Translations under genes and position numbers: made by a program | Origin: Ruditapes philippinarum | Taxonomy: Eukaryota | DNA: 64,000 nucleotides | Assembly: GCF_026571515.1 (NCBI RefSeq) | Contig: NW_026861275.1 | Location: forward strand, 1 to 64,000 | Direction: 5' to 3' | The notes under the pieces: model-generated | What the model saw: only the letters and a program-made list of their open reading frames with translations | Database searches by the model: none | What the model was told of the DNA's origin: nothing | Part shown: in pieces, positions 1 through 64,000 of the stretch | Numbering within the stretch: the first letter of the stretch is position 1 | How the letters are laid out: the number at the start of each line of letters is the position of its first letter

Positions 1-322
1 TTTGAGATATGGAGATTTATCATTTGATCTATAACTGGACCAAAAACTTGCGTGCAAAAAAATTTCGGAACATTATCTCACTCAGTTATGTCAAAAGTCT
101 GTTATTTCTGTCAACTAGCAGTTAAAATCACTATATTAGTATAGATTTTATTAATAATTTAAATCAATATGTTCAAGAATGGCATACAGAACTGTTTTGC
201 CCTGATATTTATCATTTATTACAAAACATTTGCATTGATACAAGTATATGCAAAATTTATACAATGTTTATCTTTTTCTTTTTATTGACAAAATTTTGAA
301 AGGGGAGTAAAAGTCTTAATAA

Positions 323-695
323 GGCCATCCTTAAAAAAATGTTTGTTTGCAGTAACCCGACCCATAATTTTCAAGGTGGGTAGGTAGGTCGATTATTTTT
401 TTTTTTATTGAACTGTACTCCCAAATAAACATGGAATTTCAAAATGCTGGAAAATATATGCTTTGATAATCTGGTAAAAATTAATAAATTGATAAAACTG
501 AATTCTAATTTAATAAGACCTACATTTTATTTCTTCTATTAACCTTTAAAAGAACGAAAACAAAGCACAAGGCATAATTTTCTGATTAAAAAAAAATAAA
601 TTTTTTTATCCAGACCATTAAAAAAAGTTTTGAGTAGGGGCAAATTTTGTGAGTCGGTCGCGCTACTGCAAACAAACATTTTTTTAAGGATGGCC
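323..695. mobile_element. PIF/Harbinger (Tourist-like) MITE
   Basis: TIRs GGCCATCCTTAAAAAAATGTTTGTTTGCAGTA / TACTGCAAACAAACATTTTTTTAAGGATGGCC, flanked by TAA (320-322, 696-698), a 3-bp TWA TSD; no ORF. Confidence 0.8.
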
Positions 696-3156
696 TAAGG
701 AAAGAAAAAGACTACTTTTAAGTGTGGAAAGTGTGAATGTGTAGATATTTGGCTAATAAAAAGGTAAAGGTCTTGTTTATTATAGTATCACCCCTACTGA
801 AAGGGCTAGCCATTTCTGACTTATGAGACACCTTTTGCTTGCCCAACTCCTACTACTATGCCAGGCTGATAGAAATCAGTAACCATTCATTTTAACTACC
901 TCGCAGCTAACGCTGCTGTCATTTCGAAACGAGTCCCACAAGAAACATTTATCCTTCAGTTAACACTCCCTGTGGGACTCGAACCTTCAACCTCCCAATC
1001 CGAAGGCGGTTTCAAATAACTGGTTTTAAAATATTCTACATTGTATATAAACTTAATAAGCCTCGAGTCCATGAAGCACAAGAATGCAGCCTTGTATTTA
1101 TGCAACCAGTAAAGAGCCAGGCTATACCACATAGACATGAGACAAGTGACCGAACCTTATATTATTGTTGGATGCTATACAGTCATTTTCTTCATAATTA
1201 TACCCTGTGTTTAATTTCGTTATATATATATGTATGTTTTTACATAAATTAATTGATGACATTTTAACAAAGTTTTTCCAGATATACCAACTCCTTATGA
1301 ATATTTAATTCATATTTAAATAAATCTAAATATTATTCTTATTTTTTGGATGTTTGCTACAATTTTCATTTTATTTTAATTTGATTTACTAGACAGATTA
1401 AAAACAATTTTATAGAGTTTATTGAAACTTAAGAAGAGCTCAATTTCAATATCAGCTACCTTCATTTATTTTTTTATTTATTTTTTTTACAATATTTCTG
1501 TTATCATATTCTAAGATCATATTTCAGTCTGCCTATAGTATATACCATCACCTTAGTGCAATAACTTGATTATTTAGTCCCTCTAAATCTAATAGGAGTT
1601 AGGTGAATTAAGGTGACAAATTATGTCTATATGAAAAATCTAGTAAAAAAATCTTCAAGCCTAAATTTTAGCTGTTAATTTACATCTTAAAACTTCATTT
1701 TTTTTTAGATGTTTTTATTTTTAAACAGCCATTTTTTAAATTTTACTCAAGTTTGACTTTTGACATGCATTAGTAAGTATTAGTATTTAGTTTACAATAG
1801 TCACAGTATTAAATACATCTCTAAATCTCACTAATATAAATGTTACATGTATGTTTTATTTAGCTAGTTTTATTGGTTGTTTTTAGTATTTAAAATTAAA
1901 ACTGGCAGGCATATTTATCTTGAATTCTGTACCAGAATTAACCCGGTACCGGGTTATTCACACAAATCATTTGGGCAGTTATGGAGGACAAAATGGTTTT
2001 TGATATATACAATTGTAAAAAACTATAAAGGCAATGCGAGAGCTGCACAATGAATATTTAAATGCAGTATAATAATTTCTCTGTAACACAATTATGACTC
2101 AAAACTAGATAATAATGTACACAATAAATCAATGGTTTCAGACAAGACAGATATTAACATGCATCCTATATAGAAATGAATATACAATATACCAGTAGTA
2201 TATAAATACAGGAAGTATAAATACTAAAAGGAAATGAATAATATTAATAAAGACAGTTTCCTTTTAATAACTTCCTAGTAGTAGCTTATAAAGTTTATTA
2301 GCTTTCCTTCTGTGTATTAAAATCTAAATTTATGCAATTTTTTTACATTTCATGCAGATTCAAGCAATTTTTTTAGTCTTCTTTTCTGTTTAAGTAAGGC
2401 CTGACAATAAAAGTTTTTTGGTTTTTTATACTTAATAAATAATTTATTTTCCTAATAATTTTTTAAAATAACTTTCTGTTAATAACAGTTATTATTCTTA
2501 TCTATTATTCTTACAGTAAATTTTTACAAAAAAAACCCACAAAAAAACAACAAACAAACAAACAACAAAGCAAACTGAATTGATATGTGGATACACAAGT
2601 CATAAATTTGTAACCCTGGTTCCCAAAATCCCAAACAATAGCAAGGACTCACTCACTATGACTTACAGATAACCAAACTCTGGTACATTGACAATTCTCT
2701 GCCCTGCATTGCTACCACTAACTCAATATATCTTCTTAATTCTGACACCAAAATAAAACCATTGCACCAAACCATCGCACTGACAAGGCAGTGTTGGAAC
2801 TATTTGCAGACACTTCACCCTCAGACACATCACCATCTCTTTTAATGAAATTTTATTGAGATACTTCACCTAAGTTGTGTTTTGACTTGAGCAGCAAAGT
2901 ATTTTCAAAATTTGAAAGGTGAAGTGTATGGGAGTGAAATGACTTGCAATGGGACAGATGTTTGGACAGACAACGGGTAAAAACTTGGCTCACAGAGAAG
3001 ACTGTAGTGCAGTACAAACAGGCTCCTTCATTGATTCTTTGAAAAATGACAAACGCTCCAAGTTGAGACATGACCAAAAGTCCCTAGATGGTCAAACAAA
3101 AGAGCCTTGTTCAAAAAAGGTAAAATGATCAAAAGTCTTTTGGTTGTTCTTTCTAA

Positions 3157-3533
3157 AGCAGCATGCAAGCCTCGGTGATCATCATTCATGCTAAATTTCA
3201 TGAAAATTTATTTAGAAGTAAAATATTGTGAACAAGGAAAGTAGTAACATTGCAAACGGCACTTACAATCCACATAAATTACCAAAAAGAGGTCAAAATA
3301 TCCAATAATAGGCCTTACTGACTGTATCTTTCACACAGTAGACATATGGTAATAAAAACTGCAAAATCAGTCATGGTAATAAGTACATGTATTGCAAAAT
3401 CAGTCATTAATCACATATAACATGTAAATTATTACTTGGATCTTCAATCTTTTTACTTTACTTAAAATCTTTGTACAGTTTTCTCAAGTTTGATTTTCTT
3501 GAAATGTTTTGGCTCATTTTAAGGCATGCAGCT
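3157..3533. mobile_element. Kolobok-like non-autonomous DNA element (AGC..GCT family), degenerate copy
   Basis: Homologous along its length to 54598-54943, which has intact TTAA flanks and AGCAGCA../..TGCAGCT ends. Confidence 0.6.
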
Positions 3534-5859
3534 ATTGTAAACCTGTAAGACACTCAGGTGGTGACAGGGTTTTGAACTCTGGACCCCTCGATCACAAGGT
3601 GGACACTTAACCACGCTGTTAAAAGGTTAACCAAACAGCAAGGCTGTTGGAAATGAACTATACGGTCATTTGTAATCACTACACAGCTTTTCACTTTGAG
3701 CTGTCGGTAAGACATCACACTTGCCAATTGTCAATGCTTGACAGTAAAACTATAGCATAAATAATGTAAAAAAGTTTTAAAAGGGCCATAATTCTGTAAA
3801 AACCCATGCAAGACTTAAGACATTGACCCCCTAATCATTGCTAATTTTTGGCTCTAAAATAAGTGTGTGTAGTTTCAACCAATTCCCTTCAGTGGTTTTT
3901 GAGATACCAAAAAATTTACCAAATTGTGACGCCAACGCCAGGTGAGTTCAATAGCTCTTTCTTTTCTTCAAATAGTCAAGTATAAAATCAAAGACATTTT
4001 GGTTGAGTGGCCTTTGACCGGATCATATCTTTAATAACTGCAGGGTTGGGGCTTGTCCAAGTAATTGTGTAAAAGCGAGATTCTGACCCAGCACGAAAAT
4101 ATCTCAGAATCTAGCTTTATCACTTAATATCGATATATTTTGACTAGGGGTGAGGCCTGATTTCAACTGACTGCACAAGTAAATCTATCTGAGGTTGGTC
4201 ACTCCTCCGACATACATATTAACTTGTCAGCATATAATTTAGGCTAGTACAAACTTTGATTATAGAAAGATGTGTTCAATTTAGATCTAAAACATGTTAA
4301 AGCCAATAAAGGACACACTTATTAAAAAATCAATTAATATAAAGATTAAGAAGTTCTCTAAAATATTTATTTGAAAGCCACATATATATCAATTTATTTT
4401 TACCTAAGTCTTCCATCACTTTTTTTGCGTAGTCAGTACTTTTGCTCATTAACCAAACGTCATTGAGAATAGGTGTGTCCAACCTCCGAACTTTGTCAAC
4501 TTTTTGTCACTAGATCTATTTCTCTAGGTCACACAAAATATATCAAATTTAAACATGTACAAATTTAACAGTCATGGATAATAAATGGAGATGAAACAGA
4601 TTTCTTTAAAATGTAACATTAACAAAATTGAAGAGAAATGTTACAAGTGTCAACAACAAACTTTTTCAATATTTCTATCGCAAATTCGCAACGTCTCGGA
4701 CAATGAGCGGAAAGAATAATAAAGTCGCGCAAATTTATTGTTTTTCAATATAAACGACAAGATAATTTTTTTTTTTGTATGTATACATCGAACTAGGACT
4801 AAAACATATATAAAATATCATTGTCAATTAAATATATTATTTTGCGAAATAATATTATTTATGCAAATGCAATTACTGATTAAAATTTTTCTAGATAACA
4901 GACTGTAGTCAATAGTCCTTAGTGTTCAACATCATTTGCCGGCCAATGAAATTGTTTCATTAAAAATGCTTTTCCTAATCGTAGATAGGCAAATTTGTTC
5001 CCTTATTTATAAAGTTGAACGCTTAACAAAATTCGAAGTGAGAACTAGGTCAACGTGTCTTCAAACAATGTGGTTATACATGGAGGAAACATTGACAAAC
5101 CCAATTAAATATTTTGGTCATTTTGAACGAACATGTATCATTTAAACACAGGCGCATGAAGGGTAAAGCTTAACTTCTCTGATAGATGAAATGTGCTCCT
5201 TAAACTCCACTCATTGTATTGTAAACACTTTTCTATAGGCTGGGGGTGTTCCAGGTCGGTCAAATGATGTTCAACACAAAGCAAGTTAGTTTTTTTTAAG
5301 GTCCATTATGCCTGAGCAATCATTTCTCTTTTTTTGTTGGTATCTTGTAATAGTTCCAGAGTAATACTAATACAATAACTGTCTTTTGCTCCTTTAGCTC
5401 TGTTAGCAATGTATATAATAATAGTGAATTAGTATTGTGTATGGAAGTCAAAATAGTTCTTTAAAATTATTTACATTTTGCTTCCTTTACAACACATTCA
5501 GGCACATTCAACGCTACTTTCGACATCGAATATGCTCTCAATCTATTATCTAAACATTATTAAGCATATGTTTGACATTTCTAAAGATTTTTTTTTTTAA
5601 ATATGGATTTCTGAGGCATAATGTGCCTTTAATGAACATTTTAACAATCAGGAACCGACGGTCGCTCCCTACTTGTTGCATCCTTTTAGGGTCTAAAATT
5701 TCATTTAATAAACACTAACATATACTTAATGTCAGTCAATCTGTACATTATGATAAGATTTTGATGACTAAGTACACAGAAGGTGGTTGCAGTTTTTATC
5801 CGACGGTGTCAGGAATATTGTCTATTCATAGCTCTGATGATGTTGACAAGGATTTAAAA

Positions 5860-6950
5860 ACAAAGAGAGAAAAGCATCCCAAAAGAAAGTTAAAAATAGA
5901 GAAAATAAGAAACCCTAAAGAAAGTCCAAACGGTAAAATTAAAAATGTTGCAGACTCGGTTTGATTGAGCCTGTTCATGGACGGTACTGTCAAGTGCAAA
6001 CTACCTTTCAAAACCGCAAAATTGAAAATGTTGCATGCTCAACTTGATTGAAACTGTTCATAAACAATACTTGAAAATGCAAGCTACTGTCCATTGTTTA
6101 CACCCCTATCATCTGCTTAAGCAGAATCCAACATTTAAAAGATAAGATTTTCTATTCAGAAACATCAGCAGATATTTTCATTCGGCGATTATGATGGAAC
6201 TGTCCATGATACACGTAAGTGCATAAACGCTTCAAGAATTTTAAAATGATTACCTAACTGTAACCTACCGTAGGCCAAATTAACCAACACAGGCGAGCAC
6301 TTTGCATTTGATCATACTATAAGCCGTACGTAAAAGATGCCTTATCCCCGGTCATCACTAAGCTAAATCCCCATGAAAAGTATTGTATGTCTTCTAGGCG
6401 ACTTCTAGCGTAACCTTTGTTAATGCCGTTTTACTCTAGTTAAACATGCCATATATTCACTGAAGAATCCGTGGTGGGCCATTCCAACCGGAAAGGACAA
6501 TCCTTAAATAAAAGCGAGCATATGGCGTAAAAAAGTGCTCAAACCATACCTACCAAAGTCACAAGGAGCATATGAGACCTTCCCTTAACCACTCCGAGTA
6601 TATCAAGACTAACACGTCGAAGACTAAAACTGTATAACAAAATAAAGAGTAAAAGTAAAACTGAACAAAAGTTATTCTCCCATTTTAAATCCCATAAAAT
6701 AGATAAATGCAGAATCCCTAAAGAAAGCCCAACACGGCAAAATTGAAAATGTTGCAGGCTCGGTTTGATTGAGCCTGTTCATGGACGGTACTGGAAAGTG
6801 CAAGTTACCGTCTACGCCCCCTAGCACCGGCTTAAGCAGAATTCAACATTTAAACATGAAATAGTAAAATTTTGAATCTAGAAACATCCGCAGATGTGTT
6901 CATATGGCGGTTATCATGGAACCTTCAATGTGACACAGCAGTGCCATTCC
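5860..6950. repeat. Dispersed direct repeat pair (~5860-6220 and ~6690-6940), unclassified
   Basis: Shared text such as AAAATGTTGCAG.CTCGGTTTGATTGAGCCTGTTCATGGACGGTACTG and GCTTAAGCAGAAT.CAACATTTAAA; a weaker relative at ~29680-29730. Confidence 0.6.
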
Positions 6951-7019
6951 ATAAATCTATTCAAAAACAGATAAAACTTGTTATTGGTCATATCTGATAA
7001 ACACAACACACCAAAAAGC

Positions 7020-7670
7020 TAATTTGAATCATTGAGGATAGCAATGGCTGGTGCATCCTTCAGGAGGCTAGACAACATTTTGAAGGCTACTAATATCAGC
7101 AGAAAGATTAAAGTCTCTCTTTTCAAAAGCCTAGTCCTTTCCGTATTATTATAAGGATGTGAGACATGGAAACTGACGAAAACGGAGGAAAAGAAGATTG
7201 ACTCCATCCATACAAGTGTCTAAGGAGGATCCTAAAGATCAGATGGCAACAGCGCATACCAAACCTGACTGTACTGGAGATGGCAGAAACACATAACATC
7301 AGTGAAGAGATTGGGACAAGGAGATGGAACTGGATCTGCAATATATTAAGAAAAAAAACAGCAGATGACTGTGCTGTGGCACTAGAGTGGTCGCCTGAGG
7401 GAAGAAGAAAGAGGGGAAGCCCAAAGACAACGCAACGTCGAATGATGGAGGTAGAAATAAACAAAGCGGTATGGAACTCTTGGAGCACAGCGCGCAAGAC
7501 ACGTGACACGCTGGTGGTGACGGGGGCTTTTGAGCAAATCTGTTTCAGGGAAAGTGGTTAGGGATGTGAAAAGACTAGTTCAAATTTCTTACCTTAACCT
7601 TAATTCTCTCCGTGCCAAGAGACACATAAGGCATGGACAGTTGTCTTCCACATGTTGCGGTCTAAAGCCT
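7020..7670 (+). mobile_element. RTE-clade LINE 3' fragment; terminal piece (7589-7670) inverted
   Basis: Translation ...KIRWQQRIPN...RRWNWI...ALEWSPEGRRKRGSPKTT is the typical RTE C-terminus. Minus strand 7670-7589 reads ALDRNMWKTTVHALCVSWHGEN* followed by a short TAAGGT-type tail. Confidence 0.7.
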
Positions 7671-7679
7671 TAGATACAG

Positions 7680-9462
7680 GACCACTCTGCCACCTCTGCT
7701 ATTGACAACATTTGGACCGACTTCACATCTGCGATCTCACAGATCATAGAAACCACGGTCCCATCCAAGATGTCAACAACTAGGCACAACCAACCTTGGA
7801 TCACAGCAAAGATCAAGCGCCTTTCTAGAAGAAAGAAGAGAGCCTTTTAAGAAAGCCCAGTGCCAAGGGAGACAAACCAAGCCTATGTAACCCTAAGAAG
7901 CTCTACACTTTCATTAAAGGGAAGCGGTCTGACAGCACGGGAATCTCTCCACTAAAATGTGATGGTGTGACTCACAGCGATCCAAGTAAGAAGGCTTAAA
8001 TATTGAAAAAACAGTTCACTGGGGTGTTCACTACAGAAGATACAACAGACGTACCAGCCATGGACGGAGAAAGATACCCAGGCATGCCTCACTTCACAGT
8101 AGGAGCTGAGGGCGTCAAGAAACTTCTCCCCAGCCTCAACCCCCACAAGGCCTCTGGTCCTGACAATATACCGACACAATTTCTGAAGGACTATGCCGAA
8201 GACATTACCCCGGCTCTCACCCTCTTGTTCAACGCCTCTTTGCAACAAAGAACAGTACCTTCAGCCTGGAAGAAGTCAATGTATCACCTATCTCAAAAAA
8301 GGTGACCGTAGCAACCCCACCAACTACAGACCCATTTCCCTCACATCAGTATGCAGCAAACTCCTAGAACACACCCTACATAGCCAAATTATGAAACACC
8401 TTGACCACCACAACATCCTTTCAAATCAACAACATGGATTTAGAAAACAACGCTCAACTGAAAGTCAGCTTCTTCTCACTCTTCAAGACCTGTCATCAGC
8501 CTTGGATCAAGGGGAACAAGTAGACGCCATACTACTAGACTTCAGTAAGGCGTTCGACGTTGTGCCTCACCAACGACTCCTTTCCAAGGTGGATCACTAC
8601 GGCATCAGAGGGACAGTCAGAAGCTGGATTGAGAGCTTCCTGTCTGACCGCAGCCAACAAGTTGTCGTTGAAGGTCATTCATTTGCATCCTCCCCAGTTA
8701 CATCCGGGGTACCCCATGGGACAGTACTAGGTCCTTTACTGTTCCTTCTTTACATCAACGACCTACCAAGGTGCGTGACTTCCATCAGCCACCTATTTGC
8801 TGACGACAGCCTGATCTACAGGAAAATCAAATCAGAATCTGACGCATTAGCCCTCTAAGAAGACCTTGATAGACTCCAGGAATGGGAACGCAAGTGGATG
8901 ATGTCTTTCAATCCCAGCAAATGCAAAGTAATACACATCACCAAGAAAAGATTTATGCCTACAAGGTCCACCAATCAACTCTTCAATCTGTCAAAAGTAG
9001 AAAGTAACTTGGTGTCAACATCGCAAATAATCTTTCATGGAACATACACACAGAATATACCATCAAGAAGGCTAACAACTCTCTATAATTCCTTAGAAGA
9101 AACATCACAAGCTGCCCACAAGACATCAAGTACCCTTGTTAGACCAATCCTGGAGTATGCATGTACAGTCTGGGACCCACACACAGCCACCAACATCAAC
9201 CAGCTGGAAGCTGTCCAAAGGCGAGCTGCCCGATTTGTAAAAGGCGATGACAAAACTACCAGCAGCACCACTGCAATGATGACAGACCTAGGCTGGCCAA
9301 CTCTACAGCATCGCCGCTCCAATGTCAAGTTTACAGGATCACGCACAGTTAACCTCATAGCCATCCCAGCTGCACAGTACTTCCACCCCCTGACACTTGG
9401 TGGTCATGGCTACGGACAAAGATTCCATGTCCCATTCTGCAGAACAGACACCATGACCAGTT
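7680..9462 (+). mobile_element. CR1-type LINE, 5' part (degenerate RT)
   Basis: KASGPDNIP, NYRPISLTS, QHGFR, DFSKAFD, SGVPHGTVLGPLLF, LFADD, YACTVWDPH, LEAVQRRAARFV; several frameshifts and stops. Confidence 0.9.
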
Positions 9463-12400
9463 AATAACCTTCCGGTCAAGATGGCGGGAGAAAAAAGAAT
9501 TTTGTTGACCACATTTTTTACGATTTTAATTTGTACTACAATCAACTTTTATCAGAAAAACATTTTAAATTGTCAACGAACGATACACAATTCTTCAGGG
9601 ATCCTTGTAAATGTAACATACCCGCAGATTGGACTTGTAAATCTGTTTGAAAGACTTTCGTACCTTTCGTACTCAACTGTCAAACTCGGGGGAAGTCATT
9701 TCGACCCAGACTCGAAACAAATTTTTAAACTTGATAAACATTAAGTAACAGTAAACTTTAGATCAGTGTTCATTTTCTACTTGCTTCAGTGTGGCGATGT
9801 TCATCCTCACCCGGGTCCAGCTTCAGATAAACGTATTACTTCACGGAAAGGGAGACAACCCAGATATCCATGTACTAAATGTGAAAGAGGAGTTACCTCT
9901 CGTAGTAAAGCAGTAAGCTGTGATATTTGTCAACAGTGGACTCATATAAAATGTACCACCAGTATAACAGAAAAAGATTATGAATCCCTATGTAGAGGTG
10001 ATGTTATATTTAACTTTACGTGTAATGGATGCACATTTACTGAACTTCCATTTTCACAAGATGCTCCTAATTTTAATGCCTCTGAATTGTTGTTTACGAC
10101 AAATTCAAATGAAACACAAAATCCTTCTGAAATAAGTCAAGATCATTTCCAGTGTTTCTTTCAAAAAGGACTGCATTTTATTCATGTTAACGCGAGATCC
10201 TTACTTCCTAAAATATCGGAACTCCGGCTAATTGCACTAAAATCCAAAGCAGCTGTTATCTCAGTGTCAGAAACCTGACTCGACTCTTCAGTACCTGATG
10301 GGGAAGTTAATGTCCCAAATTATTTAGTTATAAGGCGTGACCGCAACAGGAATGGAGGTGGAGTGTGCATGTTTGTACGTGACGACCTGGCGTTCAATAT
10401 AAGAACAGACTTATCATGGGATGGCGAAGAAATCTTATTCCTGGAACTACTCTTGCCAAGAAACAAGCCTATCATTGTTGGGACTGTCTACAGACCTCCA
10501 AAACATTCTAGTTTTTTAGACAGTTTTGAAAACATTTTAACTCATTTAAGAACAGATTGTGAAACTATAATTTTAGGTGATTTTAATATTTGTGTATTAC
10601 ATAAGTCTGGTTCTTTTTACAAGTCTTATTACAATATTTTACGGCTTTTTAATTTAGAACAGATTATTTCAGAACCTACTAGAATTTGTAGTTCATCTAT
10701 TAGTCTACTTGATCATATTCTATGTAATAACAAAGAAAAAATATCTCAGTCAGGAGTTATTCCTATGGGTCTGAGTGATCATATGCTTACTTTTTGCACA
10801 TGAAAAATTGTGAAAGTTCCAGCAAAGGAACATAATTATGTTAAAATCAGGTCTTTAAAAAAATATGATAAAACAGATTTTATTTCCAGATTAACAAATG
10901 CTGACTGGAGTACTTGTTTTTACTCTACTGATGTTAATACTGCATGGATTTCTTTTAAAAATGTGTTTACTAGTGTTTTAGACTATGTGGCCCCAGTAAA
11001 GGAAGTAAGACTACGTAACCAGTCAGAGCCTTGGATTAACTCCGAAATACTAGATAGTATCAAACAAAGAGACTCGTATTTATATAGATACAAAAGGTAT
11101 GGTGAAAGAGAGGATTATAAGATTTTTTGTAAGTTAAGGAATCAAATTCAAAGAGATATAAAGACTGCTAAGTCAGAATATTTTACTAACAAAATAGAGG
11201 AAAACAAATTTAATCCTATCAAACTCTGGCAAAACTTAAAGACTTTGGGATATAAAAATGACAAGAAGAAATCTTCAAATATTGTATTATCAATTAATGG
11301 GGAAAACTGCCATGACGCTGATACTGTTTAAAATTATTTTAACGATTTTTTTACAAGTGTTGCTTCTAAACTTGTTGAGAAATTACCTTCAAGTAAAAAA
11401 TTGTATGATTTAGGGTCTGAAAAGCTTTTCAATTTTTATAGTAAAAGAAATCCTGATAGTAATATTTTAAATCTACAACATGTATCTGAAAATTTTGTTT
11501 TTAAGGAACTATGCAACTTAAATGTTAGTAAAAGCACAGGATTAGATGGTATTCCTGCCCGATTTTTGAAGGATGGTTCTAGTGTTTTGAAAATACCAAT
11601 TACTTACATTGTTAATCTATCTTTTTCTGAAGGTAAAGTACCTGATGAAATGAAGTTGGCTAGAGTAAAACCACTTTACAAGAAGAATAGTGTTCTAGAA
11701 GTTGGTAATTATAGGCCTGTCAGTATTTTAAGTGTAGTTTCAAAAATTTTAGAGAAAGCGGCTTATGTTCAACTTGAAACATTTTTGGTTTCCAATAATT
11801 TACTGTATGAACACCAGTCTGGTTTTAGAAGGTGTTATTCTACAGATAGCTGTCTTATTCACTTACAAGATGTTATAAGAATTAATACTAGTAAAGGGTT
11901 ATACACAGGTATGGTGATGCTTGACTTGCAAAAGGCGTTTGACACCGTAGACCATGATATTCTTAGTGGAAAGTTAGAATTAATGGGTGTTCAGTCTATT
12001 TCCTGGTTCAGATCATATCTTTCAGAACGTTCACAAATTGTTAATATCGGAAATACTTACTCTAAATCAAACAGTGTGACCTGTGGCCTCCCCCAAGGTA
12101 GTATTCTAGGGCCGTTGCTTTTTCTGTGCTACGTAAATGATATGATTTTAAGTATTGATAATGATTGCAAGTTAATACTGTATGCAGATGACAGCACTAT
12201 TTTATTCTCACATAAAGACCCGAATTTCATCTCAGAAAAACTTGGGACAGCCCTAGAAAGCTGTTCAGAATGGCTTGTAGACAATAAGCTGTCACTCCAC
12301 CTTGGTAAGACAGAATGTATGCTGTTTGGCCCCAAAAGAAAATTACAAAAGCAAGAACAATTTACTGTTACATGTAATGGTCATAGCATAAAGGGTACTA

Positions 12401-13524
12401 ATTTAGTCAAGTATCTTGGTCTATATATCAATAGTGATTTATCTGGGGAAACTTTTGTTAATAACATTATTTCTAAAGTGAATGCCAAGCTCAAATTTTT
12501 ATACAGGCAGAGCAGACTTTTAGATACTAAAACAAAACAGCTTTTATGTTCAGTCCTGATTCAGTGTCATTTTGACTACTCTTGTTCCTCTTGGTATGAA
12601 GGTTTATCAAAACATTTGAAAAGAAAGTTACAAATTACTCAGAATAAGGTATTAAGATTTGTCCAAAACTTAACGCCCAGAACTTCTGTAACAGTGTATG
12701 AGTTTGAAAAATTAAATTGGTTAAATGTAGAAAACAGAGTCAAACAGTTAAGACTCAATCATATGTATAAGATTTTTTTACAAAAAGAGTCCATCATACC
12801 TTAGAGCCGACTTTAGATGTTGTGCTGATGCAAGATTTTAGAACACTAGATCAAGCAATTTTAATTTTATTGTCCCCCAGTGTAATTCTGTGATGAAACA
12901 GACCTTTTATTATAATGGAATTAAAGACTGGAATGATCTGCCAGAGTATATAAAATCCATTAATAATTTTGTGCAATACAAAAAATCTGTTAAAAAGTAC
13001 CTACTAGAAAGTTATAAAAGTCTTTCAGAAGATATATATGTGTACAACTAATGTGTTAGGCACTGTGATCAAATATTTCTGTGATAGTCATCTGTGATAG
13101 TAATACTAGGCTTATTTTAAAAAGGGCATACTTTTATAAATATATTTCCTTTTTCAACCAAAATTTTGACCAAAGTTTAGTTTAGTTTTTTATCTTGTTG
13201 TTTTTTTTTGGGTTTTTTTTTGGTTTTTTTTTGTTTTTTTGTTTTTGTTTTTTTTTCTTAGGGGGGAAAGGGTTAAAATTATGTTTTTTTTTGTTTTTTT
13301 TTTATTTCTATGGACCCCATTGGAAATAAGCATTTAGCTTAATGGTCTATCCATAGGTGCATAGTACCTCTTATTTTATTTTTTTATGACAAAAGTGTGC
13401 TCTTTTATGCTGTTTTATGATCTCATTTTATTTATATGATTTATATATGTTATCTCTTAACTGTATGATTTTATATTTTGTATCATGTGCTATGTTCCTA
13501 AAATGTATAAATAAAATAGATAAA
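9463..13524 (+). mobile_element. Near full-length L2-type LINE (single ORF: hydrophobic leader, 2A-like motif, PHD, APE endonuclease, RT), nested in the CR1 element
   Basis: ORFs 9481, 9766, 10363, 10810 and 11401 share one frame, separated by 4 stops, with a frameshift near 12785. Motifs: GDVHPHPGP; C4HC3 PHD; HVNARSL/SET(W)/YRPP/GDFN/SDH (APE); YRPVS/QSGFR/DLQKAFDTVDH/PQGSILGP/YADD (RT). T-rich 3' UTR and AATAAA-rich end. Confidence 0.9.
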
Positions 13525-13760
13525 AGTTCTCCTTTGTACCTTCGGCCATCCGCCTGTAGAACCAGCTTCCAGAGCACCTAGCCACAGCAGTCAACCTTGA
13601 GGCCTTCAAGGGAGGACTTGTCATGGGGCCATCTTGATTTTATTTTTAACATGTTCTTCTTTTAAATCTGCACTTATTCGCCGCACAACACTTTGTACAT
13701 ACACCCTGTACGTCAATGCCCCGGAGTGGGTTATGTACAGTATTGGAAGAAGAAGAAGAA
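13525..13760 (+). mobile_element. CR1-type LINE, 3' part and (GAA)n tail
   Basis: Resumes the interrupted ORF (…RTDTM | KFSFVPSAIRL*NQLPEHL…LEAFK) and ends in GGAAGAAGAAGAAGAA. Confidence 0.85.
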
Positions 13761-14028
13761 AACAGGACTATTAATCCCGAATTCAATTTTGCCACATTAG
13801 ATGCTGATACAATAAACCATTTCAAAATGTGCGTCATTTCAATAAATAAATTAATCTGATAAGGAGAGTATGAATATCAATTACTAACACAAATAATAAT
13901 AGCACAAATACAATTGAAGAACAACAAAACAGTACCCGCAGTAGAATGAAAGATGAGATAATAAAATTATGCATAGCATTTTTTTCTTTCCGATACTAAA
14001 TAAACGTTGGGTTTTAGTAAAATTCAAC

Positions 14029-17000
14029 ATGGCGGACATGGAAGTTAGCGAGGGTAAATTTTATTTTCTTTGTTATTTCAATGACATTTGGATTAATTTG
14101 TTAAGACGAGGTGTATTTGATCACGGTAAAGTTATTTTAATTACAAATATTGGTGTGATTCATTGTTGAATTCTAGGCTTCATATTCATACTTCCCTTCA
14201 TCTACACATGAAGCCGGTTAGGAAGAGTTGTTGGATATGTTCATTTATTGATCAGATCCGCGAGCCCTGACGGTACATACCTTTACGAAGAATTTTATTA
14301 TTTGGCTTCTGACTCTCCATATATAATTATGTCGCAGTTCACTCTAACGATATGGGAAAGGTGCTGCTAAGAGGTTCTGGGCCTTGAGCGTTGCTATAAA
14401 ATACAGAAATACGCACTCAGAAAATATTTATTATCAATGAATTTGAAGTCTGGCTCGCGCCATGAAAATCTTCAGTAGGAGTGCGCATGCATGAAGGTAC
14501 TTAGTGCAGAAATAGAATATTTAGAATTGAGGCCCGTACCAGTGGTTAGTACATACTTGTTAATAAATGAATGAATGAAGAAATGAATGAATGAGTAAAT
14601 GAATAAAAGGATGAATGAATGGGATATAGGAAAATGACACAAATATAGGACTTCACAAGATATATACAGTATCAAATACGACATACATGACATGGACATG
14701 TAAATAACATAATCTACGGTGACAAACAACATAGAACATTAACACATCAATATGACCCTGCGACAATTATAAATTCAATAAGTATCAAAAGTATATAAAT
14801 TCTTTTTTTGCTGATTGTCTATGATTAATTTGATTTTATCTGACTCCGACTCCAAGTCTAGAATCATCCTACACATATACAGTAATATGAAATTAGGCAA
14901 AGCCTATGAACGGGGAAGTCGTTAAAAAATTCCTTTCATTCTTTCCGTTTTAAAATTGTCATTCGGTATTACATGCACCGCTTCCGTTTTCACTCGGAAC
15001 ACTCGACGTTTATTATTTATCCGAAAAGTTGAGATTTGTTCCGTTATCGGAATACCCCGCCTTTTATCATTGAGTTACATTGTAAATGGCGGCGCTCGAC
15101 TAGAACTGACACTGAAAATTTCCTTGATAGGTATAGAATTCTAAATATTTTTTAATTGTTTTTTATTTATTTCTTTTAAATATACACGTGTAGTCTATAG
15201 CCGGGCAAGCCAAAGCCCGGACCCGCTTCGCGGGCCCGGTCTTTGACTTCCCCGTAATATTTTACAGATTGAGATTAAGATAGGAATTAAATGTTTTCTG
15301 TCAATTAACTTATGTGAAACTCTAAGTCTAACCAATGCCATCTCAACTTTTTGTGTTTACTCAATATTTTATCACTAAGACACTAACATCCATAAAGTTA
15401 CCATCTTTATAAGGCATGTTAACCAGTAATTCTGATTTATTTAATGTTCCTGTTTTAATATTGATGTTGACAAATTTACTATTGCTCACATTGTATGATT
15501 TAATGTGATAATAAATGTTGATTTTGTCTTTCAGGAAGCGAAGCGGGTAGTCCTAGAAGCCATCAATCTGGAAGTCCAATGAGGGAAGGGTCAGTATCTC
15601 CTGCCCATAGTGGTGCATCCGGCAGTCCAATGCATGAAGGATCAGTATCTCCTACACACAGTAAAGGTTCCAGAAGTCCTGACAGAGAGGGTTCAGTTTC
15701 CCCAGCTCATAGTGCTGCTTCAGGAGGTCCTGACAGAGAGGGTTCAGCGTCCCCTGGTCAGAGGTCAGGGAGCCCTCACAGAGAAGGATCTGCCTCACCA
15801 GCTCATAGTGCAAGGTCACATTCTCCGGACAAAAGTAGGTCAGCCTCGCCTAGGAGTGTCCACAGTGGTGGGGATGGCAGTCCTTCACACAGTAGAGAAG
15901 GATCAGCAAGTCCTGCAGGAAGTCATAGGTCTGGAGGATCTGCTAGAAGTCGATCTGGTAGCCCTGCTCACAGTCATAAATCTGCACGTAGTAGATCAGG
16001 AAGTCCTGCACATAGTGAAAGGTCTGCTCGTAGTAGATCTGGAAGCCCTGCACATAGTGAAAGGTCTGCCCGTAGTAGATCTGGAAGCCCTGCACATAGT
16101 GAAAGGTCTGCTCGTAGTAGATCTGGTAGCCCTGCACATAGTGAAAGGTCTGCTCGTAGCAGATCAGGGAGTCCTGCACACAGTGAAAGGTCTGCTCGTA
16201 GTAGATCTGGTAGCCCTGCACACAGTGAACGGTCTGGTAGTCCTGCACATAGTCATAGGTCTGCTCGCAGCAGATCTGGTAGCCCAGCACAAAGCAGAGA
16301 AGGTTCAGCTAGCCCAGCTGGTAGTCGTAGATCAAGAAGCCATTCAGGTAGCCCTGCTCGTAGTAGATCAGGAAGTCCAGCATCCAAAAGGTCAAGGTCA
16401 GGTTCGAGGAGTCCAGCAGGAAGCCACAGGAGCAGGTACCTTTGTTAGATCCCATTTTAGCCAAAAATATAGTTTATAAAACCATCTGATTGTTTATTTA
16501 ATATCCCCCTTTTATGCTTTAAATAATGTATAAAAGTATCACTGGTTAACTCTATGACATGAGGATGCAATTCTGTGATAATACTTGTTTTTATTTTATA
16601 GATCTGGGAGTCCATCAGAACATGGCAGTCAGAAGAAAGGTAGGTTATATTGTTGTCTGTAATGATATTCTATTTTTCAGAACATTTTGTAAACAGTTTA
16701 GATTTCAATTCATAATTTTTTTTCCACAATGATTGCTAAGCTACATCTATGTCCTACCTTATAAACTAGAAATCTTTTAATTAAAGTTCAATTTGTTTTT
16801 AGCTTCAATTTGCATGAGCACATATTACTCAACAGTGAGCTTAGACAAATGGCATAATTCTAAAAGCAGTATTTTTGGAGTTACGTCCCTTTTACTGTAG
16901 AATTTTTAACAGGCGATCATTATCACCGCATGCTCTTGTGTTTAATCTGGTATACAGTTGTAACTGAATATTTCAGATGGGCATGCTTCTGATTCAGATG

Positions 17001-20000
17001 ATTCTATAATAGGTCGTAAGAAAGTACCGTCAGAAGATGATGGGCTGTCTGACATCGAGGGTGGGGAACAAGTGCAAGGTATAACTCTATAATATAATAA
17101 TTCTGTTCTCTCTAATATTCTTTTCTCTTATATCTGTAAAATAATGATTGTAATTGTTAGACTTAAATGATAACACCTGTAACATTACTTGATATTTTGC
17201 ATGTAGCTTTCTTGGTGGAACTCTTCAGAAATTATATAAATTATGAACCTGAGTTAGAAATTGGCCACACCCACAGAACCGGAGTTAGAAATTGGCCACA
17301 CCAACAGGATTACTTGCTAAATATTGGAAAACATACCTTATCTCTTTGTTGGAAACTACAATTTCTAGAACTTAGATAATTTGCTTGTAGCATTGCCTAG
17401 TAGACCTCTACAGTTATATGAGTTATAAATGCTCCCACCCAGAAGGTCATTTAGTATAATTTTAGATAAAACATGTTTCTGACAAGTTTCATAAATAGGT
17501 TTCTTCTTGAATTGAGAGATTAATACTCAGTCAAATTTTCGTTTAGGCATATATTCTGGACTTTGTGGTGCTCTTGTAAATTGTTACATTGCTCTCAAAA
17601 TTCTTCTGGATTTTAGTGCAATGTTTGAAGAAAAATTTAAATGTACAAGTATAGTGTTTTGTTTTCAGCCACTGTGGATGATCTGTTTGGTGATGCTGAT
17701 GATATAAGTTCTGATGAAGAGGCTAAGAAAGATTTAGATAAAAAAGATGATGATAGAGGAGATGATGATGATGAAGGTAGAACTCAGGTAATAGAAACAG
17801 ACTATACATGTAAAAACCTGTACACAGACTAGAAGACAGTTTTACATTAACATGTTGTATCTTAAAGGAACTCCACTGAGGTCCAAAGGCCTAAAAACAA
17901 AAAAATCTGAATTTCTTAAATAAATTAGCTTTGGCACTTAAAACAGGAAAATATGCAAAACATTATTACCAAATATACTCAGACATAAATTGAAAATCAT
18001 ATTTGGTGCTATTCCTAGCTTGATTGGAGTGATAAGCATTGCAACATTTTCCAATTCTGGCTTGTTTTTCACAATTAAAATCATTATTTAGGGAAAATGG
18101 AAACAGCGAATGATCAGAAATTTTGTACACAAGTTATTGGTGTAACCTACATCGCATAGAACATTTATCTCGAAAAATTATTTCCCGAGTCCTGTCATGT
18201 CATAAAACATCAGTTGGAGTCCCTTTAAATTTAGACTAATTTAAATCTAAATACTTGGTTAACTTCATGCTTTTACTTGTTTTGTAAATTTTGCTTATAT
18301 TGTTATGAATCTTGGCAGAAAAATACATTGTGTGGCTACAAATAAATTAGCCATATTCAACGAAGATCTCTCTACAGTGAAACAATGTCCAGAAAACTTT
18401 GCTTTTTAAAATCTGGATTTAACTTTTCAATTTAATGCTGATAACTACTAAGTATGACTCACATTGATATATCAGTTATATTCATCAGTTTATTGGAAGT
18501 AATTGTTTTGAGCGCGTGGTTTTCTTAGATGAAAAAACAACAACAACAAAACAACAATGTTATGATGAACCTATGTCTGGTTCTGAATGTTTTATTAATA
18601 TTCAGTTTTTGTTTATGGATAAAAGCAATTAAATAAATTAATGGCCATTAAAAATACAGTATATGATATTGTATATTATGATTTTACCGGCATTTAATAG
18701 TGTACCATTTGCCATGATGCAGCTCAATTGTTTTGTTATTCATAGAAACCAATGATAGAAGGTTCGGATTTGTTATTTATAGAAACCAATGATAGAAGGT
18801 TCGGATTTGTTATTTATAGAAACCAATGATAGAAGGTTCGGATTTGTTATTTATAGAAACCAATGATAGAAGGTTTGGGTTTGTTATTTATAGAAACCAA
18901 TGATAGAAGGTTCGGATTTGTTATTTATAGAAACCAATGATAGAAGGTTCGGATTTGTTATTTATAGAAACCAATGATAGAAGGTTCGGATTTGTTATTT
19001 ATAGAAACCAATGATAGAAGGTTCAGATTTTTGTATTTATAGAAACCAATGATAGAAGGTTTGGATTTGTTATTTATAGAAACCAATGATAGAAGGTTCG
19101 GATTAGTTATTTATAGAAAACAATGATAGAAGGTTCGGATTTGTTATTTATAGAAACCAATGATAGAAGGTTCGGATGAAGAAAACCAGGAACCAGAAGA
19201 GGCTCCGGAAACGAGAATTGAAGTTGAAATCCCGAGAATCAAAACCAACCTCGGCAAAGCTGTACATTATGTTAAATTGCCCAACTTTCTCAGTGTGGAA
19301 ACAAGGTCAGTGTATCATGATGCTTGAGGTGCTAGTGAAATAATGAATATTTGATTACTTTGTTTGTTCTTTAAGTGTACATGTATATCTAAAAATTACT
19401 GTAATAAGATGCTTACTACTAAATTGTAATTTTTGTAATTTTATTGTCTTAGCAAACAGAAACTTAGGTTGACCTGAACATTGGAAGTTTGAACCCTGGA
19501 CAGCAGCTTATGTTTTTCTGTGACCATTTTGCTTAACAATAATATTTAGAAAAACTGTTTACCCACTGTTACAATATTGTATCCATGGTAATCTTGGTTG
19601 GTTTTAACTCTGGAAGTTACTCATAAATAAAAAAGCAAGGGACAACACATTTGTAACACGTAGGTTCTGCCTGCCAGAATATGACAAACATAATTAAAGT
19701 AGTATTTTGGTACTTTACCTTTGCAATCCTAAATATCTTAAATGGACTTGAACATCTTTCATTCTGGACAATACCATTAATCACTTTTAGGGAAAATTTT
19801 AAAATATATACTGACTGAATAGCGAGCAGTGCAAGCCATGATGTGACAGCACAAGTACAGATTTGGTGGCACATTCAAGATAATTACTGACTGAATACCA
19901 AACAGTGCAGACCATGAGCAGACGGCACAAATGTACAATCTGATCTTGGTCTGCACTGGTGTCATAGGTAGAATCTGTTGTTGCTAGCTGGCTAAGGGTT

Positions 20001-23000
20001 TTCAGGAACAAGCAAAAAACTAATAATAACTGTTATAAGATGTTTATATTTCTGGTAATTTCAGACCATTTGATTCTCAGACATATGAAGATGAGATAGA
20101 TGAAGATGAAGTGTTAGATGAAGAAGGTAGAACAAGAATGAAGCTAAAAGTATGTCTTAGACTTTACTGCTTTTGTTTAATATTTCATTAATATCGAATA
20201 ATCGGACGTAGATATATAGCAATGAAACTATCAGACATGTTCCCTGTAAACTTATATACACTTTGATGCTGTGTTTAAAGTGACATTATGCTCATATTTT
20301 CATAGTCAAGTTGAGCTGAGTTGACTTTATATTTCAAAAGATTGACTGTTAAAATGGTGTTTGACCAACAGGTGATATTGGAAAACTATCAGGATAAAAT
20401 TATAAATCTGCATAAAATATAAAAAGACTGCCCCACTCTTTTTATAAACTGAGTGTTAGAGGTAAATTCTAATAGATATTTACAGAAATTTTATTTGGAT
20501 CTGTGAATTGTTTATTGTTTATGGGAAGCAAATTATTAAATTAAAAGGAATTATGGCAAATTGAAAACTTATTTTGATATTCACCTGTTCACTCACTATA
20601 TATTCTTGGATGGGCATAATGTCACTTTAAGTAATGAAAATGTGAAATATTCGAAGGAGGCAATAACAATGGCAAGTGCATTGCTGTGAAATAAAGCATG
20701 GAGTCTGACTGTTTTTGTTTATATAGAAAAACTCCAATAGTGTTAGAATATGCAATATGTTTATTATTCTTCAGGTTGAAAACACAATAAGATGGCGGAC
20801 ATTGAAAGACGAGGAAGGAAATGATTTAAAAGATGAGGAAGGTAAACCAATGAGAGAAAGTAATGCCAGGGTTGTCAGATGGTCAGACGGAAGGTAAATG
20901 GACTGTCATAATATTTTAAATGTTTATTTGGAGGCTGTTTTTGCTCCTTAAATATTTTAGCAATTTTTATTTGGTGATATGTAAAGTTAGAATTTTGTTT
21001 TATTTATGAAAGATAAAGCCATCTAAAAAATTGAGGTTATGCATAGTATTGTTGTACTCAATATGGGTTGCATTGGTCTGTTGTTTTAGCTATGTATGTT
21101 AAGTATTAGTTATAAAGATTTTTGACAGGTTATATGGCCCAATGTAAACAGTTATGATCTTATTAAGCAAACAATCATTTATAAAAGGTCATACAAGCGA
21201 GTAAAAAATCTTTAGATAAATTTATGAAACAACAAAATTCCTTTATTTGTGGAAACAGAATTTCAAAGCAGCTGTCAATATAGATTATATTAACATCACA
21301 ATTATTCAATGAAAATTGATGTAACAAATACGTAGTATAATAAGCAGTTATAAATAACCTTGTTTTATAATTTCAGTATGTCACTACATCTAGGGGAGGA
21401 AATATTTGACATACACACTATGCCAATTCAAGGAGATTTTAACCATTTATTTGTACGACAAGGAACTGGTTTACAGGGACAGTCTATATTCAAAACTAAA
21501 CTTACATTTAGGTAAGTGTCATTTCTTATGATTCAAATGATTAAAAAACCCATTCTTTTTGTAATCCTGGCACAAATGTTTTTATGCCCCAACTTAATGG
21601 GTCGGAACATATGATATAGATTTCCACTGTCTTGTTTGTCTGTCAAGCTGACTGTAGACTGACTTTACAGTGAAATATGAAGGATATCTCACATTCTTAG
21701 TTTTGTAATAGACTTCTTCCTGTTTTGATTAAGAAAGTGTCCATTAATGATAGATTAAGGGATTTAAATAGCAAAATATTGAAAATAAAAAGTCACAAGT
21801 ATGTCAAGCAGGGTCACACTGCTTTGCCAGGTTTTGTATTTAAGATAAATGGCGAAGTGATTTAATATGAGGCGTCTATTAACGTAAACGTCTGTTTTGT
21901 ACGTTTACGTCATTTCCTTTATGTATCAACTGACGAAGCTAATAAAGCAAAACATGTATTATATCTAAACATGTATTGATATCTAAATTTGTGTTGGTTT
22001 TAATCTATTTGTCCTAAGTGATTTAATACAAATTCTCCTATAGACAGAAGTAAACTAAGTTTTGTTTGATATATATTTTCAGACCACATTCCACAGAATC
22101 ATTTACACATAGAAAGATGACCCTGTCATTAGCTGATAGATCTACAAAGAAACAGAAAGTTAAAATTCTACCAATATCAGGACATGATCCTGAATCACAA
22201 AGATCGGAAATGATCAAAGTAAGTATATTGTCTATTTGTTGATGTAAATGAAGACGGTATGAGCAATGGTAAAGAATATCTAACATGTGAGTCAATGAAT
22301 GAAGGTGTTAAATATACTTTACCATTTCTCTCATCACCTTTATCTATTGTCATGTACGAAATGCTGAACCAAAAACAAAGTACATGTGCAAGTGTAGCTT
22401 TTAAGGCACTTTTGGAGTGTACTGAAATAATGCATGGAAAGTCACCTGAGGTCTTATTTGAAAGTCGCCAAATGACCTCTATAGTGTTGGTCCAACATAA
22501 AACCCAACCAAAAAAAGAAAGTTTTGAGTTTCTTAATATCAAAATTGCATTATATTATAGTATAATCTCAGTAAGTAACTTTAACAACCTTGAAGCATTT
22601 CCAAAGCTATGTTAAAATTGTTCATTACATTACATATGTAAAATAATTTTGTTGAATGTAATTGTATCATATGAAGGCAGTAGGCAGAAATGTCGGGACT
22701 ACACAAAAAGTATAAATGAGCCGCGTCATGACAAAACCAACATAGTGTGTTTGCGACCAGCATGGATTCAGACCAGTCTGCGCATCCATGCAGTCTGATC
22801 AGGATCCATGCTGTTCGCTATCAATTTCTCTACTTGTTATAGGGTTTGTAAGCGAACAGCATGGATCCTGATCAGACTGCGCGGAGGCGCAGGCTGGTCT
22901 GGATCCATGCTGGTCGCAAACCCATTATGTTGATTTTGTCATGGCGCGGCTCAAATTATTTCTGAATTTCCTTATCATGTATAGAAAGAGGAAGAAAGAT

Positions 23001-26000
23001 TACGGGCATCAACGAGGTTAGAGAGTCAGAAACGTCGTGTACGTGAGCGGTCACATGCGAAGGGTCTCAGTCACAGTTATCTCGAGGGTTACGAGGATGA
23101 GGAGGAGGAAGGAGGAATTTCATTATCAGCCATTAAAAATAAATATAAACGTGGAGATAAAAGAGGTAATTTCATTATCAGCCATTAAAAATAAATATAA
23201 ACGTGGCGATAAAAGAGGTAATTTCATTATCAGCCATTAAAAATAAATATAAACGTGGCGATAAAAGAGGTAATTTCATTATCAGCCATTAAAAATAAAT
23301 ATAAACGTGGAGATAAAAGAGGTAATTTCATTATCAGCCATTAAAAACAAATATAAACGTGGAGATAAAAGAGGTAATTTCATTATCAGCCATTAAAAAT
23401 AAATATAAACGTGGCGATAAAAGAGGTAATTTCATTATCAGCCATTAAAAACAAATATAAACGTGGAGATAAAAGAGGTAATTTCATTATCAGCCATTAA
23501 AAATAAATATAAACATGGAGATAAAAGAGGTAATTTCATTATCAGCCATTAAAAATAAATATACACATGGCGATAAGAGGTAATTTTATTATCAGCCATT
23601 AAAAATAAATATAAACGTGGAGATATTAAAAATAAATATAAACGTGGAGATAAAAGAGGTAATTTCATTATCAGCCATTAAAAACAAATATAAACGTGGA
23701 GATAAAAGAGGTAATTTCATTATCAGCCATTAAAAACAAATATAAACGTGGAGATAAAAGAGGTAATTTCATTATCAGCCATTAAAAACAAATATAAACG
23801 TGGTGATAAAAGAGGTAAGTTCATTATCAGCCATTAAAAACAAATATAAACGTGGAGATAAAAGAGGTAATTTCATTATCAGCCATTAAAAACAAATATA
23901 AACGTGGAGATAAAAGAGGTAATTTCATTATCAGCCATTAAAAACAAATATAAACGTGGTGATAAAAGAGGTAAGTTCATTATCAGCCATTAAAAACAAA
24001 TATAAACGTGGTGATAAAAGAGGTAATTTCATTATCAGCCATTAAAAATAAATATAAACGTGGAGATAAAAGAGGTAATTTCATTATCAGCCATTAAAAA
24101 TAAATATACACATGGCGATAAGAGGTAATTTTATTATCAGCCATTAAAAATAAATATAAACGTGGCGATAAAAGAGGTAATTTTATTATCAGACATTAAA
24201 AATAAATATAAATGTGGAGATATTAAAAATAAATATAAACGTGGAGATAAAAGAGGTAATTTCATTATCAGCCATTAAAAACAAATATAAACATGGCGAT
24301 AAAAGAGGTAATTTCATTATCAGCCAAAAAAAATAAATATAAACGTGGCGATAAAAGAGGTAAGTTCATTATCAGCCATTAAAACTAATGTAAACAACCC
24401 CAAAGATTTTGCAATGTCCTCTTTTCTGCCATTTTGGGGGCAGGGGACAGGGAATGTGCCTTGATGAGTTTCTGCCACACCGATTTTCAAAGATATAAGG
24501 TCTCTGAGACCCGTTATTGAACTTAAAATGTAACTGTATATATATGTTATATTTTAGATCGTCCTCATATATATTCATCAGACAGTGATGAAGGAGGTTA
24601 TGATTCAGAACAAGAAGATACTGGTGCCAAACGATTAATGAAAGCTAAAAAAGTCATCAGCGATGATGAGGTAAATATTTTACTACGTGTATATGTCTAT
24701 AAATTTCACATGTTTATAACTGATTCCCCTTCTTGTAATTGCAGAACAGAACAGTATATGATTATGTTTGCTGTAAGATCTTCAGGCAATGCAAATATTT
24801 TGTACTGTTATACATCATTTAGAATGAGCGATATTTTAGAGTTGATCAGAACGCTGTTGTAAATTGTTCTAAGGATATATCATTCCATCGTTTTGTTTTT
24901 ATACTCCCACTTTGATAGTCTGTCATTTGCAGAGAAATAAGTTATTACTGTTTACACTGGTTTAGTTAGCCAGGAATGCTGGTTAGGTAGAATGAGCGCC
25001 AAATTATGACAAAAAAGTTTTTTTAAGATCAGCTTAAAATACAGATAAACATTCAAGATAAACCCACCTTTATGTTAGTGGGCTGCAAGCCAGTGTTTTT
25101 TGCTTGTTTGTTTGTTTGTCTGTCTGTCTGAGGGAGAAAAAAAAGACTAACCTTGACTGCTAGTATAGAGCCAGGCCAGCCTGGACTTTTATGCTGTCTC
25201 ATCAAGCTCTATACTGGTGACTGACTTAGATTTTAATTTTCATCTTGATATCCCCTAAATTAATAAAACATTTGTAAATGGAAGTCTGTGTAAGAAATGT
25301 AGCAGATTGTGGGTTAAATTACGTTGTTAAAATTTGAAAATCATTACATATTATCAATCAAAAAAATTGTATTTATAAAATAATTATTATTATGGAATAA
25401 GTTGTTATTATTATGGAATAAGTTGTTATTATTTAATTTTACCTATGAAGTATGGTAGTATATCAGTCAAATATATTTCATATTAGTAAAAAATAAATAT
25501 GAAATATAAATATGAAAGTGGCGGAGTCAAAACTCATATTTATTTAAAGGACTTCTTGGACCATTTTTTTAAAAAAATCTGATAAATAAAAAACAACTTT
25601 TTGTTGAATTCTGTTTTGAAAACTAGAATGATAGAAAATGTTCTAATGTCTAACTAAGAACATAACTCCGAACACCAATATCTTTAATTCAGTTATTAAC
25701 GCTGTACAGACGTTTAAAGAGTTGTTTACGTGACGTCACAATGTAGCGTCAAATATAATGTGCAAAACAAGACGCAATATTATATTACTGCTCGCTGTAC
25801 AATTGCAGTTGCGTAGCATGCAATTGAGTCTGTCATCATTTTTCTCTGATAATGAAATTAAATAAAAAAGTTATTTTTTCGATTTACGTGAAATATGGTA
25901 TATATTTAAGAAATAATATATCCCAAACTGTGATTTTATCGCTCAATAACATCACTGTTTGGAGTTCGGATGCGAGGAATTATATCACGAGGGCGTAGCC

Positions 26001-26610
26001 CGAGTGATATAATGATGCGCATCCGAACGACAAACAGTGATGTTATCCAGCGATAAAATCACCGATTTGGATATATTATTTCGATTCTAACACAACATAA
26101 ACAAAAAAATGCTGCCGTACCAGCTATTAAGCAAAATTGCGCCTGATTTGTTTCCGTACTTATTGTCAGCGCGTCGGATTTTATAGTGGTTACGTCACAT
26201 GTATAATGATTACGTCACATGTCTAAACATAGAGCGTCAAACAGTGACTCTATTGCATAATAACACACACTTTCGGTTCTTCTATGTTCAATAGGGAAAA
26301 TGCGGGTCGTGTTAGAATTTCACTCAACATGATAAAATGCCACATATTATATTATAAATATATTCCATATTTCACTCAAACGAAAAATATCCTCTTATTA
26401 TTATTATGGAATAAGTTGTTATTATTATGGAATAACTTGAAATTTCAGGATTCTGAAACTGAGACGTTACCTAAGAAGAAGAAAGCTCGGGTTGTTGAAA
26501 GTAGTGATGAAGAGGAGGGCGGGGCCAAGGGTAGTGAAGATGAGGCGGGTGGAGCTATGGACACAGGGGGTAATGCCAGTGGTGGAGGGGGTGGTAGTGA
26601 CTCAGACTGA
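14029..26610 (+). CDS. LEO1: RNA polymerase-associated protein LEO1 (PAF1 complex), 13 coding exons
   Basis: Exons, all GT-AG with consistent phases: 14029-14053, 15535-16435, 16602-16639, 16977-17078, 17669-17787, 19154-19305, 20065-20149, 20775-20893, 21377-21511, 22083-22218, 22985-23165, 24558-24670, 26449-26610. Leo1 motifs: [132 protein letters not shown]. Confidence 0.96.
15945..16290 (+). repeat. Coding 42-bp (14-aa) tandem repeat [14 protein letters not shown] in LEO1 exon 2
   Basis: CATAGTGAAAGG recurs at 16011, 16053 and onward (period 42); about 7-8 units within a wider RS/SP-rich exon. Confidence 0.9.
17866..18224. mobile_element. Kolobok-like non-autonomous element (AGG..CCT, TTAA TSD)
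   Basis: TTAA|AGGAACTCCA…TGGAGTCCCT|TTAA; homologous copies at 40777-41123 and 50289-50599. Confidence 0.75.
18731..19177 (+). repeat. 37-bp tandem array (12 units) containing the LEO1 exon 6 splice acceptor
   Basis: Unit TTTGTTATTTATAG|AAACCAATGATAGAAGGTTCGGA; acceptor AGs end at 18745, 18782 … 19116, 19153. Confidence 0.95.
20279..20626. mobile_element. TTAA-flanked MITE (Kolobok-like)
   Basis: TTAA|AGTGACATTATGC.CA…TGGGCATAATGTCACT|TTAA. Confidence 0.7.
22718..22952. mobile_element. Palindromic MITE, Sola-like (GAG..CTC, 4-bp TSD)
   Basis: AAAT|GAGCCGCGTCATGACAAAACCAACAT…ATGTTGATTTTGTCATGGCGCGGCTC|AAAT; almost fully self-complementary; copies at 39849 and 55239. Confidence 0.8.
23117..24384 (+). 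repeat. 52-bp tandem array (~24 units) containing the LEO1 exon 11 3' end and splice donor
   Basis: Unit GTAATTTCATTATCAGCCATTAAAAA(T/C)AAATATAAACGTGG(A/C/T)GATAAAAGAG; 23 AG|GTAA sites counted from 23166 to 24360. Confidence 0.95.
25908..26318. mobile_element. Long palindromic non-autonomous element (possibly Crypton-like)
   Basis: Imperfect stem of ~80 bp centred on CACGAGGGCGTAGCCCGAGTG (~25990-26005), plus a second inverted pair ATTCTAACAC/GTGTTAGAAT. Confidence 0.5.
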
Positions 26611-26901
26611 AAATGATAAAAAGTGTTCTGAAGTATGGAAGTGTATAATAGTGACAAGTGCTTGTCTTGTGTAGCAGTAACACAAGGGGTTTAAGAGTGG
26701 TGGGATAAGATGCAGTTTTTGGTTACGTTGTCATATGCTGAAGAATTTACTGTATAATTTAGCAACATCATATAGCTGCCTGCAGGATTACAAAACTACA
26801 CACTACAACAGTCACTTTTTATAACTGTAATGTTTTTGTTTGTTTTAGTGAAAAAATTCATGATGACAAATGAAGTTGATTGATTTGTCATGTTTTGATG
26901 T

Positions 26902-26907
26902 AATAAA
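26902..26907 (+). terminator. Probable LEO1 polyadenylation signal
   Basis: AATAAA ~290 nt after the TGA stop, followed by U/GU-rich sequence. Confidence 0.55.
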
Positions 26908-27006
26908 AAAGTAGATATAACAAAAACATAATCGTATCATCTATGTCTGTAGTTCAATGTTTTGAGAATTTTTTCTTCATTTCATTGTTATCTAGCTACT
27001 GGAAAA

Positions 27007-28720
27007 TTATACCCCCGCACAACAAAGTTGTAAGGGGGGTATACTGGAATCAGGTTGTCCGGCTGTACGTCGGTTTCTTCTTGTCCGCCCAATAACTAAA
27101 GATTCCTTTGACCCTTAGTCTTCATATTTGGCATGGAGGTTAGTCATGATAAGTAGATGACCCCTATTGATTTTGAGGTCACCAGGTCAAAGGTCAAGGT
27201 CACAGGGGCCTTGACTTCAAAAAGCTTGTCTGCCCAATAACTTAATATTCCTTTGACCCATAGTCTTCATATTTGACATTGAGGTTAGTCATGATCTAGT
27301 AGATGACCCCTATTGACTTTGAGGTCACCAGGTCAAAGGTCAAGGTCACAGGGGCCTTGACTTCAAAAAGCTTGGCCACTCAGATTCCTTTGACCCACAG
27401 TCTTCATATTTGGCATGGAGGTTAGTCATGATTGGTAGATGACCCCTATTGACTTTGAGGTCACCAGGTCAAAGGTCAAGGTCACAGGGGCCTCTACTTC
27501 AAAAAGCTTGTCCGCCAAATAACTTAATATTCCTTTGACCCACAGTCTTCATATTTGGCATGGAGGTTAGTCATGATTAGTAGATGACCCCTATTTACTT
27601 TGAGATCACCAGGTCAAAGGTAAAGGTCACAGGGGCCTTGACTTCAAAAAGCTTGTCTGCCCAATAACTTAATATTCCTTTGACCCATAGTCTTCATATT
27701 TGACATTGAGGTTAGTCATGATTAGTAGATGACCCCTATTGACTTTGAGGTCACCAGGTCAAAGGTCAAGGTCACAGGGGCCTTGACTTCAAAAAGCTTG
27801 GCCACTCAGATTCCTTTGACCCACAGTCTTCATATTTGGCATGGAGGTTAGTCATGATTGGTAGATGACCCCTATTGACTTTGAGGTCACCAGGTCAAAG
27901 GTCAAGGTCACAGGGGCCTCTACTTCAAAAAGCTTGTCCGCCAAATAACTTAATATTCCTTTGACCCACAGTCTTCATATTTGGCATGGAGGTTAGTCAT
28001 GATTAGTAGATGACCCCTATTTACTTTGAGATCACCAGGTCAAAGGTAAAGGTCACAGGGGCCTTGACTTCAAAAAGCTTGTCTGCCCAATAACTTAATA
28101 TTCCTTTGACCCATAGTCTTCATATTTGGCATGGAGGTTAGTCATGATTAGTTGATGACCCCTTTTGATTTTGAGGTCAAAGGTAAAGGTCACAGGGGCC
28201 TTGACTTCAAAAAGCTTGTCCGCCCAATAACTGTAGATTCCTTTGACCCACAGTCTTCATATTTGGAATTGAGGTTAGTCATGATTAGTAGATGACCCCT
28301 TTTGATTTTGAGGTCACTGGATCAAAGGTCAAGGTCACAAACACTTTGACTTCAAAAAGTTTGTCCACCCATTAACTTACGATTCCTTTGACCCTCAGTC
28401 TTCATATTTGGCATGGATGTTGATCATGACCATAAGGTGACCCCTATTGACTTTGAGGTCACTGGGTCAAAGGTCAAGGTCACAGGGACCTTGACAAAAA
28501 AAAGCTTTTCTTCTCAATTGCTAAAGAATGCCTGTTTGCAGTGTATTGATTTTGACATTTTCGCATTTGAAGCATGTAGAATACATAACTTAGCATTGCA
28601 ATGGCTTAGTAACCTCAGATTTGGCAGGGAGGTTGTCCCTGAGCTCTAAATGGCCACTGTTGATTCTGACAAAGTGGTATGCGGGGGTATTCAAGCCATG
28701 ATAGTGGCAGTTCAAGTTTT
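27007..28720 (+). mobile_element. Helentron/HINE-like non-autonomous element carrying a ~145-bp tandem array (10 units)
   Basis: Subterminal inverted pair ATACCCCCGCA / TGCGGGGGTAT, 3' hairpin GCCA.GATAGTGGC and a T-run. GACCCCT anchors at 27159, 27305, 27441, 27586, 27731, 27867, 28012, 28157, 28294, 28439. Confidence 0.75.
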
Positions 28721-31700
28721 CTTAGACAATTAAGCATGTTTTATATTCATTTTATTTAGTGAAATTCTATAATACAAATATAAGAAATCTATTTTTTTTT
28801 CATAAACAAGTAGACTAAGAAATGTGCAATATTTAATAAAAAGTTATTTCTGATCTCTGTATAGTACGATCTGTCGGTCATTAAAGATATGCTATGTTTA
28901 TCTTTGAGTAAAATAAACTTTCATTGTATAAATGTATTGACATCTATGAAATTCTTGATAAGTAAATCTTATTTCAATAAAAGAATATAGAAACTGTGTA
29001 AGGGGAGCTACATTGCCTATTATGGGTCAAGTAAAGATGGTTCTAAAAAAATTGCAAGTTTTTTAATTATTAATGGCACTATATATTCATATTATGACCA
29101 CCCATAGTGTGTATAGTATGAACATAACATATATATTTTGTGTGAAGTCAAAACACGTTAATTTTATGTATAAGTAGAGACGGTGTAGTAATTATGAATA
29201 TTTTCAAGTTTAAGATTTGAGCATAGTACATCTGCAACTGACTTTTAAAACAGATGCTTATCAAATATCACTTGGGACTTGAATTCTATTATTTGAGGAA
29301 ACACTAATATCTTGTGTCAAGTTATGGTAAACCTATCTGTAGACATACAAGAGTAACCATAACTTGACACAAGATATTAGTGTAGACATACAGTTGCTGA
29401 TAGGGACTTTGAGTCTATAAAGAGATATGTTGTTTTGTTTTGTTAATTGTTTTAACAATGTAAATCATGAAGTTAGACAAAGAAGCCCAAAGGGTACAGA
29501 TCAATGTTATGTAAATCATGAATCATTTTGTTTACAACACATTTATGATGCTGTAAATTGCAATGTATTAATTTTTGAAAAGCAAAATAAAATTGATATG
29601 AATTTATGTCAATGTTTGCTGATTTCTTGGCCATAAAATTTTTGAGAAAGGGCTGATCCCCCAAGAGCAACAAAATAAAAGGTGAAAATTGCAGAATAGG
29701 TTCGGTTAGGTTGAGTCTGTTCATTGGAGATATGAAAATTGTGACATATGTGGTGTTCCCGGAGGAAAATATACATAAATGTATACTAAAAATGGGAAGT
29801 ATGGGACAACCACTTACAAAGCTTAATAAACCAATAAATCGAAACAACTAATCGTTTAAAGGTAATCATCTCCTGAATCAATGTCTATCACAACTAAATT
29901 TGTTTACAATATCCATAGATGGTCTTCTTTTTAAAGTTTTGTTCACATTAGTTGGACCGATTTAAAGGTCAAGCGAATTAAATATTTTAATAAATTCCTA
30001 TCAAGCAATGGCTGAATTATAAATTAAAATTGAAGATTACTATTGCATGTGAAAAAAAACCAAACAACCAAATTTAAGTGACGTGATTTGACATAATGGG
30101 ACCGAAAATATTTTTCTTAACATTTATGTACCATTTGATGTAGGTCAGGACCAATAATTTGTGTGCAAATTTTCAGATTATAAGCTCATTCCGTTTTTTC
30201 AGAAGTTTTTTAATGGTAGAAAAAAGTGCATGGGTACAAGTTTTAAGGCATTTGCCTGAATATTAAAGATTTTTCTAGTCTTAAAAGCTCTTTTTTGCTA
30301 TACAATGTATAAAGCCAATTGAAATAACACTTGATTCAAGATTTTCTGATACTTTTAACTTGCACCCATGAACGTGATACGCGTTAAATACTTTTGACAC
30401 GAGCCAAGCATCACATGAAAAAAAGCTTCTTTTCTGATGATATATCTTTATCATAACATATCCAGTTTAAATGCCCTGGTTAGTATATGTAAGAAATTCA
30501 ATTTTTATGTTATGAGGTTGTTTGAGTTTGATGTTTCTTTGACGGTATTGGACAAATGTCAATTAACTTCTTGAAGTTTTTGTACACAAATCTCACAGGA
30601 ATCTTTATCTGTTTTCTACACGATAGAGCCTTTTGAAAATATGATCATTGTTTCCGAACTTTATTATTATCAATATATGATTTAACATAACACGGCTTTG
30701 ATAGCTCGAATAAGCTCTGGTAGGTCAGAAAGAACGATCAAAGTGAGGATTACGGAACAGAAGACAACACCTATTGTTCCAACAACTTTTGCTGAGTCAC
30801 GTTTGTCGTCAACACTTACTAATTTCCGTTCATTTACAGTAGTTGTCTTGGAATTGACTGTTAATTCTATCAACGCCTCCTCTATTTCTTCTTCAACTTC
30901 TTGAGTTGTTTTATTTGTACTAGTAAGACCAGCAATAAGTTTAGCTTGTTCACACGAACATGGACACCATACGGGTATTATAGAAGATGCGGTAATCGAA
31001 GATGCCGTTGTTTTAGTAGAGAGATCAATTGAACTTCGTAAATATTTTGTAGGTTTTAAAGTTTCACTTGTCAATTGGTTCGATGACCTCAATAAGTTGG
31101 ACGGATATGGAGTTTTAGTTGTAGATATATCAGCTATACTGAACGCAGCTTTAGAAGAAATTATGAGCTTGCTTCCTGAAACGGGTCTATTTATCGAAGA
31201 AGATAAATATGCCACTGAAACGTTGAAAGTTTTAAGCATTAATATTGGCGAACATTAACAACAATGACGAAAATATGGATTAGATAAAATTCAGGTTTAT
31301 CTAAAAATAAAGCACCCTAAAAGAAATAGAAACGAACCTTAGATTCTATATCTCTTTACATCAAGGATATTATAACTAATAAAATTATAATATTTAACGA
31401 TTATTTCTAAAGAAAGTTGTTATGATTTATTCAAATAAAATAGTTAAAAATTAAAAGGTATTTTACTTCCGTAATACAGGAGAGTCGAATATTTTATTAT
31501 TTTCCTACAATTAACTGACAGCAAAATAAGAAGAGTAAAGACTATAATATTTTTGAAAGAAAATACCTGTGCTTGAAGTTGCGAATCTTGAGGAAATCCA
31601 AGATGCTAGTGCAGGTTTACTAGTTACTGATGGGTTTGAACCTGAAAGAATGAATATTCACAATGATACTGTTTGGAATAATGCTTGATTAGCTTGAATA

Positions 31701-34700
31701 TAGTTGAATAATGCGTAATATAGAGCAATAATGCTTTAATGTAGATGAATAAGGCGTAATATGGAATAGGCATTGTTGTATAACAAATTTTCACACTCAC
31801 CATGACCATGTTATCAACATAGAAACAAAAAAATCAAAACTTAACTTAAAAAATACAAGTAGATTTCAGGATATATTATGTATTCGATAATTTAATTAAT
31901 CTTAACTTCTTGTAATAAGAAAAAAAAGTTTTGTTACTTTGATATAAGAAATTGGTATTTACGATCAGTAGTACAAGTCTGTTGTATAGGAGAGCGAGAT
32001 GAAGTTGTTGACTCACTCAGTATGTAGGTTTTTGTAAATATTGATGTTGCTAAATATGCTGTCTTTGAATGAGAAGAAATAAGGGAATTTGGTAAAAGAC
32101 GAACGCAGGAAGATGGAGAAACGCCGGCATTTGTTGTTGATGCAAAATTTTCTGATGACGCAATTTGAGTAACACCAGAAGACTTTGCTGATCGCGACAA
32201 TATTGATTGATAAGATCCATATGATAAAGTTGAAGGCGATACATTAGATAATGTAGGTATAGAACTGGTGCCATATAATGGCGTTGATTCAAAAGCAGTA
32301 GAATACGATGTTAACTGTGGAGCAAAAGAAGATGTCGATTTTGTATTACTCGAAGACGTTTCTGATTGTAGAACAATAGATGATGTTTTCAAGTGAGAAC
32401 GGAGAGGAGAATGTATTGCAGACTGAGGCACGTCAAAAGATGTTGATAAATAGGGAAGGCTAGAACGTGTTGACACATTCTGTAGGTCAAAAGATGTTGG
32501 TAAATAGGAAACGGTAGTTGATGCTGCCAAGCGTGGTCTTTCAGATGATTTTGTTGAATATTGAACGCTTGAAGATGTTTCCAAAATACTGCCGTCAAAA
32601 GATGCTGATAGATACTGAACGATAGTGGATGTTGGCAGATGCTGTTTGGCAGTGCTGGAATATGTTTCCGACTGATGCAGTCCAGGAGATGTTGCTAAAA
32701 AGGGTACGCTTAAAGATAAAGCGAAATTAGGAACGACGGACGATGTTGTTGAACTCAGACTGCTTGACGATGTTCCCATATCAGAAGTGTCAGACGATGA
32801 TTTCAAATTTGGAACGCTTGAAGATGTTGACGTATGAGACACTTCTAAAAATGTTATAAGATATGGAACGCTTGTGGATATTGGCCAATGTGGTTCGCTA
32901 GACGACGTGGTTAAATTGGGAATACTTGAATATGCTGATAAATGATTTATGTCAGAAGATGTTACTAGAGAGTGAACATTTGAAGACGTTGCCAAATATG
33001 GTATAGTTGACGACGTAGCAAGATAAGGAACGCTGGACGATGTTCCAAAGTGTTGTTTGTCAGAAGAAGTTGCCGAATATGGTGTGACTAATGACGCAGT
33101 TATATAAGGAATGCTAGATAATGTTACCAAATCTTCATCAGAAGATGTTACCAAATATGGTATGGCTGATGACGTAGTTATATAAGGAATGCTAGAAGAT
33201 GTTCCAAAATGAGGTTCGTCAAAAGATGTTGCCAAATAAGGTATGACTGATGACGTAGTTAGGTAAAGAATGCTAGAAGATGTTCCTAAATGAGGTTCGT
33301 CGGATAATGTTGCCACATGAGGTTCGTCAGAATATGTTATCAAATCAGGAACGCGAGAGAATTTTGACAATAAATGTTCGTCAGATGATATTGTCAAATA
33401 ATTACAGCATGAAGATGTTGATAATTGAGGTTCGTCAGAAGATGTTGTCAAATGAAATATGTTAGATGTCGTCAAGTACTGGACGTTAGAAGATGTCAAT
33501 GTCGAAGTGCTAGTTGATGTCACTAATATATTACTGGTAGCAAAGGACACTAAATGAAGCAGATTAGAAGATTTTGTTGTATAAACGTCACTAGCTGTCA
33601 AATCAGATGGTGCAGAAAATGTAACTAGTTGGGGTGTAACGGATAAACTAGAATATATAGGTATATTTGATTGAGACACTTCATGCAGACTTGAAAACAC
33701 TGACAAAATATATAAACCTGAAGCTGTTGATTTTGTTTGAAAAACTGATGATGATTCGCTCAATCCGACTTCATTCGTAGAAGTGTACAAAACTGAAGAT
33801 TGGAGGATAAATGGTGAAGATGTAATCGTATTTAAGGTTTCGCCGACAAGGTTTGATGTTAACAAGTAGTTTATATCCATTGAAGTAGATATAACAATCT
33901 TTTTGGAAAGTGACGGCATCAATAAAGTCAAAATGTTAGAAAACGGGGGTTTTTGGTAAAAAAATGTTGATATTTTTCAGTTTTTTAATGTTGTGGGTTT
34001 AAAAAGGGTTTTTCCCTTTATTTAGCGTGCAATTCCAAAAAACTAAAATAATATTTTTTTTTATTTTCTTTTAAAAAAATGTGAAAAACGTTTTTTCTTT
34101 TTATTTCATGTTAAAAAGAATTTCAAGTAAATTTAATTAATTTAAAAAACAGGGTTTAATTTTCCTAAATCCTTTTAAATAAGAGGGTTCCCTTTAACTA
34201 CACACTCACCCAAAACAAAAGGAAACATTTTATGTTATAGGATTAATCATTACACGAAATTTGTTACTTAAATTCAACACTTATTAAATAAATCTATTTG
34301 TCCATAGGGGGTTATTAATTTTTTAAAGGAGTTATTTAAAATTTAAAGTGAATTTAAAACTCATTTTTTATTTCATTTTTTGTAAAAATGATTTGATATA
34401 AAGGGCCAAAAATTTTTTTTGACATTGGATATTTTAAAAATTCAATAAAAATAAACTAAAAAAAATTATTTAAAAAACGGGCATCAATATAAAGAAATTT
34501 TTAAAAAGGGGGCACATAAAATTTTAAACATGAAAAAGAAAGAATTCTCAATTTCTAACGTTATTTGTGCATTATAGAAATTCTTTTATTACCGGAAACA
34601 ACTACTTCACAAAATGATAATGTGTCTTCATTTCCGCCATGTTTTGATATACGGATATAATTTCCAAAAACCGGCGTACTACAGTTTACGACAACACTTG

Positions 34701-35139
34701 TTCCTGGCTCTAGTTCAATAGAAATGTAGGAACAATTCTGTTTCCCAGCATTCCAAGCAATTTGCCATCCTTCGTCACCGAAGTTTTCTAAGACATCAGC
34801 AACCCAACAAAAAATTTTTCTAATTTTTAAATTTTTCCGCTGAAAAATCACAAACAAAGCTTATTTTCTTTTTCAAAAAAAATTTTTTTTTGAAGCACCT
34901 CAATAAATCGTTAAAAAGGGCAAAAATCCGACACATTTTAAAAATTTTTAAATTTTTTAGAAAGCGAGTTTTAGAACATGGTTTTTTGTTTTCTTGATTA
35001 TATTTTTCCATTTTTTTAAAAACGTAAAACCCTGATTTTAACATATCTCCCCAAAATTTTTGTAACCTTCCAATATGTAGCTTTACAATGGTACGTATAA
35101 CATTTATCCATGGATCTTTTTTTTTTGCACACAAAAGCT

Positions 35140-35290
35140 CCCCAGGGACTGCACTGGTAGTAGCGGAGATCTGAGTAGAACCACCATGACCACCGACCTT
35201 TAGTAAACTAATTCCATAACTTCTTCATACCGTAAGCTGCAAGGACCAAGCGATTTGAATTCAGCGACCTTAACCATTTGGTCATGGATA
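35140..35290 (-). mobile_element. tRNA-derived SINE remnant
   Basis: GACCACCGACCTT…CAAGCGATTTGAATTCAGCGACCTTAACCATTTGGTCATGG resembles the reverse complement of a tRNA-like SINE head; similar to 41285-41425. Confidence 0.5.
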
Positions 35291-35305
35291 CCATATGAAC
35301 ATGTT

Positions 35306-37907
35306 CACAGCGTACACTCCATCGTCCACAGTGACTTCCGCTTGCGAGCGAAATATACACCGTAAAACGCAGAACAAGGCTGAAAAACAGGTAAAACATG
35401 TCAAAATAAATAAATCATTGGTTTATTTTACTTATATGTGTGGTACTGACATAAACTAAATTATTCATAATCAATATTCTAATGTGCAAGCATATATTTT
35501 CAGACAAAAATGCGGTTTTCTCACTCAGATTTCTCGAAAAAAATCAAAATTGTTTTGCATCAAACCGACGATTTCAAAGCTTTTAACCTAATATTTGAAC
35601 AAATCTTTTTGATGCTATCGAGAATTATGTTCTAAGCACCAGAAAATTAAAAACTGTTATTTGTAAACGTCTTGGTTGCGAAAGTATTGACAATAAATTA
35701 GCAACTGTTGATGTTCCCTCACTGTACGGTTGCTTGCTACCTCTCTGTACGGTTGCTTATGAGGACTTGAAAAAAAACTGTACGGTTGCCTGGGAGCAAG
35801 CTACAAATTTTGTTACAATTAAAAACACAATTCTTGAACAGTTGGCCCATTTTAAAGGTAACAATGGCATTGGCCATGCATTTAAACCAAAATAAAAGTA
35901 AATGTGGGTTTAATAACTAATGTATGTCAAACTTTGTGATGGTAAATTGAGACTCTAATATATACTTTAAGTGATTGAATTTAACTGCAGTTAACGTACA
36001 TGCATGTTTACATGACATGATGTTCAATGTATATTTAACGTTATTGTAACTTCTCTTTTTTGTAGGTTAATGCTAATCATGTACACATATATGTGCATCT
36101 ATTGTGATTTAGAGTGTAAACAGTTTTGTGAATTAATAGATCATGTGATTATAAGACATCCTGACGAGAACCTGAAAATAAGAATTATATTATCAGAGGG
36201 GCAAAGTGTCAAGTCATAGCGATTTGACTGATTACTACTTTAGAATGTAAAATAAAAAGAAATAAAGTTAATGATTTTTATTATGTTTGGCTCTGTATGC
36301 CTATAGAGCACTGCTTTTTTGCTTTTTTTCTATTGCAGCAACAATATACTTTGAGAGCAAAGCGTAACATGCGCTAAAAGGAAAAGCGGAGAAATATCAC
36401 AACCGGCATTGTCAGGAACGAGGAGTTCAACCTGTGCGAGAATATCATAGATTAAATGAAAATATTGATAACCGCAAGAAAAAAGATACGGTGGTTTGTC
36501 GGACATCTAATAATGACATACTGACAAAACTGTGCACTGACAATATTTTAATAAGTGTTTAAAAGAGTGAAACTATCTACGGAGTTTATTGAACGAGTGA
36601 TGCAAAGGACTTTCTCCACAAGCAGAAAATGTGTCATGACTATGCTTTCACAGTAAACTATTTGAAGTCTAACTTAACTACGGTAGTTCTGAAAAATGAT
36701 ATGGATACAAGAATAATATTTTGACCTCAGTGAGTTAGAAGATACTTAGATAGTAGGGTGCTGTTTTATCAAGACATCGGTTGAAACCTGACTAGCTCAT
36801 AGTTTACAAGATGGTACAATTAGCTATAATTTTTCCAAACATGTATAGGAAAATTTCATTGGGGCTTGAAAGCTGTTCATTTCTTAAGGCATATGGACAT
36901 TTCAAACGGAATGTAAAAAGTTTGATAATGGACAACACCAATCTCCTACGCAGTGATCTCCCCTTACAGGATTGGCCTAGCGTAACCTAAACCTCTTCTC
37001 ACTGGTGTCCCCGATAAATGTACCTACCGCTAACGGTGGGTCAATAGCGATTACCGTAGCGTAACCGGTGCACGGAGTTTGGGACAACAAGACAAAGATA
37101 AACCAGTGTGTCATGTTACAACCTAAGTTTTACATATTACTACAAAATGAGTCTTGCTGAAAATAAAAAAAAGTCATGCTTATATTATCAAAATAGTTTA
37201 TTATTATTTAGAATTATTAAAGACATTAGAAAATGGTAAAAATGAATAAGTAAATGAATCACAGAAAATCAGATATGATCACAGTCTTAAAATAATGTCG
37301 AGTGTATCTGCTCAGCAATAACAAAATAAAATTAAAAAATATAAACAATAACTGTACATGTATACACGATGCAGAGATGAACTTTCTGTTGTGTAAAATT
37401 CAAATGTCTAAAAATAATTGTGATAATAATGAACAAGTTAACAAATTTATTGAGATCAGTAACATATACGCCGGTAAAGAGATGCTATATGTTTTATATG
37501 CTCTTTGAAAAATCAAAATAATTAACCATCTCTGCAACTATTTTAACATTGTATTTAGACGATATATAATGCCAATAAGCTCGCAAGCAACAGTTCAGTG
37601 ACCTCGCAAGCAACTGGACGAATTGTTTTTCAGATTTAGCAAGCAACCGTACAATGAGTAAACTTCACCAGTGCCAGTTTATTGTCAATATTTTCTTAAC
37701 CGATGTGTTCAAAACGGGTATTTCTTTTTTATTTGGTGCTAAAATAGTAGATCTTCAAAGCATTAAGTGGATTTGGTCGTATATTACATGGTAAGCTTTA
37801 AAAATCGTATTGAAATATGGTACCTGTTTTTCTCTCTACGGTGGCGTTTTCCGTGTACAGCTCGCTCGCAAGCGGAAGTTACCGTGGACGATGGAGTGTA
37901 CGCTGTG
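35306..37907. mobile_element. Non-autonomous Transib/RAG-like DNA transposon (CACAG termini, 5-bp TSD)
   Basis: TIR CACAGCGTACACTCCATCGTCCAC(A/G)GT(G/A)ACTTCCGCTTGCGAGCGA at both ends; TSD ATGTT at 35301-35305 and 37908-37912; further imperfect subterminal inverted homology; no recognisable transposase ORF. Confidence 0.75.
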
Positions 37908-38784
37908 ATGTTTTAAACATTCGCGACAATTTTGCACGAAGCGTTACAAAAGTAGATTGGTCTTAACTTGTTACTTCTACATTTTCGAAATTTTTTTTTA
38001 CAAATGGTGCATATAATAAATCACTTACGGCATGTTTTACATGACTCTGGTTTTGTAATAGTAACGGAAGAAACCGGATAACTATTGTCAAGTTGAACTT
38101 GCCACCAGGGGTCCTCCTCATTTACCGTTTGTGCGCATGAACCGGAAATAGATCCTGATCCCAATTTTTGGGCCCATCAACTGCTTTTTTCAAGCCGAGA
38201 ATGGACAAATTCCCCGTTAAAAACCGAAATAAATTTTTTTCAATGAAGGTTCTGGGGAATGAAAAACCCAAAAATGAAAGAATAAAATTGTTTTTTAATA
38301 CAGTTTTTTTTAATAGATAAAAAAAGGGGTATTTAAATGTCATTCTGTTTTGTGTAAATTAAATTTCAATTTCGGGAAAAAAAAGAAATCACAGAAAGAA
38401 ACAGTATCCCCAAAGCAAAAAACCCTTAAAAGTTGAAATTTTTTATAAAAAAAAGGGGCAGAAATTTCCCCGTTCCCAAATGAATACACAGCCGGTGTGT
38501 AAGAATCAATTGATTCGGGATTTCTTTGCTTGGTGTCATCTAATATTATCAGAGCGGCAACAATTTGTCCTTGCTTGGTGTCACCCAATATTGCTAGAAC
38601 GGCAACAATGTGTACATGTAGAAGCTATAACAATATTAACAATAAACACATACCCTTGATAAGTACTTGACTGCCATACATCTAAAACCGGAAGTGATGA
38701 TGTCACGCATTGATTGCCCAGGCCTGAAAGATCACGAGATAGATAGTGGTTGTGATTGTCAATATTATTATGATTTTCATTTGA

Positions 38785-38972
38785 TGGAAATAATGATGAT
38801 GATGAAAAAAAGGGAAAAGGTGATGATGAGGATGATGATAAAAAAAATGATGACGATTATGATAATGGTGAATTGATGATGATTATGTTGATGATGGTGA
38901 TGATGAATTGGTGATGATGATGAACTGATGATAATGATGTTGTTGTTGTTGATGATGATGATGTTGGTGATG
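38785..38972. repeat. Imperfect (GAT)n microsatellite
   Basis: Runs of GATGATGAT and GTTGTT. Confidence 0.8.
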
Positions 38973-39848
38973 GAAAATAAAAGGAAAAAGTTTTGGTGAA
39001 AAACGACGATGGTTTTAAAGGGCTTTTTGAAGATTGTCAAGGAAAAAGTTACCTTTACAAAAACCAAAAAATTTGCAAAAAAGTTGAAATTTCCCAAAAA
39101 TTCCAAATATCAAAGGTTTTCATATCTTATTCTTTACCGTTCTTTGAACAACTTATTGCTACTTTTCTAGTTACTGTCTCGTTAAACACTGCAGAATTTT
39201 AATGCAGCCAATTAGTCGATAAAGACAAAGTGTCTTCTCGGTCCTTTAATGTTTACCGGTGCAAACCAATAAGATTAATGCTATCTATAATTGATTAAGA
39301 AGATTTTTATAACTTTCTTTCAAGTCGTAGAATAGGAATCAATGTTGCTCTGTTTATCATTAAAACAATAAAAATGAAGTTAAAACGATTTGTTAAATGA
39401 AAGCTTCCTGCAATTTCATTAGAAAGATAACTCCTTTTTACAATTGTGACCTTACAAATAATTCACAATTCAGATAAAAACGCCACTAGATTGCTTTGAT
39501 AAAAAGTTCTATTTTGGAAGATAAATACATTTTTAAAGAGAAAAGTTTCACGAAATTGATTAAAATTTATCAACCGAAAATGGACCATCGAATTAGAAGT
39601 TAACATGTAAAAGACTGATTAGAAGAAACAAACTAATCAAACTGCTGTGGAATAAAGATACCTTTTTTTAATTTGTCATATCTACTTATTTTGATAGTAA
39701 GCCATTAAAGTAATAAATTTGTTATTGAATTGGTTAAAATAAAACATTTTGCCATAATTGTGTTTAATTCTATGTTTAACTATGAAAAAATTATCAATAA
39801 CCCGCGTGACCCATAAAAATGTCTATATATATATCGTTCTTAAAAAAT

Positions 39849-40017
39849 GAGCCGTGCCATGACAAAACCAACATAATGGGTTTGCGACCAGCATGTATCC
39901 AGACCAGCCTGCGCATCCGCGCAGTCTGATCAGGATCGATGCTGTTCGCTATCAGTTTCTCTACTTGTTCCATGCTGGTCGCAAACCCATTATGTTGGTT
40001 TTGTCATGGCACGGCTC
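39849..40017. mobile_element. Sola-like MITE, internally deleted copy
   Basis: AAAT|GAGCCGTGCCATGACAAAACC…GGTTTTGTCATGGCACGGCTC|AAAT. Confidence 0.8.
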
Positions 40018-40776
40018 AAATCATTAATTTGGCAGCTCTAGTTTTAGTATTGTATAATAGATATTTTTCATATTATAATAGCCAGTCACTGATTCAACTC
40101 ATCTCTCATCTCGACAGCGAAAACATGAGCTTATATAATGTCACTTTAAGTTCGTGTATTTAAGAAAGTGTCAGAGAAATAGCACGTGCTTAAGCCGAAT
40201 GGTACACTTAATGAACAAATATTCATTTAGGGAACAAAATTATAACATATTCCATAGCCCTTTGAAATACCTTTATATAATACAAGTATATTTTTAATCA
40301 AATAACCGTAGAGCTTCGACATTCCGTGGGTTCAAACCCACGTTACGGCCAGGCCATTGTTTCCTTGAGCAAGAAACTTATGAATTGCAAAGATTCCAGA
40401 AACGGATTCGAGAGTGTTCCATCACAATCGAACTAAAACAAATTCGTGTAAATATTTTTTTTTCTGAAACCGCCTAGTGGTTAAAATATGATACACATGT
40501 ACCCAACTATGCAGCAACGATACTACAAAAAAAATAGCTTAACCAAAGGAAACACATTTTTTTTACGGATGTACATTTAATTTTTTCTTTGACTGCGCAT
40601 GCGTTACAGCAGATGTTGAGCACGTACCTTGGCAGGAACAATTTCGTTGAGCATTTTATATGTGCTGCACATTTCCTCCAACCTCTTTTCAATATAAACG
40701 AAAATGCCCAGTCGAATATGACTATTCATAATTGTCCAAAAGTAAAACAGTAAATTAATGAAATTGTCTGTCTTAA

Positions 40777-41123
40777 AGGAACTCCATCGAGGTACAAAGG
40801 CCTAAAACATAAAAGCTGAAAATCTCACATAGATCAATGAAAGATATGCCAAAGGTAATAGAGAAATATACTCAGGTATAAATTTAAGATTATATTGTGT
40901 GCTATCCATATCACGGTTTGAGTGAAAAGCGTTTAAACGCTTTTCACTTTTGGGTCATTTTTCACAATAAAATAATTATTCTTAAAAAAAAACTCGGAGT
41001 GATCGATTGAATTGAAATTGTGCACACAAGTTATTGGTCTAAACCTACTGTACATAAAACGATACATTAATCTCAAAGCTATTTCAAGTCCTGTCATGTT
41101 AAAAAGATCTCAGCTGAGTCCCT
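40777..41123. mobile_element. Kolobok-like non-autonomous element
   Basis: TTAA|AGGAACTCCA…GAGTCCCT|TTAA; homologous to 17866-18224. Confidence 0.75.
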
Positions 41124-41284
41124 TTAATGTTTAATGCAATCAAACTTTTTTCTGCTATCGAACTTCATGGTTACATTTTCATTTTAAGAACTTCTTGACG
41201 TGACTAGATAGATATTTTTCACGTTCCAAATGGATAATAAATGACTGTAAAGCTGTTTTATGTTGTTTTTTTTGTTACTGTCAT

Positions 41285-41425
41285 TTTGTTGTTGGGTATA
41301 ACATCGCACCAACACAATTTATGTCATATGGCGACTTTCTAGCTTCACTGGCTGATGCCTACAGCGATGAGGACCGAGTGGCAAGTGGTTTGAAATGAAC
41401 GATCTTAACCACTCGGTCACACGGC
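41285..41425 (-). mobile_element. tRNA-derived SINE, internally deleted
   Basis: TGTTGTTGGGT.TAAC.TCGCACC.ACACAATT..GTCATATGGCGACTTTC tail region and GCAAGTGGTTTGAA…CTTAACCACTCGGTCAC head. Confidence 0.55.
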
Positions 41426-41771
41426 TATTGCATGTGGTTTTTTTTGCATGTTTTAATGTGAATGGTCAATTACGTTTTAAGTTTTTTCGATTGACTTAAT
41501 TAAATTAGCAATAGAGATTTGTTGGCAATTATAATGTTTCGAAGGATTATAAGGTGACAAAATGGACATTATCTAGCAAAAGAATATTGGTTTCTGAAAA
41601 GAAAAAAAATGCACAATTTAATTTACCTTATGACTTTAATCATACTAAAAGAATACCTTTAAATTGCCATCCAAAGATAATACAATATGCATGTATTAGG
41701 TTTTTCTTCAAATAACAATAACAACTTTGCAACGCATGTATATTCAACGTCTTCATCATTTTGCAGTTGCT

Positions 41772-41879
41772 AAAATAACCTCTCGTATGCAAAATAACTC
41801 TCATATGCAAAATAACTCTCGTATGCAAAATACCTCTCGTATACAAAATACCTCTCGTATACAAAATACCTCTCGTATG
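41772..41879. repeat. 18-bp minisatellite, ~6 units
   Basis: AAAATA(A/C)CTCTCGTAT(G/A)C repeated. Confidence 0.85.
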
Positions 41880-42295
41880 GCTCAAAGAGGTTTTCTTGTT
41901 TCCTCCATTATGTTTGTAAAGCTTCTGTCGCACTGGATCAAACAAATGAATTCGGTATAAGTAAATAAATTACCAGAAAACAATGGTAACGCCGACACGA
42001 TCAAAACCATTCATTACGTCACACAATGTAACAGCATATGACTAAACGAGAAAATTTATTGTATATTTGAACATTAACAAACTTTTTTTATCTTTGGTCT
42101 CAAGGCACGTACATATCTATTTCAATTATTTTCTTAATAGCTTTTTTGAAATTGTGACATTCAAATACCGAATGACGTAGAAAAAAAATGTACGTAAAAA
42201 AAAGACATTGTATATAATGTAGGCCAATATCTCCGACATTTAAGGTTATTGACCCATTTTTAAACGTGATGTTATTGAACGGAAGTGATAAAGAT

Positions 42296-42505
42296 TGTTT
42301 GTTTGCTTCGTTTTACGCCTTTTTCCAACAGTATTTCAGTCATATAGGCGGGTAGTTTCCTAACCATCGTTCCTGGAGAGTACACCAGTATTAGACTACC
42401 TTCCTCCGTGCTAAACTACCAAAGCATCTCGCGGGGATCGAACCCACGCCAGAGAAGTAACTGGATAAGAAGTCATCGACTCTAACCCCTCGACCACGGA
42501 GACGG
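42296..42505 (-). mobile_element. tRNA-derived SINE remnant
   Basis: TGTTTGTTTG tail, CAACAGTATTTCAGTCATAT core, GGGGATCGAACCCACG B-box complement, CTCTAACCCCTCGACCACGG A-box side. Confidence 0.6.
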
Positions 42506-43949
42506 TAGGAGTGATAAAGTACAAATAATAAAAAAAAAATATATTCTTTAAAGCCACCATGTTAACATTTTTATTGCTCTAAATTAGTTATCAATGTTTT
42601 TTCATCAATGCCGAACAATTCTATGATTATACCCTATACCGAAAATTAAAAAAGATCTTTAAATTTAATTTATTTCGAACAATTTCACGGAAATTGAAAA
42701 AAACAAATCCATCACTTACAAAGACATGAATTGTTAAAGAAGGATTTAACCCACTCAGGTATAAAACTATTAAAGTAGTAACTATTTCGCTTTGATGGGA
42801 TACTTAAACATTGAAACTGTATTTGTTCATGAAAATTAATTTTCGTAATGAATAAAATGTACAAAGAAAAACCATTATACAATTTACGTTTGATCATCAC
42901 CGCCTGTAGGACTGGATTTTAATACTAATTATTTTGAATTAAAATTTATTTATTCAAATAATTATATATATTGAAGTAAGTAAAGTAACAGTACAATACA
43001 CAAGTAACATTATCGTGTGATGATGAATAGATTTTTTACTCAATTAGATAATTACAGTCTCTATCATAACACAGTATTGTAATTTTTTTTAGATTTGCTA
43101 AGTTGGTGGTTTTGATGCACGAGACTATATGAGCTTGTAGCAAGGTACGTGTCAATCACGTGGGATCATTCTTCAGTAGAGGTGTCACGGTTAGAAAAAA
43201 TGCTGACCGTTTAAACATCCTTAGAATCTCATCATAAACTTTGTTTTTTTGTGACAAGATATGCCATTTTGTTCATATTTTGTTGTACTCAAAATAATAT
43301 CAATACATATCCGAATATGGAGTTACTATTTTCCGCTAGGGTCGAGTACAACTAAAATGCAAACACCTGTCATATCTTGTCATAAAAATTCTAAGGTTAT
43401 ATTAAGAAACAATTTAGAACTTTCCGCCTCATAGTCAAATACTATGACATCCATTTTCTTCAGTGTTCACAAAGCTTTTTATATCATAATACAATTGGAG
43501 ATGAATATGTTATAACAATAATAATGATAATAATAGTAATAATAATAAAATAATAATAATAATAACAGTAAATAACACTAACGACATTAGAAAATATTTA
43601 TTGAACGAGACATGTAAAGTATAAATCACATTTTATCGGATATCCTGGGTGAGTCAAAGGAAATATTTTGTTGATCCTGAGTCAATGAGATATACATGTA
43701 CATGTATATGATAAATGTTTGCTATTTGGTTTCTGTCTTTTGTTTTTACAAGTTATGATTTAACAGTTTATAATTTAGCAGTTATGTTAAAAACAAAATT
43801 AGTGAATACAATATTATATTTCATGGCCCTTCTGTTTTTCCTCACAGTAGAATCCTGTTGACAGCTATATTCCATCAACCATTTTTTCACGTAGAATGTC
43901 ATTTACATAGAAATGTACAACATGTGTAGTGATGTTTTATTTCCGGCAT

Positions 43950-46900
43950 CTATACGAAATATAAACTGTTTCGTCTCTCTGAAAATAAAGTTAAAATGTG
44001 GTAAAGTTGGTAGTTTAAATATGTGGTAAAGTTGGTAGTTTAAATATGTGATAAAGTTGATAGTTTAAATATGTGGTAAAGTTTGGTAATTTAAACATGT
44101 GATAAAGTTGATTGTTTAAATATGTGGTAAAGTTAGTAGTTTCAATATGTGGTAATGTTGATAGTTAAAATATGTGGTAAAGTTGGTAATCTAAATATGT
44201 TTAATAGTTGGTAGTTTAAATATATGGTAAAGTTGGTAGTCTAAATATGTGGTAAAGTTGGTAGTTTATATATGTGGTAAAGTTGGAAGTATGAAAAGGT
44301 GGTACAGTTGGTAGTGTAAATAAGTGTTTTAATTGGTAGTTTAAATATGTGGTAAAGTTGGAAATCTTAAAACATGGTAAAGTTGGTAGTTTAAACATGT
44401 GGTGAAGTTGGTAGTCTAAATATGTGATAAAGTTGGTAGTTTAAATATGTAGTAAAGTTGGTAGTTTAAATATGTGGTAAAGTTGGTAGTTTAAATATGT
44501 GGTAAAGTTGGTAGTTTAAATATATGGTAAAGCTGGTAGTTTAAATATGTGGAAATGTTGGTAGTCTGAATATGTGATAAAATTGATAGTTTAAATATGT
44601 GGTAAAGTTGGTAGTGTAAATATGTGGTAAAGTTGGTAGTTTAAGTATGTGGTAAAGTTAAAAGTTTAAATATGTGGTAATGTTGGTAGTTTAAGTAGGT
44701 GGTAAAGTTAATAGTTTAAATATGTGGTAATGTTGGTATTCTGAATATGTGGTAAAGTTGGTAGTTTAAATATGTGGTAAAGTTGGTAGTCTAGGAATGT
44801 GGTAAAGTTGGTAGTTTAAATATGTGGTAAAGTTTGTAGTTTAAATATGTGGTAAAGTTGGTAATCTTAAAACATGGTAAAGTTGGTAGTTTAAATATGT
44901 GGTAAAGTTTGTAATCTCAATATGTGGTTAAGCTGGTATTGTAAATATGTGGTAAAGTTGGTAGTTTAAATATGTGGTAAAGTTGGTAATCTTAAAACAT
45001 GGTAAAGTTGGTAGTTTAAATATGTTGTAAAGTTGGTAGTTTAATATGTGGTAAAGTTCATAGTTTAAATATGTGGTAAAGTTGGTAGTCTAAAAATGTG
45101 GTAAAGTTGGTAGTTTAAATATGTGGTTAAATTGGTAGTTTAAATGTGTGACAAAGTTGATAGTTTAAATATGTGGTTATGTTGATAGTTTAGATATGTT
45201 GTAAAGTTTGTTGTCTCAATGAGTGGTAAAGTTGTAAGTTTAAACATGTGGTAAAGTTGGTAGTTTAAATATGTGGTAAAGTTGGTAGTTTAAATAGATG
45301 GTAAAGTTGGTAGTTTAAATATGTGGTAAAGTTAATTATGTATGTGGTAAATATATCTAAGAATGTAAATTAAAATGTGACACAGTATGAATGTAAATAT
45401 TTGGCAACGTGTGATGAAAGTTAAATTGTGGCAAGAGATATAGGTTCAAATGTGGCAAAATATAAAAAAAATAAGTTAAAATGTGTCAAAGTACGCAAGT
45501 CATGTTTGTAAGTTGAAATAAGGTTAAGTATGTAAGTTAACAGTTGGCAATGAAGTTATGTTTAAAAAAGGCAAAGTATGCAAGTTAAAATGTGGTAAAA
45601 TTTGAAAAGTTAAAATGTTGTAAATCATATAAGTTAAATGTGTGCAAAGTGTGTAAGTTAAAATGTGGTAATTATGTAACTTAAAAATATGGTAAATTAT
45701 GGAAGGTAAAAGTGGTAAAATATATAAGTTAGAATGCAGTAAAGTATGTACGATGCATAGTAAAACATGTTCTTTGAAGTGGCTGGTTGATGAAATTCAT
45801 ATAAGAAGAAGAAAGAAAGAAAGAAAAAAAGAAAGAAAGAAAGAATATTTGTATTGACGTGAAAAGAGAAGATGACTTACCAACAGGAGTGAGAGATCTT
45901 CCACCTGTAAAGAAACAAACAGACTTTCAATACACAGTAAGAACGTATTTATTACTGTTTAAACCCCTTGAAGTATTGTAGAAATTAACAGTTAAATCAA
46001 TCAATAAATTAATTAATTAATTAATTAATTAATTTATTAAGCAATTGATTTTATCGTCAATAAATTAATTCAATTCTTTAGTTATGTTGATTTATAAATA
46101 CATCGATTAATAATCATGATAATAAATTAACAACAAATATATGTTTTAATAATTATAATGATAACAATAATAATAATAAATCAACAACGAAAATATTTTT
46201 TACTGCCAAATTAACATAAGTAATTCGGACTTAATGAAAAGTTGCTTTTAAAGGACTCAATAAATATTTTCATATAACATTTAAGTTAGATTTATATAAA
46301 TCAGACAACGTTTGAAATTGGACGTGGTTTTTATTTGCAATTACGGTCACCTAATAGACAGAACTTGCATCTATTTATAAGAAAACTTAGTTGATAATAT
46401 GATGTAGAAGATAATTCACAAACCTGGTACGCTGGGATGAGAATGGAATTGTTGTGATCGTGGTGGTTGGCTATTTTCTACAGGAGTAGAATCGTCCACC
46501 ATGTTGAAATCGCTCTCCGAGTCCTGATCACTTTGTCTCCTGTATTATATATAACTTAGTTATCTCAAACCCCCAAATTTGTATAATCAATTTGTCCTGT
46601 TTTGAATTTGGCAATGTCTCTAGCTTTTTTATGGGGTGTCAATATCAGTGAATTGTTAAAATGAATCACGCATGTGCAGATTGGCAGGACTTAAAACTAT
46701 GCTTATTTAAAATAAACGCGTGAAATTCAGTAACTTATTATTTGAAATCAACCAAAATCGTGATACAAGTCAAATATAGATGTATACATTATGATTTAAT
46801 ACTGTCACAATTATACAAAACAATTTGAAGAAGAAGATGAAAAAGGTACAATGGTTACCATACCTATTTCTGGCAGCTTGGATTTTTGGTTTACAACCTC

Positions 46901-49900
46901 TAATTTTCCTCAAGAAAAAGATCAGACTTCCTACGGCAGCGAATACAAATGGAATCGCACTTAAACCTGCATACTTTTCAAGATTATTGCTGGAATCTGA
47001 CGACTCCTCAGATTTCGATGCTGCTTCGGTACCGAGCAATACTTGTAATGGTGAAGAAGAAGTAGGCGAGGTTGTTGATGTTAAAGTAGAAGTCGGCGGA
47101 GTTCTCGCTGTTGAAGTAGAAGTCGGCGGAGTTGTTGTTGTTGAAGTAGTAGTCGGCGGAGTTGTTGTTCTTGAAGTTGTAGTAGGCGGAGTTGTTGTTG
47201 TTGAAGTAGTAGTAGGCGGAGTTGTTGTTGTTGTTGTTGAAGTAGTAGTCGGCGGCGGCGGAGTTGTTGTTGTTGAAGTAGTAGTAGGCGGAGTTGTTGT
47301 TGTTGAAGTAGTAGTAGGCTGAGTTGTTGTTGTTGAAGTAGTAGTAGGCGGAGTTGTTGTTGTTGACGTAGAAGTCGGCGAAGTTGTTGTTGTTGAAGTA
47401 GTAGTAGTCGGCGGCGGAGTTGTTGTTGTTAAAGTAGTTGTGGGTGGAGTTGTTGTTGAAGTCGGCGGAGTTGTTGTTGTTGAAGAAGTAGTAGACAGAG
47501 TTGTTGTTGTTGTAGTAGGCGGAGTTGTTGTTGTTGAAGTAGTAGTAGGCGGAGTTGTTGTTGTTGAAGTAGTAGTAGTCGGCGGCGGAGTTGTTGTTGT
47601 TGAAGTAGTTGTGGGTGGAGTTGTTGTTGTTGAAGTCGGCGGAGTTGTTGTTGTTGAAGTAGTCGGCGGCGGAGTTGTTGTTGTTGAATTAGTAGTAGGC
47701 GGAGTTGTTGTTGTTGAAGTAGGAGTCGGCGGCGGAGTTGTTGTTGTTGAAGTAGTTGTGGGTGGAGTTGTTGTTGTTGAAGTCGGCTGAGTTGTTGTTG
47801 TTGAAGTAGTAGTAGGAGGAGTTGTTGTTGTTGAAGTCGGCGGAGTTGTTGTTGTTGAAGTAGTAGTAGGAGGAGTTGTTGTTGTTGAAGTAGTCGGCGG
47901 CGGAGTTGTTGTTGTTGAAGTAGTTGTGGGTGTTGTTGAAGTCGGCTGAGTTGTTGTTGTTGAAGTAGTAGTAGGAGGAGTTGTTGTTGTTGAAGTAGGC
48001 GTAGGCGGAGTTGTTGTTGAAGTAGTTGTGGGTGGAGTTGTTGTTGTTGAAGTAGTAGTAGGCGGAGTTGTTGTAGTGGGCGTTGTTGTTGAAGTAGGCG
48101 TAGGCGGAGTTGTTGTTGTTGAAGTAGTAGTAGGCGGCGAAGTTGTTGTTGTTGAAGTAGGCGTAGGCGAAGTTGTTGTTGTTGAAGTAGTTGCGGGTGG
48201 AATTGTTGTTGTTGAAGAAGTAGTAGACAGATTTGTTGTTGTTGAAGTAGGCGGAGTTGTTGTTGTTGTAGTAGTAGTAGGCGAAGTTGTTGTTGTTGAA
48301 GTAGTAGTAGGCGAAGTTGTTGTTGAAGTAGGCGGAGTTGTTGTTGTTGAAGTAGTAGTAGTTGGCGGAGTTGTTGTTGTTGAAGTAGTAGTAGGCGAAG
48401 TTGTTGTTGTAGTAGGCGGAGTTGTTGTTGTTGTTGAAGTAGTAGTAGAAGGCGGTGTTGTTGTTGTTGAAGTAGTAGTAGGCGGAGTTGTTGTTGTTGA
48501 AGTAGGAGGAGTTGTTGTTGTTGAAGTAGGCGTAGTTGTTGTTGTTGTTGTAGTAGGCGGAGTTGTTGTTGTAGTAGGCGGAGTTGTTGTTGTTGTTGAA
48601 GTAGGCGGAGTTGTTGTTGTTGTTGAAGTTGTAGTAGGCGGAGTTGTTGTTGTTGAAGTTGTAGTAGGTGGAGTTGTTGTTGTTGTTGAAGTAGGCGTAG
48701 GCGAAGTTGTTGTTGTTGAAGTAGTAGTAGGCGGAGTTGTTGTTGTTGAAGTAGAAGTAGGCGGAGTTGTTGTTGTTGAAGTAGTAGTAGGCGGAGTTGT
48801 TGTTGTTGAAGTAGTAGTAGGCGGAGTTGTTGTTGTTGTTGAAGTAGGCGGAGTTGTTGTTGTTGAAGTTGTAGTAGGCGGAGTTGTTGTTGTTGAAGTA
48901 GAAGTCGGCGGAGTTGTTGTTGTTGTTGAAGTAGTAGTAGGCGGAGTTGTTGTTGTTGAAGTAGTAGTAGGTGGAGTTGTTGTTGTTGTTGTTGAAGTAG
49001 GCGGAGTTGTCGTTGTTGAAGTTGTAGTAGGCGGAGTTGTTGTTGTTGAAGTAGAAGTAGGCGGAGTTGTTGTTGTTGAAGTAGTAGTAGGCGGAGTTGT
49101 TGTTGTTGAAGTAGTAGTAGGCGGAGTTGTTGTTGTTGACGTAGAAGTAGGCGAAGTTGTTGTTGTTGAAGTAGTAGTAGGCGCAGTTGTTGAAGTGGGC
49201 GTTGTTGTTGAAGGTGTAACTCCGACATACAATGTCAATGTTGCAGATTCACTTTGACCATCGTTATAACAAGTTACTGTTATTGTAAATATTTGGTCAT
49301 CACTAAGCTCTTTTTTCTTTGCCCTTATTTCATCACCTATAAAATAATCTGTAAACTGTACAACAATTTTTATATATCGTATATTGAATAAAATTATGAT
49401 GGTTTATGTTCTTTTTTAATTTTTTGTAAATGAAAATTGATATGTGTTGATTAAAGTATATTGGAGGGATTACCATTGATTACATATCACCCCGAGTTAG
49501 AACAAACAAACAAAAAATCGAAATTTGTAAAAATGTCATTTTCATTTAAATTCTGCCGATGTTCTGGGTTTACCGATCAAAGAATCGGGACACATTTGTG
49601 TGTGAGCGCCACATCTATTTATTTAAGTATTTATCATACAATTTTTGCATACAATGTTTGTGATAAATATTGCCACGCTTTAAATGTTTTACTTAATTTA
49701 TGTTAACCATCAATCAATACGGAACACCATGCCGGTTATTCATAACCATCTCGGAAATCATAGCCAACCTAAAAAGTTGAGATTGTCATCATTAAAACGG
49801 GTAAACCGAGTCAATTTCCTTAGAAAAGCGTTTGAACGAACAAGATTGATGATCCTGGTTGCACTGATGCTCTATGAATTATATATAGGAGATATTGCGA

Positions 49901-52900
49901 GTTTCCACGAGTTGACGTTTATTGTACACGTTGTAATCAGTTAAAAGAAATAAAAATAATAATACGCACCTACAATCAGAATCTGTTTATTGCTTTCAAT
50001 ATCACAAAAACTATTGATAGAAGTTGAGCAGCCATTGGATATATCCAGTATATACAGGGACATAAATCCGTTACTTTCTGTTGTTGTATCAAGGCTTATC
50101 GTCATGGGAAGGTTGTTGAAAATCGGCGCCTTAAAATAAAACAATGTACATTGCTCAATCATAAGTGAGGCTTTTTCTACATTTCAGAAATATGGCGAAG
50201 TTATAAAAAAGTTCCATACATTTATATAATTATGATACCTGACTTACAGATATTGAAAATTGGGGAACCCTTGCAATGACATGTTTAAAGGGTCTCTGGA
50301 TTTTTGTATAACTAGATGTATGTCTAGACCAATAACTCATGTACAAATTTTCACATCATTCGCTCACTCCGTTTCCCAGAAATAATCAATTTTATTGTGC
50401 AAATTGGCCTAAAAATGAAAACCGTTGCAACGCTTTTCATCCAAATCGGTCAAAAATCGCATGAAAATCGATTATCAATTTAATACCCGTTATATTTATA
50501 TATCATCTATTGTTTGGTTTCAAATTTAAGTGTACCACTTGATTTAAGAAAAAAAAATCAAAATTTATTATTTTAGGTTTGGACCTCTGTGGAGTTCCTT
50601 TAATAGAGAATGCAACATTAATATACTCAATTACTTGGTAGCGTCCATGGTTTGACATTTTATGCCTCGTTTTCTATAAAAGGTCGAGGAATACAAAGAA
50701 ATCCACGAAATGTTTGCAAGTGTTGTAGAAACTCTACAAAAAGTGGAGGGGTGGGTATAGGCTGCGACAATTTGTTCCTCAACAAGTTTATTTCATACAA
50801 TTACAACATAAAATTTCGCGGACTTTAAAGTTGCCCGCGACCTTTTATAAACTGACGGTAAAATTTCTCACGGGTTTAAAATGTATAAAACAGGGACAGT
50901 AAAATAATAGCAATATTTGAAATATATCCACCATTCTATTCATGTTTTATATTTACCGTTTCAATAATATTAAGAGTGAGTGTCCCGGATGTTGATGCTG
51001 CATCCTGGTCGGTAGCAATAAAGTTGAGAATATGTTATTCCCCAGGTGTGAGACATGTTGTGACGAGTAGTTGTTCTACAAGAAAATAATTCAATAACAA
51101 ACTTCATAACTTTAAATTTGAAGAGATATACCTATAAACTACTTTCACTGATATATGTCAGCTTAACATTGGCTTTATTTCATTTACAACCGAGTATTTA
51201 TGCAAGTATTCGCAGTGCTAAATCTATAGTTAATAATAATAAATTCACAGTCTTGCAAATTGTCAAATATTGCATTAAAATCGTATTTTTTAAACATATA
51301 ATTTAGGTAAGGGTGGAGTGGAATATCATGATCAAGAAAATTAGACAACTTGTACGCATTACGTTTTCCTGTCACGTAACTCGAATTACTTTCCCTGATA
51401 GTCTATTATAACTTGTAATGCAACGAAAGATTTAGAATAATAATCATCTTCCCAGTTTAAATTTAGATCCTATTTTAACCGTTTATTATCAACTTCCTAA
51501 TTCTTAAATCAAGGTGACAAAAATAATCTGTGTGGTCAATCAGTACAGATAACTATGGCGATCTGGTTCAAAACTTGTTATGTGCATAATCCAAACCATC
51601 CGTGGGGTAAATGATATTGTTAATCAAGTTTTCATATTGAAAGTCAATGTGATCAATTAGTTTAAAACGATCATAAGAGGGTAAAAAATTCAACGTATTG
51701 AAACCCGGCATGATATTTAACCAAAATATATTCTGTGTTAGAAAAAAACCCACATATTATGTTATAATATAAAAAAAAGAAACAATGTATTAAACTTATA
51801 CAAAAATGCTACTGCAACCAGGTGTACAGGAACAAAAACTGAATGTTGCATGAATTGACAAACATTTAATTTCCTACGCAGCTTTAGAAGAACTATGTCA
51901 ATGAATTTTGACACGTCGATACTTTGTAAATATGATCAATGTTTGTCAATACATAAATATAATAAACCACTGACAACAAAACCAATCGTATTGCTTAATT
52001 GATAATGATATTGTATCTAAAAATGTTAAAACTTTATCAAAGTTAGAAAATCACAATATAAATACTATCATTTGAATTAAACCGTATTTGTTGTATTCTC
52101 ATAGATATTTTACAGGACATGTCTTGAAAGAGTCCTGTACATATTCCCCGAATCCGGATAATTTACTTCCCGTTATTTCGTGAACCCGGACAACTCCCAT
52201 TCTTTTTATGTTCTGATCCCGGAAAACTCACTTCCCGTTATTGCCTTAACCCTGACAATTCCCTTCCCGTTATATCCTGAACACTGACAATTCCCTCAAG
52301 ATATTTTCGGAACCCGGGCAACCCCCTTCCCGTTATTACCTGAACCCGAATAACTCCCTTCCTGTTATTTTTTGAACCCGGACAATTCCCTTCCCATTAT
52401 TTCCTGAACCCTGACAATTTCCCGGACATATCACTTCCGGTTATTTCCTGAATTCTTACAATTTTCTTCCAGTTATTTCCTGAACCCGGATAATTTTCCT
52501 CCCGTTACTTTCTGAATCCCCGTTATTTTTTTAACCCTGACAATCTCCCTTTTGATTTTCTTTTAACCCGGACAATACCCTTTCCGTTATTTCCTGGACG
52601 CGGACACTCGGACCCGGACAACTTCCTTCCCATTATTTCCTGAACCCGGACAATGCCCTTCTGGTTACTTTCGGAACCTGGACAATTCACTTCCCCTTTT
52701 TTTCTGAACCCGGACACTCTCAGTTATTTTCTGAATTCCCTTCCGCTTATTTACGGAACCGGGACAGTTCCCCTCCCGTTATTTCCTAAACCCGGACAAT
52801 ACCCCTCCCGTTATTTCCTGAACCCAAACACTTCCTTTCCCGTTATTTCCTAAACCCGGACAACTCACTTCCCACTATTTCCTGAACTCGGACAATTCTC

Positions 52901-55900
52901 TTTTTTTAACCCCAGAAAATTCACTTCCCGTTTTTTTCCTGAATCCGGATAAATTTCCTCCCGTTACTAAATGAAACCGGACAATCTCCCATCCGTATTT
53001 TCTGAACCCGGACATCTCCCTTCAAGTTACTTTCGGAACCAGGATAATTTTCTTCCTAATATTTTCTTTTACTGTTCCTAAACCACAAAAAATCCCTCCC
53101 CCGTTGTACTGAATCCGGACAACGATTTTACTGTCATTTTTGTAACTTTATATCCTTCTTCTTACTTATAACACTAGACAAGTATATATTATTGACTTAA
53201 GTATATTTGTATTGAAAGAAGAATTCGTTAAGGGGTATCCAAGTGCTAATCTTTTAACGACCCACTCTACACTCAACCCCCACCCCCTAATTAATATCGT
53301 TGCATAAAAAAGGAACTTTAAGTGGTTCAACTTAATTCTTTTTTTAAAAAGTTGAGTGCACATACTTGACAAGAGCTTTTAGCCATTCTATAGTTCAAGT
53401 ATTTTAATGAACATAACATTTCATGGATATGTCATAAATATATATTTTGTTAATTGCTTTATTTGATATAAATCTCTAATGACTTTACTCATTTAGGCAT
53501 TTACTTGTATTTACACTCGTCACTTAATATAACAAAAGAGAAGTCATAAATTATCGTAAATGTGGATACGATTAAAGTGAATGTTGAAAGAAAAAAATGA
53601 CTATAGACCAATTTTTGTATTGAATGATTCCCATTTATCATGTTGAACCATTCACATGTATTGGGCAGTCATCGCAATATAAAATATATTTTATATGACC
53701 ATACTGTGAATATCCATTTATCTGAACATTGTTGAACATAGGATGTTTATCCCGTACTAGAATTTTGGCTTATTTTTTTCTGATTACAGATGGTCAAGGT
53801 CACCACCTTTAAACTCTCCGTTGATCATTTCATTTTCTAATTGATCTTATTTATTATATACTTATCAATGAAATATTGAGAAATATGTATTAATGAAATA
53901 AAATGAGTATTTTGATTTTCTATATTTTCACTGTAAAAATTATTGCAAATAAGTTGTATGTTTATTATGTACTCTTAATATGTTATCTTCTCAAAATAAA
54001 GTTATTATATGTATTATCATTATATTTTTCTGTATTTTCACTGTAAAAATTTAGTTTTCACTGCAGTGAAACATATTTTCCGTATTTTCATAGGTGTCTT
54101 GCCCGACTACTTTCTTCTAAATTCTGCCAATACACATAATTTAACAGAAATTCATCCAAATTGTAATGCCAAAATAAAAATGTATATAATTAACGGAAAA
54201 TTCAAGTTTTTTTTCTCTAAATACAAGATTATATATTCATTTTGTGGTATGGAAATAATCATATTTCACTCGTGGCTACCGTCACTCTTGAAATATTTAT
54301 TTTTTATATACCACTCGATGGAAATTAATACTGTATTTAGAAAAGAAACCTTAAATATTCTCTATTTAACTTTGTTATTATTTTTTTATTTTTATAGTTT
54401 TCATAATTGAACAAATTATCTTTATTATACATGTATTAACGTTCAAGTGTTACCGGGGTATTATAAACAAGCGTTTTTTCATGTAAATGTACAATACTGT
54501 TGGTGATGTTTAAATTCATTTATAGCATATAAATTCCTGGGCTTCCAAACATATAATTAATGATAACTTTGTTACATACATAATAAATGCATATTAAAGC
54601 AGCACGTCTCCAGATTCATGCTAATTTTCATGAAAATTTTGAAACTGTAATAAAACATTGAATATTGTGAATTAAACAAAGTCATATTTTTTTATATTGC
54701 AAGCAGCATTGACAAACCGTGTAAATTACCAAAAAAGAGGCAAAAAACATGCAAAAATATTCCTTACTTCGTTAGTCACGCAGTAAAAATATGGTGAAAA
54801 ATACTGCAAAATCATTGATAATCGTTCATAAAGTGGAAATTATTATTTATATCTTGAATCTTTTTACTTTTGTTAAATTATCTGCACTTTTTTCTCAAGT
54901 TTTTTGTCTTGAAATATTCTTGTTCATCCGGCGGCATGCAGCTTTAAAAGTGTAGTAAGATTTGATTAAAAAAGACTTTACTAGTAAATTATATTGAAAG
55001 AACTATAGGGATCGACTACAAGCATACAATAACATGGCTGTGCAAGGGCATGTTTTTAAAAGTTATCTAATTGCTCATAAGTTTTGTACATCTTCTATAT
55101 GTACGTAAATGTATTTTCCGCATACGATAAAACAGTTTTGCTTAACACAATTGTTCTTTTTACTTCAAATCAATTAGAATTAAAGATAGGTTAAAAGAAG
55201 TCATGTGATAGGAACAATATCCAATATTTAAATAATTTTAGTCGCATCATGACAAAACCAACATAATGGGTTTGCGACCAGCATGGATCCAGACCAGCCT
55301 GCGCATCCGCGCAGTCTGATCAGGATCCATGCTGTTCGCTTACAAACGCTATAACACGTAGAGAAACTGATAGCGAACAGCATGGATCCTGATCAGACTA
55401 CGCGGATGCGCAGGTTGGTCTGAATCCATAATGGTCGCAAACCCATTATGTTGGTTTTGTAATGAAGCGGCTCATTTATTATTTCAATTTACTTATTCTT
55501 CACCTATAAAACAGGAGCTAATATTAACGTAATTCAATAGCAATAAGTACATGTAATTCATGTTTAATTATTTATCCTAAGTATATACATTTCAATTTAT
55601 GTAGACAGTGACTTCTTTTGATTATACTGCATGGTCACACACAGGACCAATTTATCTTGTCTTATTTCATATCCAAGATGACATAAAAAATAATGTAAAT
55701 TCACCTTTTTTTCCATCGCGGGTGTATGCTAAATGTCCTAGAAAGACAGTTTTATAGTACGTTTTGTATTTGTAACTTAAGCAAATTTGAAAAAAAAAGT
55801 TTAGAATAAATATTACAAAAGCGGTAACTAATGAAAATACAAAATTATGTATAAGCTAAATAAACAATATCAAAACATTGTGAAAACTTCAGCGACACCT

Positions 55901-58900
55901 TATTGTAACTTTGACCTTTTGCAAGTTTGGCTGAATCCTTATTTTTAAATATACCGTGGTACTTTATTCTGCAAACACCAGTCATTGTTGAAGGACAACT
56001 TGCTGTATTTTGTACAAATATAATTAAAGTAGGTGGTAGCTTCTGTGTCTATCACGAATACCCCTACTCATCGATTTGAATAAAAAGGTTTACGTTTTTG
56101 GTTTTGTTTTCTTTTTATATTTTTATGTGATTTTTAATAACATGTTTTATTATATACTAATAATGAAAGATTGAGAAATATTGATGAAATAAAATTCGTA
56201 TTTTCATTTTCCATATTTTCACTGTAAAAATTTATTTTTCGCAGCAGACAGGTACGTATATTAACATATATATACCTGCTGCAGAGAAAAAACATTTTCC
56301 GTATTTTTACTGGTGTCTTACCGGACTACTTTCTTTTAAATTCAGGCAATTAAGATACGCAAAATTAAAAAATAGAGAAAAATGTATAAAACAAAAAGAA
56401 AAAACAAGTTTTTTCCCCTATAAAAACAAGATTGATATTCATCTTCTGATATGAAAATTATCATATTTCATACCACTCGATGAAAGTAAATCCTGTATTT
56501 ATTGAAAATCTTGAATATTCTCTATATATTCAAGATTTATTCCTCTATTTATGTTTTGTTACATTATGTTATTTATATAAAGTTTTAGACTACTCGTTGC
56601 CTTGTGTGAAAAGTGTTTAACCTATTCACAATAAAACATGCGCGGTAATAAATTCTATGGAACGCCGTGACTGTCTTATGCTATAAATATTTTTGCTATC
56701 TTCTGAAATGATGGTATTATTTTGTCATTTAAGCATATTAACATGTGCAATTTACATCAAAACTTGTCTAAAGACAATGCTGACTTGTCCAAACAGCATG
56801 TTAACTTGTCAAATAATCATTATGACATGTGCAGGCAACATGGTAACTTGTCAAAGTATCATGATGACTTGTGCAAACGACATGTTAACTTGTCAAAATA
56901 ACATGATGACTTGTGCAAACGACATGTTAACTTGTCAAAATGTCATGATGACATGTGCAAACAGCATGTTAAATTGTCGAATTATCGTGATGACATGCTC
57001 AAAATACCTTAACAAGTTAACATATGTTTTGCACAAGACATCACGATTCTTTGACAAGTTCACATGTTGTTTGTACAAATCATCATGATAATTTGACAAG
57101 ATAACATGGCATTTGCACAAGTCATCACGATACCTTGACAAGTTAACATGCTGTTTGCACTTGTCATCATGAAATTTTGACAAGTTAACATGTCGCTTTC
57201 ACAAGTCACCATGATACTTGGACAAAATAGCATGTTGTTTGCACATGTTATCACGATGGTTTGACAAGTTAACATACTGTTTGCACATGTCATCATGAAA
57301 TTTTGACAAGTTAACATGGCATTTGCACAAAATATGATAAACAAGATCGACAAGGAAAGGCGGCATTCAATGAACGCAGCCCCCATCCGACACAGCAACA
57401 AGCGTCAGCGGCAAGGAGCCCAGGAGGACTCCAAAGTAAAAACAGGACAGGGCACAAGGCAGAGTACGGGCAGGCAAACCACTACATCAGAATACATAAT
57501 TAGTAACTTATAAGGAACTAAAACAAAACAAATAAATGATTTAATATAAGGCCCATTATGTCAAAAGGCACAGGGGAAGGGGACATGAGACACGGGGAAG
57601 GGGGGGGGGGATAAAATAAATAAAAACTAGGGACAAGGGAAGATACTTACCGTAGACGAGAAACAACAAGAGACACGAGCAAAAGTGTCACCAAATCAGT
57701 ATAAAACAACATAGACATACATCTGAGGAACACAGAGGGGCGCCGCCTTGGAACGGTCAGCAGCATAATAATGACTACTGGGGAGTTTAAACCGGTTAAT
57801 GGTGCACCAAACCTCGCTCTTAGCCCCACCATGTTCCTATAAACGAGACAGTGTAAATAAAATGAATCCCCGCCAAGTGAAATTCTAACAGTTGTTATGG
57901 TTACAAAAGGTTAAATAAGTAAAACACCAAAATGATCATGTAGAAACATATAAAAGTAAAACCCCAATGACCATAACAAAAGTACTCGATGTCTTAAAGG
58001 AAGACAGAGCAACAAGAAAATCACCCACAAGGGCCCGACGAAGCAAGACAGAAGACAAACATTAAGGCAATTCAGTCCCAAAGGGCTTTAAGAACTGTCC
58101 ATCATATAGTCTCCCACTTGGCCCGTCAGATGTAATCAAAAGAGGAAAGCGTAGTGTCCAACTGTAAATGGGTTGAACACTAAGCATGCGGTATGTCTTA
58201 AGATAGTAGGGTCATAACCCCTTTTAATAAAACGTTTTATAATTTTAGTAAACACAACAGAAAAATTACAATGACCCAAGATCTTACGAAGTTTGTAAAC
58301 AACATCACCGTAAAAATCAGGCTGGCTAATCCCTTGTCGCAGAAGTGTTTTTAGATCACTATTGAATTTTGAAATTAAATCAAAGTTACGATTGTAAAAT
58401 TTTGTAAAATATTTACGTAATTTATAATAGCGGTAGCCCTGTTTTAATAGCTTACCGGTAATGAAAATATTTCGCTCGTTAAAATCCTTTACGTCGCTAC
58501 AAGCTCTAGCAAATCTAATTAACTGAGATATATAAACTCCGTAAGATGTTGCGTGCGGTACGTCTCCATCCAAATGAGGATAATTTACTATACTAAAATC
58601 AAAGTCATCTCTTTTATCATAAATTTTCGTGTGAATCGAATTGTTTTTGATAGTGATATGAAGATCCAAAAATGATGTAGTTAAATTTCAAGAATTCGTT
58701 TTATTAAGTTGTAGCTCCGTAGGATAAATATTAGACACCATTTGATCAAAAAACGAATTATCTAAATTAAAAATGTCATCATTACACTTGGACAAGTTAA
58801 CATGTCGTTTGCACAAGTCATCATGATACTTGGACAAGTTAACATGCTGTATGCACATGTCATAACGATAATTTGACAAGTTAACATGCTGTTTACACAT

Positions 58901-60715
58901 GTCATCATGGAATTTTGACATGTTAGCATGGTATTTGCACAAGTTATCATAATACTTTGACAAGTTAACAGTACGTTTTGACATGTCAGCATGATACAAG
59001 ATAACATGTCATTTGCACAAGTCATCACGATTCTTTGACAAGTTCACATGTTGTCTTCACAAGTCATCATGGTAATTTGACATGTTAACATACTGTTTGC
59101 ACAAGTCACCATGATACTTTGACAAGTTAACATGCTGTTTGCACATGTCATCACGATAATTCGACAAGTTAACATGTCGTTTGCACAAGTCATCATTATA
59201 CTTTGACAAGTTAACATGGCGTTTGCACAAGTCATCACGATAATTCGACAAGTTAACATGTCGTTTGCACAAGTCATCATTATACTTTGACAAGTTAACA
59301 TGCTGTTTGCACATGTCATCACGATAATTCGACAAGTTAACATGTCGTTTGCACAAGTCATCATTATACTTTGACAAGTTAACATGGCGTTTGCACAAGT
59401 CATCACGATTCTTTGACAAGTTAACATGCTGTTTGCACATGTCATCACAATAATTCGACATGTTAACATGTCGTTTGCACAAGTCATCATTACATTTTGA
59501 CAAGTTACCATGTCATTTGCACAAGTCATCATTACCCTTTGACAAGTTAACATGTTGTTTGCACAAGTCATCACGATACTTTGACAAGTTAGGATGTTGT
59601 CTGCACATGTCATCATAATCATTTGACAAGTTAAAATGTTGTTTGTACAAGTCAGCATGTTCCTTTGACAAGACATGATGTAAATTGCACATGTTAACAA
59701 GCTCAAAAGACAAAATAATATCATAGTTTCACAAAATAACAAAAACTTTGATAACATAAGACAGTCACGGCGTTCCATAAAATTCAGTGTAAAACAAGTT
59801 GAAATTGACTTTACCACGCTATTTTGTTGTCCGAAATCTTGCCCAAAATGTTCGTTTATTTACGGGAATCACGCTCATAGTTCAAGTATTTTCGTACAGT
59901 GTGCATGCAAAAAACGCTATGTCAAGGCATTACAGCCATGCTCAATATTACTTCATCATATCAGAAAATGAGTGTAAAATGTCTTTTGCAGCACCCAATA
60001 TGAGAAACCATTTATATAATGCTGATAAATGTCTTGAATGTTAAAAATTCGAATATCACAAAAAAAAAATAACGTGTTTTTCCCCGAATGATTGAGTTTT
60101 CTTTGCAATGAAGTAATAGACAGAAAAACGAAATAACTGTGTACAGTAACAGTTTATACCATATTTATGTATTTTAAAACTTTGAATACTTACTGTCATT
60201 AGAACTATCAATTTCAAAGAAGCCGGAGCCCGTTGTCATGGAAACAATATTATTTACGTCGTCATTAGTTTTGAATGAGAAGGCGACGTCCCCCACACCA
60301 AGGCTGCTGCTGATTTGAGCGCTTGCATCAAGATTCGAAAACGACGGAACTGATATAACTAAATAAATAATAAATAGAAACGTACGATGACGATAATAAT
60401 AATAATAATCACATTAACAACAATAACAATGTAAATAATTAAACAACATAGAATCAATTACAATAACAAATTTAAAGGCAATAATTGTGAAATGTATTAA
60501 ACTACAAAATATGTCTTCTTCCTAATTTAAAACATTGAAAATTTTACTTGAAAACAAAACTGTACATAATAAGAATAACTACAAGAGTTAACCTAACAAA
60601 TGTAAAAAAGCTATATAAAAGTAATAAAAATAAAAATAATAAAAGGATGATACTTGTTCTTACCATAAGAAAATGTCAAAATTGTCAAAACAATAACATG
60701 TGCAAATATATGCAT
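43950..60715 (-). CDS. Cadherin-like/mucin single-pass membrane protein with a C-terminal PDZ-binding motif (8 exons; one in-frame TAA in exon 3)
   Basis: Exons, all GT-AG with matching phases: 60715-60664 (signal MHIFAHVIVLTILTFSY); 60358(or 60349)-60194 (PSFSNL…FFEIDSS); 51075-50957 (QLLVTTCLTPGE*HILNFIATDQD…TLTLNIIET); 50129-49970 (APIFNNLP…); 49336-46864 (…FTITVTC…TLTLYVG + ~720 aa T/P/S + TM AGLSAIPFVFAAVGSLIFFL + RK); 46539-46424; 45904-45881; 43978-43950 (ERRNSLYFV*). Confidence 0.8.
43990..45335. repeat. 25-bp satellite (~53 units) in the last intron of the cadherin-mucin gene
   Basis: Unit TTTAAATATGTGGTAAAGTTGGTAG; a degenerate continuation runs to ~45750. Confidence 0.95.
47055..49215 (-). 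repeat. Coding low-complexity mucin repeat (PPTTTSTTTT)n
   Basis: Plus-strand GGCGGAGTTGTTGTTGTTGAAGTAGTAGTA units; open minus-strand frame. Confidence 0.95.
50289..50599. mobile_element. Kolobok-like non-autonomous element (opposite orientation)
   Basis: TTAA|AGGGT…TTTGGACCTCTGTGGAGTTCCT|TTAA. Confidence 0.7.
52130..53125. repeat. Diverged ~32-bp satellite
   Basis: Unit approximately CCCGGACAATTCCCTTCCCGTTATTTCCTGAA, ~30 copies. Confidence 0.9.
54598..54943. mobile_element. Kolobok-like non-autonomous element (AGC..GCT)
   Basis: TTAA|AGCAGCACG…GCATGCAGCT|TTAA. Confidence 0.7.
55239..55473. mobile_element. Sola-like palindromic MITE
   Basis: ATTT TSD on both sides; same family as 22718-22952. 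Confidence 0.8.
57331..58780 (-). mobile_element. 5'-truncated Penelope-like retroelement (Naiad-type RT C-terminus) inserted in the foldback arm
   Basis: DDIFNLDN…IYPTELQLNKTNS*…FLDL…KIYDKRDDFDFSIVNYPHL…SYGVYISQLIRFARAC; no C-terminal GIY-YIG; interrupts the 42-bp array between GCACAA (57330) and GTCATC (58775). Confidence 0.85.
58051..58114 (-). promoter_or_regulatory. SECIS-like hairpin (type II), with the 3' quartet GA changed to AA
   Basis: GGAGAC-UAU-AUGA-UGGACAGUUC-UUAAA-G-CCC-UUU-GGG-ACU-GAAUUGCCUU-AA-UGUUU-GUCUUC: helix I, AUGA, helix II, AAA and apical mini-helix, folded by eye. Confidence 0.5.
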
Positions 60716-63700
60716 ATTTTAAAATACTTCCCAAGATTAACATTATCACTTCTACATTTTATTTCTTTTTTCTACTATTACGAATGTTTACGGTTTTTTC
60801 GTATTTGTTTTTTAAATGCGAGGCCCTGACGTCAGATAAAAAAATTGAAGCGGAACAAGACATAAAACGAATGTTATCTACCCATGCGCCAAAAACAGTT
60901 AATACATTTTTAATTTTCAATGGATTTGCCCTAAATGAAAAGATGAACAAGTGCGTATTTAGCGTGGTAATTATGTGTTAATTAATGCGTGTTTCACAAA
61001 CGAGTATGTAAGGATGTTTAACTTTGCAGGGGGTCTGAATTCTGCACGTAAAAGAGAAAAAGTCTGCACGGCTTATTCTGTTATAAAAAATATCTGTTTT
61101 TCTCATAGTTTTGGACGGATCTTGTAAAACAATTTTTTTCCCGTTTATAGCAAGTTAAAATTGCCATGCGTTTTATCAACTTTGCATTATATATTTTTTG
61201 CACAAATCTTACAATTTTAGTTTGGTTTTATGAAAAGAATCAGAGGAGCCATTGATCTGTTTACATTAAAACTCCGCCTGTTAACCTATATAAAGAACAG
61301 AATGTTTCTCATTTGTCTGTTTTTGGTTTTGAAAGGGGCACCATACTATGGCCCAAAAGCATAAAAAATATAAAAATCAACATTTTTACATAGTTAAACA
61401 GGATAAAATATGCGGAAATAATTAAAAAATATATATACTCTTTACTGCATCGATTTCTCTCTCTCTCTTTTGGGGGGGGGGGGAAGGGAAGGGTGTGCAA
61501 TCTTAGCCAGTTTTTAGTAACGCTTAATTTTGCACAGTTGGAATAGTTTTTCTACAGAATCAAATTAAGCGAATGTTCTTAAATTTTGTACGCAAGTTTT
61601 TGGTCTAGACCTTCATCAAATATGTATAGGTATAATAATCTAGGAAAAATAGTTTAAATCCCGTCATGTCAAAAAACACAAGGTAGCCTCTTTTTTAATA
61701 CCACTTTATTTCTATTGTCCTTGATTAAATTAAAAGTAATATGAAACATAACAGCATAACCTCTCCTCGTCCACATATTTCTATAAGTCGTACACTTTAT
61801 TTCATCAAAATTCTGATTAAAATGCTATAATTATAAGTCAAGACCCATAATACAGTACGGTCTCCCGCTACATAATTTGTTTTGATTTTTTCTAAAGTTT
61901 ATTCAACGTACACACTTCTTATGTTTACATAGGTAGAAATTATTCATACTATGGCCAGATAATGCGTCGATTTATCATGAAAAGAAATAAACTCCATCTT
62001 TTATCCGCTTCAACCATTCAAATATATTATATATATACAGTAAATTAATAAAGTTAAAACTTAGAAAATACGGCCATAGTTTGAAACATGAATGCACGAT
62101 ACACGTGTATATAATTTAGTCTTCATACCTGAATAAAGTCTGAATTGGAACAATTACAATGGAAATGTTGTGACAGCTCATTTGGATTATAAAACATTTA
62201 AAACCGATTGATAAAAACATTTTTCACAACTTTTTGTGCACTCTAAAACGGACACTTATCATCAATAAGAAGTCGGCCAAATCTGGGAAGACGTACTGGT
62301 ATCTCGGGTCAAATATAATAAAAAGTTTCATTTGATTCAATTCATAGTAAATCATAGTACAAATTGTGGTAACTTCAATTGAGTATTTATGTACATTTTT
62401 ATTCATCGCAATGTGATTAATAAAATGATAAAAAACTAATTTCATACAATTTATTAGAAATAAACTCATATTAAGCAAATGTCTAAAATGTTTAATTAGA
62501 CCGGGACAGGCATCTAAGTACATGTACACGACACCACGTCTCAGAATGATGAACATTTGTTTCAAGTTATACTAAAACCCACCATAAATGTAAGACAAAA
62601 TTTGAACATTTTCGGTCGAAGACTGTCTTGCATAATCATTCACTTCCGGTCGATGATTACCTTTGTACGCTAACACGGTTTTTGTATATTTATTGTTCAA
62701 TAAATCTAAATCTTAAATCATTCGAGCTGTAAATAATTGGGGTTTTCACTCTTCGGGACAAACACTTTTGAATTTGCGGGGAGGAGGTTTTCAGTTTACT
62801 CTAACTTGCTCAAAATATTGCTAATGGACGTAATTCTTCTCGCTGTCGGATTGAAACTTGAGTTCATATCATAAGGTTATGTGTTTATCAAAAAAAGGTC
62901 ACACGTTATAATAATATTGTTTTAATTTTGGCTATATACTCGTCTCTTGATGGACAATTAGGACAAGGAACAAAAATATTTGAACAATTACAGGGAAGTA
63001 ACTCTTATAAGTGACTGGCTATTATACCCAGCGTACATAAACATAAATTATCTTGGTCTTGCTGGAATCGTCAGATTCGTCTCTTAAGTTTAACACTTTA
63101 ATTTGCGATAAAATATAATAACATGTGTATAAAGCTGCTATGAATGTCACCCCAGTGTTGTATTTTTAGTTCTTCGAAATCATTGAATTCTAATTATTTC
63201 AACCTTGACGATTGAATCCTGCATAAGGCGGTGTCATGGAGCGTGACATATGTTGCACGTTTTATAATCACTCATAATCAGGCTTAATTCATCCCAGTTT
63301 GCCATTTTCATCTTTTTTCCTCGGTGGGCCCACCTTTTCCAGAATTGTTATACTATGTAATTTCCAATGACACGTGATCTATATCTTCGTTCCGACAAAT
63401 ATGATATACTTTATATAAAAATTCTTGTTTAAGTACTACTGTCTTTACTATGATAACTATAAATAATTGTATGTAACGCTCAAGCCGGTGCTAGTGGGCG
63501 TGACGGATGTTGCACGTTTTGCATTATCCCTCATTTACAAACGCAATCAAACCGAATTTGAAATTTACATGTAATTTGGATTTGATCAATACTTCCGTGG
63601 GTCGCTCTTTCTCCAGATTTCCATATAAGAAGGTAATGAACATTAACACTGATTTAGTATTAATTTGATGCTATACAGTCAAATTATAGATTGGCATAGT

Positions 63701-64000
63701 GTCGTTGAAAAGCGTTGTTTTAATTTGTGTGTAAATCTTTGTACGAGACCACTATGAGAAATTAGTAAAAGAATCGTATAAAATATATATAATCTTTATT
63801 TGATTCTCATCCATACATATAACATAATAAAACATTCTATTCAAAATTATAATCGTATAAAATATAACACCTGTGTTAACACAGTACTCGTAAATGTTGA
63901 AGAACATATTTACAAAATAGTTAAAAAACGTTGTACTGAATCATCTGCTATATACTACAATAAAACACTGGAAAGCATGAAATAAAATCGTATTAAATAT

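What the first reader, a model, noticed from the sequence alone, without database searches (positions are those of the whole stretch)
18731..19177. Twelve tandem copies of a splice acceptor in an essential gene; only one simple choice is productive
Seen: the 37-bp unit spans the intron 5/exon 6 junction. Any upstream AG frameshifts the exon or hits TGA (AAC CAA TGA); only the last AG (19153) gives [10 protein letters not shown]. The unit also holds an AAG|GTTCGG proto-splice site. Using the first acceptor, a 16-nt micro-exon and re-entry at the last AAG|GT would make the same mRNA. Inference: either strong exon-definition selection of the distal copy, or intron gain by tandem duplication in progress; array length could set the NMD fraction.
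Basis: partly seen in the sequence, partly recalled or inferred. Interest (0 to 1): 0.7.

Follow-up and report, generated by a model that had tools for sequence, protein, structure and literature searches.

The report
Repeated splice acceptor in clam Leo1
A 37-base piece spanning the start of one exon of a clam's Leo1 transcription gene is repeated twelve times in this genome and occurs only once in another animal's allele; the few RNA reads seen join at the last, correct copy, so it is likely a tolerated repeat of a kind already known from lancelet and human genes.

Summary
The array is real: 12 copies of a 37-bp unit (14 intron + 23 exon bases) end at the start of exon 6 of the only Leo1 gene found in this genome. 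Every upstream AG leads to an early stop. DNA of 3 of 3 runs laid holds the repeat, and one also holds a single-copy allele, so it is a length polymorphism, not an assembly artefact. In one RNA run, 6 of 6 reads crossing the exon start join exon 5 to the last copy; that animal's genotype is unknown. The micro-exon/intron-gain route is unlikely: its re-entry acceptor scores below nearly all real sites. It fits the published amphioxus 'mirage' class, and the intron-gain idea is already in print. This scan noted six similar arrays elsewhere in this genome. Added here: the same gene has a mirror 52-bp array with 23 donors at exon 11, and 7 of 29 short arrays near sampled exons span a junction, a possible but unproven excess. 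Verdict: a new member of a known kind, low interest.

The parts
18732..19177 (+). 37-bp minisatellite, 12 copies; unit = last 14 nt of intron 5 + first 23 nt of exon 6 (acceptor-type 'mirage')
18700..18745 (+). native intron end with the first acceptor (copy 1); this flank joins straight to the exon in the single-copy allele of run X9
   Evidence: loose end before 19140 matches this flank
18746..19153 (+). copies 1-11: decoy acceptors, each leading to a premature stop; likely removed with intron 5
19152..19153 (+). productive acceptor AG (copy 12)
   Evidence: only array AG giving the full frame; 6 of 6 junction reads
19154..19305 (+). Leo1 exon 6, 152 nt, purine-rich just after the last copy
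17669..17787 (+). Leo1 exon 5, donor CAG|GT at 17787
   Evidence: loose-end consensus of X24 reads
19167..19171 (+). AAG|GT proto-splice site of the last copy (proposed re-entry acceptor); very weak
14029..26610 (+). Leo1 gene (PAF1 complex subunit), 13 exons, 755 codons
   Evidence: Pfam PF04004 matches exons 8-10 and no other place in G000
23112..24395 (+). second array in the same gene: 52-bp unit spanning the exon 11 donor, 23 donors (23165-24359), only the first productive

Best explanation
It is a length-variable minisatellite made from the intron 5/exon 6 junction of Leo1, and the spliceosome likely ignores the eleven upstream copies by pairing the acceptor nearest the exon's own donor, so the repeat is likely tolerated clutter. 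Shown: the unit, the stops, array and single-copy alleles, and last-copy joins in one RNA run. Inferred: a 37-bp tandem duplication across the junction grew by ordinary minisatellite turnover; exon definition plus the purine-rich exon body behind copy 12 selects that copy; NMD would clear any leak. In array alleles the working acceptor is therefore a new composite whose upstream (branch) region is exon-derived, while the original acceptor has become a decoy.
For: Array in DNA of 3 of 3 runs from 3 studies, plus a single-copy allele in X9. RNA run X24: 13 reads laid, 6 join exon 5 at the last copy, 6 join exon 7, zero depth on 19066-19137. The copies score alike as acceptors (4.1-8.7; copy 12 is 6.3 and not the best) and are equally accessible in folding, so position and downstream context are what differ: 73% purine and 8 GAA in the 70 nt after copy 12, against 56-59% and 3 for copies 1-10. 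3 of 7 substitutions sit at the unit's one CpG, as real germline changes would (post hoc P=0.005). Seven other junction-spanning arrays sampled blind also run from the coding copy into the intron. Published mirages do not disturb splicing and vary in copy number (PMC3087553, PMC3902484 passages); F7 IVS7 uses only the exon-proximal donor (PMC1557585 abstract and Discussion).
Against: X24's genotype at the array is unknown, so its reads may come from single-copy alleles; its 7 reads at 19174 carry G like array alleles, not the A of X9's single-copy allele, which is only a hint. Six reads allow up to about 39% upstream use, and NMD would hide more. Copy 11 would give an exon of only 189 nt, so size alone does not exclude it. 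The classic scanning rule favours the first acceptor (PMC1557585 Discussion; PMC9225289 Introduction). The exon-definition rule comes from human data, not molluscs. No long reads confirm the number twelve.
Confidence: 0.8

Rival explanations
1. The array is leaky: longer alleles send more transcripts to upstream acceptors and NMD, so copy number tunes or burdens Leo1 dosage.
For: All 12 AGs are intact and of similar predicted strength; alleles range from 1 to 12 copies; LEO1 is dosage-sensitive in humans (PMC12765696 abstract).
Against: 0 of 13 RNA reads cover the repeat junction; published mirages gave no aberrant mRNA; no sign that the array is conserved, since a single-copy allele segregates.
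Confidence: 0.12
2. Intron gain in progress: copy 1 is used, a 16-nt micro-exon is kept, and a new 408-nt intron from AAG|GT of copy 1 to AAG|GT of copy 12 is removed.
For: It yields the identical mRNA. Duplication of an AGGT site can create a working intron (PMC3265369 abstract and passages), and the model is drawn for mirages (PMC3087553).
Against: Re-entry acceptor scores -4.4, below all but under 1% of 163 picked acceptors, with two AGs just upstream and a 33% pyrimidine tract; donor GTTCGG scores 5.2 (20th percentile) with a U1 duplex weaker than 11 of 12 real Leo1 donors. Hellsten's working case had a pyrimidine tract and consensus donor.
Confidence: 0.03
3. The array, or its count of twelve, is an assembly artefact.
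For: No read or contig spans the whole array; cycle depths suggest about 3-4 exact repeats, fewer than twelve.
Against: The repeat junction exists in three runs, two of which differ from the window at several exon positions; copies carry distinct, CpG-biased variants; variants lower exact-word depth.
Confidence: 0.03

Closest known systems
Amphioxus 'mirages' (BflGb6, BflGb9, Adh3, troponin C, PGBD5); PMC3087553 and PMC3902484, passages read; the original Adh3 paper PMC117041 was not held
   Same: Minisatellite-like tandem copies of an intron-exon boundary; BflGb6 repeats the 3' end of an intron plus the exon start, as here; copy number differs between haplotypes (6 and 3); normal splicing reported; an intron-gain model proposed.
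   Different: A mollusc, not a cephalochordate; 37-bp unit against 150-160 bp in BflGb6 (Adh3 units 10-72 bp); a single-copy allele still segregates; acceptor and donor arrays sit in one gene.
Human F7 intron 7 37-bp VNTR; PMC1557585, abstract and Discussion read
   Same: Polymorphic 37-bp unit spanning a junction; identical pseudo-sites stay silent; the exon-proximal site is used even when others are stronger. The Leo1 exon 11 donor array is a direct match in layout.
   Different: F7 repeats a donor, where first-come scanning picks the right site; in the acceptor array the right site is the last one, so scanning from the intron side cannot explain it.
Intron gain by tandem duplication of an AGGT site (ATP2A1); PMC3265369, abstract and passages read
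   Same: The unit holds an AG|GT site, and the joined mRNA would be unchanged.
   Different: That duplication is wholly exonic with a pyrimidine tract; here the unit carries an existing, much stronger acceptor and the proto-site has no tract.

Membership tests
mirage (junction-spanning minisatellite) | Head-to-tail repeats whose unit spans an intron-exon boundary | tested here: met
   14 intron + 23 exon nt, 12 copies
mirage (junction-spanning minisatellite) | One terminal copy is the authentic junction; the others lie in the intron and keep AG/GT signals | tested here: met
   only copy 12 gives the full frame; all 12 AGs intact
mirage (junction-spanning minisatellite) | Copy number varies between haplotypes | tested here: met
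   single-copy and array contigs in X9; array in X1 and X5; 12 in the window
mirage (junction-spanning minisatellite) | Regular splicing is not disturbed | tested here: inconclusive
   6 of 6 junction reads regular, but few, and the animal's genotype is unknown
mirage (junction-spanning minisatellite) | Somatic length instability (reported for Adh3, via PMC3087553) | not testable with these tools
   needs single-molecule data from tissues of one animal
intron gain by AGGT tandem duplication | Duplicated AG|GT proto-site that leaves the mRNA unchanged | tested here: met
   route 18746-18761 + 19170 gives the same exon
intron gain by AGGT tandem duplication | New acceptor has a pyrimidine tract and new donor is near consensus | tested here: not met
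   acceptor -4.4, 33% pyrimidine; donor GTTCGG, GTTC in 1 of 164
intron gain by AGGT tandem duplication | The new intron is actually excised | not testable with these tools
   mRNA is identical either way; needs lariat or nascent reads
Leo1 (PF04004) | Leo1 domain above the curated cut-off | tested here: met
   three matches over cut-off, all in this gene

The most novel reading that the evidence does not exclude
This clam genome makes minisatellites preferentially at splice junctions, so thousands of its exons sit behind or before rows of intact decoy splice sites; Leo1, with both an acceptor and a donor array and a segregating single-copy allele, is a ready natural test of how exon definition overrides first-come scanning and whether copy number costs gene dosage.
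Probability: 0.3. Interest if true: 0.5.

Novelty: new member of a known kind. Interest (0 to 1): 0.22.

Why it matters
On its own it is one more mirage. Its use is as a test case: acceptor arrays force the spliceosome to pass eleven valid-looking sites, and a single-copy allele gives a built-in control for allele-specific splicing. If the excess of such arrays at junctions holds genome-wide, it would point to a mutational link between splice junctions and repeat birth. I found no paper on this in bivalves (open-access library only). Such arrays can also mislead gene annotation and short-read mapping.

Tried and rejected
RNA structure hiding upstream copies: tract accessibility 0.32-0.57, copy 12 the lowest with copy 10; rejected. 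Selection dulling decoys: no AG is mutated among 7 substitutions and one indel; too few to test. Frame rescue by the alternative donor at 17776: no upstream acceptor becomes productive. A second Leo1 copy or a dispersed copy of the unit: none found, though the DNA search skips common words. One search was swamped by a dispersed repeat at about 22716-22953; X21 and X22, labelled RNA, show GATC joints and look like Hi-C DNA, so they were not used for splicing; X23 had depth near 1. Census limits: at Pfam-matched boundaries only, 3 loci (4 with a duplicate) against 0.93 expected, P=0.07 (0.015); the second sample gave 0 of 3. No full-protein family scan was obtained; identity rests. No relatives' genomes are held, so the age of the array across species is open. 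Supplements (e.g. BflGb6 alignments) were not read.

Full report
Observation. The window holds a 37-bp array at 18732-19177, 12 copies at 95% match. Each unit is 14 intron bases ending in AG plus the first 23 bases of an exon. A 13-exon model from 14029 to 26610 gives an open frame of 755 codons. Pfam Leo1 matches three exons of this gene above the cut-off and nothing else in G000. The array spans the intron 5/exon 6 junction. All 38 AGs tested upstream of 19154 lead to a stop at codon 402-427; the AG before 19154 gives the full frame. Two related runs are labelled mollusc; earlier notes of this scan call the animal Manila clam, which I did not check.

Is it real? Contigs of three DNA runs from three studies were laid on the last copies and exon 6 (3 of the 14 DNA or unlabelled runs listed). 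All three hold a 67-nt contig, the size expected when a 37-bp cycle collapses at word length 31: depth 25.8 against about 7 in X1, 154 against 38-46 in X5, 83 against 20-26 in X9. X9 also has a 404-nt contig (depth 24.3) that runs from the native upstream flank straight into the exon: a single-copy allele. X1 may be the assembled sample; X5 and X9 differ from the window at several exon positions. Within the window, 3 of 7 substitutions between copies hit the unit's single CpG. The array is a real length polymorphism. The count of twelve rests on the assembly alone.

Which acceptor is used? In RNA run X24, 13 reads were laid: 6 have loose ends that match the end of exon 5, 6 match the start of exon 7, and depth is zero on 19066-19137. 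So 6 of 6 junction reads go from exon 5 to one unit and on into the exon. This is thin. It bounds upstream use only below about 39%, NMD would hide more, and the animal's genotype is unknown. The other three raw runs gave nothing usable.

Why the last copy? A weight matrix trained on splice sites picked at 164 Pfam-matched exons of this genome plus Leo1's own scores the copies alike (4.1-8.7; copy 12 is 6.3). The picked set includes some false sites. Folding shows no special access to copy 12. What differs is position and what follows: copy 12 is nearest the exon's donor and is followed by purine-rich exon (73% purine, 8 GAA in 70 nt), the others by the next U-rich tract. In human data, exon-proximal sites are preferred when flanking introns exceed about 250 nt (PMC9225289, passages); here they are 958 and 759 nt. 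That enhancer-like sequence and exon definition do the choosing is inference. One consequence: in array alleles the original acceptor is a decoy and the working one has an exon-derived branch region.

Intron gain. The micro-exon route gives the same mRNA, so reads cannot exclude it. Its acceptor scores -4.4 with a 33% pyrimidine tract and two AGs just upstream; its donor GTTCGG scores 5.2 and GTTC opens 1 of 164 picked donors. The proven case of intron gain by duplication had a tract and a consensus donor (PMC3265369, abstract and passages). I put it at about 3%.

A second array in the same gene. A 52-bp unit at 23112-24395 spans the exon 11 donor, with 23 donors; all but the first read into TAA at codon 672. 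Some downstream donors are stronger (13.2 against 10.8), and the last lies 198 nt from the next acceptor. X24 depth of 8.7 in the bin 23121-23230 is what the exon part alone would give (22 x 45/110), which fits first-donor use only indirectly.

How common is this here? I took 230 kinesin, myosin and aldehyde dehydrogenase matches (all listed) and the best 30 each of 68 UCH and 56 DEAD matches, with flanks: 757 kb. Of 30 arrays with unit 14-110 bp, 3 or more copies and 85% or more match, one is a duplicate locus. Seven of the remaining 29 span a junction: five acceptors (C4572, C11363, C4915, C14505, and C8866 by only 4 nt) and two donors (C15363, C1773/C6719). Four of these exons were judged by eye from frame and signals; part's output was cut and was shown again. 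A uniform-birth null expects 1.5-3.1, P=0.0005-0.02, for an assumed 1.5-3 boundaries per kb. On Pfam-matched boundaries alone, 3 loci of 580 boundaries against 0.93 expected gives P=0.07, and the second sample gave 0 of 3. So about 0.5% of junctions carry such an array; an excess is possible but not shown.

Comparison. The layout is that of the amphioxus 'mirages'. BflGb6 repeats an intron end plus exon start, has 6 and 3 units on two haplotypes, splices normally, and the paper draws an intron-gain model (PMC3087553, passages of section 16 and legends; PMC3902484, one passage). Human F7 IVS7 is the donor-side case with mechanism tested (PMC1557585, abstract and Discussion). Three defining features are met here, one is inconclusive. 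This scan noted six similar arrays on other pieces of this genome; those notes gave me the name and papers and are not support. Searches found no bivalve paper.

Verdict. Real, polymorphic, likely tolerated; new member of a known kind; interest 0.22.

Noticed in passing
window 23112-24395: 52-bp array with 23 copies of the exon 11 donor of the same gene; downstream GTAAGT copies score higher than the first donor and the last is 198 nt from the next acceptor.
   Followed up: partly
G000 C4572:207200-207854, C4915:25479-26677, C14505:133533-134009, C11363:26415-26522, C8866:281229-281508, C15363:45006-45130, C1773:127845-128126 and C6719:60623-60860: Further junction-spanning arrays in kinesin, myosin and aldehyde dehydrogenase gene regions; the last two are apparently the same locus with 6.4 and 5.4 copies.
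   Followed up: partly
G000 C6102:3442-4247, C2412:118416-119161, C9155:157097-157733, C15208:449843-450133, C14397:14408-14776, C14505:148673-148854: Arrays that stop 5-25 nt short of a splice site, or whose unit resembles a decayed exon end; possibly older mirages.
   Followed up: no
runs X21, X22: Labelled RNA-Seq but full of joints at GATC; they look like Hi-C DNA libraries.
   Followed up: no
window 22716-22953: Very abundant dispersed repeat in intron 10, also plentiful in RNA runs X23 and X24.
   Followed up: no
window 15535-16435: Leo1 exon 2 encodes a Ser/Arg-rich tract with about seven 14-residue repeats (42-bp period).
   Followed up: no
window 17669-17787: X24 reads show one extra GAA codon near the end of exon 5; exon 6 has many allelic differences between runs.
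   Followed up: no
window 9745-12804 and 8187-9464: Broken LINE-like endonuclease/reverse-transcriptase frames upstream of Leo1 (labels recalled from motifs, no family call).
   Followed up: no
window 46770-49403 (-) and 31934-33976 (-): Long Thr/Pro-rich and Ser/Thr-rich mucin-like open frames.
   Followed up: no

Follow-up and report, generated by a model that had tools for sequence, protein, structure and literature searches.

The intron of the LEO1 gene of the bivalve Ruditapes philippinarum opens with a tandem array of its own exon–intron boundary. Within the window (the whole stretch analysed here, 64,000 nucleotides of contig NW_026861275.1, whose numbering is used throughout), about 23 copies of a 52-bp unit span 23112–24395, with 89–95% matches in Tandem Repeats Finder. 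The sequence comparisons described below demonstrate the anatomy of this array, its origin from the exon, its confinement to a single locus and the continuity of orthologous proteins across the splice junction. In our view, it is probably a "mirage"-type minisatellite that spans the exon–intron boundary, a tolerated by-product of repeat instability rather than a device, with decoy splice sites that would be silent.

Anatomy of the array

The features on which the argument rests are as follows (all on the + strand; a slash marks the splice junction).

22985–23165: LEO1 coding exon, contains KEEERLRAS; 181 nt, phase 1 at its end
23093–23116: purine-rich run of GAG and GAA, coding for EDEEEEGG; abuts the first monomer and lies outside the repeat
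23112–24395: 52-bp minisatellite; made up of a single exonic monomer, 22 full monomers in the intron and a last, truncated one
23166–23171: authentic 5′ splice site GAG/GTAATT; 7 of 9 matches to MAG/GTRAGT
23530–23658: block of variant units, the first of 50 nt (K>T, R>H, 2 nt deleted) and the second of 79 nt
23815–23820: decoy donor GAG/GTAAGT; matches the consensus at 8 of 9 positions and lies 649 nt 3′ of the authentic donor
24396–24557: non-repetitive 3′ remainder of the intron, ending in the real acceptor …tgttatattttag/AT
24558–24672: next LEO1 coding exon, 37 residues

Tandem Repeats Finder divides the array into three rows of period 52 and also reports rows of period 27, 79 and 131.

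23112–23625: 9.9 copies, 95% matches, score 937
23625–24222: 11.5 copies, 95% matches, score 1056
24222–24395: 3.4 copies, 89% matches, score 285

The first monomer consists of the last 49 bases of the coding exon (23117–23165) together with GTA. An earlier note on this DNA had divided every unit into 16 + 36 nt, which holds for 18 of the 22 full intronic units (52 nt each) but not for the two of 50 nt (units 9 and 19, each with a 2-nt deletion) or the two of 79 nt (units 10 and 21, each with an internal 27-nt duplication). The last monomer (24360–24395) is truncated to 36 nt and is the most diverged of all. The variant block at 23530–23658 recurs at 24075–24255, with unit 19 identical in sequence to unit 9, and this recurrence of a 50 + 79-nt block shows that the array has grown by duplication of multi-unit blocks. 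As for the source of the unit, it encodes the conserved LEO1 motif AIKNKYK, and all eight of its matches in the species' own 1.4-Gb genome, in a search that skips very common words, fall inside this array. The unit is derived from LEO1 itself and is not a dispersed repeat; the array is repeat-born, as had been proposed, from the exon end with its donor.

The array carries 22 decoy donors and 22 CAG pseudo-acceptors in its full units. With the authentic site, the donors of the form GGTAA[G/T]T number 23, from 23166 to 24360, and our unit table, with 20 GTAATT and three GTAAGT, confirms both this count and the positions given earlier for the latter (23815 and, identical to it, 23971 and 24360). 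These three are stronger than the productive GTAATT at 23166, as had been claimed, in that they match the consensus at eight positions instead of seven. AATAAA hexamers are as abundant as had been noted: 15 lie within 23117–24400, each in a donor-bearing unit, the first (23138) being inside the coding exon. LEO1 also contains a second array, of 12 copies of a 37-bp unit at an acceptor (18732–19177).

The array might instead be shorter in the real genome, or absent from it, as an artefact of assembly. DNA contigs from X1 cover only part of the array bins, with 23101–23300 and 23701–24100 reading 0. Contigs built from short-read graphs, however, break up in such repeats, and those from X1 do lie on 23301–23700 and 24101–24500, with a summed word depth of up to 24 against 3–5 for single-copy sequence. 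Raw RNA reads from a different study (X21) touch all six array bins. Finally, ordered private variants and a repeated 50 + 79-nt block are not expected of an artefact, and we regard this explanation as extremely unlikely. As regards allelic variation in length, the assembly has no second haplotype contig of the locus.

The splice junction and orthologous proteins

Joining 23165 to 24558 restores both the split codon and the orthologous protein, and it is this restored codon, together with the orthologue match, that defines the exon boundary at 23165. Residues 274–335 of the bivalve orthologue P0154 match 22976–23167 and residues 335–372 match 24557–24670, which places the two exons back to back. 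In seven of the eight bivalve LEO1 sequences (P0002 and P0151–P0156) a single AIKN-YK motif is followed directly by (D/E)R..IYSSDS, and none of these seven, which cover the junction, contains a repeated block; the eighth, P0221 (a Mya model), is without the next exon. The predicted junction 23165>24558 is thus backed by the bivalve orthologues, whose protein is continuous without an insert.

No retrocopy of LEO1 was found, P0154 matching only eight exons, all on this contig. A word-index search with three queries (the exon, residues 245–350 of P0002 and residues 545–655 of P0155) did not find the species' own protein and returned relatives only, among which Dreissena polymorpha and Mya arenaria are the nearest with a name. 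In exon-level open reading frames from relatives (P0001, P0003–P0014, P0250, P0251, P0019, P0033 and P0049), the intron starts do not show the read-through to NFIISH and stop. Relatives' introns that do not begin with the same array start offer weak evidence that the array may be young or lineage-specific.

Coding potential of the units

One alternative is that the 36-nt pieces are cassette micro-exons. The donor at 23166 would then be joined to a unit that is not its neighbour, at the CAG, and that unit's donor to 24558, which would put one or more 12-residue blocks into the C-terminal region of LEO1. Several features are in keeping with such a use. The acceptor-like CAG and the GT stand in phase 1-1, as the earlier note had observed, and they do so in every unit. 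With the split codons completed, inclusion adds exactly the 12-residue peptide without a frameshift in 16 of the 22 intronic units, so that the claim of an in-frame insert stands for these; elsewhere it fails, two units being frameshifted and others mutated (R>H in two, I>K in one), and two units give 21 residues. The three commonest unit variants are all synonymous.

This last point could be taken for constraint. Among the decoy coding parts, on the other hand, there are three synonymous against six non-synonymous types of change, apart from a frameshift and the 27-nt duplication; the synonymous share of sites is ~18% by hand estimate, and three of nine is not significantly more. We therefore rejected selection on these parts, and the frameshifted and otherwise mutated units are what is expected without constraint. 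The synonymous character of the commonest variants probably stems from exchange with the exon copy, which is under selection, and not from a coding constraint on the units. In fact, a synonymous T>C at 23140 (AAT>AAC) is present in the exon in 21 of 21 X24 reads and two of three X23 reads, and the same variant marks 10 of the 18 intronic units of 52 nt. That the exon shares a variant with the array hints that sequence is exchanged between the exon, which is under selection, and its copies in the intron.

The geometry of the array bears on the micro-exons as well. Adjacent 36-nt pieces lie only 16 nt apart, a gap too short for an intron, so neighbouring units cannot yield a simple ladder of +36n products, and a spacing of at least 68 nt would be needed. 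In the 20 nt before AG, pseudo-acceptors contain 7–9 pyrimidines, against 11–13 in three real LEO1 acceptors. A branch-point test with YTNAY at 15–45 nt is uninformative, because the motif is missing from the pseudo-acceptors but also from all real acceptors tested except one of the three, where it lies at 40 nt. With, in addition, none of the seven junction-covering orthologues carrying a repeated block and the RNA depth given below, we judge it very unlikely that the pieces serve as micro-exons.

Use of a later donor has a different outcome. Read-through of the first donor meets TAA after GNFIISH, as predicted earlier and as seen in the open reading frame at 23037–23240, and the 52-nt unit breaks the reading frame, so the array does not form an in-frame ladder of donors of the IFI6 type. 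The exon end with three units folds at −38.5 kcal/mol (z −3.2) by pairing between neighbouring units; RNA structure does not explain the choice of donor, because this pairing engages the authentic donor and the decoys alike. Rfam gave just three sub-threshold, miRNA-like chance matches.

RNA evidence

RNA reads of 150 nt from three runs (X21, X23 and X24) were followed as depth in 200-nt bins over 20701–26700, which takes in the last exon and four exons upstream; useful LEO1 depth comes from one of them, X24, and steady-state RNA under-reports substrates of nonsense-mediated decay (NMD). LEO1 exons stand at ~20–30x in X24, with exon bins at 14.0 (20701–20900) and 18.4 (24501–24700). The six array bins (23301–24500) read 0.12, 0, 0.16, 0.2, 0 and 0, no more than other intron bins; they are all 0 in X23 and lie at 0.09–1.14 in X21, whose own exons reach just ~2x. 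Array sequence in steady-state RNA is thus not above the intron background in any of the three runs, which speaks against the suggested use of the copies as variable inserts. In letters, the 1,200-nt array collects 96 in all in X24, less than one read, against ~3,680 on the 115-nt next exon. The bin at 23101–23300 has a depth of 7.6; its 65 exonic bases, at the 21–33 reads seen over positions 23002–23140, predict 6.8–10.7, and since the exon alone explains this bin there is no excess depth past 23165. Products containing array sequence are bounded at roughly 10% or less, which is not a strict bound, as tissue-specific or NMD-cleared forms fall outside it; mapping may also be ambiguous for a 36-nt piece that equally fits the exon end. 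The best-supported splice joints, above 1039 others, all come from repeats at 22743–22915 and 25905–26358, and any LEO1 joints fall among those 1039. A ~245-bp inverted-repeat element at 22712–22956 reaches 25,000x in X21, and further repeats lie at 25500–26400; these repeats dominate the joints, indels and loose ends, and the evidence for LEO1 comes from depth and single-nucleotide variants.

The same data bear on polyadenylation. The array could be a hazard of premature cleavage and polyadenylation, kept in check by U1 binding within it, or a source of truncated LEO1 transcripts; 15 AATAAA hexamers, each in a unit that also bears a donor, would suit either. One of these hexamers, however, is simply the Lys and Asn codons of the coding exon and reads AACAAA in X24. 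No pile of molecule beginnings or ends is listed in the array, standard RNA-seq being a weak test for 3′ ends, and X24 shows no read-through depth beyond 23165. The intronic polyadenylation cluster that had been proposed thus finds no sign here, and we give this reading next to no weight.

Proposed origin and choice of donor

We favour the minisatellite reading, under which a 52-bp segment, comprising the exon's final 49 coding bases and the start of the intron, would have been duplicated, the likely founding cause being slippage between GAGG(T)A motifs 52 nt apart. Slippage or unequal exchange, multi-unit blocks included, could then have amplified it to ~23 copies. Copies 3′ of the first monomer lie in the intron and would be removed with it, the spliceosome taking the most upstream donor, 23166, and leaving the 22 downstream decoys silent. 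This donor may win for three reasons: it is transcribed first, it closes the 181-nt exon, and it alone neighbours the purine-rich run at 23093–23116, a putative exonic enhancer near the first donor only. Any leak to a later donor would add 52n nt and meet TAA after seven codons, and would presumably be cleared by NMD.

Comparison with known systems

The closest parallel is the 37-bp VNTR in intron 7 (IVS7) of human F7, as described by Borensztajn et al. (2006; PMC1557585). There too, the first monomer spans the exon–intron boundary, identical decoys follow the authentic donor, and splicing from a later one mostly breaks the frame. In that account, minigenes showed that the most upstream of 5–9 identical donors is used alone; decoys did not compete at consensus values of up to 91, but did so when the consensus was perfect. 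The two arrays differ in scale, F7 having 5–9 copies of 37 bp with four exonic bases per unit as described and LEO1 ~23 copies of 52 bp with 36–49. Unlike F7 in that description, LEO1 has an acceptor-like CAG in each unit and three decoys that are closer to consensus than the authentic site. These three count against our reading, although they match the consensus at eight of nine positions, not nine. Furthermore, the choice of donor was established by minigenes for F7, and for LEO1 we infer it from RNA depth and orthologues alone.

Human IFI6 (6-16) provides the other precedent. The same source describes an authentic donor in intron 2 followed by 25 decoys, a number close to that of LEO1, of which the two proximal ones are used constitutively; this makes it the nearest precedent for variable inserts from a donor array. 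In LEO1, on the other hand, later donors lead to a frameshift and a stop, and in-frame inserts would need the pseudo-acceptors. The array might act as a valve of unproductive splicing, in which use of decoys, especially GTAAGT, leads to TAA and decay, and the level of LEO1 is tuned by how long the array is or which units it contains. The decoys are exact or better copies of the donor, any later one gives a stop after seven codons, the two most proximal decoys are reported as used in CBS as well as IFI6 (PMC1557585), and such products, if cleared by NMD, would escape notice in steady-state RNA. Against this, depth in X24 is not raised immediately 3′ of the first donor, F7 decoys below perfect consensus are described as never used (PMC1557585), and there is no sign of regulation; we consider a valve unlikely. 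More speculative, and decidedly improbable, is a polymorphic VNTR of decoy donors, whose length or GTAAGT units would set how much LEO1 pre-mRNA is spliced unproductively, perhaps with rare forms in some tissue that carry basic 12-residue inserts, and whose decoys would be kept "fresh" by exchange with the exon.

Among invertebrates, the amphioxus "mirages" (Adh3, the globins BflGb6/9, TnC and PGBD5) are tandem duplications of the 5′ or 3′ edge of an exon–intron boundary, with AG and GT in their units, and are reported to leave regular splicing undisturbed (PMC3087553, PMC3902484). Both points of structure are shared by the LEO1 array, as is concerted evolution with diverged edge units; the sources allow for both kinds of edge in one amphioxus gene, and LEO1 likewise bears one array at a donor and another at an acceptor. 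In common with F7 and the mirages, the array has head-to-tail units, at 52 bp within the 10–160 bp typical of the kind, a boundary-spanning first monomer and a unit derived from the host gene. The host phylum differs, this array being in a bivalve mollusc, and our literature search found no paper describing mirages in bivalves.

Implications

Minisatellites at exon boundaries are already known from amphioxus and human, LMNB2 and PDGF being further human examples, and the LEO1 array is a further case, in a bivalve. LEO1 is an essential transcription-elongation gene. Here, an essential single-copy gene keeps one authentic donor in front of 22 exact-or-better copies, with 12 acceptor copies at another exon, and so offers a test case, provided by nature in a non-mammal, of how 5′ splice sites are chosen. 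Gene prediction, read mapping and assembly can all be led astray by arrays of this sort, and any exchange between exon and array could be measured with population data. Should splicing be confined to the first donor, the rule of position seen in human F7 would extend to a mollusc.

The LEO1 gene and its probable productive junction

The exons flanking the array are those of the gene for LEO1, a component of the PAF1 complex. With single LEO1 exons as queries, a scan of all 1.84 billion representatives returned, as did word-index searches, LEO1 proteins carrying Pfam PF04004; among the named matches, those from two bivalves, Dreissena polymorpha and Mya arenaria, were nearest. Across the 1.4-Gb genome, the transcript-like orthologue P0154 finds only eight exons, all of them on this contig; LEO1 is thus single-copy, without a retrocopy. 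Residues 274–335 and 335–372 of P0154 map back to back onto the two array-flanking exons, and 7/8 bivalve LEO1 sequences (P0002 and P0151–P0156) carry a single AIKN-YK motif with (D/E)R..IYSSDS directly after it. Because these seven proteins, P0154 among them, run straight across, 23165>24558 is very probably the productive junction, as the earlier note had assumed. In the eighth sequence, P0221 (a Mya arenaria 'LEO1-like protein'), the exon orthologous to 22985–23165 leads to the last exon in another frame, and the orthologue of 24558–24672 is missing, reflecting either mis-annotation or an exon-skipped form in this relative. Two further repeats accompany the gene, namely a coding 42-bp repeat (15939–16236, seven copies, 88% matches) that gives 14-residue blocks in the serine/arginine-rich N-terminal exon, and a nested tandem array of 145/282/427 bp (27080–28518, score 2319) just 3′ of the last exon.

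22985–23165: LEO1 exon (...KEEERLRAS...), ending in phase 1
23117–23165: exonic monomer of the array (n = 1)
24360–24395: truncated, most diverged monomer of the array, followed by unique intron
24558–24672: next LEO1 exon, continuing the protein

Anatomy and authenticity of the array

Sequence inspection and Tandem Repeats Finder place a 52-bp tandem array at 23112–24395. Cutting at each GGTAA[G/T]T yields 22 full intronic monomers, 18 of them 52 nt long, two 50 nt and two 79 nt. The donor is present in 23 copies, of which 20 read GTAATT and three GTAAGT (23815, 23971 and 24360), exactly as counted and located in the earlier note, although the layout of 16 plus 36 nt that it ascribed to each unit holds for 18/22 and fails in the remaining four. 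AATAAA occurs 15 times in the array region, the first within the LEO1 exon.

Tandem Repeats Finder rows for the 52-bp array
Row; copies; matches; score
1; 9.9; 95%; 937
2; 11.5; 95%; 1056
3 (3′ end, more diverged); 3.4; 89%; 285

DNA contigs (X1) cover 23301–23700 and 24101–24500 at summed word depths of up to 24, against 3–5 for single-copy pieces nearby, and leave the other array bins empty; raw RNA reads from a different study (X21) fall in 6/6 array bins. The X1 word depth, the X21 reads and the private variants that the units carry in an ordered pattern argue against an assembly artefact; the copy number is that of the assembly.

The array in RNA

Four raw-read RNA runs were found alongside many DNA runs, and runs X21, X23 and X24 were aligned to 20701–26700 together with X1. 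In X24, exon-bearing bins reach 14.0 (20701–20900) and 18.4 (24501–24700), while the six array bins stand at 0.12, 0, 0.16, 0.2, 0 and 0, with other intron bins at 0 to 0.64; in letters, this is 96 on 1,200 nt of array versus ~3,680 on the 115-nt next exon, the placement of reads from the 36-nt pieces being uncertain in such counts as these are identical to the exon end. The depth of 7.6 in bin 23101–23300 is explained by its 65 exonic bases, which at 21–33 reads (positions 23002–23140) suffice to give 6.8–10.7. X23 has 0 in 6/6 array bins, and X21 has 0.09–1.14, with its own LEO1 exons at only ~2x and introns at 0.16–0.4. Steady-state RNA of the three runs, with useful depth only in X24, thus contains no array sequence above intron background, and in X24 neither read-through past the first donor nor any sign of RNA ends inside the array, at a detection limit that misses products below ~10% and under-represents NMD substrates. 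Across 20701–26700, no place with many molecule begins or ends is reported in X21, X23 or X24. The use of the copies envisaged earlier, as micro-exons, NMD isoforms or polyadenylation sites, is therefore not borne out, with array bins at intron background and no pile of ends.

The best-supported read joints of this region, ranking above 1039 others that include those of LEO1, come from repeats at 25500–26400 and from a ~245-bp MITE-like element with long terminal inverted repeats (22712–22956), which stops 28 nt short of the array-bearing exon's acceptor. The element attracts ~25,000x reads in X21 and a summed word depth of 1.29 million in the DNA contigs (single copy, 3–5). Its loose ends consist of AT-rich sequences unrelated to one another, as expected of a dispersed family with very many copies.

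Candidate micro-exons, possible leakage and the probable choice of the first donor

Cassette use of the 36-nt pieces would be in frame, as the earlier note held, and the exact peptide is kept in 16/22 units. Several features nevertheless speak against it. First, neighbouring pieces lie only 16 nt apart, so that only non-adjacent units (at least 68 nt) could be joined. Second, the pseudo-acceptors have 7–9 pyrimidines in the 20 nt before AG, compared with 11–13 in three real LEO1 acceptors (the branch motif does not discriminate between them, as two of these three real acceptors, like the pseudo-acceptors, have none at usable distance). Third, the units include two with a frameshift, two with R>H and one with I>K, and one 63-nt piece has A>D and R>C. 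Finally, three synonymous against six non-synonymous change types, plus two indels, show no synonymous excess, since ~18% of sites are synonymous by hand estimate.

Among cases that have been studied, human F7 comes nearest: a 37-bp minisatellite beginning on the exon 7–IVS7 boundary places 4–8 identical decoys after the authentic donor (PMC1557585). In fifty minigene constructs these decoys were functional, yet only the most upstream donor was used; competition came only from perfect-consensus decoys, and those with consensus values as high as 91 failed to compete. The same source lists IFI6 (with 25 decoys, of which the two proximal are used), CBS, LMNB2 and PDGF. In LEO1, the authentic donor (GAG/GTAATT at 23165/23166) matches the consensus at 7/9 positions and the GTAAGT decoys at 8/9, because their position −3 is G; the nearest of these lies 649 nt away. 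Only the first donor closes the 181-nt exon and has a purine-rich stretch (23093–23116) 50 nt upstream, which we infer may be a splicing enhancer. RNA structure was rejected as a separator: the exon end plus three units is predicted to fold through inter-unit pairing (z −3.2), with the authentic donor paired like the decoys. An inert exon-boundary minisatellite with use of the first donor is the best explanation, and a likely one. The main live alternative, a small leak to decoy donors that is cleared by NMD, appears unlikely.

Origin, growth and possible exchange

All eight own-genome matches of the unit (8/8) lie within the array, in a search whose tool skips very common words, and the unit contains conserved LEO1 codons; it was therefore born from the exon end and the first intron bases, in agreement with the repeat-born origin first suggested. 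To its left, the first monomer is flanked by ...GGAGGA, which is similar to the unit end (...AGAGGTA), and slippage between these GAGG(T)A motifs, spaced by 52 nt, could have given rise to the first duplication. The array contains two instances of a 50-nt unit with a 79-nt unit directly after it (23530–23658 and 24075–24255), and unit 19 is identical to unit 9; the recurring pair means that the array also grew by multi-unit block duplication. The truncated, most diverged 3′ unit is as in amphioxus, where edge units are described as escaping homogenisation (PMC3087553).

X24 differs from the assembly in all reads at six exonic positions (23140, 23002, 23005, 23047, 24565 and 24661). At 23140, T>C (AAT>AAC, synonymous) is seen in the exon copy, which is thus itself polymorphic, in 21/21 reads of X24 and 2/3 of X23, and AAT>AAC marks 10/18 52-nt intronic units. 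The exon copy would admit only synonymous changes, and exchange with the array would spread them; the three synonymous variants are the commonest among the units, likely for this reason. The sharing of the 23140 variant hints at such exchange.

Comparison with known boundary arrays

Minisatellites whose first or last monomer spans an exon–intron boundary were named mirages in amphioxus, where they are found at either edge of exons, 5′ or 3′, with AG/GT signals and leave splicing undisturbed (PMC3087553 and PMC3902484). The LEO1 gene studied here likewise has both kinds, since the donor array is joined by an acceptor array (18732–19177) of 12 copies, whose 37-bp unit comprises the intron end ...TTATTTATAG and the first 23 exon bases, and whose last copy continues into the real LEO1 exon. 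In a GC-rich other organism, the 147-aa predicted protein P0103 has the LEO1 motif region twice in tandem, in the order motif region, ~20 odd residues, motif region again and ...IYSSESD; from its sequence, this looks like the same LEO1 boundary, duplicated in an unrelated genome and read through by the gene caller. No description of such arrays in bivalves was found in the literature searched, which covered a minority of subscription journals. The R. philippinarum array is a further instance of the exon-boundary minisatellite already known from F7 and amphioxus.

What the first reader, a model, noticed from the sequence alone, without database searches (positions are those of the whole stretch)
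43950..60715. Invertebrate cadherin-mucin-PDZ receptor with CDHR5 (mu-protocadherin)-like architecture
Seen: signal peptide, two divergent cadherin-like repeats (PxFxNL linkers, FEID, AxD, TLTL strands, no DXNDN Ca2+ linker), ~720-aa Thr/Pro stalk, TM helix and a tail ending RRNSLYFV*. The tail is a PKA-type RRxS site next to a class II PDZ motif, and includes a 24-nt micro-exon. Known: vertebrate CDHR5 has cadherin + mucin + TM + PDZ motif and links microvilli via harmonin. Inference: an analogous or homologous apical glycocalyx or microvillar linker in a mollusc. The ORF track shows it only as fragments.
Basis: partly seen in the sequence, partly recalled or inferred. Interest (0 to 1): 0.7.

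Follow-up and report, generated by a model that had tools for sequence, protein, structure and literature searches.

The report
Clam membrane mucin with cadherin-like head
This clam gene is real and spliced and encodes a predicted cell-surface protein with a long, likely sugar-coated stalk under a small, probably cadherin-derived head; it resembles the vertebrate gut protein CDHR5 in layout but fails that family's defining features, and the copy in this assembly carries a premature stop.

Summary
The gene is real: eight minus-strand exons, all GT-AG and in phase, 1,045 codons. RNA contigs from 2 of 6 RNA or untyped runs laid splice exons 3-4-5 as predicted; the other five junctions, including the micro-exon and the PDZ-type end, are untested. 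Contigs of two other samples read Glu there, so this copy is a null allele or an error. Allele differences are mostly synonymous (12 of 19). Head repeat 1 aligns end to end with cadherin repeats, weakly; repeat 2 scores no better than a fibronectin control. It is not a CDHR5: two repeats not four, no calcium linker, no EC1 disulfide, a different tail, and a 723-residue stalk. Best reading: a type I membrane mucin with a calcium-free, cadherin-derived tip and a PDZ-type anchor, convergent with CDHR5 in layout. It is single-copy here, with one 56%-identical relative elsewhere. Earlier scan notes report a short mucin-cadherin elsewhere in this genome and a cadherin-mucin in another animal (unchecked). 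I found no paper on it in eight searches.

The parts
60664..60715 (-). Exon 1: ATG and predicted signal peptide (residues 1-17)
   Evidence: hydropathy, GTAAG donor; not tested by RNA
60194..60358 (-). Exon 2: first half of head repeat 1 (PxFxNL ... FEID)
   Evidence: 94% copy on haplotig C1215; 56% relative P0004
50957..51075 (-). Exon 3: second half of head repeat 1 (AxD, TLTL)
   Evidence: its 3' part and donor are in RNA contig X20; best hit of a blind six-frame scan of the window with a cadherin profile, E=0.25
51035..51037 (-). In-frame TAA at codon 86 in this assembly; GAA (Glu) in contigs of X1 and X5
49970..50129 (-). Exon 4: first half of head repeat 2
   Evidence: both borders confirmed by RNA contigs
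46864..49336 (-). Exon 5: second half of repeat 2, stalk, TM helix, start of tail
   Evidence: acceptor confirmed in X19 and X20
47049..49217 (-). Thr/Pro/Ser stalk, 723 residues, 78% Thr+Ser, ~72 copies of a 30-nt unit (PPTTTSTTTT type)
46911..46973 (-). Predicted transmembrane helix (residues 954-974), followed by basic residues
   Evidence: hydropathy
46424..46539 (-). Exon 6: acidic/Ser/Pro cytoplasmic segment
   Evidence: not tested by RNA
45881..45904 (-). Exon 7: 24-nt phase 1-1 micro-exon
   Evidence: not tested by RNA
43950..43978 (-). Exon 8: RRxS-hydrophobic (PKA-type) site and class II PDZ-type end (YFV), stop
   Evidence: AATAAA at 43941; not tested by RNA

Best explanation
This is a transcribed, spliced clam gene for a predicted type I membrane mucin whose likely O-glycosylated 723-residue stalk would hold a probably cadherin-derived, calcium-free two-domain head well above an epithelial surface, while a PDZ-type tail end would likely tie it to a cortical scaffold. 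Shown: exon structure, splicing of exons 3-4-5, stalk composition, absence of the calcium motifs, and mainly synonymous allele differences. Inferred: signal peptide and topology (hydropathy); O-glycosylation and a rod of up to about 180 nm (0.25 nm per residue is a recalled figure); a beta-sandwich head; PDZ binding and control by phosphorylation of Ser1041. Its main job is most likely glycocalyx: spacing, shielding, and presenting a binding tip to an unknown partner. The CDHR5-like order of parts most likely arose independently. The assembled copy carries a nonsense codon and is more likely a real null allele than an error (about 60:40, inference).
For: In-phase 8-exon model. Spliced contigs in X19 and X20. 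12 synonymous of 19 listed differences in exons 3-5 against an expected share of 0.23, p=1.8e-4. Repeat 1 against a profile of 35 cadherin repeats from this genome: 11.5 bits, 1 of 1000 and 0 of 3000 shuffles as high, HHalign probability 53% alone and 74% with P0004, 91 columns; fibronectin-III control -1.3 bits. The only PDB hit of exon 2 was CDHR2, E=0.39. No DxND/PE/DRE. Class II-type end in 3.7% of tail shuffles; end plus RRxS-hydrophobic within the last 12 residues in 0.04%, motifs chosen after the fact. Precedents: MUC17 is held apically by its PDZ motif (PMC6705488, passages); podocalyxin induces microvilli (PMC1796660, listing only). The next gene downstream is another head-stalk-TM protein.
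Against: The fold was not shown: the exon 2 half-domain model had pLDDT 58 and no significant Foldseek match. With a second cadherin profile (Pfam-trimmed repeats) repeat 1 fell to 5.0 bits, 28 of 3000 shuffles, HHalign 1-10%. Repeat 2 scored 4.5 bits (59 of 3000) on the cadherin profile and 3.1 bits (29 of 3000) on the fibronectin control. Pfam found no cadherin in any exon. The three-row exon 2 profile ranked ribosomal L5 above CDHR2. Exon 2 against the haplotig differs at 4 non-synonymous and 2 synonymous codons. Raw RNA runs X21 and X23 had no reads on exon 3 or the start of exon 5 and no exon joints. The tail exons have no RNA or cross-species support. In MUC17, phosphomimetic and phosphodeficient changes in the PDZ motif did not alter localisation.
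Confidence: 0.6

Rival explanations
1. It is a convergent CDHR5 equivalent: the head binds a partner in trans between neighbouring microvilli or cilia of gut, gill or mantle, and the tail binds a PDZ scaffold, forming a calcium-independent brush-border link.
For: Same order of parts as CDHR5. CDHR5 ends also vary between class I and class II. Exon 2's one PDB hit is CDHR2 (E=0.39).
Against: No calcium linker, whereas CDHR5 EC1-2 is canonical. No tissue or localisation data. No partner gene found nearby; neighbours are a lectin-stalk gene and LEO1. A densely glycosylated 723-residue stalk is more typical of anti-adhesive mucins (own knowledge).
Confidence: 0.17
2. It is a fast-evolving surface receptor or decoy for microbes or parasites; the stalk presents a variable head, and null alleles persist.
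For: Near-orphan: one relative among 1.84 billion representatives, none. Seven non-synonymous differences in the head, three in adjacent codons 134-136. A nonsense allele. A lectin-domain stalk gene lies next door.
Against: Differences are mostly synonymous. Single copy, with no paralogue array.
Confidence: 0.13
3. It is a true, deeply diverged orthologue of vertebrate CDHR5 (Cr-3 subfamily).
For: Layout only. CDHR5 repeats are poorly conserved even among vertebrates (10.3% average identity), so a link could be hard to see.
Against: 2 repeats instead of 4, no calcium motifs, no strand-A cysteine, unrelated tail. No match to CDHR5 chains in 6 PDB searches. A survey of echinoderm cadherins lists ten, none of them CDHR5 (PMC10734073, abstract and passages).
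Confidence: 0.04
4. It is a decaying pseudogene or a chance set of exons.
For: In-frame stop at codon 86; no spliced reads in two deep raw RNA runs.
Against: Glu at codon 86 in both other samples that cover it; spliced RNA contigs in two studies; synonymous excess; a 2.47-kb repeat exon without frameshift; a 56% relative.
Confidence: 0.06

Closest known systems
CDHR5 (mu-protocadherin, mucin-like protocadherin), Cr-3 subfamily (PMC8691648, PMC10916864; passages read)
   Same: Order of parts: cadherin(-like) repeats, membrane-proximal Thr/Ser/Pro tandem repeats, one TM helix, short tail with a PDZ-type end.
   Different: 2 degenerate repeats versus 4; no calcium linker versus a canonical EC1-2 linker; no C5-C73 disulfide; stalk of 723 residues versus 4x31; tail of 71 residues without poly-Pro runs versus 154 Gly/Pro-rich residues; no detectable sequence match.
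Transmembrane mucins such as MUC17 (PMC6705488, passages) and podocalyxin (PMC1796660, listing only)
   Same: Long PTS stalk, single TM helix, PDZ-type end with a nearby phosphorylatable serine.
   Different: No SEA domain (only 25 residues between stalk and TM, no Pfam hit); carries a folded N-terminal head; class II rather than class I end.
Dystroglycan (PMC4582122, passages)
   Same: Ig/cadherin-like domains and a mucin region in one type I protein; present in molluscs.
   Different: No S6 domain, no second IG domain after the mucin region, no MAT-NU module, no dystrophin-binding tail; mollusc dystroglycans are well conserved and have short mucin regions.
Atypical cadherins in general (PMC10734073, passages)
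   Same: At least two repeat-sized units, a TM helix and a variable tail without catenin sites.
   Different: Repeats lack all calcium motifs and fall below Pfam detection exon by exon; repeat 2 is not shown to be a cadherin repeat.

Membership tests
CDHR5 | Four EC repeats | tested here: not met
   Two ~93-residue units between signal peptide and stalk; no stop-free decoy exon among 5 candidates in intron 2; CDHR5 count
CDHR5 | Canonical three-calcium EC1-2 linker (XEX-DXD-DRE-XDX-DXNDN) | tested here: not met
   No DxND, PE or DRE; only AxD/DxD in repeat 1; motif
CDHR5 | EC1 disulfide between strands A and F (C5-C73) | tested here: not met
   Repeat 1 has a single Cys (80), none in strand A
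CDHR5 | Membrane-proximal mucin-like tandem repeat | tested here: met
   723 residues, 78% Thr+Ser; about six times longer than human CDHR5's
CDHR5 | Gly/Pro-rich ~154-residue tail with poly-Pro motifs | tested here: not met
   71 residues, 10% Pro, 4% Gly, one PP
CDHR5 | C-terminal class I or II PDZ-binding motif | tested here: inconclusive
   YFV fits class II by consensus (3.7% of shuffles); last exon not confirmed by RNA; binding untested
CDHR5 | Sequence or tree grouping with CDHR5/PCDH15 | tested here: inconclusive
CDHR5 | Located at microvillar tips, binds CDHR2 in trans | not testable with these tools
   No tissue labels or localisation data
Cadherin superfamily | At least two EC-fold repeats | tested here: inconclusive
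   Repeat 1: 11.5 bits, 0 of 3000 shuffles on one profile, 28 of 3000 on another; repeat 2: not above the fibronectin control; whole-domain fold not modelled
Cadherin superfamily | Calcium-binding inter-repeat motifs | tested here: not met
Transmembrane mucin (functional class) | Signal peptide, long PTS region, single TM helix | tested here: met
   (composition and hydropathy)
Transmembrane mucin (functional class) | Dense O-glycosylation and apical location | not testable with these tools
   Inferred from composition
SEA-type mucins (MUC17 and kin) | Juxtamembrane SEA domain | tested here: not met
   25 residues between stalk and TM; no SEA hit in exon 5
Dystroglycan | IG1-S6-mucin-IG2-MAT-NU-TM order with dystrophin-binding tail | tested here: not met
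   No domain between stalk and TM; definition

The most novel reading that the evidence does not exclude
Clams independently built a CDHR5 look-alike: a calcium-independent cadherin-fold adhesive tip on a ~180-nm mucin rod, anchored by a phosphorylation-switched PDZ motif, that links microvilli of gut, gill or mantle. A natural null allele segregating in a farmed species would make this directly testable.
Probability: 0.15. Interest if true: 0.62.

Novelty: new variant of a known kind. Interest (0 to 1): 0.32.

Why it matters
If the head proves to be a cadherin fold, this is a case of a mollusc joining calcium-free cadherin repeats to a mucin stalk and a PDZ-type tail, the layout known from vertebrate CDHR5, and so a candidate for convergent design of apical surface proteins. 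The gene is missing from the protein collections searched, probably because it is split over 17 kb and carries a stop in this assembly. A natural null allele, if real, would give a ready genetic test. As it stands, head-stalk-TM proteins are common in this genome (one lies next door), the function is unknown and the CDHR5 link is by layout only, so interest is moderate to low.

Tried and rejected
Pfam on single exons: no cadherin. Word-index protein searches with the start of exon 5, with exon 2 and with a three-row alignment: 0 of 41, 0 of 68 and 0 of 7711 candidates scored. Full HMMER search: 7 hits, of which 6 are sums of weak repeat matches in unrelated repetitive proteins (judged spurious) and 1 (P0004) is a real relative. 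Two metagenome scans found no locus, not even P0004's own. The ESM Atlas gave no answer. Exon 2 folded alone gave three strands at pLDDT 58 and no Foldseek match, which is uninformative. Own-genome searches with exons 3, 4, 5 and the last exon found only this locus, and exon 2 found only the haplotig. An exon-start DNA pattern gave 62 matches, mostly one repeat element; the 6 non-repeat sites examined were not cadherin-like exons. Direct alignment of repeat 1 with repeat 2 was not significant (540 of 2000 shuffles). Runs X9 and X10 held only unspliced pieces. X21 and X23 gave no exon joints (about 4% and 6% of each run read; tissue unknown). A 33-nt in-frame candidate exon at 55737-55705 was dropped because its donor is not kept in the haplotig.
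Full report
Setting. The window is contig C9762 of a 1.41-Gb, 15,874-contig genome. A mollusc is implied by the run list. Earlier AI notes on the same genome call it the Manila clam; I did not check this.

Gene model. Reading both strands and fixing borders by script gives eight minus-strand exons: 60715-60664, 60358-60194, 51075-50957, 50129-49970, 49336-46864, 46539-46424, 45904-45881 and 43978-43950. All seven introns are GT-AG and the phases close without adjustment, giving 1,045 codons. The parts are a hydrophobic N-terminus, two units of 93 residues each split in the middle by a phase-1 intron, a 723-residue stalk (472 Thr, 144 Pro, 92 Ser; about 72 copies of a 30-nt unit), 25 linker residues, a TM helix and a 71-residue tail. 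Signal peptide and TM helix rest on hydropathy only.

Codon 86 in exon 3 is TAA (51037-51035), and no alternative acceptor rescues the repeat. The assembled copy would make 85 residues. One contig each from two other samples, X1 and X5, reads GAA there. Both also differ from the assembly at the same dozen nearby sites, so the assembly holds a divergent haplotype. A substitution in an otherwise frameshift-free 3.1-kb reading frame looks more like a real nonsense allele than an error, but the haplotig C1215 shows indel-type errors in exon 1, so error remains possible. The RNA contig that enters exon 3 stops at 51005, short of the codon.

Expression and splicing. Contigs of X19 (RNA on record) and X20 (RNA guessed), from two studies, join exon 4 to exon 5 at the predicted bases; X20 also joins exon 3 to exon 4. 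X9 and X10 gave only unspliced pieces. Two raw RNA runs, X21 and X23 (about 4% and 6% read), gave no exon joints and no reads on exon 3 or the start of exon 5, so expression is probably restricted or low; tissues are not given. So 2 of 7 introns are confirmed. The micro-exon is the only candidate passing a simple splice filter in 2,445 bases and is in frame, while 0 of 5 candidates in intron 2 are stop-free. The last exon is the nearest in-phase acceptor and has AATAAA nine bases after its stop, but two stronger acceptors lie 2.4 and 3.5 kb further on.

Constraint. Of 19 listed differences in exons 3-5 (7 from the cut table, 12), 12 are synonymous against an expected share of 0.23 (p=1.8e-4). 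Exon 2 against the haplotig goes the other way: 4 non-synonymous and 2 synonymous codons. Overall the gene is functional in the species.

Relatives. The gene is single-copy apart from the haplotig. A full HMMER search of 1.84 billion representatives gave 7 hits; only P0004, an unnamed 81-residue fragment from a 1,457-base contig, is real. It is 56% identical to exon 2 and the likeness ends where exon 2 ends, which suggests an orthologous exon in a related animal. No full-length relative was found; these searches are weak for 50-residue queries.

Is the head cadherin-like? Pfam finds nothing exon by exon. I built profiles from this genome's own cadherin and fibronectin-III repeats. Repeat 1 aligns over 91 columns with a profile of 35 whole cadherin repeats: 11.5 bits, 1 of 1000 and 0 of 3000 shuffles as high, HHalign probability 53%, or 74% with P0004; the fibronectin control gives -1.3 bits. 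With a second, Pfam-trimmed cadherin profile the score falls to 5.0 bits (28 of 3000). Repeat 2 gives 4.5 bits (59 of 3000), no better than on the fibronectin control (29 of 3000). Exon 3 is the best hit of a blind six-frame scan of the window (E=0.25), and exon 2's only PDB hit is CDHR2 at E=0.39, though the three-row profile prefers ribosomal L5. A model of the exon 2 half alone was uninformative; the spliced domain was not modelled. Verdict: repeat 1 probably cadherin-derived; repeat 2 inferred only from its length, its PxFxNL start, its TLTL end and its intron position. The calcium motifs are absent.

How it likely works. The composition points to a densely O-glycosylated rod, up to about 180 nm at 0.25 nm per residue (recalled figure). 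It would lift a small calcium-independent head above the cell surface. The end YFV fits a class II PDZ motif and RRNSL fits a PKA site (consensus from own knowledge). In shuffles of the tail, such an end occurs in 3.7%, the kinase site in 4.4%, and both close together in 0.04%, with motifs chosen after seeing them. MUC17 is a precedent for PDZ anchoring of a membrane mucin, and also a warning, since altering its phosphosite did not change localisation (PMC6705488, passages). I put about 60% on a glycocalyx-type membrane mucin with a binding tip, 17% on a convergent microvillar link, 13% on a microbe receptor or decoy, 6% on a pseudogene and 4% on CDHR5 orthology.

Comparison with CDHR5. It works like CDHR5 in layout but is not a member: four of the defining features tested are not met (repeat number, calcium linker, EC1 disulfide, tail type; PMC8691648 and PMC10916864, passages). 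PMC10916864 ties the CDHR5 tail to EBP50/E3KARP and recovered harmonin from the CDHR2 screen. Dystroglycan is excluded by domain order (PMC4582122, passages). An echinoderm survey lists ten cadherins, none CDHR5 (PMC10734073, abstract and passages). I read no supplements; the CDHR5 repeat alignments in the supplements of PMC8691648 could bear on the homology question.

Novelty. Eight paper searches listed no study of a bivalve cadherin-mucin membrane protein; the library lacks most subscription papers and I saw listings only for most hits. Earlier scan notes describe a short mucin-cadherin in a cluster elsewhere in this genome and a cadherin with a mucin spacer in another animal (unchecked). 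The next gene downstream is itself a lectin-domain, Ser/Thr-stalk, TM protein. The design is therefore a recurring one. I rate it a new variant of a known kind, interest 0.32.

Noticed in passing
window 38176-30682, minus strand: A second head-stalk-TM gene: an F5/8-type galactose-binding exon (PF22633, E=5e-7), a second similar-looking exon at 34860-34564 without a Pfam hit, a 680-residue Ser/Thr-rich frame and a C-terminal hydrophobic helix. Frameshifts and homopolymer-rich text near 38200 and 34000-35100 suggest local consensus errors.
   Followed up: partly
window about 15500-26600, plus strand: LEO1 (PAF1 complex subunit): three Pfam Leo1 exon matches at 20763-22212, the only ones in the genome, with a Ser/Arg-rich repeat exon at 15522-16448.
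   Followed up: partly
window 8000-9464 and 9745-12804, plus strand: Two LINE-type retroelements with reverse transcriptase matches, both interrupted by stops; the second has a PHD-like finger upstream.
   Followed up: partly
window 58136-58687, minus strand: A 183-residue frame inside intron 2 that reads like a retroelement fragment, sitting between two arrays of a 42-bp tandem repeat (56754-57331, 58775-59672); no Pfam hit. The haplotig lacks about 3.1 kb here (56655-59780).
   Followed up: partly
window 43991-45333: A strand-skewed 25-bp satellite (54 copies) in the last intron, between the micro-exon and the terminal exon.
   Followed up: no
window 50300-50600: A very high-copy short repeat in intron 3; summed contig depth in DNA runs is hundreds of times the flanks and it draws most RNA reads in this stretch.
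   Followed up: no
G000:C1215:408-8345 (L003): An uncollapsed second haplotype of window 51407-62650, 80-92% identical, holding exons 1-2 and ending just before exon 3.
   Followed up: yes
window 50130-50132: The exon 4 acceptor is AAG rather than YAG, yet it is used in the RNA contig of X20.
   Followed up: yes
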